Notes under the pieces: model-generated | The model's input: the letters and a program-made list of their open reading frames with translations, nothing else | Told to the model about the DNA's origin: nothing | The model's database searches: none | Origin: Trichosphaerium sp. ATCC 40318 | Taxonomy: Eukaryota; Protista; Tubulinea | Direction of reading: 5' to 3' | Assembly (NCBI GenBank): GCA_038496445.1 | Contig: JALMLS010000192.1 | Coordinates: 1 to 55,095 of the forward strand | Length of the DNA stretch: 55,095 bases | Part shown: positions 1 to 55,095 of the stretch, in pieces | Layout of the letters: each line of letters opens with the position of its first letter | How positions within the stretch are numbered: position 1 is the stretch's first letter | Program-made: the position numbers and the translations under genes

Positions 1-799
1 CATGTACTCATTTTAACATATTCTGGTTATGCCAAATAGAGCAAGTAACAACATTAATACAATATAATACAACTGTTTAGAAGCTCTTAATCGCTTTACA
101 TAGTCCGGTGACTGTTTAAACACTTGAACTCAACACATGTAACAACTTATTTTGAAACAGTCTCTTTTTATTTCGATAATACTTCATCGTACTCACTACA
201 TGTCCAGACTCAATAATATCAGAATCAGTCTGCAATTATATGATTAGCCTTTTCAGTCTGGCTAGTGATTATTTTGTCAACTGTCTAAAATAGAATTTGT
301 TTAAATGGTTCGTATTAGTGGCATACAATACTTAGGAAGGGATAAAAATAGTTTTGTTACTGAAATTATATATTGTGTTTACAAAAAAATTCTATCGAAT
401 ATTGGACTTCAACTCCTTCCCGATTGATCTACATTCGAAGGAGATATGTGACATACGTAAGACGTACAATCAGTAACACACATAATAGTCAGGCCATTTT
501 TAATAACGGAGTTAGTCTGTAGTTGTACGGTAACGAGTAATTTACCGAAAAAAAGAAAAAACAAGCCGACTCAATAAAAACAAGTTGTACTCATTCCCTG
601 TCACCATTATCACGTGTTGTCTCAACACAGTTAATGGTATTTTTTGTGTTACACTACGCAAGTGTTCACGAGAAAGTGACATTGTTAAAAACACATTTCA
701 GAGCGTCTGGAGAGGTGAATACAGTGAGTTTGTATTATTTTCTTCAACCACGTTTTAGTAATGAGACTTTCCTTATTTGATTGATTTCACACTTTTTTG

Positions 800-1739
800 A
801 TGAAGGACCGCAACGCGTTGGAGGAGGCTGTATACAACAAATTGAAGGGTACAACCGTTCTACAGAAAATTGTTGCTAACATCAATCAAGATTATCGAGA
901 CACCTATCGCCAAACGTTTACGAATAATGACACCGTTGATTCACCACAAAGTAGCAGTGAGAGAATTGTACGCAAACCTAGTTTGATAACTCAGCTACTA
1001 AAATATTGTATATAACACTGTTGTTGGTCCAAGAGCTGACGTGCATCAACTGCCACAAACTCTAAAAGAGTGTAAATATAGCACCGTTAAAACGTACGAT
1101 TTTGTTCAATTGATTTTCTTACAGTTTTAGGTACCCTGAACCTGAAGTAAGGGAAAGCGGTAAAACTAGCTCTAACGATGTTCAATCACCTAATTTTGGT
1201 TACGGTGATTGCTCGATAGATACAACCTCTGAGGAGGATAAAAGCTGTCAGTACCCTGGCAACCACGCGGCAGATTATAGTACAGACTATGATGATGATT
1301 CACATTCAAAATGTGAAAGCATATTTACCCAGCAGGTTCGCTGCAGTTGTTTTTGATACTAGTGCAAGTAACACGGCAATCATAGACACAAATGTTGATC
1401 CTATACCACCTCAGGAAGTCAGCGATACAAATCTTGGCGGAACTCAAGAGTATGACCCTCAGGTACTTACACTTTGGTTTATTCGTTTGTTCTCTTATGT
1501 TAATTTGTGTTCAGCTGATTGATCACCCTTTACCACATCAAAACATTGGTATTAATTGGATTGAAACATTAATGGTCATCCCAAAATTTACAGAAAATCG
1601 AGCTGTAGAACTTGGAGATCTAATGATTGAATCAGGAATTGAGTCGGAAGAGGTAAATCAAAGAGTGCTTAAATCTCTTGGATTCGCTCCTTGTGAACGT
1701 GTTGAAATGATCAAAGCAAAGCGTAGTAAACTGTTTTAA
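800..1739 (+). CDS. Multi-exon protein of unknown function with a possible C-terminal SAM-like domain (5' end unresolved)
   Basis: Several ORF pieces can be joined through GT-AG introns. The last exon ends ...EEVNQRVLKSLGFAPCERVEMIKAKRSKLF*, which resembles the SAM pattern L-K-x-L-G...R. Confidence 0.4.
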
Positions 1740-1954
1740 ACCAAAGAATAAATTGTTTATTGTGTGCCTGGTCTTGTAGACATTCTTTTCTTTGTGTATT
1801 GTTTGTGTCATTCAAATCAGCGTGCAACATCTTGACTGACGCTCATATCACTATTTTTTAGTAGAAAAATGCTCCAAATCCATTTGCGTTGTGGTGTGCT
1901 TTTGAAAATACAACGAATCCATTTGCGTTTTTTACCTTGTGTTTCTCAGGAACA

Positions 1955-2455
1955 CTAAGATTTGCGAATATTAACTTTTTTGGTTACAGGTGCTTTACAG
2001 AGCTTTGTTGAAACAAAATAACAATCTGACAAGTGACATAATTGCTCATAGTTCTTTAGTTGGCCATCCTCATACCATTCCTTTTTGTTACCATCTTGTT
2101 TAGCGTCTATCCATAAGCTGTGGGACTGTATTGTCCATTCTCATACCAGCGTTTGCATTCACCATGTTGTTTATCGTCAACCCACATACATTGTTCCTTA
2201 AGTTGACCCACTTTCATACCAATATTTGTTTTCACCATGCTGTTTACCATTAACCCTCATACATTGTTCCTTAAGTTTTCCACTCTTGTACCATACTATC
2301 CATACACCTCTCTTTTGTAACAATTCATCATAATGTGTATTAACAGCAGCTCTTTTTGATAGACAGTGGAATTTTAAGAACACTTCTTCATTGAAAGTAC
2401 AAATATATGTCTGAACACGAGGAATATCTAATACCCTCAAAAGGTCCAATGCCAC
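1955..2455 (-). pseudogene. MORN-variant (YwqK-like) repeat protein with two frameshifts
   Basis: Repeats WYKSGKLKEQCMRVNGKQHG, WYESGQLKEQCMWVDDKQHG, WYENGQ..SHSLWIDAKQDG and WYEDGQLK read through a +1 shift (~2207) and a -1 shift (~2130). There is no ATG at the ORF start. Confidence 0.7.
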
Positions 2456-3264
2456 GTTACAGTTTGTATTATTTGTGCTAGACCACAGAAAAAATTAGAG
2501 GAAACGTTTGCCTTTGAATGGCAAATATTATTGAGGATTATGTTTTTCCAAAGAAATAGTTTTGGATGGACCTGAAAAAATGTTTTGTGTTAGCACTAAG
2601 CTGGGTTTTAGGTTGTTTGTGAAGTACGTAGCCCTCACAATACTCTACAAGCTCTTCATTAGGGATCCTTAAGGAGTACTTTATGGTGTGTGACGGCAAG
2701 ATCAGAAAGTCACCTGCTGCAAATCAGCTTTACTTTAACAAAATAGAGTTATTTCACGTCAAATCCTTCAAAAACTACAACGAGGAACTTACTAGCTCCT
2801 TTCTAGAGAGTTGAGCTGTAAACTAAGGCTTAATGTACCATGCTTTTAAATTAATATCTTAGTTAAAAGCGTTTAAAATAAGCTTGTTGGGTTGAAGTCC
2901 TTAAAGCTGTTGTGTTCAAATAATTTCAAAACTTAAGTACAGCTTGCTTATTGTCAGGATCACCATAGACCCGTCCTGACACAACAAGATTGTGACTAAA
3001 TGTATCACAAGATCAGAAAGATTACTAAATTCAATCAATTAATATGACAGAGAGGTGCTACCTACTCTGAGCACAATTTTGTACTGTACTGCAAATATAT
3101 ACTTGGGAATGCTAGAAAGAAAAACGGTAACTAGGATGAGCAAGGTTAAGTGAGATTTTAACGTTTGGGGACAGAATTAAGTTCCAAGGGTATTTATTGA
3201 CAGCTAGTAGATAAGAATAATGAAGGAGGCTATGTGGTATAGACTTGATTACTTTATTGGATTG

Positions 3265-4309
3265 TTAAAAAAGTATGGAGCACAGTGATATCAATAAACA
3301 GACTGCACTTAATGAAGGAAGGGTTGTGCTAACTTCTGAATTCGATGTTGGGGTCACTGTTGGTTCCATAGTTGGACTTGCAGTTGTAGGTGCGTTTGGT
3401 GAAATAGTTGTGTTTGTTGGTGCTTCAGTTGGCTCCATAGGGCTGGAAGTTGTTGGAGTGGCTGTTGTTGGAGTGGTTGTTGTTGGAGGTGATGTTGTTG
3501 GCGGCAAAGTGGGGGGTAAGGCTGAGGTCGGTTCAAAAGCACCAGTATAGAACAGTGCATTGGCTAAACATAATTCATAATGCTCAGAGGAACCATCATC
3601 AGAGAACAGGCGGACTTTATCAATAATAGTTGGTAACCCTATTTGTTCAATGTACGATGCTTTTACGGTTGAGTTACCCACTTGGCCGTATGTACAGTTT
3701 CTTGTTGAAGGATCATAACTGTAGATGAGATTAGCATTAGAAGTTTTATTGATAGAGGATGCTGAAAAGATTATGCGTACGAGAAATATATTGATACAAA
3801 CCCTCCCGGCATCGTATTTGTCTCACCGTGATTGTCGTCTTCATAAAACAAAAGCTCCTTGTTATAAAAATAAAAGCCATCATCAGTTGTGGGATTCCAT
3901 CCAAGTATCCTTCCATAGTCATCGTTCATCATGTTGAGATACACGCTAAATACAACGGTGTATGGAGCACGAATTATCAAAGGGTCTGGGTTGTTTAATA
4001 TCAACTCAGGGTTTACACCGCTTGGCAATTCAATACATCCTGAAGAGTAGTTTTGTGGTATGCCAATGGTTAAATTACTATGATTGTTACTTTAAGAAAA
4101 AAAGATATCACGTGAAAACATAAAAACACAATTTTGCATTTCTAGCGATATCAGAATGACGATATGTGTTTTCGAGCGTACCCAGAGCCAACACTGTCAT
4201 CTAGGTCATCATCAAAGTTAAATTCATGTACTAGCTTTTGCGACTGCGAGACTTGTACGAACGAAATCAATAGCCAGCATACAGATATTACGGAAGTTAA
4301 GAGTTGCAT
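3265..4309 (-). CDS. Secreted surface protein copy A: signal peptide, LamG/ConA-like beta domain, Thr/Pro stalk, C-terminal GPI-type signal (3 exons)
   Basis: Starts MQLLTSVISVCWLLISFVQVSQS, followed by HEFNFDDDLDDSVG. Two GT-AG introns join the ORFs. PTT-rich stalk and hydrophobic C-terminus LSAVCLLISLCSILF*. The fold assignment is inference. Confidence 0.75.
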
Positions 4310-5573
4310 TTGGTTCTTATCTTTCTAATTATAAGTAAACAACCACGTCAACAAAAGTTAAGAACAGTTAAAACAATTAAATGAATAAGTCAAATTGTGT
4401 AGGGTTTTCTTTAAACGCAGAGAGCATTTGGTAACAATTGCGTTCTGGTACGATCCTATTAAATTCTTGTTTAGCTGTATTTTTGTGTAGGTAAACATAC
4501 AGTTGGTCACCAAAAGGTTGTGTCACCTGCCCTCTTAGTAGCCATAAATGCTCTTGTAGTATTATTTTCGGTTTTGGTTTTAAAAGTGTGTTGACTTTCA
4601 ATGAATCCACGTGGATGGTTTTTTTGTGGTTATACAATTGGTTGCACTACATTTCGCGAAATTAGGCATGTTCTATTTCTTCGAAATTCGTTCTTTTTTA
4701 AGAACCTTTTGTTTCACACTTTTACATAACAGCGCATTTTTTCGTCAATCGCGGCTATTATCAATTTAAAAAAGTAGTGCAAGCCAATTAATTATACTTT
4801 TGTGTTTTTCTTAGAGTTTTGAACCGATTCGCGAAAAGAATTTGATTATTGTGATCTCGCTTCAATGTTAAGTGTTGTGCTATGTGAGCTCACTGGTAGC
4901 CACTGTAACAGTACCTCATTTGTAGTTGGAACATATTGCATGCGAATAATTACAGAAAACACGTGAGAGAGTTAACAAAGTGCACTGTAAAGCAACTTGG
5001 CTAACAACACAAAAAAAGTAGCAGAAACGTAGAGTGAAACGATTTACACGTACGTTGAGCCATGCTAATTGCTGTTTCAAAATCAACCAATTGTTTTTAG
5101 AAGTAGTACAAGCAATTTAAAGCTCCTAGTTCAGGCATACTGTTATTCAAGATTTACCACAATCAAACCTACTATTATTTGTTGTTAAAGAACACTGTAG
5201 CTAGAAAAATGAAAAAGTACAAACAGCCTCATATCAACCACAGCGATCAAGGAGCTCTTTTAGAGTTTGACTATTCTTCTACAGCTCGCACTTGTCTGCT
5301 CGGTCGAATGTAAACTGTACGTCAACAAGAAAGAATAGAAATCGCTCCAGAGTCCGTTTGGAAAGACAATGAGATAAGAAAAAAGTAAGATTCTGATTGC
5401 TCACTCGGTTTAACAGCAAGCGCCTGTGACATATCGTGCGGTTATTCTAAAGCGTTATATTTGCGGATATTTGGGTAAAAAAAATCGACTGTAAAAAAGA
5501 AACCGGGAAAAAAGTCAAACCCGTTTCGTAACGGTTAACAAATTTATTTATTCACAAAACTTACACATACAAC

Positions 5574-6389
5574 ATGAACGCACTCTCATCTTCTTCTGGT
5601 AGCATGTCCGTTGGCTCTAAAGGCAAATCCTCAAAATCAGTAATGAAAAGGTATAAATCCATCGTATTAACCGCTAAATACATCCTTACCCTTGTCCGTA
5701 GACTTCAAAACGAACTAATGAAGATGATGGTAAATAAAACTGTACTAACCGTTTTCCCGCTAATAACGAATAGATGACTCCTACCGAAGGCGTTACCGCG
5801 TTTCCAAACGGTGACAACATGTTTGAATGGTCCGCCACGTTAATCGGACCTGCCGGCACTGTACGTCGTTAATTTCATTCAAACACCTTCTCATGCGCCA
5901 CAGGTATACGAAGCACTTACTTACAAGCTCAAAATCGTATTTACATCTGAATATCCTTACAAAGCGCCTAAAGTGTCTTTCGTCACGTCTTGCTTTCATC
6001 CTAACGTTGATGCGCCATCTGGAGAGATTTGTTTGGATATCTTGAAAGATAAATGGTCTGCCTTGTACACCGTCAACACAATTTTGGTTTCCATCAGAAG
6101 TCTGTTGGGAGGTACGCTTAGTAGTTATTCAAATCATTTTTCAACGGAAACTTACCCAAAAGGCGGCAAAACTTGAAAAAAACGTGTTTCGTAAATTTTT
6201 TTTTGTTTTTTGTTCCGAATGTTTAAGCGAAAATATCTCTTCGTGTGCCTTTTGTTAATCCGTTTTATAGATCCTAACCCTGACAGTCCTTTAAATATCC
6301 ATGCTGCTGAGTTATGGGCTTGTCAAGATCGTTACAAGGAATATTTACTCAAAGATTATCAATCAAAGGTTGGACCACTTCCACAGTAA
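5574..6389 (+). CDS. UBE2C: Ubiquitin-conjugating enzyme E2 C (UbcH10/E2-C), 5 exons
   Basis: Introns at 5651-5701, 5730-5773, 5861-5903 and 6112-6270. The spliced protein has [25 protein letters not shown]...[14 protein letters not shown] and PNPDSPLN. Confidence 0.93.
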
Positions 6390-6884
6390 AAACTGAAGGA
6401 AAAAAAAAGAAAACCTTTTCGGTTTTGAGTTTGTAGCGGCTTTTTTTTTTGTAAATACTCTCGCAACACAAAGCCTAACACTGTGTGCAAGTACACATGT
6501 TTGTGCTACTAGTAAAATACTTGTTTAAACATAAATCTCCGCATAGTTTTTTTTTTGTTTTTTTTTTTGAATTACTGATTGACATCTACTCGAAACAATT
6601 CGTCTACGTAGAATTTGATTTTTTACGCGTACTGCTCGAGTAGTGGTTAGTTCAAAAAAAGTTCTAAATAATTAACGAAGGAAGTTAGCGGTTCGCTTTC
6701 TGCTACGCACCCGCTCAAGGACTCGCTCCTGTACACAAAACCCCAGCATTCGTCACAAAATGTAAGTTTTTCGAAGTGACTTCAAACTGCCTCAACTTTG
6801 TGGTTAAAAACGGCTTACCTGTAGCTTTCAACCACATGAATAGAACTTTAGTTTTAAAGCGTTTAGAACGGTATTGTATAAAAC

Positions 6885-7290
6885 GAACGAAGCCTTGTGT
6901 GTTTCGCGAATCCAATGTATGTGAACATGTTCACCACAGATTCGGTCAATTATGGCCCGGGGTCAACTGCCACTGTAAACGTTACTGCGCTATTTCCTAA
7001 GGCCCGTAGAGTTGTGTGAAATTATTCAAACATAAAATACTACAGGTTTTTTTACAATAATGCGCTACCCGTTGTCGTAAACTCCTACGCGATACCTACC
7101 AGCTGGGCTATACTTGAGTTGTTGGGAACTATTCACGTGGCCATTAAATGGCCGAACCTGTGGATGTATGCTACAAGAAGAAACCCATAACAAAAAAGCA
7201 TGTTGAATGTAGTGTGCTTAGAGATATATATCTCTAAGCAGTGAACAAGTTCATATAAGTTGGATTCGCGAAACACACAAGGCTGTGTTC
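6885..7290. repeat. Inverted-repeat (MITE/foldback-like) element with an internal 26-bp palindrome
   Basis: AGCCTTGTGTGTTTCGCGAATCCAA (6891-6915) is the exact reverse complement of 7260-7284 and extends imperfectly to about 50 bp. TGCTTAGAGATATATATCTCTAAGCA at 7215-7240 is a perfect palindrome. Confidence 0.75.
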
Positions 7291-7477
7291 TTATTCTAGA
7301 TAAAAACGGTCTCTTACTAATGGACTGTTTATGTACCGTTGACTAGCATTTCTCACATCTTCGCGCAGAGGAAAATTCTTGAAACAGAATGACGGCTCAA
7401 AAAATGTTCACAAACCGCATTTCTCTACTTCTTCATTTACTTTCAGGCCCTTAAACATTTGCCTACAAATATCTTGG

Positions 7478-8704
7478 ATGAAGCAACAAACGCAACTCTT
7501 AACTTCCGTAATATCTGTATGCTGGCTATTGATTTCGTTCGTACAAGTCTCGCAGTCGCAAAAGCTAGTACATGAATTTAACTTTGACAACAACCTAAAC
7601 GACAATGTTGGTTCTGGGTACGCTTAATCAACACAACTCTTTGTTCCCAAACTCAAATAAAAGAAAAAGCAAAATCGTGTTTTTTGGTATCACGTGACTA
7701 TCTTTTGTTCTAAGTAACATTCGTAGTACTTTAACCATTGGCATACCACAAATCTACTCTCCACAAGGATGTATTGAATTGCCAAGTGATACAAACCCTG
7801 AGTTGATATTAAACAACCCAGACCCTTTGATAATTCGTGCTCCATACACCGTTGTATTTAGCGTGTACCTCCCTATGTCGCAAGGGCGTACCTATGGAAG
7901 GATACTTGGATGGAATCCCACAACTGATGATGGCTTTTATTTTCGTAACAATGCGCTTACGTTTTATGAGGCAGGCAGTCGCGGTGTGACAAATACGATA
8001 CCGGGAGGGTTTGTATCAATATATTTCTCGTACGCATAATCTTTTCAGCCTCCTCTATCAATAAAACTTCTAATGCTAATCTCATCTACAGTTATGATCC
8101 TTCAACAAGAAACTGTACATACGGCCAAGTGGGTAACTCAACCGTAAAAGCATCGTACATTGAACAAATAGGGTTACCAACTATTATTGATAAAGTCCGC
8201 CTGTTCTCTGATGATTCCTCTGAGCATTATGAATTATGTTTAGCCAATGCACTGTTCTATACTGGTGCTTTTGAACCGACCTCAGCCTTACTCCCCACTT
8301 TGCCTCCAACAACATTACCACCAACAGCTATACCAACAACTTCCAGCCCTACATTAGAGCCAACTGAAGCACCAACAACCACTTCTAGTCCAACAACGTC
8401 GTCTCCAACCCCAATAAACACAACTGTTTCACCAAGCGCACCTACAACTGCAAGTCCAACCATGGAACCAACAGTGACCCCAACAAATACAACTGTTTCC
8501 CCAAGCACTATTTCTAGTCCAACAACGCCCTCTCCAACCCCAACAAACACAACTGTTTCACCAAGCGCACCTACAACTGCAAGTCCAACCATGGAACCAA
8601 CAGTGACCCCAACATCGAATTCAGAAGTTAGACTTGCATACACAACCCTTTCTTCATTAAGTGCAGTCTGTTTATTGATATCATTGTACTCCATACTTTT
8701 CTAA
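7478..8704 (+). CDS. Secreted surface protein copy B (inverted paralog of 3265-4309) with a longer Thr/Pro stalk
   Basis: Same 3-exon structure as copy A with long identical stretches. The stalk contains an internal duplication (NTTVSPSAPTTASPTMEPTVTPT x2). Hydrophobic C-terminus. Confidence 0.78.
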
Positions 8705-9222
8705 TAAACTAACTTCCTCATTGTTGCTACATGTCATTAAAGTTGCGAACAATTGTCAAACTTGATCAAGTCTATTTTTACACAATAGGTTACACAGTGC
8801 CTAGTTAGCGGCCATTTTGATATTTTGATAGTTTGGTAGTAAAGTAATCAGGGTTGGACTTACTATTGATTTACCGGTGACAACTCGTGGGGGAGAATCC
8901 TTGGATGGGTTCCTGACAATGCAAGCTATAGAGTACAGTCACGTGATGTAGCAGGTCACTGTAATACTCTGAACCTGCAAATACCTATGATGGCAATAAA
9001 ATATTAGTTCTTTGGTGGCAACTTCTTTTGTCTACTATTGTTACACAAAAGGAAGCTCACAGTTTGGTAATTGTAGCTATTCAATTTCGACGAAAAGTTG
9101 CTTATGACAATTCACGGATATTCAGTAAATCTTAGTTAAGTAAGCAACATAGGCCTAAAAAAAGCGGTTAACGTTAAGTCGAATACAACAACTCATTGAC
9201 AGCATCCAAGAAAGCGAGAACT

Positions 9223-11133
9223 ATGGCTCAACAACCAAGCCAACCGATAGATATGGACATGAAAGCCTTACTTCAACATATTTACGCTGAAAAGCAGTTC
9301 ACAGATTTTACTGTGGTACGTAGTGCGATACGCATCTCCAAGCAGTCCAATACATATTTTTAACACGTTTAATAGATTATAAACAATAAAGAGTACAAAA
9401 TACATAGATTCGTTCTATTACGTGCTAGCTTCTTTCAAAAGGCTCTATCAAGTACGTTTGGGTGTATACCACAGTTGTTGTAACTGATTCTTTGGGTACA
9501 AAAGACTGGAAACAAAAAGGTGAAAAAAATAACACGTGAGTTTTCTTTTCTTGGTTTCTTGCTTTATACATCACTGTTGCCTTATTTACAAGTTTCAGGC
9601 TAACGTTGTCAACTCCTGAGATTCCAGGACTAACAGATGATCACGTGGATATGTTTTTTAAAACATTGTATGACAAAGAACTTAAGTTTGATCCAAACAC
9701 TTGGCTATCGAGAGAAGAGTGGTTTAAAACCATAGCGTTGCCAGTTTACAGATTGAGTCAATACTTTGAATTCAACTGGCAGGTCAATTACTTGCAAGAA
9801 AAGTGGTTTAAACCAGGCGCACCTCACCATGTTGTTGATAAGTTGGAAGTACGTTTCAACCTTTCCAAGTTTTTACCCTCTGAAATATATACCTTGCTTC
9901 TTCTTGCGTTGACCTTTATAGCGGTTGATGCTCCTTCAAGACGCTCTTCCTAACTTTGAAGAGTTATGGGCAAAGCAAGTCGTACTTTTTGATAATTGCT
10001 GTAATTCCTCTGATTTATCCAAACAAACAATACTCCGCTTGCTATCAACAATGACTGGATCACTTCAATCCCGCATTGATGTAGCTAACAAATGGGTTGG
10101 CATGAAAAGCAAGGAGAAACATAGCAACAAATACAATCAAGATGGGAGAGGTGTAGAAATATCAGATGAAAGTTATCTAAATACTCAACAATACCCAGCT
10201 ATAGTCGCTATTTTAGCCAAGTATCTAGTATGCTGTCCTAGTCTAGATCAATTGAAAGAGTACGAAGAGTTAAATATGTTCGATGAGAAAGACATAAATA
10301 CTACAAGAAGCTTTTTGTCACAACTTTCAGAATGTCATCTTAAAGACTTGAATACTAGTTTGACCCACGTGATTTTTCAGCATGAGCTAAGGTACTTTAT
10401 TCCCTCCCCTACAACCTTTTGAGTAATTTTTGAGTAGCGTGGATAATGATTATAACAGTGATGTTACAAGTATACTTGGTTGTCTTAAAGTTCACTTGAT
10501 AATGACACCAAAATATTTTCGTGCTAGTTTTACACACCAGTACGGTTTTTTTGTTAACAGCATATGCTTTGTTGTCAGAACAGACTGCCTAGCTATGCAT
10601 TTTTCCTATTATTTTCTGAAATTGACGCCATTTCAAGTCGCTGAGTCAGTCGATGCCAAATTTTCTGTTGATTGTTTATTTTTGCTAATGTATTGCAATT
10701 CAAAATAATACCTACAAAATAGTTGGATCTTTGAAGCAAAGGTTGTATACGATGGTAGTGATATTAAGGAACCCACTAACATTGCTTTTGATATTACTCT
10801 AAAAAATACACCTTATGGTGAAGAGGTGCGTTACAAGAATAGCATTTATTGGTGATGCATTTTTAGTGGAAATATGTTTTAGATTCAGAGTACGAGTTTA
10901 ATTTGGATATTGTGCCGCTTGCTGGTGAACATGTGGAACGTAAATTCAAACTACCAACATTATATGGTAAGGAAGGCGAACCCGAAATTGAGGTCACTGC
11001 TGGTATGTTTGTTACAATTGTACCAAAGTTCGTACAGCCATGCACAAAAAAAATAAAGTCCATTTGACAACTTTGCTATGCAAAAAAAATATTGCCAAAA
11101 GTCTACTTTGGTTACAAAGCTTCAGTTGTTTAG
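9223..11133 (+). CDS. BTB/POZ domain protein, multi-exon
   Basis: The spliced N-terminus FTDFTV|IINNKEYKIHRFVLLRASFFQKALS..DWK is a typical BTB motif. The last exon ends VYFGYKASVV* (TAG 11131-11133). Some internal splice sites are uncertain. Confidence 0.75.
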
Positions 11134-11338
11134 GGTGACACTTCATACGTTAATCATATCTAGTCCTTTGCCATGCAGAATCACTTTGAGTTATCAGGTA
11201 ATATTGCCAAGCAGTATGTCACTCACTTAAAAATTGCAATGTAGCATGTGCTTGTGTAAGGTTGCACCTCCAATAGAAACAGTTGGCGTGTAATAGGTAA
11301 GTGAGTTGGTATTTACAGTTGTACAAGCAAGTAGAGTT

Positions 11339-14300
11339 CTAAATTCTTAGAATTACATAGACCTTAGCAAGAAACCATTTTGGGTTACATGTTGGGCATA
11401 AGACAATAGACCATCAATTGATTTGAATCTACAGCAGCTTTAAATTCTTTAAAGGATATCATCCTATCACCATTGGTATCTATACTTTCAAATACTTCAT
11501 CAATCTGCAGGGAGTTAGATCAAGAACAGAGGTATTAAAGAGAATTCGTACAATTGTTTCAATATCTCCTTCATGTCTTCTCCTCTTTCCGGCAAACACG
11601 TGACTTGCCTTGTAAGTTTTACCAAAACTTTTCCTTGTTAGATAGCCATTACATTCTGTATCATAGGCACGGAACATAACTACCACAAGTAAGTTCATAT
11701 TTAGAGAACTACTGAACGGTTTTTGTTATCAGCTTTGTTACGTACACTTCAATCTTTCTTCGTTTGATCCGTTCAATAAAATTGAAAGCCCAATTGCAAA
11801 CTCTTTGAAATCTAGTTTTCCACTCCTATCTTGATCAAATGCAGCAAAGGTATGATCAATAAACGCAGGATCTTGAAATAGTGTTACCAATGTGTTCTTT
11901 CTTTTAAAAACAGTTTACCTGTTATACCAGACTTCTCTAATCCCTGTTTGAATAAGTCCTTGTCCATGTGTCCATTGTCACCAACGGTTAATATCCATTT
12001 TTCATACAAAGTATCTAATTCCTTGGTATCAACTAGATGATGTTAGAAAGTACTACCAGAAATACACTACTAACTATGTCTTAACTTCTTGTTGATGTAC
12101 AACTCTTTGCTGATACGATTACTTGACTTAGCTCTTATTGGTACAGCTTTTTTTTCACCTAGCATAGTGATTAATAGCTGGATTTAGTCTAGATTGTACG
12201 TTTCTTTTGCAATACGCTTGTAGCAGTTTCGACACTTATGTGAGGTGAAGGCATAGTACTAATTACTTCGCTCCTACGTCTTTTTTTCGCACGTGGTCTA
12301 AAACAAGTTAACAAACTTCAAGCAAAATTGGCGCTTACAAACTCTCAACAGGCGCTGGAGTATCTGGTTTGGTTAAATCTATAAATTGCTCTATAGTTTG
12401 TGATTTGCTTGGAGTTGGCTTACACCAATTAAACTTCACGTTTGGATTTAATCCGCGGTTAAAATCATCATGTGGCTTATTCTGTTGCTGTTCATGAACT
12501 TTTCTTATCCAATCTATACTTGGCTGCTTCTTCCTGAACTGATGAAAACTCTGGTTTCTAGTTTCCAACGAGAGTACTCCTTGGCTACGTTTACTTTCAG
12601 ATGAAGTTTCTTCATAAGAAAATTCAGTAGTAGTACCAGTACTACTAAACTCGTTGGAAGAAATGTGAGTTGGTCCATTCACTTGAACATAATATGAGCG
12701 ACTATGTAATCATTGTGCTATGACTCACCACTTGCATTGTATTCCTCACCACCCAGGGAGTTTGGCCTTTCATAAAACATGTCTTTATCGTTTGTATCTT
12801 TAAGGTGCAATCTCATATAATTCTCACCTCTGCTTGAGAAAGCTCTCTTCAGTACATCTGCGTTATCAACGAGGATATAATCACCTTCTTCGTCCTGTTG
12901 GGTGTAAACAAAAAGAGATATACCAACTCCTAGTTTCAGAGCTTACCTCGTAGTGTAAGGTGAGTTCCTTGTTGTACTTTCGGTTTAAGCCATCTTGTAG
13001 TTGTTCAAATTGAGTATCTAATGGTACTTCTATAATGCGGATATCATTGTTGAGAACACACTTTATCTTGACCTAAACAACACGTATTATATTAGGCTGT
13101 TTCGCTAGTATTAAAATGAAGAAACTCTTACCAGAGTGGGTCTGTTAGGATTTTTCATTTCTTCAAATAGTTCATTAACTTCCTTAATTGCTCTAGCAGT
13201 CATTTCAATAATAGGTTTAGATTTTTGATGATCTCCGTGTAAAGAATATACTTGTCCTATTCTGGAAAATAATTGTTTAATCTTAACCTCAACCTAGAAG
13301 TATAAATGAGATTTGCGAAAGAATTTACGATGACGTACTGAAGTAGTATCAACAAGCCGTTGCCGCCACTTATCTATATTTCTAGTTAGATCTTTGTGAC
13401 GGGATTGTTTTTAATGTATAGAACGTACCACTTTTCCCTTTGTTCGAAAGACATACATCCAGAACATTTCTAAATCATGTTACGTGAATAAATCCAAAAG
13501 AACTGTTTCAAAAAACGGGGAAAAAAAGTTGGTTTGAAACGCAGCGTTACAACCCACGTGATATATGACAATAAACGTACTTGATCTTAAGGATGCAATC
13601 AGCGTCAAACTGAAATACATACCGGTTGATTCTAAAAGCACCAGCACTCTGTAAAACAGTTTAGCCGAATAGAATAAGAAAAAAGAAAGAAAAGAACTTA
13701 CAGCCGTACTATCACCCACATTCAAAATACTCTCCAAGGCTTTGAGGACATCACGAATAAAGGCAAACTTATAAATTGGTTCGTTATACTTATATGCATC
13801 AGTCAATACACGATCAAAACCCCGGAACATATCACACCATCCACAAAGCACTCGAATAATACCACTTTTTACAAACATGCTAAATACAATTCAATAAGAG
13901 CCTTTCCTTGTAGATGTTAAGCTAATACGTACTCCACTGTATATGGTACACCTTGGGCCAGATAGTTAACAACTTTAACTAGTTTAACTCTAGTAACTTC
14001 ATCACCTATAACCCAATTAAGTTTCAAAACCTTAGGTAAGAAACGCACGTCTTTGAAATAGTGCGATTATACTGTTAACCAGACTTGAATCAAACTGTGG
14101 CTACAAATAGTATTAGTAAGCTAAGACAAAATTGGTCTTCATACAAGACATTCTCCTCGCATTTGTACCAATAGAATAATAAGGTCGCAACTACTTAGTT
14201 GGATATCTTCACATAACAGTTAGCTTCCACGAAAAACAATGTTGAAGTTTAGTTGCCTGTGTTTTTGCTTTCAAGAAGCTGCTGCAGACGTCCCAACAGG

Positions 14301-16364
14301 TTGCATCGTATAAGAGCTTTTGTCATATTACAATCAAACCTAACTAAATACAGCAAAAGGTCCAAGCAAGTAGCAACCACAAGTGCATTATTATGTCTAC
14401 AAACTTAATCAGCGTTCGTTCCAAAAAAAAAATAAAGTAGTCCTACTTAAGTAAATCAAAGACTCGTCTAATGATGCTTTCATCTGGATCTATTCCAGGT
14501 AGAACAACACGAAGAATCTTTAAGGAGTTTCCAACAATGATAGAATCTTCACAAAATAGCCAAAGGATTGCTAAATTAAACAAACCTTTAGTGTCATCTT
14601 TATTCCAAGATGCCAAAATACTGTTTTGCAAACAAAGTTAGTAGCACTACTTTTATCTAGATACTATACCCATGGTTTGGTAGTGTTACACCAACTAAAA
14701 CACATAAAGCCCAACTGACTTTACGGACAAGTGACAACCGTGTATTTCCTCTACTTAGTAGACTAAAGAAGTTAACTTTGAAGTTTCTTTTGTGAGTTGA
14801 CTTGTACTTGTATAACAATATATGGACTGTTGCTTTTCTCATTTGTTCACAGAACGCAAGATCATTAGCTAAAACACTAATGAAATCAACTGTCTATGTA
14901 TCCAATGAGAGGTTTTTTGTGACTACTGAATAGTGTACCTCCTCAACCACATCCATTGATTTAGTGTACAAAAGGTGACTGATGTTAGTTATGCCAACTA
15001 CAAATTGATAAGTTAGTTGTAAACAAAGTTGTATTGAGACGTACTGGTATCCAATATGAGTTGTTTGTGACATAACATCTCTGGGTATTCTGATAAATTA
15101 CCAGGTATTTCTGGGATACGAGGTCCAGGTGCAAATAATCTTACACAACGTAGAGCTAGTACCTAAGGTACATTGAGCTACGATAAAAATACAACGATTT
15201 ATGTGTACCTGTAGCTCTGGATGTTTCATCTCTAGAAGGAATTCTTTCAAATTGTTGACCCAGTTATATTTTAGTATGTTGTTAAACACAAGCGACATTT
15301 CTGGTATGACCTTCATTCGCCTTGCAGGAGAATCATAAACCTGAGTTTAATCATAAGAGCTTTAAATTATAAAAAACGGAATGGTACTTCTACAATGCTA
15401 AGCAAGTTTACTAATGTATTTAAGGAGCCTATGGTTTCTTTCATAGATTCACTGTTAATCTGGTCATTTATGATCCTCATTTGGTCCTCAGTAGCAAAAA
15501 ATCTAAACCTCTGTAGATAGGCGCTCTAAGAAATATAAGCGAAAAAAAAAAAAAAAAAAACTTCAATTGAACCTTTTGTAATGCACTTGAACTTTTGTGA
15601 TATATAGCGCTAAGCCGAGCATCTTGTTTAGCTATGTCATTATAAGTTAGTTTAGAGTGCTATTGTCTGAATGACATACCACTATTGGCAGAATTTCCCT
15701 CGTATCTATACTGAGACACTTTTTTCCTAGAAAACGATAAGTTCAGTAGTGAATTAGAAAATCACGTGAGGTCTGTCATCATCATACCTTATCTTCTCGA
15801 AGTCTTCTCCTAATTTAAAATGGAAAAACCCCTTTTTGATACGTTCATGTATTAGAGCTCTTTTCTAAACGTTGTAATTAGCATGACTTTGATTTAACAG
15901 TTAGTAGAGTAAGTACATCAAACCCTGTTAGCTGCATGTGCTTTGTCGACTGTGGTATTACATCATCAGTATTCAACCATCTTGTTAACACGCTCTCAAA
16001 CTCTGGCCAATCAATTTGCTAATACCATTTAAAAACGCACAGAAAAACAAACAAAGATTGAACAAAGCAAAAAAAAGTTTCACATTTTTGAAGATTGAAA
16101 GGAAAAAAAAATTGAGGTGACTTTGAACTTACTCCGTCATTGTTTCTATCAAAAGTTTTGAAAAGAATCTCAATCTCTTGTGCTTGGTTATCTCCTGCTA
16201 TTTGCTCCAAGAGCAAACGAAATTCGGTTTCATCAATCACTCCATCTCCATTTGTATCAGTCACAGCAAAAGCTTTCTTTAACTCAGCTACTTCCAACTC
16301 ACTAAGACGGTTTCTTGTTTGTGCCTAAGGTTACCAGTAAATATAATGAAGAACCAACATTCAT
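11339..16364 (-). CDS. Multidomain protein: N-terminal EF-hand pair, ARM/HEAT-like repeats, PB1 domain, low-complexity linker, C-terminal NCS/calcineurin-B-like EF-hands
   Basis: N-terminal EF loops DTNGDGVIDETEF and DRNNDG. PB1-like VKIKCVLNNDIRIIEVP...LHYE|DEEGDYILV. C-terminal FDQDRSGKLDFKEFAIGLSILLNGSNEERLK, FRAYDTECNGYLTR and DTNGDRMISFKEF. Exons 12340 to 11900 splice in frame. Both ends are approximate. Confidence 0.7.
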
Positions 16365-17060
16365 TGCAAATCATTCAAAATCTCGCCGTTGCTTTCCTCA
16401 CTCTAAACAAAGCAAGAGTATCACCGCAAGTTCCGAGCCTTGGTGACAAAACACAAAATTTACAAATACTTCTCTGTAGAATACCGCTGGAATACGGTAG
16501 TTAACGCACCATATACGTAAACCAATGTACCAAAATATACGTTTAGTAGCGCTATTGAGGTTGTGTACGGCTGTTACGGAAAAAATAAAATTTGTTATTT
16601 TCAATCTTTACCAAAAAAAGCCTATTCTTTTCGGGAATGGATTTTTGCCATCAAGTCATGAAAAGTCAACGTCAGTGTGAAAATACAAGACAAAAGACTG
16701 TAATTACGGGCAACTAGCATAAAACAAGAGCAGGCAAAGATTGATCTGGCTTATGGTTGTGACAAAAAAGGTGTGTTCATTCGAAGCCTAGTGACGGTCA
16801 ACAAACTATAGAATAAACTACAGAAGTCAGTTTCAAGTAGGTATTTACAGCGTTCTATTTGACGAAGTACCGATACCTGCGGTACATAAAAATGTGATAC
16901 TATAGCCACTTGTAACGGTGGTTTCCATGTAGTGTAGCACAGCTAGACAACCATATCTTAGGTTTTGGGACGAAGAAAGTTAGCCAGCGATTTGTTTTTG
17001 ATAGACAAAAAAGTCCCAACAAGTTATTATTTATTTACATACATTGTACAACGTGTGGCG

Positions 17061-17525
17061 CTAGAGCATCACTGAAACAAAGACAACAATTGCAAACAAT
17101 ATCAATACCAATACGAGTTGGTTCCAGTTGATACAACAGTTAAAACCCATGTTGGTGAATGTAGAACTAATACAGAACGAATCTGTTGGTAGTGTTGAAT
17201 TGTAAGTGTTGTTTGATGAAAGCTTTGTTGATGAATACTGTACGTCATTCAATGGAGTATTCATTTCATGAGCGGATGTGGTGTTAATTGATGGTGATAG
17301 AGTGGTTCTGTTTGAGTTCACCGCATCAGTTGAAGATGCACTGTTTCTGTGTATTCTTCTCGCATGTTTTGTTGTTTGACGTGTATGGCGCGTAGGTCTA
17401 TCGACAATTGTAATACTACCTGATCTTCGAAATCTTGTATAGCGATCACGTATTGAAGATACTGATGCAATAATAGATATCATTGAGAAGAAGAGGGCTA
17501 CAACTATCACTTGTTTCGAAACCAT
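17061..17525 (-). CDS. Small secreted/membrane-anchored protein (signal peptide, Arg-rich, Ser/Thr/Asn-rich, C-terminal hydrophobic helix), copy 1
   Basis: Intronless 154-aa ORF with hydrophobic N- and C-termini and several NxS/T sequons. A close paralog lies at 18584-19048. Confidence 0.75.
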   Translation of the reverse strand: MVSKQVIVVALFFSMISIIASVSSIRDRYTRFRRSGSITIVDRPTRHTRQTTKHARRIHRNSASSTDAVNSNRTTLSPSINTTSAHEMNTPLNDVQYSSTKLSSNNTYNSTLPTDSFCISSTFTNMGFNCCINWNQLVLVLILFAIVVFVSVML

Positions 17526-18583
17526 GACTTCAAGGACAACAAGCTACTATTGCCGGAGAATTCAGTACTTATTACTTAACAAAACACTTATTTAACTCAC
17601 GTGCCCTACACTTGACCACTATTGTATTGAATCTAAATAAGCTCTTTTAACTACCCTTGCCTGCTTATTTCTTGGATTGCAGAAAAGAACTAATTTGTTT
17701 GACCGAGAAACTTCGGGAGATTCCCAAATGTTCAATACCATTTTTCCCCGGTACTACGCTATTATAATAAAAGACTCTAGCTAATAATAAGAATCTACAA
17801 ACTTGCGGTAACCTGTTACATGACCATTACCTCGTATATGGATCTGAGCCAAAGTGTCGCGTGTCACAATCCAAAGCCCCATTCTTTTTTTTTCAAATAA
17901 ACACAGCGCTACCAAAAATCAAAACACCCTGGATTTGTTTTCTTGATTGTTTATGTTCGTTAGGATTTTAAAACTGCACGTGAATAATGTAGCAGCTTTC
18001 AAAATTTAGTACACACAAAAGAATCTAACTATGCGACTCCAGGTAACTTATGTGCTCTAGTATACTTGAAACTCATGTAGGCTGTACAAAACCCAAGTGA
18101 TTTATTCAACTACTATATTATAGGAGAATCCGGTTCCATGCGCTGCGACACTTGATAATAGGATGTATGTAGCAAGTTGTTTTCTAGAGAAGAGCATGTG
18201 TCAATACTAGTATTTGTACCTTATTAAACACCGTCAGATATCTTAGATGATGAGTATAATTGCTATAGATTATGTTATGTAGCCTTTTAATTTATGTAGG
18301 TAACATAAAAGTATGTCGAGAGTAAACTCTCCTTTGAAAGTTCCTGCAATCTTCAAACAATCTTGACGATATCCTTGCCTCTAAACATCAACATCAAGCT
18401 GCGCTAGTTACCAGGTATTTTCTTCATCTCAAACTTGTTGCGATGAGCGTAGTAGAGTTTTCTAAACAAACAGGTCTAAAGCTACGAACTCAGTGGTTCG
18501 ACAATATTAGACAGCATCGCTTTGAGGCAAAAAATTCCAACAAGTTATTATTTATTTACATACATTGTACAATCGTTGTGGCG

Positions 18584-19048
18584 CTAGAGCATCACTGAAA
18601 CAAAGACAACAATTGCAAATAATATAAATACCAATACGACTTGGTTCCAGTTGATACAACAGTTAAAACCCATGTTGGTGAATGTAGAACTAATACAGAG
18701 CGAATCTGTTGGTAATGTTGAATTGTAAGTGTTGTTTGATGAAATCTTTGTTGATGAATACTGTACGTCATTCAATGGAGTATTCATTTCATGAGCGGAT
18801 GTGGTGTTAGTTGATGGTGATAGAGTGGTTCTGTTTGATTTCTCCGCATCAGTTGAAGATGTATTGTTTCTGTTTATTCTTCTCAGATGTTTTGTTGTTT
18901 GGCGTGTATGGCGTGTAGGTCTATCGACAATTGTAATACGACCTGATCTTCGAATTCTTGTATAGTGATCACGTACTGAAGATACTGATGCAATAATAGA
19001 TATCATTGAGAAGAAGAGGGCTACAGCTATCACGTATTTCGAAACCAT
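18584..19048 (-). CDS. Small secreted/membrane-anchored protein, tandem copy 2
   Basis: The ATG at 19048 gives 154 aa collinear with copy 1. The copies share a 3' flank and an upstream ~62-bp block (18031-18092 vs 19918-19983). Confidence 0.75.
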   Translation of the reverse strand: MVSKYVIAVALFFSMISIIASVSSVRDHYTRIRRSGRITIVDRPTRHTRQTTKHLRRINRNNTSSTDAEKSNRTTLSPSTNTTSAHEMNTPLNDVQYSSTKISSNNTYNSTLPTDSLCISSTFTNMGFNCCINWNQVVLVFILFAIVVFVSVML

Positions 19049-20840
19049 AAGAACAATAACGAGCTTCAAATGCTGGAGAATTTGTATTTTATTTGTTGCT
19101 CACTTAACAACATTCACGCGCCAACACTTATAAGACGAAAGTGGTATTGAATCCCAAAAAAATCTGATTTATAAAACACTCCTTACACCTACATCCTTGA
19201 GTGTTGAAAAAAAACATTGCCAAATGTTCACATCAGTTTCCTCCGAGGAGTCAATAATAAAGATTGTAACTAACGATATGAACTTACAACCGTGCATAAA
19301 CCTCATACATGACCATGTATACATGGACCCGCGCCAATGTGTAAAGCTTGATGTCTCCACGAAAGTGTTCGTAGACAAAAGATTTGTGAGCCCAAAATCA
19401 TATCAACAAAATGATTACCTGTGACTGCCATACCCACCAATGGATGTTAGTGAGAAAGGTCGGGTTCTTGCCCCGAACGAAGTGATAGGACAGACAGAAA
19501 GCGAACAACGCTCTTTATTAGCTAGCCTCCTCTGTCCTACGTCAAAATGCTATCAACAAAAAACTGGGAAGACAAAGAATCATGTGCTTTTTTTTTCCCA
19601 ACACTTTTTTCCCAAAACAACGATTGTATCAAAACTCGGCTGTGTTTGTATTCTTGTAGTATGTTCACAAAAAGGCACGTGATGAAAAGTAACTAGACGC
19701 GCATGTCTGCTTTTTTTTAGTGCGAATAAGTAGCAGCCTTGGTACCTAGTGCGTAGGTCTCTCCTGACCAAGACTAGAACATTGTTTGGTGGACACATTC
19801 TCAGCATTGTGGTCATCATGAAACACAAACATGTTCTGAGTACCTCAGGCCATGTAGTCTAGTCTACTGAAACTTTAACACCTTTCAAACATAGTTCACA
19901 TACCAAGAACTTCAGCAATGCGACTTCAGGTAACTTATATGCACTCTAGTACCCTTGAAACTCATATAAAGCTATACAAAAACATGACTCACAGGGGAGA
20001 ATAAACTTAAAGGTACGTAACACCACAACTTAATTCTATTAAATTAAAGAGGATAATAGCTGTGATTACGTTCTGTAGACTCCAAAGAAACTGTCGTATT
20101 GGAAAGGCTCTTACAGAGCAACTTACGCACAATAAAAGATATGAGCAAAAACGACAAAATGGGTGAGGCAATCTAGCTGGAATTAGAACTTTTTTTCCCC
20201 TACGAATAGTATCACGTGACACATTTTTCGTTTAAATTACGTGAGGGTAGTGCACACTAATTAGTTGGTGACAGGGTACGTGATAAATCTATGAAGGCAA
20301 CAATGAAGGTACTAAAATAATCGAATTTCATGCGCTCAAATATAGCGATACATCATTTTTTTTCAGTTGTTAACATTAGCATAAAGCGATACTCTGCTTA
20401 TTTTGATGTTTATCCATTACTTTATTGTCACTGTGAGGGAAATATCGGTATTGATCTTAAACACGTTAAGAAGCAATACCATTAAGTCAAAGCGTAGATA
20501 ATCTGGAAAAACAAATTGTTAATTTATTCAATACTGTTTAAAAAATAAGAAACGCTTGCGACTAGCGCAGCTTTATTAAGATATTATCTACACCAATGGA
20601 TAGGCTTTAAGAGCACATGTATTCTACAGATCTTGACGAGTGGCAAGGCCATGTCTGAAAACAAACATCATATTCATTGAACATACAACTCCAATATTGT
20701 TAATTTAATTTCACCTGTTCGTGTAACATAATTGAAGTGAAGATGATCAATTACCATTTTAAGGTTAGATGAAGCTTGTTTTTTACCAACTAGGCAAAAT
20801 GATAAGCAGTCATTTATAAAAAAACAAATTATAGCTTTGC

Positions 20841-22300
20841 TTACGTCCATGGCCATTGTTGATAAACACCAGATGCACCAAACTCATCATAGTCTTCTTT
20901 TGAAATACACTTATCTCCAAAGGTAGAGAACCAATAACTGATCCTCCAATCCAAGAAAGATTTAATCTTTCTGGTGGTGCTATTATCTTTATTCCCACAG
21001 TATCGAGGTGCCATTGATTCAAGACCAGTTTTTAATCGTTTTGGTATTCCGTCAAATAGACTTGTTCCACCTGAAAGCACTATGCTTCCGAATAAATGCT
21101 ACGAAAAAATGTTATTGATTGATTTTTAAAGAGTTGTTGTTTAGGCTTGTACTTTTCTCATGTCCACACCAGCAGCCATAATAGAGTCGTACGCAAGGTT
21201 TGTAATACCTGGAGTGTCAAATCCTATATAATTTGGCTAAAAAACAAAGTAAGCAAAAGAGACATCACTAACAAGCGTCTGTCTTTGCAACAACAAAAAA
21301 AATCAACCTACATTAAACAGAATTTCAGTACATCGGAAACGCTCATTTCCAATCTTAATTTTTTCGCCATTAGGTAGTTCATATGATTTAATATGTTCTT
21401 TTGGTGACTTTGAGTAAATCTCCATTTCTTTTTCGACATCAAAAGCAACGTAGCACAACTTTTCTAAAACAATCGCATTTCATAAAAAAAAATTATTTGC
21501 AAGCGAACCTTTGATATCATTCACTATTTCTCTCTCAGCCCTTGTCTTTAATGAGTATCCACTTTCATTCAAGAGATATATTAGTCGTTCTGTAATATAG
21601 CTACCTCCAACGTCAAGGCACCTATTGCATTCATGACAGGACTTCCTTCCTAAAAACAATCAAAACTAAGGAATAAAAAACGCAACAGCTTGCTAATAAC
21701 AACCATACATAAACTGGTACAAGCTTAACAGTATCTCCCATATCTACAACTAATCCAGTACTTCTTCCACTACCATGTATGGCTAGAACACTTGATATGG
21801 GTTGGTAGTATGCAGGAACATTAAAAGTCTCAAACATGAGCTACAAAAGCAGTTAACAATCTAAGAAAAAAACAAGAATAACATGTCCATACCTGAGTAG
21901 CTCTTTCCCGATTTTTCTTCGGGTTGTTTATACTTTCAGTTGAAAGAACAGCCGATCCTTTGTAGATACTTTGAGTTTCGTATCAAACGTATATTGCCAG
22001 ATTTTTTCCATGTCATCCCAGTTTGTAACAATACCTTTTTCTATTGGATATTTTACAGAAGCATTTCTCGCTTTGACTGAGCTTCTTCACCAATATAAGA
22101 GTCCTTCAAGTCCTTGGCATCCTAGTACTACTTTATTACAATGGTATAAACACAAAAGGATTAAGCCTGGTGTTGTTTGTACCGAAGGTGAAAGGTCAGA
22201 TTTTGGACGACCAACAAGCGGTGAAAAACAGCACAAGGCTCTTGGTCTGCCGCGAAACCAGCCTTTATGTTATAGGATGAATTGTCAATGATAATAGCCT
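20841..22300 (-). pseudogene. Divergent actin/actin-related gene with about 6 frameshifts (pseudogene or consensus errors)
   Basis: Motifs [93 protein letters not shown] and IIAPPER..SWIGGS, split by GT-AG introns. The 5' end is unresolved. Confidence 0.85.
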
Positions 22301-23269
22301 ATTACAGGTAAGCACCTAACGCCAAACTGTTTTGGTTTAGGCGTTTTAAGCTCTGAGAACAGAAAAATACAAAAAAACAAATGTTTAGCCTTGTAGTGAC
22401 TGAAAATTTGCGTATTAGAGCAATAGCAGTCGTTTTTAGTTTGATATTTTATAAAACATTGTAAGTTGAAATCGGCTAATAAAGCGTGTTCACGCAATCA
22501 AATGATGTACATAGAGCCAGAACGATTTTATACAATAGTATTTGTAACGTAGCTACGTTTCTTGAAATAGGTACCTGCTGTCGTTCATTCATCTCAGTTG
22601 TTGCTATGTGAATTTGATCTATTATAATTAATGAGAACTAAATTCGTATTTCGAAGTGTTTGGGACGATTTTTGTATTCAAAAGATCTTGACTTAGTCAA
22701 CACGTTTTAGGTGCGTATAGATCCAACAGAGTGGCACTGCGAAGCCACACTCGTTGATAACAATCTTTGCTTGCGTATCGGGTTAGAGGCAATATAATAC
22801 TAAATCCGTAAGCGATACGATCCTGCAACCCCGCCGCAACTTGCTATTCATCTTTTTTAGGTGACATTTTAACGTACTGAGTGAGACACTAAAATCTTCA
22901 ACGCTGTAAAAGTAATCCGTTACAGTTTCTAGCGACAGCTATTAGTAAATCAGTTATATGGTTGCTACGTTGCTTTGGCAGTGAGACATCGCTTGGGTGT
23001 GAAGAGAACTTGCTACCCCTTGTAATATTGTCAATGAAGAATAACTACATATTCTGTATTTGATGCACGCTATTCCACTTGACAGGCAATTAATTCAAAC
23101 CGCTGCGTGTCACACGAATTAATTTTATTCGTATTGTACAAGTGTTTTGAATACATTATTAAGACTATTAGACAAAAAATGTCAAATTGCTAACGTGGGA
23201 TCCAATGGCCACGCATATTCGACAAATAGTGTTGAGCGCATTGAATGAAGGGTATGGCAACCATACAAT

Positions 23270-23747
23270 CTATGTCTTTGTTCTACCAATTCTTCTGTGA
23301 GTAAATTTAAGCTTCCTTCGCCTTTTTCTACGCAAATGTCTTTTGATTTTTAGTCTCTTGCGCTTCTGAGTGGATATAAGCTGGTATTCTTGTATTTCTT
23401 GGGCATCTTCGACAGGAGATGCCTCGATCGCGTTTGTTACAGTGTTTGGTTGTTCCCAGATAGATTTAGGTACAAACGGCGCGTTTACCATGGCTTGCCA
23501 GTGAGGAGCGCAAACAATTGAAGAAGTGTTAAACTGTATAGGTGTAGGGATAACTAAGGGTATGCGGTTAGTATTTTGATCAAAGAAGCTATAACGAGTG
23601 AATTATACCTATTGGCGCTTTAACTACTTGATGTGTGCTACTAGTGTTAACTCTTACGCTTGGAGAGCACGCTGTTGTCATTTGCCTGCTTACGCATCGC
23701 GGCGCAACGGCAGAGTACGCTACTCGAACGCGAAGCGAGTTCAACAT
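23270..23747 (-). CDS. Mitochondrial small-subunit ribosomal protein mS38/COX24-like (DUF1713 C-terminus), 2 exons
   Basis: Arg/Ser-rich presequence-like N-terminus MLNSLRVRVAYSAVAPRC, one intron, and a basic C-terminus STQKRKRLKIKRHLRRKRRRKLKF. Confidence 0.72.
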
Positions 23748-23931
23748 TTAATACAAGATGCTGGTTGAAGTGGAGGCCGTACAGAACAGTATTTTTTGGC
23801 TAGGAATAGTATTGACTTTGGCGAGAGACATTTCAAACGAACTTTGTAGTTGAGTTTGCGAGCTGCAGTGTTTACACTAACATTACTCTTCAAGTGTTTG
23901 CTGGCCTCGTTACTTTTGAAAAAGAGGCAAA
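23748..23931. promoter_or_regulatory. Putative bidirectional promoter between the mS38-like gene and MROH1
   Basis: The two ATGs diverge and are separated by only 184 bp. The call is positional inference. Confidence 0.5.
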
Positions 23932-26900
23932 ATGTCTAGCGAAAACTTTAAAGTGCCAACCGGTGGCCACATAGATGGTGTGTTATTAGCGCGTTAAAGC
24001 TTTTATGTAAACCATTTTGTTAGGCATGGTAATGGCACTCATCAAACAAGCCTACGACTCTGAGTCACGCGTAAAAGGCACTGTAGCGGAGACAATGGTC
24101 GAAATAGGCAGGTACCAACCTAATCTCGTGGTCAGTTCGTGCGCGCACTTCATACACAAGCAACCAAAGGTAAAAGTCACTCTAGACACTTAAAAAATGT
24201 ACCACACGTTTTCTTACAGTGCTTAGTTGGCTCAAGGTCATCGTGTGGCACTTCTGACAGTGATGAACAAGATCCTGGGTCAGAGGCTATCAAAAATCGA
24301 TGAGAAGCTTGGTATCAAGTTAGTTGGTCTCGCAATGCGCGAAATGACAGGCACAAGCGTACGAATTTTAACAACACATAATTTGAAATGTACAGCGGCT
24401 CAGTGGCACCTTTCATGGCGTCGAGGCGTATTTTAAAGGCCGTTAACTTCACATTACAAATTGGTTGTAAAAAATCTCCAAAAACTTTTCCCAAAAGTTA
24501 CTTCTGTTGATGAATTCATCATTGATAAATTCGGTTTATTCGCACTTTTATTGAAAGATTTTCTTAACTTTTAGGGATAATTCTGTAAAGTGTTAAAAAC
24601 AAACGACGACATGGCTTGCTCGTGTAGTTTTTTTGATTTTTGTGGATATAAGTTTATTTTATGTTTTGAATCCACTCTAGTGCAAATTGATGTTACTCTT
24701 CGCACTGTATTGTAGTAGTAATTCATTAATTATATAGGATGTTATCCCAGAATGGCAAGGCATGGCGTCTCAAGTCCTATGTGCTTTAGGCATGCGATTT
24801 GTAAAGGAAATCCTCTCTCGATTGTTAAAAATTTTCGAGCCTGGAACGATCCCTCATTACTTTGTAATGAAAACTCTTGGTGATTTGGCTATTTCAAATT
24901 GTACGTATAAGGTTGTATTCTATTTGTTTAGGATATTGTTATTTTTGTTGTTTCATCATGTGACGTCAATGGCAAGAAAGAGTTAACTAGTATTTTAGCT
25001 TTTGAAGTTGTACCACAACTTAAAGATGTATTGGCTAGAATCTTACCAGTTTTGGCTCTTATTAAGCATGATAATATACGTTGGGTATTTGCTACAAGTA
25101 TAGGTCAATTTTGCGAGGCTATACTGAATTATGTTGCCAATATTGATAAGGTAAAATACTAAATGACACGCAATCAAAAATTTTCGAAAGAAAAATCCAA
25201 AAAACATTTTTTTCTGAATCGTGGTTTAAGCAGTTACTTCGGACAATGCCACACGATTAAAATACTTTCTTCTAACTATAATGTGTTAGGCTCCAGATAA
25301 GAAAATATCCCGTGCTTCATTCAGCACTGAAGTTTTCCCAGCGTATGAAATTTTCTTTAACAACTGGCTCATTTCGAAAAATAAAAAGGTACAACAACCC
25401 TGTGACTTTACTAGAAATACTTTGTATTAAATTTATTCAATTTATGGCTTTTAAAGAAGCTGTTGTACGCCTGAAATAGTTTCTCTTTTTTTTCTATGGC
25501 GTTGTAGAGGATCCCCGTCATTCTTACTTTTGAGGATAATTTCGTTTACTTCAAATAGGTCCGATTGGCTACTGTTATGGCTGTCGGTAGTATGTGCGCT
25601 ATCATGGAGAAAGCTCAATTCGAAACACAGTTTCCAAGGATAATCCCTGCATACTTGAATATGTACAAAAAAGAGTCTTCAGAAGATCACCTTGCTATCA
25701 CTCAGGTTCGCAATTTTTGTTTGTAAAACAAAACTACAATTTCACATCAGGCTTGTACTGTTGTGTAGCTTTTGTATTCATATCACTTTTTATAGTTCTA
25801 TGCCTGACTTGATTTTTTTCATAGGGATTATGTACTATACTTGATACAGCAACAAAGGACAAAGAAACAATCATTTTGGATACTTTGTTGACACCAATTT
25901 TAAATATTATTCATCCACGCGCTTGTGTCCCTCCAAATTTTTCAAACTCGAATTCGATCAAGAACCATAATGAACTATTGAGGTAGAGGTACAGTTTCAA
26001 GTTTGACGAAACGCTGAAAATCATGACATTTTGACACTTTTGCGTGTCAAAAAGCAAGACCTATTCAGTGAAAACAAACTCAGGTCAGTTTTAGTGACAT
26101 GTTTCTTTTGAAATATGTCGCTTAATCCATCTCTGTGTTCACTGGTTCTTCGTCCTCTCAGCGTTTCGTCAAATTTATTGGTGCAGAGAAAAAGACTGCC
26201 AGTATTTTTGTTTTGCCTTTTTTTTCGTTTAAGTTTTACGTTTTCTTTTTGTGGAGTTTGTTGGTTTTCTTATTTTGTTATTTAAAGGTGTATCGAGATA
26301 TTGGCTCGTTTTGAAACAGATAGTGTACTAGAGTACTTATTATCAAAAGTACAAGCACGTGAACCAAAGATACGAGAAGGAACAGTCGATATATTTAAGC
26401 ATCTCATCAATCGTATAAGTACGCACTCGTTTGATGTTTTACCTATACACGTGTTAATCATAACTCGTAGATGACGTTCTTGAAACCAGAAAAGAGTTGA
26501 TTGTCGGTGGTTTAAAGCATTTGGTTAAAGGAGAAACATACTTTGGCGTACAAAAGTCTATGGCACAAACTGTTATTGCTATGGGCTCTCACGTGCGTTT
26601 TTTAAAACAGACCAAAAACTCAAAGAACTTTATTCTTATAAAATACGTCTAGGGATACTTGGGACTCGAAGGTGGTGAACATATGATAGAATACGTACTA
26701 GAGAAATGTAGTATGACTGAGAAAACAGCACCTAAGCCACCTGTACGTTGTCAAGCTAGATTGTTCAGTTTTTCTTTTTTTCTTCTTTTAGAAGGACACC
26801 AACCCGTTCACTCTTTGTTGTATATACATCTAATATTTTACCCCTCCAGCCACAAAAGAAAGGTTCTAAAATACCACCACATGATCCTCTTGAAATCCGT

Positions 26901-29900
26901 GATATTTGTGATCATATCCTTCATCTTATGACAACCACTGTACCTTGTATGGAAGAAGTACTTTGGCCTTCACTCTTGGAGCCTCTATGTGATCCAAAAT
27001 ATGTGAACGCTGGTGGAATAATGTGCAAGTGCCTTGCTTATTTGGGAGGTGTAAAGAGAGACCAGGATACAAAAGGAGAATGCGATGATTATATCATCGA
27101 TTTTGACAGATTTGTTAATTTACCTAAACCTTGGGCACTTATTGCTCGTTTAATGGTACTATTGAACTGTCCAAAACGAAGAAATCAAGTTGGTACCCAT
27201 ATCTTGGATACTATGATCGCGTTGGGACCAGTATTACATCCGTCTATATCCGATATGTGGGATAGTAAAGTGCCAAAATTGAAGGTAAACAATTTTCTGA
27301 AAGAAACCAAAAAAGTTGACTGTGTCTTTCTTCTTTCTACTTCTTACACTCTTTTTTAAGGCATACTTGGGTGGTAGCAAGTATAACTCGCAAACATGGG
27401 AAGATTTAGTCCTTCGTTTGCTTACAGAGACTATCCGAATCATTGATGATGAAGAGTGGACAATGAAGATTGGTGACTCTATTGTTGAGCATATGAGCCA
27501 CTATGAAGGTGATCATGAGTTGAAGAAGACAGCATTAAAGCATCTTGGACTTATCTTACAACAATGTACACATAAAGGATTCCTACAAAGGAATTTGGAG
27601 GTTCGTCACAAACACACAATTTCTTTATGATGTCTGTTAACTTATCATGTTTTTTTAGGTCTTATTTACACATTGTGACCACTCAAGTGACTTGGAGCGT
27701 ACTGGGTGTGCTCAAGGATTTGGATACTGTGGTAACCGTCACTTGAACGCTACTCTTGAACGATTGAAGCAAGTTTGCACGATAAGTATGTGTTCAGTCT
27801 TTTAAGAAACTTTGATGTTTACTAATGCTCTACTACTTAGAGGGTCGTCCTAGTGCCAAGCCAAAGAAGACCAAGAGTAGTGGTGGTTTTATGGGATGGT
27901 TTAAAGGAGGTGGAGGTAGCTCTAAGAAGCAAGCTGTTGGTAACTTTAATGTTATTACGACTGTTCTTTGTTATGGTTATATTACAGCGTGAGTACCTTT
28001 TTTCTCTTTAGATTATCTACTGGTGTCTTGGATCCTTACTTTTGTTCCTAGATATGCTGACACAGAGAAGATTACTTCATGGGTAGAAGTGCATATTATC
28101 AACAACTTAAAGGATTACATGTCTCCACCACCAAAATCTGCTCTTTTGAAGGTAAGCACGGATTGTATTTATCTCTTTTTTTTATCCGCAATGTGGTGTT
28201 TGATAGCACTTGTCTTCTGTTTTTTAACACGTTTTCTATAGGAGAATATTATCAAAGCGGTAGATTTGATTGGTAAAGCCATGCATCCAAAGCATTTAGC
28301 TGTATGTGAAATGAACCACAATTTGTTAAAACTTCGTTGCAATTTTCTTATGAGTACTCTAGCGCAAATTTAGATTCAAACCACGCGACGAACTTCTTGG
28401 GCTTCTTATCACTTATATGACACCAGAGGCTGGTCCAGTGACAAATGAGATTCGGTATGTCTATTAAAGAGATAAATCTTTTTTTTTGCCTAAGACTTTC
28501 TTCTTTTTTAGTGTTCTGGGTATCAATGCTTGTGCTACTTTGTTGAACTTGAATCCTTCTGTTGATGCAGAATCTGATCTTGAAGAAAAATTAATGACAC
28601 GTGTTGCTACTTTTTATGGCTTGAAAGCAGAAGGGGACAAGGAAGAAGTTTTACAAATGATTTTTACAAACTTGATCAAAATGTTCTCTGTCATTCTTTA
28701 TAAAGATACTTCAATAAGTCGTCTATTGCGTATCCTTAACCGATTATCTCCTTGGACGAATACTGCTGTACGACTAATTTTCTAAAACTTGCTTATGCTA
28801 GTGGCTTGCCCACAAGCTCTTTGTTCTGCTTTCTCTTCGAACTTATTTTATTTTTTTTGTGTTGACTTTTCCCTCAAGGTACAAGACGAGCGAAAACGTT
28901 CTATGGCTGGTATTTTAAGTCTTATTAAGAAGTACTTGGAATACGCTAGAGAAATTAAAGGCTTAGAAGAGCAGAAATTTGCTGGTACGCTTTCTTTATA
29001 CCACGTTTCTTCCAGAGCTCTTAATTTTATTTCTAAAACTGTTTACTAGATTTGGGACATACTCTGGCTTTATTTATACCAAGAACTTGTGATCCAAGTG
29101 AAGATGTTCGTAAACAAGCTATAGAAGCTATACAATTCGTACTGTGTATCCTTCCCGTCCAGCTAGAAAGATTTCTTTTTTTTTTCTTTGTTGTCTCTTG
29201 CTGTTGTTATTTATTATTGTTTTAACTCTACAAGACTTGGACTTCGCTATGCGTGGTATCGCAGGAAAGGATGATAAATCAATCAGTGATGTCAGCCCAC
29301 CAAAAGCACTGCAACCTTTAACAGAGTTAAAGTAAGAAAGATTCTAATCGTGTTTAAGTGATAGTAACCCTGTTTTAGGAAGCGTGTTGGTGCTGGAGAT
29401 TTGAATGAACAGTTTAAGGTTGTACGTGAGATGGCAACTATTGTATCGAATGCTTTGCCAGATGAAAACTTGGATGAACTTCTAGTACATACGTTGAAGG
29501 GTCTTACAGACCCAGAGGTAAGATAGATACTTTTTTTTTATTCTTTTTTCTTTTTTCTTGCTCTTCTTTACTGATTGGTTGACGGGTGATGTAGGTTACT
29601 TCAGCACGTGGTACTTGTGTTGTTCTATTTGGTTTAGTTCAATCTAGAGGTGAAGAAGCTGAGCGTAGTGTACCAGATGTAGTTAAGGTAATTTATCGAG
29701 TTTATGCCTTCGTTTGACACCTGGTTTTCTTTTTAACTTACTCTGTTGTATAGGGTGTCATTGCACAGATGAGACTTGTTCAAAACGATCAAGTTATCAA
29801 CGGTTCTCTGCATGCTATTAGATCACTTGCTCAACATCATACATTGCTTGTTATAGAGACTGTTCTTAAAGAACCAATTCCACATGATGAACATGTTGTC

Positions 29901-32137
29901 CGCGCTTTACATACTATTGCAAAGGATGCTAAGCTTGTTATGCCTTTTGTTAAGTTCCTTACGAATACTATTAACAATGGTGAGCTTATGGAAGAAAAAG
30001 AGAAAGGAGGAAAGTCGGTTGAATGCCCTTCAGACATGAGCTGTAGCGTACGTCTCTTTTTTTTACTCATTGGTGCCAGAAAAAACGGTTTTTGAGTTTT
30101 TTTTTGGTTGTCGATCGTGTTGAGAGGCTTTCGATGACCTGTTTTTGAGCCTATGTATTACGTGTAGTTACGAATCCTTATATTTTTTGTTTAGGCAACT
30201 TGTGCTCTTGGTGAGATTATGGAAATTGATGAGATGGTTTTTATTGTTCAAAATAATTATCCTCTATTGGTTTCATCTCTACTTCTTCGATTAGGATCAT
30301 CTTATGGATTTTCAGAACCTGTAAAGTAAGTACTTATTCATTTGTAGTTTTGTACTCGCTGGTATTAACTCTTTTTTTCAGTCAAACTGTTGAAGCTCTT
30401 GGTAAGTTTATCAAGGCTGCAAAAGAAGAAAATATGAGTGTTATGATGGACGCTGAGAATGTTTGGGATACTCTTAAAGGAGAGAACTACCTACAAGGTG
30501 TAGAGAAGATTATAGCGTACGGCTTTTTGAAACATTAAGTTGGAGTTTGAGCACTTACTGATCGTCATTTGTAGTTGTATTTGTGCTGAACATCCGAATG
30601 AAAAGCGAAAAATATTCACATTCTTGAAGCCTTACTTGCAAGCCAATTACATTGGACAAAGAAAAGTTACAGCTGCAGTATATGGAGAACTTATTAATGC
30701 TACAGCTGTACGTTCAAAATATTTTATGAGCAGAACAACTCGTCCAAGTGTTCGGAAACCCTTCTTTTATTTCTCATTTTTTTCTTGCTTTTACTTACTT
30801 TATTTTCCAGAAAGACCCAGAGCTTCTTGACAAGCTTGTTAATGAGCTACTTAATGTTTTGACTGATACAAACTTGAAAATACAAGCTTTACGTGGATTA
30901 TCCAACATTGTGTCATGTGGTGTTGAGAAAGTAAATCAATATGCACAATCAGTTTTGGATGCTTTGTTGTCTTCCATAGATGTTCCAGATCCAGTGCTTG
31001 CTATGGAATCTATGCGTGGACTATCAAAGGTATGTTATTTTATTCTTTTGAAAGATATTTTTTAGCACGCGACATAAACACGTGTTTTTTTAACGTGGTT
31101 TTTACATTAGGTATTCGAAATGGTTGATGAAGGCAGGATTGCTCCAATTTTGATCAATATTTGCAACAGGATACAACCTGCTCTTGATAAACCTGATGCC
31201 AGAATACGTGGTGCTGCTATAAATCTTTTTGGCGCTTTGAGTCGATTTGGTATGGCCTTGAAGAGCTCTTGTTTTCATAATTCTTTTTGGTCTAACTTTC
31301 TTTTTTAAAGGTGTTGATGGTGCTTCTAAAGATACTTACTTTGATCAATTACACATCAACTTACCTTGTTTGCTTGTTCATTTGAAGGACAAGGATCCTG
31401 AAGTGACAAAGGAAGTAAAGAGGTACATACAAGCCAAAAAGAAAAAGTAAATGTCAAAGTTGCTCATTTTCACGTAGGACTTTTAATAAAATCGGACCTC
31501 TCTTCCGTGATGAAGAAGTTACTAAACTTATGGTTAAACTCAACCCACAGTATGACTTGGATTATGATGAATACATTAACAAACTATCTATTGCATTGGT
31601 ACGGCTTGAGATTTTTTTGAAAGCAAAACAAAAAATACCTTCTGAATTGTGGATCTCCACGTTTGGTGGTCATTATCCATATGTGCCTATATTATCTACC
31701 ATGTTTACAAGTTCTTGTTTGAACTAATTTTCTGATAAAATCACGTGATAAGTTTGTTGTTTGAATGTTGTTCTGCAAACTTATTTTTTTCTTTTGTAGA
31801 TTGCGAAGTTCCCTAAGAATGTAAACAAATATGTCATGAGGACTGTTGAGAAGTACTTTAGTAGTCAATGGGAGATTATCAGATCTAATGGTGCTGTACT
31901 TGTTGGTTTCTTACTCGGAAATCTATCAGAGGAGCTTAGAGAGAAGCTTAATCTTAATCCAGGAATTGTTTGTCGAGGTATTTTTTTTAACTTTTTTTTC
32001 TCTTCAATTTTTCTTGCTTGTGCACGTGCTATGAGAGCTGACATTTTTCTTTAGCGCTCATTAAGTTACTTAAAGAAAAGAGTCCACTTGTTCGTAGTAA
32101 AGCAGCTGAGGCAATGTCTCTGCTTTATGAGCTCTAA
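23932..32137 (+). CDS. MROH1: Maestro HEAT-like repeat protein 1 (HEATR7A/SGR6 family), dozens of small introns
   Basis: Family-typical segments FEPGTIPHYFVMKTLGDLA, KNHNELLRC, VLWPSLL, LPKPWALIARL, ERTGCAQGFGYC, LCYGY and IPRTCDP, and the C-terminus ALIKLLKEKSPLVRSKAAEAMSLLYEL*. Confidence 0.88.
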
Positions 32138-32393
32138 ACAAATGATGATGTTGTTCTTTATGAAAACACGTTGGAACTTTTTCTACCACCTTAAAAAATA
32201 AATGTATGTTTTTCTTGAAGCTCAATTTGTTGTATACATGCTCCTACATGATACACTTTAAAGCAATCTTTGCTTAATCAAAACCAAACAAACAACCACA
32301 GCTACTTTGTAGTTTGTTTATTTTACATCCAAGCATCCACTTCGAATGGCATACTTCAACTTTTTTTATTTTATCGAAAACAGAATTTGTAGC

Positions 32394-33627
32394 CTGTATT
32401 TAAAAGTACATGCAGTACATAAATAAGAAAAAGAGAACCAAAAAGAATGTACTATATCAGCCAAAACCGAAATTAGTAGGTGAATAACACGATAGTGTAC
32501 AAGGAATAGACAGGTTTTTTGATATAAGCATGCTCGCTAATTCGCGCCATCTACTTATTTTGTGTTATCCAGTAAAGTACTTGTACCAAAGTAATTTTTT
32601 TCTGTTTTAATCCAGTTGTTCACAATTCTTTGAGCCAAGTACAAGTGGTGAGGAACTAACATGTGTTAATAAGTAGGAAATTGTATAGTAGATTTTTTGA
32701 TTTCAGAAAAACACATTATGAAACCAGAGCGGAGAAAATATTTTTATTGTCGGATTCTATGCACTGATACATGTCGCATTAGTATGGAAAGAATCAGCGT
32801 CAAAATCGGTCTGGCAAGCCAGAAATTTTTACTTTTTTGTCGATTTTTTGCATCATGATAAAATTTCCAGAAAAAAATAAGAAAGGTAACATTTATGGCA
32901 ACCACGGTCAAGTTCAGCTCTGATTTTTTACACAGTACACCAACATGTCAATACGCGTATTTTCAATTTTTTTTGGAATGTAAAAGTTCTTCGTTTTTGA
33001 AGCAAAAAATTGACAAAAAAGTAAAAATTTCTGGCTTACCAGACCGATTTTGATGCTGATTCTTTGCATACTAATGCGACATGTATCAGTGCATAGAACC
33101 CGACGATAAAAATATTTTCTCCACTCTGGTTTTCATAAACGCACGTGCGTTTTTCGAGCACTAAAAAACTACTTTAGCTTGTAGAGTAAGTTGGAGTTGC
33201 CTTGGTACATATAGGATCCTAAAACTAAAACTGTGAGCCGGGCTTTAAGACGCTTTACAAGTAGAACAATAACCTTGCACATTTTGTTTTGTGGTACTTC
33301 TTAGGTGTGAGGATTGTTATGACTTGTACTGGCACTCATACACGATTGTCCCATACAAAATAAAAAAGCCATTAATGCATTTTCACAATTAAGTAGAAAC
33401 AAAGTTAATAAGAGGAGAAAACAGCTTTGACTTACAGATTCATTAACTCTTAGAAGTGAATATATCTTGATTTGCTCACATAGCTTATCTTGTGTTATTG
33501 TCAAGGAAGACACTTTTTAACCCTGTTACATATGTACCAACATGTTGGGTCAGTGTAAGGCATCAGTGAAAGTCGGCTCAACACTTTTTTTTAAACCGCA
33601 TTTCAATGAAAACCAAGAGGAGAAAAT
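32394..33627 (+). repeat. 1.2-kb dispersed duplication, copy 1, containing a long palindrome (arms 32716-32855 and 32998-33138)
   Basis: Collinear with 53872-55095. The arms are ~140-bp reverse complements. A degenerate partial third arm starts near 33606. Confidence 0.9.
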
Positions 33628-34044
33628 AGTTTTATTGCAGCATTATACACACATATACATGTCGCATTAGTGTGCAAAGAATCAGGTCTTCTTTCTGGTT
33701 TTTTTGAGCCATAACAATCTCACGTTCATTTCAGCAAGTAAAAAGACTCAACCGATGTCTTAGTGTATTGTGGAAAAACATTGGGCTTAAATTTATGCCA
33801 TAAGTCGTGGTTACAAAATTCTTATTGGCCTGAGGTTCCAATAAAATTTCAACAATACATACACCTCTTACCTTCCAAAGTTGAACAAATTACAATTGAA
33901 CGTTGCACATATAAGTATCCTTTATCTTCAGTGCGCCAAACAAGTTATTGGCCACGAATTTGAAACAAAGTACAATTTGTGAGGAAAACTAAACTGTGGT
34001 TGTTTATTGATAAATGTTGCTTGTTTACAACAGACGCATTAGAA

Positions 34045-37000
34045 TTACTTTGCTGTACTTTCAAGGAGAGCTATTTTTGCCAGTAGAATGGCATTCTTCT
34101 CCTTTAGGCTAGTGTTGTCTCGCATTAGATCTTGGACACCTTCGGAGAGGTTGGCGCTTTCCTTGAGGTTTTTGACGCTTTCCTTGAGGTTTTTGACACT
34201 TTCCTTGAGGTTGATATTGTCTAGCTTTAGGGTGTTGTTGCTTCCTGTGAGGTCTTTGATGCTTTCAGTCAATTCAGTAATATGCTGTTCTTTATTTGCA
34301 TTCATTTTCTGTGAATTCCGTTGATGTTCAGCCAGGCTCTTCTTCAGTTTCTCTACCTCGTTGTTTGATTCTTGTAATTCTAGTATGAGATTGGCATAAT
34401 TATAAATTGGTTGTTCATCATCAGTTGAATCATCATGGGCAGCCCACAGTTTTCTAGTACAAAACTTAAGTTTAAAAGATACTATAAAATTATACCTGTT
34501 AGAAATAAAAGTGTCAGAATCAGATAGTTCATCATCAGATAGCTCGCCAGCTGAACCATCAGTATCTACTTCTGAAGCTTGATCTTCAGTTTGTTCATTA
34601 TCGCCTTTCTCTTTCTTCGTCTTTTTATTACCTTTCTTGGTTTTTGAAGTTTTACGTTTTTTTGTACGTTTGTTTGTAACTTTGATGATGTACCGAGCAA
34701 CAGCTTGAGTATCTAAATAATGTTGATAATTTAATCATATTTTTCAATTGTATTGCTAAGTGTACCTTGTGCCACTACCAGCTCATCGTATACTGCATCT
34801 TCAAGTTTATCTGCAGGCAAAAGTTTACCGATGCGGTCTACCAATGCATAGTGACTTTGGTAGCCTGGTTTTATTGGTCTTCCGTGCAAGTTTTCATTCA
34901 TGGTTTTGGTACCCTCATCAGTATTTTTACATACAAGGGGATCATGCTTTTTATCATCAAGTAAGTAAAGAATATCCACATCAATATTATTGTTTGCTTA
35001 CCGGATAAACATTCCCAGGAGTAACAAGACTTAAAACCAGTGTTTTTGCAGTTGTTCCTTTTAAATCATATGAAGCGGCATACTTTATGCTTCTCTATTG
35101 CCGAAAATGAATATTGACCACCTGCAATAATTGGGTAATAACGTACAGTGAAGTATATCCCTTGACCATAGTAACCAGCGTCTAAAGAACTCACAGTTCC
35201 AAAACCAGCCTTTACAATACTCTTAGCTGCTTCTTCGGTAGTTCCATGTACCATCAATATCACTGGTAGCTAAATAAAATATTTGTAGTGCAAGAGTACC
35301 AAGAACATTACCTTATCTTTTTTTTCAGTATAACAATCATTAAAAGCAGTGAGGGCGTTGTACTTTTGGTACACAGTCTCTTTGTATTCCTTGTAGATAC
35401 TATCAGTTTTCCAATTTTGTTTTTTAAACAACTTGGGCAGTTCTCTAATAGATGCATGTTTAGAATCACGAAAATGCCTATGAAGTGTGGAGCAACCGTA
35501 CTGATGTCTGTGTGTCAGTATTTCGTTGATTCGACCAAAGTTTTCTGTCAAGATGTCATTATAAACGAGAGTCGCTTCAGTGATATCGTAATTGTCATAG
35601 CCATGTAGTTTTGACATCTCCTGTTTGAGGATGTTGAATTCTCTGACTGCCACTTTGTCGTTTGTATCAAGAAGGTTCAGTGTTTTGTAGTGTGTTGCCT
35701 TTGCAACAATGCCTCTTTTTGTAATATTAGAACTAATAAAAAGTAATTGAACACACGTGTTAGAGCTATCCCAATTATTTGCAAAATACAATCGCGGATT
35801 CAGGCTCCATGCGTTTTCACCTTTTAATCCTTTTGAAAACTTTTTTTAGTATTATAACCACACGCTTCTTACCTTCAGTACACTCTTCTTTTAAGGATTC
35901 ATCTTGACTGTTATTAACCCAAGCATCATTGGGCATATCATGCAGAAAACCTTGCATTGATTGCCCATCTTGTTTCCAGAATTCCTGTAGAAAAAGAATG
36001 TTGTTTGTAGTGTAGACGTTAGCAGTGAAGATATCGTACCGGAGACAGTACAACTTTGGGATCACATGTAGAACAAATTAAATAACAAATCCCTTTTTCC
36101 ATTGCCAGTTTGAAATAATACCACGTTGGCTAAACGTTGTAATGGTTAGTTTAAGGTATTGGTATTCAACAAAGTGTACCAAACGGTGAAGCCATTCTTC
36201 AAACTGTTTTCTCCCCTCTACGTTGACATTTTGCGAATAGTGCTTTTTACAGTATCTCCACAGTGGATGGCATTGTTTACCACTTGGACAGTATTTTAAG
36301 AAAGTTACGAATTTTTCAACAGCTGAGGGTGTATTTGATACCACTTCTCTAATTAAAATGAACATAAACTCTTGCCACTTTCTTTGGCATGGAGTTACTA
36401 CTACTTACAGTGTTAGCTATTAATTTCACCAAATTTTGTAATGTGACCAATACCTGAATCCTTGTTGGTTTCACTTTCATCAATAGTTTCAATATTATTT
36501 GCGTTAGGTTTGATTAATTTCAACATTAACATTGATATATAGTCAAAGTCTCAAATGATAGTAAATAAACATAGTTTTTATCTCATTTGTGATATTACCT
36601 ATATAAATTAAAGCTGTATTTCCATCTTTATCAACAACTTCAATATTGGCGTTGGCTTTAAGTAAGATTGATACAACTTCATTGCGTCCTTTTTGTGCTA
36701 AATAGTAAAATGAGATATGTACATGTTGTATCTCATCATATCATGTTACCTGCACATATTAAAGCTGTCTTTCCATCTTCATCAACAGCATCAATATTGG
36801 CATTGGCGTTGAGTAAGATTGACACAACTTCATTGTGTCCTTGGTATGCTAAATAGTAGAGTGAGATATGTACATGTTGTATCTCATCATATCATGTTAC
36901 CTGCACACATTAAAGTTGTCATTCCATATTTAGCAACAGCATCAATATTGGCATTGGCTTTGAGTAAGATTGATACAACTTCATTGTGTCCTTGGTATGC

Positions 37001-37740
37001 TAAATAGTAGAGTGAGATATGTACATGTTGTATCTCATCATATCATGTTACCTGCATATATTAAAGCTGTATACCCATCTCCATCAACAGCATCAACATT
37101 GGCGTTGGCTTTGAGTAACATTGATACAACTTCATTGTATCCTTTTAGTGCTAAATAGTAGAGTGAGATATGTACATGTTGTATCTCATCATATCATGTT
37201 ACCTGCACATATTAAAGCTGTCTTTCCATATTTATCAACAGCATCAATATTGGCATTGGCGTTGAGTAAGATTGATACAACTTCATTGTGTCCTTGGTAT
37301 GCTAAATAGTAGAGTGAGATATGTACATGTTGTATCTCATCATATCATGTTACCTGCATATATTAAAGCTGTCTTTCCATATTTAGCAACAGCATCAACA
37401 TTGGCGTTGGCTTTGAGTAACATTGATACAACTTTATCGTGTCCTCTTTGTGCTAAATAGTAGAGTGAGATATGTACATGTTGTATCTCATCATATCATG
37501 TTACCTGCATATATTAAAGCTGTCTTTCCATATTTATCAACAGCATCAACATTGGCGTTGGCTTTGAGTAATGTTGATACAACTTCATTGTAGCCATTTG
37601 TTGCTAAACTTTGTCAACTATTTGCTTAGCAAGCATTACAAACCTGCAAAAGAAAACACAATTTCAATTATGGGGAGATGGATGTTGGTTGGTTCTTCCT
37701 TTTCTAAACGTTGGTATTTGTCACTCGATGATTCTGTCAT
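34045..37740 (-). CDS. Ankyrin-repeat / PARP-like ADP-ribosyltransferase / basic NLS-like and acidic tract / coiled-coil protein
   Basis: ATG at 37740 (exon 37644-37740), then seven 99-nt ankyrin exons. Further in-frame exons lead to MVHGTTEEAAKSIVKAGF...AGYYGQGIYFT, KYAASY, GYQSHY and YDELVV (PARP H-Y-E-type motifs), then KRTKKRKTSKTKKGNKK, an acidic tract and heptads (NLKESVK repeats), ending at TAA 34045. Confidence 0.85.
36599..37603 (-). repeat. 151-bp tandem array: 7 ankyrin exons (99 nt) and 6 introns (52 nt)
   Basis: Exons at 36599-36697, 36750-36848, 36901-36999, 37052-37150, 37203-37301, 37354-37452 and 37505-37603. Introns read GTAACATG...CTATTTAG and are all phase 1. Confidence 0.95.
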
Positions 37741-38128
37741 GACGTGTTGTCACTCTTGAGGTTATCACAAAGTAGTATTAAGTTGGTGTCTCTTGACACA
37801 TGAGATTTTTCAGTGAAGTGTTATTGTAATTTGTGTTACGGTTCTGGTTTTGTGGTTTTTTTTTATTAACTGATTCGCTACAATAGTTTTTTCAAACCAC
37901 TTGGAGACCTTCAATCTGTTTATTTAAGTAAATGGAGTTACAAACTGGTGACAAAACAGGCCATGTACCTTCACGAAACACAGGTTTTTCAAATATTTCA
38001 CCAAAATAGTGCGAATACCCTCGCTCAACTTTGTTTTTTTTTTTTTCAAACAAGAGGCGAGCGCCGTAGCCCTCACTTTATTCATAATAATAATTACAAG
38101 ATAATTACATCGAAAAAAATCACCGTCC

Positions 38129-38548
38129 CAGCTTGCCCGATCAGGCTCCGAAATTTGTTCTCACAAATTTTGGAGGGCCACGTGCCAGCGTCGTACCATA
38201 ATACAACCTAATTAAACCAATAAAAGTAAAAAGGTAAGAAAAGAAATGGAAAAAATAAAAATAAAAAGTGCCAACAAAAGTCAAATTAAAATCAGCTTGC
38301 CCGATCAGGCTCCGAAATTTGTTCTCACAAATTTTGGAGGGCCACGTGCCAGCGTAGTACAATAAATGATTGAATAATAAGAAAATAAAAGGAATATAGT
38401 GCTATTAAAAGAACAAATAAATTTTTGTAAAATTAAAGCATAAAATAAAAAGAAAAGAGAAAAGAACCAATAACTAGACTCATCCCAGCTTGCCCAATCA
38501 GGCTCCGAAATTTGTTCTCACAAATTTTGGAGGGCCACGTGCCAGCGT
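38129..38548 (-). repeat. Three copies of a 63-nt hairpin-forming motif in the retrotransposon 3' UTR
   Basis: Copies at 38129-38191, 38293-38355 and 38486-38548 differ by one substitution in total and are separated by unrelated U-rich (on the RNA) spacers. Confidence 0.95.
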
Positions 38549-38560
38549 CATGTATATTAA

Positions 38561-41500
38561 TTAATTGTAATCGTCTTCCCATTCAATAAATCCAATTCGT
38601 TTAACTTGTTTTGATTTACGCTTTTTGAGTGAAGGAGCCAAATGCTTGGATAGAATAACGGTACCATCTCTGTTAAAACCATCTATACCATGACCAATAG
38701 CAAATGCAGGAGTATTGCGCTGTCTACGCTTAAAGAGCCACTCCTCTGAACCCACAGTACCATAATCCAAGGAAACTTGAGAACCATCCAATCTTCTAAC
38801 TATAGATACAGCAGTGACATTATCAAACCACGATGGTTTATCAAAAGATTCACGATCTATGGTCAAAGAAAGCCACTTGTAAAATCTAAGGCGTAACGTT
38901 TGAGCAGACATCCACTTGTACTTCGGGACATTATGTTTCACATCATTCCTTATAATCCACGTAAAAGCCATAATAGCACCTAAACAAAACAAAGTAGCAG
39001 GTTTTTTACATTTGATTAAATTTTGCTCTGTCAAAGCAGGTACGTTAAATTCTTCTATGAGATCTGACAGTACATCTCTAATACTAGCAACAACTTCCCA
39101 ACCGTAGAATAGCTCCTCATGTTTTTCTGGAGGCATAGCGTCTTTGACATGAGTCACAGGCATCACCCTCATTATCACTCTCCATATAACATCTCTGACA
39201 TAATTCGCTGATTTAAGTTCTAACAATGCAGGCAAACAGGTACACTGATCTTTGATAGCAAACCACGAACGCTTCCAACGTGGAACTGATTGAATGAGCT
39301 TGATTTTCATCACGTGTTTAAGCTTTCTAGGTTTAGCTTTGAGACTAACGTTTAAGGAACACCACACATCTCTGCACTTTTTACCTAAATCTGTACCAGC
39401 AAACCATACTTCCGAATAAAGAGTACCTTTGATCAAGTGCCTTTCCCACAATGTCGCTTTAAACCCAGTAGCTATCTGCGCTATAGAAAAAAGTTGTAAA
39501 CCACCATTTTTGTAGCACTGATTCATGTGAGTCCAAGGGACACGTGATTTATGAATGCTGTGATTGTAAACGTATGAACTTTCCCAAAGAAACCAATTAA
39601 TAATTGAATGATACCTAGGAACAAGGTGAACAGGAAAATCAAGTGCTCTAGCACAATAAATCAACTTAGCTTGAGCGTAGCTCCTTATAACGCTAATCTT
39701 TTGACGTATTGTAGAGCACATGGGTTTCCATTTCATCAAACAAGCTTCAATTTTCTCAATCGCTGATTCCCAATCATAACCCAATCCATCATCATCCAAC
39801 CGAAGACCCAAGTACTTAATCCATGTGCCATTGTCAAACATTTTGTTTTCGTCTTTGTTACCTACAATATTCGCTTGAAAACACTTTGAACTGTTAACAG
39901 AAAGACCAGTAGCAAGCTTATATTTGTCTAAATACTTGTTAAGATAAACAATATCGTTTTTAGAGCTGGCATTCAGAATGAGATCGTCAGCAAAGAATAA
40001 ATTCTTTACACAGACATTGCCAGGAAGTGTAACACCAGCAATTTTTGATACTTTGTTGATGAAAGAGTTGAGAGGTTCTACTATTAGAGCAAACAAATAA
40101 GGGCTGATAGGATTGCCTTGACCTGTACCACGTTTTGTTGTAAAAGAGCCTTCACTGATGCTGTTGTTAATACGCACTTTAACATCAAGGCGCAGAGCAT
40201 GTACAATTGCCTCAGCAAACTCAGACTTGTACCCAATAAATTTTAATATACGGATCAATGCCAAATGACTACAAGAGTCAAAAGCCTTTCTGAAATCATA
40301 CGCAATAAGACTCAGCCACTTTAATTCTTTTTTACAAAAACTAATAACTTCTAGAGTTGTTATGAGATTGTCAACAATATCTCGCCCTGGTATGAATCCA
40401 TTTTGCGATTCCAAAATGTATTTTTGCATGAATGGAGTCATACGGTTGTAAAATACTTTCATAAATATTTTATAGTCAACGTTTGCTAAAGTAATTGGAC
40501 GGTAGTTACTCAAATCAGAAGCGTCTCCTTTTTTAAAGATAGGTACAATGATTCCCTTACACAGACGCTCATCAACCTCACCATTTTCAAGGAACAGATT
40601 GAATAGGTTAGCCAATATAGGAGCAAAAGTACCGCTCAATGATTTGTACAAGCACGCTGTTAAACCATCAGGCCCAGGAGCCTTGTTAATTGGGAGTTTC
40701 GCTATAACCTTAGTAACTTCCTTGACAGTAATTTTTTTGTTAAGCTTATCCACAAACTTGTTATCACACGGAATGTCCCATTTGTTAATAAACGATTCAA
40801 GTACCTTTTCTTCAATCTCCACCTCATCGTATAATTTACTGTAAAAGTTAACACCTGCGACAAGCATTTTACGAATATCAGAAGAACAATCACCATTGCC
40901 AGTTTGTAGTTCCTTAATGTTTAATCCCGCTTTCTTGCCTTTAAGCATTTTTGTAAGAAAAGCACTTGGAACTTCCTCAAACATAGCTTTTGTTGATGCC
41001 GCTAGATTATTAAGATGTTGGTTTTTTTCCTCACAAAGAAATTGATATGTTAAGAACTCCTCTTGTGTAATATCAGTACCACTTGCTAGTTGAGAAGCAA
41101 TAAGTTCACGAGCTGTAATTTTGTTTTTTAATTCATCCTTTTGCGCTTCCTTTAAGATGTTGATCATCGCCTGTTTAGCAAAAAAGTAGTCGTCAACAGA
41201 GCAACCAAAATTCATCTCACAGATTATATTTTTGTTGTAAGAATTCCAGAAAACTTGATTTAGTTTAAAACTCCGCTCACTGCGTTTTGGAAAATTAAGT
41301 TCTAACAACATTAATTTATGATCTAAGTGAAAAAACCCAGTTGGAACAAGTTTAAAACTCTTCACGTGATTTTTAACATAGTCAGAAACAAAAATCATGT
41401 CTATTCTACCACCACGGTCATGGGTAGGATGAGACTTTTCAGTAAAAACAGCAACGTCAGAAAATCCTAATAAACAAATGTTTTCATAAATTTCTTTGTC

Positions 41501-41902
41501 CAAACTGTTTTTGTCAATACGTAAATTAACATCACCTGCTATTATGTCGCATTGTGCCAAATCATCATAGACAGAATCCCAAAAAACACATTTGTTTTTG
41601 CAAGGTGCGTAAACAACACCTATTCTAAGAGAAACACCTGATGCTTGAACATCAACAATTAATAAACGACCTTTTTGTTCATTCACAAGTTTCGATTGAG
41701 CTCCACGGAGTGTAGCAAGAGCGACCCCAGTACCTCTACCAGCATCTGTGTGTAAAATACGTTTACTGTTAATATGAGAAGGGAATGAATTGGTTTCAGT
41801 AGCACAAAAGTAATTACACTTTAAATTAAATGAAAATTGTTTTAGGCGAAAGAAATTTGAAAAACCTCTACTATTTACTACCGCTAGTTTGACTCTAGGC
41901 AT
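38561..41902 (-). CDS. Retrotransposon ORF2: AP endonuclease and reverse transcriptase (1113 aa from ATG 41902)
   Basis: Endonuclease motifs VNSRG, ATET, VYAP, GDVN, RIDMIF and DHK. RT motifs KAPGPDG, NYRPITL, QNGFIPGR, DFRKAFD, QGNPISPYLF, FADD and KYLG. Confidence 0.95.
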   Translation of the reverse strand: MPRVKLAVVNSRGFSNFFRLKQFSFNLKCNYFCATETNSFPSHINSKRILHTDAGRGTGVALATLRGAQSKLVNEQKGRLLIVDVQASGVSLRIGVVYAPCKNKCVFWDSVYDDLAQCDIIAGDVNLRIDKNSLDKEIYENICLLGFSDVAVFTEKSHPTHDRGGRIDMIFVSDYVKNHVKSFKLVPTGFFHLDHKLMLLELNFPKRSERSFKLNQVFWNSYNKNIICEMNFGCSVDDYFFAKQAMINILKEAQKDELKNKITARELIASQLASGTDITQEEFLTYQFLCEEKNQHLNNLAASTKAMFEEVPSAFLTKMLKGKKAGLNIKELQTGNGDCSSDIRKMLVAGVNFYSKLYDEVEIEEKVLESFINKWDIPCDNKFVDKLNKKITVKEVTKVIAKLPINKAPGPDGLTACLYKSLSGTFAPILANLFNLFLENGEVDERLCKGIIVPIFKKGDASDLSNYRPITLANVDYKIFMKVFYNRMTPFMQKYILESQNGFIPGRDIVDNLITTLEVISFCKKELKWLSLIAYDFRKAFDSCSHLALIRILKFIGYKSEFAEAIVHALRLDVKVRINNSISEGSFTTKRGTGQGNPISPYLFALIVEPLNSFINKVSKIAGVTLPGNVCVKNLFFADDLILNASSKNDIVYLNKYLDKYKLATGLSVNSSKCFQANIVGNKDENKMFDNGTWIKYLGLRLDDDGLGYDWESAIEKIEACLMKWKPMCSTIRQKISVIRSYAQAKLIYCARALDFPVHLVPRYHSIINWFLWESSYVYNHSIHKSRVPWTHMNQCYKNGGLQLFSIAQIATGFKATLWERHLIKGTLYSEVWFAGTDLGKKCRDVWCSLNVSLKAKPRKLKHVMKIKLIQSVPRWKRSWFAIKDQCTCLPALLELKSANYVRDVIWRVIMRVMPVTHVKDAMPPEKHEELFYGWEVVASIRDVLSDLIEEFNVPALTEQNLIKCKKPATLFCLGAIMAFTWIIRNDVKHNVPKYKWMSAQTLRLRFYKWLSLTIDRESFDKPSWFDNVTAVSIVRRLDGSQVSLDYGTVGSEEWLFKRRQRNTPAFAIGHGIDGFNRDGTVILSKHLAPSLKKRKSKQVKRIGFIEWEDDYN

Positions 41903-42800
41903 TAGATGTTTTAGTCCTTGGATTATAAGAGTTACCTCTTGGTGTTGAGGTTTTTGCTTTCTTTCCTCTCGTATTATCATCTTTAGAAGTATCACGTGCT
42001 CTTTTGGCATTATCACGATATGAGGCAGCCTCCGAAGGAGAGAGCTTTGAAATATTTTGAGAATACCTTTGCACTTTTTCAAAATCACTTTCGGAGTTAA
42101 AAACCTTCATAACCAAAAATCCAGATCCACGTTTGTATACCTGATATTGTTCCAATCCAGTGAGTTTTTTTGAACATACGAAAACACAACCGTTAGTGGG
42201 TAAATCACTAAATTTTGTACGCCATCTACGGAACATCAACATCCGTCCTCCAAATCCTAAACATATTCTATCACAAATAGTGCACATAGTCTCTTCGTCA
42301 TCAAGAATGTCAAAACCTGATATAACAATCTTTATAGAGCCGTGAGCATAAATGTAAAATTTATATCCTTTGTCTCGAAAAATATCAATTTGTTTAGAAA
42401 ATTGTGTACGTAAATTCTCCTTATTTTTTACGACCATTATAATTCTATTTGGATATTCTTTTGCAGTGATTATTTTAGAACTACCTTTGAAAGCATTAAC
42501 TAGGTTCACACGGTGGTCGTTGAATTCTTTTAGTTCGCCATCGGAAGAGTCTTCGTTGATTCCAAAATTTATAATCCAATAAAGCTCGTCGTTCATTTTA
42601 TCAGCATTGTACCTCATAATCCGCTCTTCGGAGACTTTTTTGATACAATTCAAGATAATGTTGTTGTCGATTTTTCGTTCTTCTACAGGAAGCGTACTTG
42701 TAAGGTTTCGGACATCTTCAGCATCTTCCATATCAAAATCAGTAACACTTGAGTAAGAGGCTTCAGCCCCGCTGGTTATGGCAGTATCTTTCGGTTCCAT
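41895..42800 (-). CDS. Retrotransposon ORF1 (putative RRM-type nucleic-acid chaperone, no zinc knuckle)
   Basis: 301-aa ORF directly upstream of ORF2 and inside the TSD. RRM-like segment KIVISGF...LGFGGRML...TNG and a basic C-terminus. Confidence 0.85.
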   Translation of the reverse strand: MEPKDTAITSGAEASYSSVTDFDMEDAEDVRNLTSTLPVEERKIDNNIILNCIKKVSEERIMRYNADKMNDELYWIINFGINEDSSDGELKEFNDHRVNLVNAFKGSSKIITAKEYPNRIIMVVKNKENLRTQFSKQIDIFRDKGYKFYIYAHGSIKIVISGFDILDDEETMCTICDRICLGFGGRMLMFRRWRTKFSDLPTNGCVFVCSKKLTGLEQYQVYKRGSGFLVMKVFNSESDFEKVQRYSQNISKLSPSEAASYRDNAKRARDTSKDDNTRGKKAKTSTPRGNSYNPRTKTSNA

Positions 42801-43479
42801 CCTATTAAACGTATTCTACAACAGAACGGAACAATTAAAGAAATATAGTAAGAGAAGTTGTTAACCCCTGACCAATTAAGGCAGGCTCACCCTCGCTCAA
42901 CTTTGTTGCTCGTAAGTGGCGAATACTCTTTTTCGGGCTATTTTTTACCCCGGTAGGCAAGCACAAAGGATATATCTCTGTGCGCTGAATAGGCTACAAG
43001 TCCTTTTTATGAGCCCCACACTCAATGAATATTTTTACACAATGTGATGCTATACAGAACGGTTTGAGGTTAAACAGATGGCCACATTGTGTTGTAGGGT
43101 TTTCTGTAAAAGTCCGAAAACTCATATTTTTTTTGTGCACTGTAGAGTAAATAACATAATTCTCCACACGAACGAGTAATTATTACATCTTTGGCAATGA
43201 GCGCACGCTACGATACTTACAGTATGTTTAATATAGCGATAATTAAGTACAGCCTCAACCTGCTTTAAAAGCACCTACCAGGCGTTAATAGCGCTGTTGT
43301 ATTTATTTGCGATAGTTTTTTCGCCCACACAGGTTAAATAGAAGAAGCATACGCAAATGGTGTGTGTAGTGTAGATTTGATATCTGTGCACAGCACGACA
43401 AGCTCTTGTCGTGGCTAGAACTCTTTTTTTTTTCTTCAATTTCAATCACGTGATTTTCTGTTTGAAGAAACCCAAACAT

Positions 43480-46400
43480 GCTAATGTAGTTGTAGGAAAC
43501 TTGAAACCCCACACATGTTGGAATAATCACAGCTGTCCCTGGGATGCTGTTTTCACTGGTTTACAGTCTGTTAGTGATATTTGCGTATGTGTTGTTCTAT
43601 ACACAAGTACTAAGAAAGTTTAGGTGATTCCCAACAACCCGACAGTACTCACATCTAACAACATAGATGGAAGTAGAAACACATTTATTCAGTTGTTTTT
43701 ACAGCATTGCTACACAAAATATCCAAAGAGGAGGAAGGAAATAGAACATAACTATGAGGAGCATCGCTGTGGAAAATATAGCCCTGATTTTAGTGTCTGT
43801 GAAATTCACAGCTATGTTAGAAGTGTTTGTGTTTCATTTCATGCATTTGCTAACTATAACAGCGGTTGCAAATGTGAAGGTGAGCATAATAAACTATTGC
43901 CATCCATGCTTCTGACACATCCAGATTACAGAGTGTCGCATCAGTTGTGTATTTTTGGAGCAAGATATTGAAGCAAAAATATTCAACTGGCTCATTAAAC
44001 ATCTTTCAGTTTCAAACAACTGTCTGACTTGCAGTGAGGGAGGGTTTAAGGCTGTTGAGGTATGTAACTTTATATTATTTTGAAAACAACCTAATTTGAT
44101 AAAGAGTGTGACATTACTGGCTTTGATTACAGTGTATCCAAATCCCAATGTTGTTCAGGACATGGCCAAACTACCTTGGACTTTAAACTCCATGGAAGGT
44201 ATGTAAAGACAGTTAGCGTTTGCACTAACATAAGCAGAACTTGGGAGGCAGCGTACATTTTGATGTGGCAGCCTAAACCGCATCCACATTTCACTGCATA
44301 TGTGAATAACAATGGAACTTGGTGGTTTATTGATTGTATGACATGGAATCTAATCCTTGTACGCTATATGAAAGGAAATGCCTCTAGGGCCCATAATAAT
44401 ATGTGGGAAATACAGGTGGTTGTTTACAGAGGATCACAACACACTGTATCATGTAAAGAACTGTACAAATTGCGCCCAGAGAGGCAAGTAATACAAATTG
44501 ACCTGATAAGTGAAAGTGACAGTTTCAGGTATGTAAATGTTGTTCCATTGCTTTACTAACATCAAACAGTGACTATATCTTCAGTGACGCTGATAGTGAC
44601 GCTGATAGTGACGGGAGTATTCAATCAGATGTGTCTGGCAATAGTGTTGAGTTGGCATTTACTTCAATCAAATGGAATTGCCACGGAATATAGAATCTTT
44701 TGGGCCAAATGCAGGTGTTCAAATTGTTCAAATATTGAACAAACAAACAGCGACAGAAGCAGAAAGAAACAAAAATGGCAATCACAAGTGGCTTCTTGAA
44801 GCAACAGTAAACACAAAAAAGGGTTCTTGTAGGTGTTTTGTGTGGGAATGCTGTAGGTAAGTAATCTATTTTTTAAACCTCACATCTTGTTTTTCTGACC
44901 AACAATAGGTTTTAACAAAAAGTTATCTTGTACTTGTTAAAAAGACACCGCTCATTGGCAAACAAATTTCCAATATCTGAAACACCTATAACTACAACTA
45001 TAAAAGGGCCAACTAAACTTCCAAGGCTTGTTGTACAACGTACACTGTTAAAACTGAGGCACCAAGTACAAAGGCCAACAAAAGAAGGTTCAAGACAGAA
45101 GGATTACTGTTGATGATACGTTGTCTTAACTTCTGTCACAGAAACACCTTCTACAAGCTCATCAACCACTGCTTCACAGCCAACTGTTGCACCAACAACG
45201 GATGCTCCAACTATTGCTGCACACAACAACAGATGCACCTAACTGGTACTTGCTTGATATTTTTTAGCTTTCTTTCTAACTGTGATAGATGCGCCAACTA
45301 CACCTACAACTGCAGCCCCTACCACAGCCACACCAACAACTGATGCTCCTACTGCAAGTACTCCAACAATAGAACCGCTAACAACAGCTTCAACTACAGA
45401 TGCTCCTATCACCAAAACCCAGCTCCAACCACCAATGTACCTACGACTGAAGCTCCAACAACAAAAGCACCAACACAAAGGCCCCTATAACTGATGCTCC
45501 TACCACTGTGGCACCTACTACAGACGCACCAACGACTGAGACAATAAACTATAGATGCTCCAACCACTGATGCACTGACAGCAGAGGCTACAGCGAAAGC
45601 GCCAACTACTGGCACTCCAACAACCAAGGGGCCAACAAAAGCTGCACCAACCACAGTAACACCTACTACAGATGCACCAACCACCGAAGCCCCAACAACT
45701 GAGGCTCCTACAACTGGTACTCGATCGATATAATTTTTACCTTTCTCCTAACAGTGATAGATGCACCAACTACAGTAGCACCAACTACAGATGCACCTAC
45801 AACTGCTGCACCTACAACAGAGCTCCAACAACTGAAGCACCAACAACAGATGTGCCAACAACAGAAGCACCAACTACTGAGGCTCCAACAACTGAAGCGC
45901 CAACGACAGAAGCACCAACAACTGAGGCTCCTACTACAGAGGCACCTACTACGGAACCTCCAACTACCGCGGCACCAACAACACAGCATCCAACTACAAT
46001 GCAACCAATGACATCTCCACCAACTACAGAAGCGCCAACTACAGTGGCGCCTACCACAGAGACACCAACAACTGAGGCTCCAACTGATGCTCCAACTACA
46101 GAAGCACCTACAACTGTAGCGCCAACAACGGAGGCTCCAACCACAGAGGTTCCTACAACTGCTGCGCCAACAACAGAAGTGCCAAATCCAACTACAATGC
46201 CACCAATGACGCCTCCACCAACTACAGAAGCACCTACAACTGAAACTCCAACTACTGAGGCACCAACAACTGGTACTTGATTTATATATATTGTTGTCTT
46301 TTTCCATCTAACAGTAGTAGATGCACCAACTACACAAGCACCAAGCACAGAAGCGCTAACAACTGCAACCCCTACCACTGATGCGCCAACAACGGAGGCT

Positions 46401-48467
46401 CCTACAACTGCAGCGCCTACTACTGAGGCTCCAACAACTGAGGCTCCTACAACTGTAGCACCTACTACTGACGCTCCAACTACAGAAGCACCAACTACTG
46501 ATGCACCTACCACTGAAGCTCCTACAACTGTAGCGCCTGCTACTGAAGCCCCTACTACGGAGGCTCCAACTACAGGAGCCTACAACCGAAGCTCCTACCA
46601 CAGAGGCTCCTACAACTGAGGCGCCAACAACTGAAGCCCCAAAGACTGAAGCTCCAACTACTGCTGCTCCTACCACGGATGCACCTACAACCGAAGCTCC
46701 AACGACAGAAGCACCAACTACAGAGGTTCCAACAGCATTGGCGCCAACTACTGAGGCGCCAACAACATTGGCGCCAACGACAGAGGCACCAACAACTGAA
46801 GCACCTACAACTGTAGCGCCTACCACTGAAGCTCCTACAACTGTAGCACCTACTACATTGGCGCCTACTACGGAGGTTCCCATGACTGAGGCGCCAACTA
46901 CAGTAGTCGTACGACTGAAGCTCAACCACAGATGCACCTACAACTGAGGCACCAACAACTGAGGCTCCAAGCACTGTAGCGCCTACTACAGATGCACCAA
47001 CAACTGATGCACCAATGACATGCTCCAACAACTGAAGCCCCAACAACTGAAGCTCCAACAACAGAAGCACCAACGACTGAGGCTCCAACTGCAGAAGCAC
47101 CTACAACTGTAGCACCAACAAGTGGTACTTTGTATTTTATTCTAAAGCAACTAACTTTCTTTGTAGATGCTCCTACAACTGAAGCGCCTACGACACAACC
47201 ACCAACAACGGAGACACCAACTACAGAAGCCAACTGAAGCACCAACAACTGAAGCTCCAACAACTGAAGCGCCAACCACTGAAGCTCCAACTACAAACGC
47301 TCCAACAACGGAGGCTCCAACTACAGAAGCGCCAACCACTGAGGCACCAACAACTGAGGCACCAACAACTGTAGCACCTACTACAGCAGCTCCAACAACA
47401 GAAGCCCCAACAACTGTTGCGCCAACAACCGAAGCAACTACTGAAGCCCCTACTACAGAATCGCCTACAACTGATGCACCAACAACAGAGTCACCAACTA
47501 CAGCTACTCCTACAACAGCAGCACCAACAACTGAAGCTCCTACCACTGCAACCCCCTACAACTGTAGCTCCTACAACTGACGCTCCAACTACAGAGGCTC
47601 CTACAACTAACGCTCCAACTATGGAAGCACCAACAACTAACGCTCCAACTACTGATGCTCCTACAACTGAAACACCTACTACTGACGCTCCAAATACTGA
47701 AGCACCAACTACAGAGGCTCCTACAACTGTAGCACCAACAACTGAAGTGCCAACAACTGAAGCTCCAACCACAGATGCACCTACTACTGAAGCACCAACA
47801 ACCGTAGCACCAACTACAGATGCTCCAACCACCGAATCGCCAACTACTGAGGCTCCAACAACTGAACCACCTACAACAGATGTGCCTACGACTGAAGCTC
47901 CAACTACTGAAGCACCTACAACTGTAGCACCAACAAGTGGTACTTTATATTTTACTTTCTAAAGCAACTAACTTTCTTTGTAGATGCACCAACTACAGAA
48001 TCGCCTACAAGCACCAACAACAGAGGCTCCAACCACAGAGGTTCCTACAACTGAAGCTCCTACAAGTGAGCACCAACTATAGTAGCTCTTACAACGGAAG
48101 CCTCAACTACAATGGTACTTGAGTGATTAATTGGACATTACTATCATCTTTTTCAACTTAACAGTATTAGAACCAGCAACCGAAGCTCCAACAACAGATG
48201 TGCCAACCACAGTAGCACCAATTACAGATGCTCCTACAACTGAAGCTCCTACTAAATCTCCAACTACAAAGGCTCAATAAATGGTACTTCCTACTTTACT
48301 TTCTAGAACTAACTTTATTTACGGAGGCAACTACAATAGTACCTTCAAGTGCTTCATCAACTGCTGAGGTACCTTGTACAGATGCATCTACAACTGATAC
48401 TTGGCTTCAAATAAATAAACTACACCAAAGACGCCTACTGCATCCAAAGAAGCTCCAAGGCTTTTGA
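43480..48467 (+). CDS. Large mucin-like protein with (TTEAP)n repeats and a Cys/Trp-containing N-terminal region; many frameshifts, boundaries uncertain
   Basis: About 3 kb of ACN-ACN-GAR-GCN-CCN repeats interrupted by phase-1 GTACT...TAG introns (45246-45288, 45717-45760, 46273-46320, 47125-47166, 47940-47983, 48115-48170). The upstream exons are only partly resolvable. Confidence 0.6.
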
Positions 48468-48984
48468 AGGCACTATTTTTATGGCTGCTAAAAAAGCAAT
48501 TTTGACACGCTAATTAAGATGATGCCGAAGATGGGTGTATTTATGTATTGTTTTAAGTGTAATTGTATATTTACATACTCGTTGGAGCCCTTTGTACATG
48601 GGCACCCAATATGGAAAGTGTGTTGGACGTGTAACATTGTGAACACGAAAAAAACGCTGCTCAATTTGTTTAAGATTGTGTACGAAAATAGGAGCGCTAT
48701 GGACCAGTTAACATAGTCGCCTGGGTGTGGAGAGCAGGTTTAGACAAGTTTTAGACCAATTACTAAGACTGGCGACTATTCAGCGCATGAGATATATGTG
48801 AAGAAAAAGACAAAGTCCCGGTGATGGATTGAGAAGAATCAAATTATTTATTTCTGAAATTTATCTGATCGTTTTTTTATTGTTTTCATAGTCACAGTGA
48901 AATGTGGTTGATTACAATATCTCTAGCTGTTCATGTCCGTGAAACTGCTTCGAAAAAAGATGTCACTTTGGAGAACGTAATTTT

Positions 48985-49152
48985 TGCCTTTATGCGGAAA
49001 CCTTCTGCTCCTTGCGACCGTAGGGCTGCGTTAAAGGGCGAGTTGAAGTTGAAAGCGTTTTGTTACTCTAAACTTGTTTAAAACTGCGTTTGTGGAAACC
49101 ATCTGCTTTTTTGCGACCGTAGGGCCGCATTAAGGGCGAGTTGATGTCGAAA
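48985..49152 (+). repeat. Two diverged direct copies of a ~62-bp GC-rich hairpin-forming unit
   Basis: TGCGGAAACCTTCTGC...TTGCGACCGTAGGGCTGCG (~48993) and TGTGGAAACCATCTGC...TTGCGACCGTAGGGCCGCA (~49090). Confidence 0.75.
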
Positions 49153-49333
49153 ACTGTCGTTGGTATCAAGTTGGCAAATCTTTCTTTATTTTTGGTTTTA
49201 ATCACTAACAGCGTGTGCCAGGCTGCTACTATGGAGATTTTACGCGGTTTAATAACCCAAAACGATGATTTAAAAGGTATAAAAGTGAGATGATGTTGTA
49301 GTTTCGCTTAAGTGGCAAACTATTTAAGATCAA

Positions 49334-49377
49334 ATTAAGTCATCCCCAGACACTAAACAATAAACAACAACAACAAC
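49334..49377 (+). mobile_element. 44-bp 5'-truncated retroposon stub with an (AAC)n tail and 16-bp TSD
   Basis: AACTATTTAAGATCAA at 49318-49333 and 49378-49393 flanks a segment ending AATAAACAACAACAACAAC. Confidence 0.65.
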
Positions 49378-51329
49378 AACTATTTAAGATCAAGCTCAGG
49401 AGACGTGATACGCTGCTTATCGATCAGTTAGTCCTAGTAAGCGAATCATACGTCAATGGCCACTAAACGGAAGGTGTAAAAAACCTTTACAAACAGATAT
49501 CTTAAAACCTTACATATTTGCGTTTAACACTTGGTTTTTATACCGAGGCTGTGGTATGCGTATAAACATAAATAAAGCCGACATTGTAACAAGCTAACGC
49601 CTGAATGAAGTAATACCACTGTTGGTTTCTGTTACGTGCCCAGTTGCATGTGTGAAGCAACGACTTGCGACAAAACGCCCTTTCGCTTTTTTTTTTGCTC
49701 AACTAACACCGTAGCAACCTCAGCACGCGTGTGTGACTATTAGACACAAAAAAAAAACCAACCAGTTCTGCAATAACATTAAACGCAATCTCAACACTGT
49801 ATATGCGTGCACCGTGAGCGTTGTAACCCTAAAACAAAATGGGACAAAATAACAAGTGGTTTTGAGTGAGAATCTTAAAAGAAGGATCACTCGGTGCTGT
49901 CTAGTTAGAGCGCTGTGCTACTGAAAAAGATAAGAAGTTGTGCAAGAAATTAAATTAACGTTACCTTTGTTGTATAGACGCCAGTAGAGTATGGGCGATG
50001 GAGAAAAGAACAAAAACCACAACGGAGCTGCACGAGGTAACAGTAAACCCTTATCACCTACGAATGGGATACCTCTACAATAAAAGCCAAACAAAGTTCA
50101 AGCTAATACTCCTGTGTTGTTGCAGCTTAGGTCTTCCTCCACAAGAAGCATAGTCATGACTTTTCTTTAACGGTAGTTTTTTTTTTTGGTAGACTTTCAT
50201 TTTTATGCTAGGTTCGTTCAGTTGCAGGTACACACGTTAAATTAGGCATAATGCAGATTGTGCCGTTAAACTTGGACAAACAAGGTAGTTAGACTTGAGT
50301 TGCACAGAGATCAAAAGCTGTATTGTTTACATTGACTGTGACGCGACTGTATAGTCCGTATTGTTATCCTTGCTCTCTTTGTTGCAAAAACTCAAAATAA
50401 TGCTACCGTAGCATCACCTACGTGCAGCGATGCCAAAATACAGTTTTTGCACTGTTTTTTAAAACATTTGGCAGTGGCCACCTATGTCGTCTTTTCTTTG
50501 AAAGTCTAGCTATACGTTCTCCAGGATTAATCATGGATAAGATCTCACGTCCATCTGCTATACGCGAAAAAGCGTATGCATGTGAAGTTTGACTGGACAT
50601 TCTGAAGTAAATTGATCCTTCAGTAAGAGGTTTACAACTCTTTCTTAATGCTTTGGTCTCCACGTGATTTTACAGCGCCTGTGAATAATATATTCCTTAT
50701 TGGATGCTATTGGAGTTCGTGTTGGAGTCGTCGTGAATACTAATAGTACAAGGGTCCATACAGAGAAAAACACTAGCTTTTTGTCCCCTTCAAGTCACTT
50801 TCAATGTGACGTCATACTATAGTAGTGTCTGTTGTTACAGTCAAAGACCTTGTGCTATGAGTATAAATTGAATTTGTTCTCACCCAATCCGTTTTGCGAA
50901 CGCCATCTTCAAAGGTGTTAAGGCGAATACAACATCAAAAAACCAAGAAGCACGATATCAACAAAAATCTTCTCCTTTTCTAAAACTAGCTATATTATAG
51001 ACCTCTAAAACACCCCAAGAGCTAAAGTTGGAGTACATCTCTGGAACACAACCTCACAGGAGTCTCAGTACTTACCACCGACGGCAGTGTTAAAGACAGA
51101 GTAGCTACTGGCGCAGTCGTTGGATGATATATAAGACAGTATGCTGACTCAAACGGTTCTGAACTCGAGGCTATTGAGATACAGTACATAATCTGAATCT
51201 CCCATTTTATTGCCACAGATTCTTTTAATTCAAAAAATTGGGTCGTGCTATTAATTAAACAAAAATTAGCAGTGCCAGATCTTGTCACTTTCGCTAGTTC
51301 TTGTAAGTTCCGTCAAGACAGTTAAAAAA

Positions 51330-52950
51330 TTGAAGGTCCTGTGCTCTGTTTCCAGCTTTATCAACAGCGTCAATATCGGCATTGGCTTTGACTAAAATTG
51401 ATCGATTTTATTGAATCCCATTAGTGCTAAATAGTAACATGAATAACATGTATTTTACCTTGTTGTGTGATATTGCCTGTCCAAATCAAATCTGTCTTTC
51501 CACATACATTCACAGCCTCAATGTTGGCATTGACATGGATTAACATGGTACGATTTCAATTAGGTTGTCACCTTCTAGTACTGAAAAAAAATAATAGTGT
51601 GAGCTCTCAGGTTGTATTTAATGTATGATACTACCGGCATTAAGCAAAGCTGTGTTTCCATGTGCATCAACATTTAGTTTAGCGTTGATACAACTTTGTC
51701 AAATCCGAAAAATGCTAGTTTATTGATCTAATACAATCAAAGACCATCAAATTGATGACTCAATATGTATGATCTGGTGATATTACTTGCATTAACCAAA
51801 GCTGTGTTTCCACTTTGATTTATCAACAGCATCAATATTGGCATTGGCATTAATTAGCATTGATACACCTTCATTGTGTCCTTTTAGTGCTAAATAGTAG
51901 AATGAGATATGTACATGTTGTATCTCATCATATCATGTTACCTGCACAAATTAAACCTGTATTTCAATGTTTATCAACTGATCGATTAGAATTGATACAA
52001 TTTTGTCCATATCGTGCTAAATAATAGTGAGCGACTTGTATTGCTCTCATCATACGGAATACCTGCACGTATCAAACCTGTATCACCAGCTACATTAAAA
52101 GCATCAATGTTGGATAGCTAGCTTTTTTGTGAAGATATCCAACTAAGCAGTTGTGACCTTATTGTTCTATTGGTACAAATGAAGACTAATTTTTATCTTA
52201 CCTTACTAATACTATTTGTAGCCACAGTTTGATTCAAGTCTGGTTAACAGTATAATCGCACTATTTCAAAGACGTGCGTTTCTTACCTAAGGTTTAGTTA
52301 CTTAATTGGGCGTTAGGTGATGAAGTTACTAGAGTTAAACTAGTTAAAGTTGTTAACTATCTGGCCCAAGGTGTACCATGTACAGTGGTGTACGTATTAG
52401 CTTAACATCTACAAAGGTGCTTACTGAATTGTACTTTTAGCATGTTTGTAAAAAGTGGTATCATTCGTGTGCTTTGTGTGATATGTTATTGACTGATGCA
52501 TTTTAGTATAACGAACCAATTTATAAGTTTGCCTTTATTCGTGACGTCCTCACAGCCTTGGAGAGTATTTTGAACGTGGGTGATAGTATACCTGTACTTT
52601 CTTTTTTCTGATTCTATAGTTAATACTGTTTTACATAGAATCAACTGCTATGTATTTCAGTTTGATGCTGATTGCATCCTTAAAATCAAGTACGTTTATT
52701 CTCATGTATGAATATACAAGCGATGTCTATGCGTGGTCTATCTCCGATCTGGCTTTGATTACCATTAACACAATATCGTTGTCTATTGCTCCTGTTTGTG
52801 CAGAGAGTAATGTGTGTAACAAGTTATATATATCTCATCTGTGACCTGCACAAACCAAAGCTGTACTTCCATATTTAGTACTGGCGTCAATATTGGCCTT
52901 GGCATTGATTAACACTGATACTATTTGGCTCTATTCTTCCCCTTGCTAAA
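51330..52950 (-). pseudogene. Degenerate ankyrin exon/intron cassette array (about 7 units) related to 36599-37603
   Basis: Units such as ALKGHNEGVSMLINANANIDAVDK carry indels. The intron at 51890-51941 matches the 52-nt array intron at 51 of 52 positions. Confidence 0.85.
52114..52709 (+). pseudogene. Inverted, intron-containing copy of an internal fragment (~13561-14226) of the EF-hand/ARM/PB1 gene, inserted into an ankyrin pseudo-exon
   Basis: For example, GTAGCCACAGTTTGATTCAAGTCTGGTTAACAGTATAATCGCAC is the reverse complement of ~14061-14104. The copy has several internal deletions. Confidence 0.9.
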
Positions 52951-53871
52951 TAACAATGTGAAACTGTGTATCCACCTTCATCAAATGCTTATACACTCGA
53001 CGAAGGCTTATGGTGTTAGAAGACATATTTCGCTTTAAAGCTGGGCAAAACTATTAGTTGGAAAAGCTGACATTACAGTCCCACAGATACCTTTTTCTTA
53101 ATGTAATGACAGGGTGGCGAGTCGGGTTAATGGGTGACATTTTTTTATTTCCCTGCTCTATAACGTGGGCTTACGAATACCCGAAAATAATCAATGTCAC
53201 TTCAAATCACGTAATGACGCATTAGATAATTCTGAATGATAACCAATTGTTACGATTTTTGTTTGCAACATCAAGAGGCCTAAAAATACTAGGGTCAATG
53301 GTATTGAATCTGAAAGAAATAACAATTGATGGTCAACTTAGCTTTATCAATCTTGAGTACTGCGCACAAAAATAAATCAGTATCTTTTGTCTTTGCATTC
53401 TCAATAATAAACAATGTATTTTTTTCGTACAGCTGGTGTGTAATTAATTAGATCTAGTTCCAACCTTGGAAAATCATATTTTGTACTATTTTCAAGCCAA
53501 GCTGAGATTACAAAGAACCTCTCTGGAACTGCATATGGCTATAAATTACAAAGTAAGAATGGTGTTACATACACAGTTTGGAAACCGCTTCAAGAATGAT
53601 TGAAGATAGCTTTCTCTGATCTCTTCAGGAGTTCTACCTGGTCTATCATCACGCCACATGACGTTAGTATAACAGACCGTTAGTATTAAGTAACATAATG
53701 ACAATACAAAGATGTTGACAACCTGGCGAAAAACCTGGTTCGCAAAAAAGAACGTGAGTTCCAGAAGTTAGTTTCAAAAAGATTCACTTTGTTGTTCGCA
53801 GTCTTTGACGTTTTCACACTTCCATATAACGTAATCACTCTTCAAAGAGTTATCCCCTCCATCACTAGCCT

Positions 53872-55095
53872 CTGTATTTAAAAGTACATGCAGTACATAA
53901 ATAAGAAAAAGAGAACCAAAGAATGTACTATAACTGCCATTGGTTGGCTAGCCAAAACCGAAATTAGTAGGTGAATAACGAGATAGTGTACAAGGACTAG
54001 ACAGGTTTTTTGATATAAGCGTGCTCGCTAATTCACGCCATCCATCTACTTATTTTGTATTATCTGGTAAAGTACTTGTACTGAAAGTAATTTTTTCCTG
54101 TTTTAATCCAGTTGTTCACAATTCTTTGTGTTAAAAAGTAGGAAATTGTATATTGTAGATTTTTTGATTTCGAAAAACATTATGAAAAACCTGAGTGGAG
54201 AAATTATTTTTATTGTCGGATTCTATGCACTCATACGTGTCACATTAGTGTGCAAAGAATCAGCATCAAAATCGGTCTGGTAAGCCAGAATTTTTACTTT
54301 TTTGTCGATTTTTTGCTTCAAAAACGAAGAACTTTTACATTCCAAAAAAATTGCAAATACGCGTATTGACATGTTGGTGTACTGTGTAAAAAATCAGAGC
54401 TGGACTTGACCATGGTTGCCATAAATGTTACCTTTCTTATTTTTTTCTGGAAATTTTATGAGGTAAAAGTTCTTCGTTTTTGAAGCAAAAAATCGACAAA
54501 AAAGTAAAAATTTCTGGCTTACCAGACCGATTTTGATGCTGATTCTTTGCACACTAATGCACACGTATGATAGAATCCGACAAAAAAATAATTTCTCCAC
54601 TCTGGTTATAAACGCATGTGTGTTTTTCGAGCACTAAAAAACTACTTTAGCTTGTAGAGTAAGTTGGAGTCGCCTTGGTACATGTAGGATCCTAAAACTA
54701 AAACCGTGAGCGGGCTTTAAGATGCTTTACAAGTAGAACAATAACCTTGTACATTTTGTATTGTGGTATTTCTTAGGTGAGGATTGTTATGACTTGTACT
54801 GGCACTCATACACGATTGTCCCATACAAATAAAAAGCCAGGAATGCATTTTACAATTAAGTAGAAACAAAGTTAATAAGAGGAGAAAACAACTTTGACTT
54901 ACAGATTAATTGATCTTTTAGAAGTGAATATATCTTGATTTACTCACATAGCTTATCTTGTTTTATTGTCAAGGAAGACATTTTTAACCCTGTTACATAT
55001 GTACCAACATGTTGGGTCAGTGTAAGGCATCAGTGAAAGTCGGCTCAACACTTTTTTTTTAAAACGCATTTCAATGAAAACCAAGAGGAGAAAAT
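53872..55095 (+). repeat. 1.2-kb dispersed duplication, copy 2 (runs off the window); palindrome arms ~54180-54338 and 54463-54611 with the spacer inverted relative to copy 1
   Basis: The flanks are collinear with 32394-33627. Spacer 54339-54462 is the reverse complement of ~32858-32979. Confidence 0.9.

Follow-up and report, generated by a model that had tools for sequence, protein, structure and literature searches.

Identical introns between variable ankyrin exons: a probable minisatellite array as binding arm of a PARP-type gene in Trichosphaerium sp. ATCC 40318

On contig JALMLS010000192.1 of Trichosphaerium sp. ATCC 40318, an ankyrin array raises the question why the introns between its repeats are more uniform than the exons themselves. 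The array lies in a window of 55,095 nt, by which the whole analysed stretch of DNA is meant. A sequence-only reading had described one repeat per exon and had proposed that the identical introns serve as recombination handles or make the exons interchangeable in splicing. The explanation favoured here, with moderate confidence, is a minisatellite with exon and intron in each unit, which evolves in concert while selection diversifies its binding surface, and which forms the arm of an intact ankyrin-PARP gene. Array and enzyme together are the signature of a fast-evolving recognition module on a PARP-type enzyme, short of proving programmed shuffling.

The features of the locus are collected in Table 1. 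For the seven 99-nt exons the translation into one ankyrin repeat each, from TNGY..DKYGKTALIYA through QKGR..DKDGNTALIYI, was reproduced exactly, and every exon is entered in phase 1, within a GCA codon for Ala that is split after the G. As all of them are 99 nt long and in phase 1, gain, loss or skipping of a cassette stays in frame. The reported identity of five 52-nt introns and the two changed nucleotides of the sixth were found again by sequence comparison; chance matches to the intron occurred in 0 of 100 shuffles. With Tandem Repeats Finder a period of 151 nt with 6.5 copies and 91% matches was detected (36607-37591). A single ankyrin exon matches Pfam Ank (PF00023 / PF12796) with E=9.6e-5 and 22.9 bits (cut-off 21.1). 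For the related array in transcript L001 the match to Pfam Ank_2 reaches E=4e-38; this array is in register with ankyrin-1/2 (PDB), and DARPin chains are among its best PDB matches.

Table 1 Positions of the gene, its exons and introns and the second array within the window
Feature	Position	Strand	Description
Whole gene	34045..37740	(-)	20 exons, 917 codons; 19 GT-AG introns of 40-57 nt
Exon 1	37644..37740	(-)	Start codon 37740-37738; partial N-terminal capping repeat (…LPIIEIVFSFA)
Intron after exon 1	37604-37643	(-)	40 nt; joint 37603>37644 present in two RNA runs
Ankyrin array	36599..37603	(-)	Seven 99-nt phase-1 exons and six 52-nt introns, alternating
Seven ankyrin exons	37603-37505, 37452-37354, 37301-37203, 37150-37052, 36999-36901, 36848-36750, 36697-36599	(-)	99 nt each
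Five identical 52-nt introns	37453-37504, 37302-37353, 37151-37202, 37000-37051, 36849-36900	(-)	0 mismatches; GT...AG
Sixth 52-nt intron	36698..36749	(-)	2 changes vs other five, intron positions 40 and 42
Intron after cassette 7	36550-36598	(-)	49 nt; diverged homologue of the 52-nt intron (intron alignment)
Exon 9	36454-36549	(-)	Degenerate eighth capping repeat (FDYISMLMLKLIKPNANNIETIDES…)
Exons 10-13, Cys/His-rich middle	35757..36403	(-)	…CPSGKQCHPLWRYCKKH…CYLICSTCD…; joints present in RNA contigs
Exons 14-18, PARP-type ADP-ribosyltransferase domain	34766..35714	(-)	Motifs HGT, GQGIYF, YDELVV
Exons 19-20	34045..34712	(-)	Lys-rich and acidic linker, then coiled coil; stop codon 34045-34047
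Intron between exons 19 and 20	34454-34495	(-)	42 nt, in-frame
Second, decayed ankyrin array	51343..52921	(-)	~7 units with 70-93% identity to the unit
Seventh copy of the 52-nt intron	51890..51941	(-)	51/52 identical; inside the decayed array, 14 kb away

The array forms the target-binding arm of a gene that is intact and expressed and belongs to a lineage-restricted ankyrin / Cys/His-rich / PARP-type / coiled-coil family. After joining, the 20 exons form one uninterrupted 917-codon ORF. The predicted borders coincide with joints of RNA contigs and carry CT..AC ends, which correspond to GT..AG on the gene strand; expression and splicing are based on these contigs, most of which are 90-99% alike and derive from paralogues. 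In alignment, 58-61% was obtained between the gene model and the spliced transcript proteins P0002 and P0001. The encoded domains follow in the order ankyrin arm, Cys/His-rich middle, PARP-type catalytic domain, Lys-rich/acidic linker and coiled coil. The protein shows no evident signal peptide, which makes a cytosolic location probable. The Cys/His-rich middle is conserved in P0002 and has no Pfam family match. A UBR-box label for this part was discarded, because the Pfam search of the gene pieces and homologues does not recover a UBR-box. For exons 19-20 the Pfam matches are weak and of coiled-coil type only. The AlphaFold2 model of P0002, calculated from a two-row alignment, has a pLDDT of 39.7 and contains a long helix (483-587) with pLDDT up to 90.

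The catalytic part was assigned by several comparisons. PF00644 was detected in exon 16 alone with E=5e-4 and, above the gathering score of 26.7 bits, in the homologues P0002 (30.9 bits) and P0001 (36.5 bits), to which the gene model is 58-61% identical across the PARP region. The family profile matches PARP12 (E=3e-8), PARP10, ZAP, PARP4 and PARP15 in the PDB; a search of PDB sequences with P0002 alone gave no match. For the NAD-binding triad H-Y-E (or H-Y-I/L), the alignment sets the His in HGT and the Tyr in GQGIYF against HGTS and GKGSYF of PARP12. The putative triad Glu in YDELVV is placed solely by its adjacency to the aligned LVV / FVIF strand, the P0002 model being too poor, with the low overall pLDDT given above, to check it. 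For the N-terminal part of the domain only two clusters (50% identity) match among 1.84 billion representatives, and no relatives of the PARP part were confirmed in metagenome contigs. By Pfam, neither SAM, WWE, macro and CCCH domains nor NACHT or NB-ARC were found in the gene pieces or homologues.

The contrast between exons and introns, as described before, was confirmed and holds even against synonymous sites. Any two of the seven exons are set apart by 3-19 nt out of 99, and across all seven cassettes 33 of the 99 sites are variable. For the first six exons 27/99 variable sites are opposed to 0/52 in the five introns (p=3e-6). The difference persists with framework sites (13/78 vs 0/52, p=0.0016) and with synonymous sites (4/~22.5 vs 0/52, p=0.006). 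Expressed as diversity, the exons reach 12.5% overall, 7.4% in the framework and ~10% at synonymous sites, vs 0 in 260 intron bases. The mean nucleotide identity between the cassettes is 86%; within the L001 array it is ~61-63%, likewise between that array and the one studied here. Cassette 7 is the most divergent exon (15-17 differences), the last 52-nt intron has two changes and the next intron is diverged, which is an edge effect typical of concerted evolution. Tracts of perfect identity centred on introns are 59-111 nt long; runs inside exons have a mean of 26 nt and a maximum of 48. Only a few bases separate the introns from the codons that vary most. This boundary between exon and intron is sharper than plain homogenisation plus selection predicts. 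Hence, an extra assumption is needed, either intron-centred conversion or import of exon variants from paralogues carrying the same intron.

Where the exons vary is consistent with selection on a binding surface. Variability had been said to cluster at the DxxGxT turn and at the AAxxG helix end, the canonical ankyrin contact positions, and an enrichment was indeed measured: of the six codons with at least three residues, four coincide with designed-ankyrin library positions, which number six (p=0.005). These DARPin library positions include the most variable ones of the cassettes, namely two after AA, two after D and one after G. The same surface positions are variable in L001. The per-codon comparison, which had been suggested as a check, yielded pN/pS of 2.7-3.5, i.e. 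above 1, at the six surface codons vs ~0.85 at the other 27 codons (7 cassettes). The overall pN/pS of 1.3 (n=7) is modest. The conserved His and some framework residues are also variable in the cassettes.

Exchange of sequence between cassettes is suggested by their mosaic structure. The patchwork noted for repeat 5, which has the YQGH..SILL start of repeat 3 and the K and AKYG of repeat 2, was found as described, and the recombination check agrees with it: 22 of 55 biallelic site pairs are incompatible in the four-gamete test, i.e. show all four gametes. At least two recombination events are required within the 99-nt exon, with breakpoints inside exons. The proposal of introns as recombination handles stands in part. 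The longest identical tracts are centred on introns and allow exchange in frame; being far longer than the runs in exons, they are the best substrate for unequal recombination. On the other side, the mosaic breakpoints inside exons mean that exchange is not simply one of whole cassettes. In one RNA contig of 139 nt from run X2, the ANK1 exon, which shows 0 mismatches over 101 nt, is followed at exact splice borders by an ANK7-like start. This joint could reflect the skipping of five cassettes, a shorter allele or equally a paralogue.

The second array was informative about the history of the intron. This array is broken by a stop, a 4-nt insertion and deletions, and a search behind it for a PARP part found none. 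All but one of its introns are homologous to the 52-nt intron yet diverged; the exception, the 51/52 copy, shows that the intron is not confined to one array. The exon remnants flanking this copy are broken and ~83-90% identical, and by a rough count the contrast between intron and flanks is not significant. As the introns of the decayed array are in general as diverged as its exons, the intron sequence is without a strong constraint of its own. Diverged homologues at the same repeat site, both here and after cassette 7, indicate that the presence of an intron at this site is ancestral and that its sequence decays in the normal way. Within the 55-kb window no copy was detected outside ankyrin cassettes. 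Beyond it, a search of metagenome contigs with the 29-nt intron core gave no match, an antisense ORF bearing the translation of the intron, used as a tag for other cassettes, had no homologue, and two ORFs from the locus, looked up for exact matches in public assemblies, had none.

From these results we infer the following course of events. The ankyrin arm is encoded by minisatellite units of 151 nt, each of one exon plus one intron, and these units would exchange sequence within the array via unequal crossing-over and short-tract gene conversion; exchange with paralogous arrays is also probable. This exchange would keep introns and repeat framework uniform, and diversifying selection would keep or renew the differences at the binding-surface codons. 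The identity of the introns would then mainly be a by-product of homogenisation rather than a feature kept for shuffling. Owing to their tracts of perfect homology, the introns may also be the likeliest crossover points. If tankyrase and antiviral PARPs are taken as a guide, the target may be picked by the variable surface of the ankyrin arm and would be ADP-ribosylated by the PARP domain. The gene is in this respect a candidate conflict or immune-type sensor-enzyme.

A dedicated diversification system would go further: the introns would be selected as recombination handles or interchangeable splice units, and cassettes would be swapped, gained or skipped fast, in the germ line among the many paralogues, somatically or by combinatorial splicing, so as to yield a repertoire of binding arms. 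We consider this unlikely. Introns cleaner than synonymous sites, the longest homology tracts, the symmetric phase-1 exons, the intron copy 14 kb away and the ANK1-to-ANK7-like joint, if it stands for skipping or a shorter allele, fit such a system. However, the gene is a complete ORF without flanking silent cassettes, the sole nearby array is a decayed relic and the mosaic breakpoints are not restricted to introns; since most RNA contigs come from paralogues, odd joints need not be isoforms of this gene. Somatic assembly of the lamprey VLR type, which starts from an incomplete germ-line gene with silent donor cassettes at its flanks, was rejected on the same grounds, the complete 917-codon ORF and the decay of the sole other cassettes within 55 kb. 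Adenine mutagenesis of the DGR type was rejected as well, because the consensus at variable sites (A 19, C 7, G 4, T 3) shows all four bases hit, and the neighbouring RT, which might have suggested a DGR link, is an ordinary LINE-type ORF, behind which an A-run on the minus strand can be read as a poly(A) tail. The related idea of introns actively kept uniform, by intron-centred breaks or by selection, as universal joints through which ankyrin cassettes are rapidly exchanged among the many ankyrin-PARP paralogues and possibly skipped in splicing, is likewise unlikely.

Plain recent tandem amplification, with exon differences from source cassettes that were already different or from chance, is quite improbable. 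The array is short, tandem exon duplication is common, and exons 3, 5 and 6, which differ by just 3-8 nt, do resemble recent copies; but the exon diversity, also at synonymous sites, is set against introns without any difference, and old exons together with new introns in one 151-nt unit need recombination at both exon borders. About equally improbable is an intron that is an entity in its own right, either conserved (as small RNA, splicing element or break hotspot) or spreading into pre-existing diverged repeats (by introner-like insertion or by reverse splicing, at the shared GCAG|CA site). Young introns between older exons would be accounted for directly, the 51/52 copy between broken exon remnants would fit, and the intron contains the palindrome ATGTACAT flanked by GAGAT/ATCTC. 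Against a structured RNA, the hairpin predicted for the intron does not surpass that of shuffled sequence (z=0.13) and no Rfam match was obtained; introners are near-identical introns of unrelated genes, often with terminal repeats and target-site duplications, but in the window copies occur solely between ankyrin cassettes, and diverged homologues hold the same site in the older units and after cassette 7. A structured RNA and introner insertion were both rejected. Finally, a repeat collapsed or pulled to consensus during assembly or polishing could make introns falsely identical, and tandem repeats are error-prone in assemblies. This is highly improbable, as the exons would have been homogenised too, exon variants occur independently in RNA contigs (e.g. 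the faultless ANK1 in run X2) and the frame is unbroken through all 20 exons. In addition, reads are placeable, since no intron base is more than ~50 nt away from codons specific to one cassette.

If the favoured explanation of a homogenised and selected minisatellite is true, a marine microbial eukaryote possesses a fast-diversifying intracellular recognition family, in effect a library of natural ankyrin binders with an ADP-ribosyltransferase attached. The few sensor families known to be built on repeats and to evolve rapidly, namely plant, animal and fungal NLRs, brown-algal ROCOs and lamprey VLRs, would thereby be joined by a new architecture. A minisatellite of exon and intron also lends itself as a clean natural test case of how gene conversion and selection partition a 151-nt unit, and of whether repeats are gained and lost in frame because crossover takes place in short identical introns. 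If the introns were universal joints instead, binding arms could be combined into a repertoire linked to an ADP-ribosylating effector in a unicellular marine eukaryote; among exon cassettes, this would correspond to the repeat shuffling of fungal NLRs or to the assembly of lamprey VLRs. The binding arms may be of practical use as natural ankyrin scaffolds.

Several known systems share parts of this organisation. The parallel to Ectocarpus, already drawn in the sequence-only reading, is borne out by PMC3341825, in which one-repeat-per-exon genes are described. LRR-ROCO and NB-ARC-TPR genes of this alga have one repeat per exon, with 72-nt LRR exons; as the source of their diversity, exon shuffling together with positive selection on ligand-contact residues was proposed (PMC3341825; PMC11378527). 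Both the Ectocarpus genes and the ankyrin-PARP gene have each repeat in its own exon, introns all of the same phase and excess change at contact residues, and both families include pseudogenes and inactivated exons. In contrast to the algal genes, the repeat here is an ankyrin repeat and the effector a PARP, and the introns are tiny (52 nt) and identical, so that exon and intron together make up a genuine tandem repeat of 151 nt. For the Ectocarpus genes, a greater uniformity of introns than of exons is not reported in the consulted passages of PMC3341825.

The ANK, TPR and WD repeats of Podospora NLRs were described as highly conserved within an array and polymorphic in number; their tandem ankyrin repeats are nearly identical, and what varies and is positively selected is limited to a few residues of the concave binding face (PMC4986451). 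Fungal NLR repeats undergo concerted evolution and shuffling within and between paralogues, and the arm is fused to an effector domain (PMC4986451). The ankyrin-PARP array is comparable in having repeats at least 85% alike (86% here), few hypervariable positions and an arm fused to an effector. In contrast, continuous exons hold the fungal repeats; in the ankyrin-PARP array every repeat has an exon to itself, and homogenisation extends to the intron of the unit. Furthermore, NACHT or NB-ARC are absent from the ankyrin-PARP gene, and its effector is a PARP-type domain.

In architecture only, an ankyrin arm with a PARP catalytic domain resembles tankyrase, whose ankyrin clusters recruit substrates. 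Tankyrase has a SAM domain; in the ankyrin-PARP gene and its homologues Pfam detects none, and the gene has a Cys/His-rich middle and a long C-terminal coiled coil. By family profile the closest PARPs are those matched in the PDB; WWE, macro and CCCH domains were not detected here either. Several members of the PARP12 / PARP10 / ZAP / PARP14 / PARP15 group are antiviral and fast-evolving in vertebrates. The zinc-finger minisatellite of PRDM9 is a coding repeat homogenised by unequal exchange, in which the contact residues alone are hypervariable and positively selected. Its fingers lie within one exon, whereas the ankyrin-PARP array has an intron in every unit. In MHC genes some segments are homogenised by recombination and the binding segment is kept diverse by selection (PMC3434948). 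For MHC and for venom phospholipase A2 the comparisons are made between separate genes or alleles, here between adjacent units of one array. DARPins are engineered, whereas the ankyrin-PARP cassettes are natural.

The exon-plus-intron cassette array is real and statistically striking. With Tandem Repeats Finder a period of 151 nt was detected (6.5 copies, 91% matches), and each unit consists of a 99-nt exon and a 52-nt intron. All seven ankyrin exons are entered in phase 1 (G|CA, Ala). Their translations are exactly those listed in the sequence-only reading, the five identical introns lie where it had placed them, and the sixth differs as stated there. A pattern search of the window gave a seventh intron copy with one mismatch; none is expected by chance.

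Positions of the cassettes and of further features in the window
Feature	Position	Strand	Remark
151-nt tandem repeat	36607-37591	-	99-nt exon + 52-nt GT...AG intron
ANK1 exon (99 nt)	37603-37505	-	one ankyrin repeat
ANK2 exon (99 nt)	37452-37354	-	one ankyrin repeat
ANK3 exon (99 nt)	37301-37203	-	one ankyrin repeat
ANK4 exon (99 nt)	37150-37052	-	one ankyrin repeat
ANK5 exon (99 nt)	36999-36901	-	one ankyrin repeat
ANK6 exon (99 nt)	36848-36750	-	one ankyrin repeat
ANK7 exon (99 nt)	36697-36599	-	one ankyrin repeat
Five identical 52-nt introns	starts 36849, 37000, 37151, 37302, 37453	-	GT...AG
Sixth 52-nt intron	start 36698	-	2 nt different from other five
Seventh intron copy	51890-51941		one mismatch
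Decayed ankyrin array, about seven units	51343-52921	-	70-93% identical to focal unit
Ankyrin-PARP gene	37740 to 34045	-	917 codons, 20 exons
57-nt intron	35445-35501	-	multiple of three, no stop codon
42-nt intron	34454-34495	-	multiple of three, no stop codon
KESVKNL repeats	34151-34212	-	21-nt unit x3, 95% matches
LINE-type retrotransposon	38031-42800	-	
LINE ORF2	38561-42088		1175 aa
LINE ORF1-like ORF	41895-42800		301 aa, overlaps ORF2
A-run	~38031-38046	-	
Two copies of roughly 60-nt sequence	38130-38192, 38294-38356		LINE 3' region
15-nt repeat tract	45766-47936	+	about 144 copies
Inverted small-ORF pair	3265-3681 / 8129-8704	- / +	
Same-strand small-ORF pair	17061-17525 / 18584-19069	- / -	

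The ankyrin-PARP gene, which carries the array at its N-terminus, has a single open frame with GT-AG introns of 40-57 nt. Contigs from public RNA runs are joined at the predicted borders, with CT..AC ends equivalent to GT..AG on the gene strand. The joint 37603>37644 matches such a border, the joints 36697>37203 and 36697>37505 skip 505 nt (3x151+52) and 807 nt (5x151+52), and most downstream introns have joints too. Therefore the 52-nt sequences are spliced out as introns. Retention of the 57-nt or the 42-nt intron would preserve the frame, since both are multiples of three without stops; the homologous transcript proteins P0001 and P0002 contain neither segment.

The protein order is ankyrin repeats, a degenerate eighth repeat, a Cys/His-rich region, a PARP-type domain, a Lys-rich/acidic linker and a coiled coil. 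Ankyrin was matched in Pfam on one exon (E=1e-4); the Cys/His-rich region had no match in Pfam. PF00644 matched a 41-residue exon (E=5e-4), and the gathering score was passed in homologues. Family profile matches were PARP12, PARP10, ZAP, PARP4 and PARP15. The HGT and GQGIYF motifs align to the catalytic His and Tyr of PARP12, and the Glu of YDELVV was positioned by adjacency only. The KESVKNL repeats within the C-terminal coiled coil are a second, small coding tandem repeat of this gene.

Directly upstream, on the same strand, lies a LINE-type retrotransposon with a reverse transcriptase domain in ORF2 (PF00078, E=3e-26). The A-run, about 290 nt from the ankyrin-PARP start codon, is readable as its poly(A) tail. 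The two roughly 60-nt copies with an inverted repeat (…CTCCGAAATTTGTTCTCACAAATTTTGGAG…) may be a duplicated 3'-UTR stem-loop module. Farther away, the 15-nt repeats encode PTTEA-type Pro/Thr-rich pentapeptides, with local G+C up to 50% and strong skew; the encoded protein appears mucin-like, either secreted or at the surface. Two paralogous small-ORF pairs suggest local duplications of surface-protein genes: the inverted pair (MGNSTVKASYIEQ…) has a Pro/Thr/Ser-rich stretch and a hydrophobic tail, and the same-strand pair is Ser/Thr-rich and membrane-anchored.

The ankyrin exons differ pairwise at 3-19 of 99 nt. Variable sites amounted to 27/99 in the first six exons, but to 0/52 in the five identical introns (p=3e-6), which lie only a few bases away from the most variable codons. 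The difference persisted for the framework, i.e. after removal of the seven most variable codons (13/78; p=0.0016), and for purely synonymous sites (4 of about 22.5; p=0.006). Because framework and synonymous sites vary and introns do not, the introns are more uniform than even nominally neutral exon sites. The proposed reversal of the neutral expectation was thus correct. Accelerated evolution of venom PLA2 genes is classically recognised by introns that are better conserved than the coding exons (PMC7285919), and in MHC genes homogenised segments adjoin a selected binding segment (PMC3434948).

Uniformity beyond synonymous and framework sites requires an extra assumption. Candidates are conversion tracts starting within the intron, exon variants brought in from paralogues that share this intron, or a function served by the intron itself. 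No indication of structured RNA was found in the 52-nt intron. A second, decayed array lies about 14 kb away. It is interrupted by a stop codon at a conserved Gly position, by a 4-nt insertion and by deletions, and a PARP part was looked for behind it, but none was found. Its introns have diverged but can still be recognised as homologues of the 52-nt intron, as can the 49-nt intron following cassette 7 of the ankyrin-PARP gene. Hence the intron at this repeat position goes back to the ancestor of the family, and its sequence decays normally if left alone; these two points speak against strong constraint on the intron and against its recent insertion. One relic intron matches the focal one at 51/52 positions, most plausibly because an active array recently converted it.

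The pN/pS ratio was 1.3 over whole ankyrin exons. It reached 2.7-3.5 at six positions equivalent to designed-ankyrin library positions (register verified against ankyrin-1/2), but about 0.85 at the remaining 27 codons. Codons with three or more residues belonged to this surface set in 4/6 cases (hypergeometric p=0.005). Two framework types were recognised by their codons 11, 16 and 19: exons 1, 2 and 4 carry Met or Thr, AAC and Val, exons 3, 5 and 6 carry Ile, AAT and Ile, and exon 7 is mixed. After the conserved Asp, DKYG stands against DGDG, DEDG and DKDG. All four combinations occurred in 22/55 pairs of biallelic informative sites; the variants are thus mosaic, and at least two exchanges or homoplasies are needed within the 99-nt exon. 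Both the clustering of changes at the binding surface and their patchwork combination, as claimed from the sequence alone, were borne out.

Among 1.84 billion representative proteins, only two clusters were found with a query of 134 residues (N-terminal part of the PARP domain), both from JGI transcript contigs. The related contig L001 (2604 nt) encodes seven spliced ankyrin repeats, middle region, PARP domain and coiled coil; the architecture is therefore kept in a relative at 58-61% identity. A word-indexed search gave only five further, distant PARP proteins, one with ankyrin repeats. Judged by these searches, the family is lineage-restricted. Variation in the relative's array is highest at the same surface positions. 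The alternation of KY and xD after the conserved Asp also recurs there (L001 1-784; DKYG versus DDDG, DSDG, DNDG) and reflects either cross-species dimorphism or convergence. Nucleotide identity is 86% among the focal cassettes; both inside the relative's array and across the two arrays it is about 61-63%. Hence homogenisation or amplification postdates the lineage split.

Uniform interior units, divergent ends, mosaic exons and hypervariable contact codons are best explained by a coding minisatellite whose units evolve in concert while diversifying selection acts on the contact residues. Cassette 7 is the more divergent terminal unit (15-17 differences; two changes in its intron), and the cap behind it diverges still more. 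The array forms the predicted hypervariable binding arm of the ankyrin-PARP gene. Identical tracts centred on introns measure 59-111 nt, those inside exons on average 26 and at most 48 nt; crossovers would thus be most likely within or beside introns. With 99-nt phase-1 exons, every cassette gain or loss remains in frame. The peculiarity of this array is that the intron is part of the homogenised unit.

The interpretation of the introns as recombination handles or interchangeable splice units was partly supported. They centre the longest identical tracts, and to that extent the term recombination handles describes a real property of the locus; that they are kept identical for this purpose is the less likely reading. 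A system for programmed cassette shuffling or for combinatorial splicing is a minority possibility. For splicing variants, a few RNA joints give hints rather than evidence. In a 139-nt contig of the public run X2, the ANK1 exon (0 mismatches/101 nt) is joined with exact splice borders to 35 nt placed at the ANK7 start. Exon skipping could explain this, as could a shorter allele or paralogue, or template switching. Another X2 contig leads from an ANK1-type exon end (37505) out of frame to the last-exon start (34427-34456; …KLWAAHDD…) and skips the remainder of the gene; faulty splicing, a truncated paralogue or template switching could account for it. Contigs on the array are mostly just 90-99% alike, i.e. 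of paralogue origin.

PRDM9 zinc fingers evolve in the way proposed for this array, in concert and under diversifying selection on their contact residues. Ankyrin, TPR and WD repeats of fungal NLRs behave in the same way (PMC4986451). The suggested parallel to Ectocarpus ROCO and NB-ARC-TPR genes is documented as well: they have one repeat per exon, the layout found here, and exon shuffling has been proposed for them (PMC3341825).
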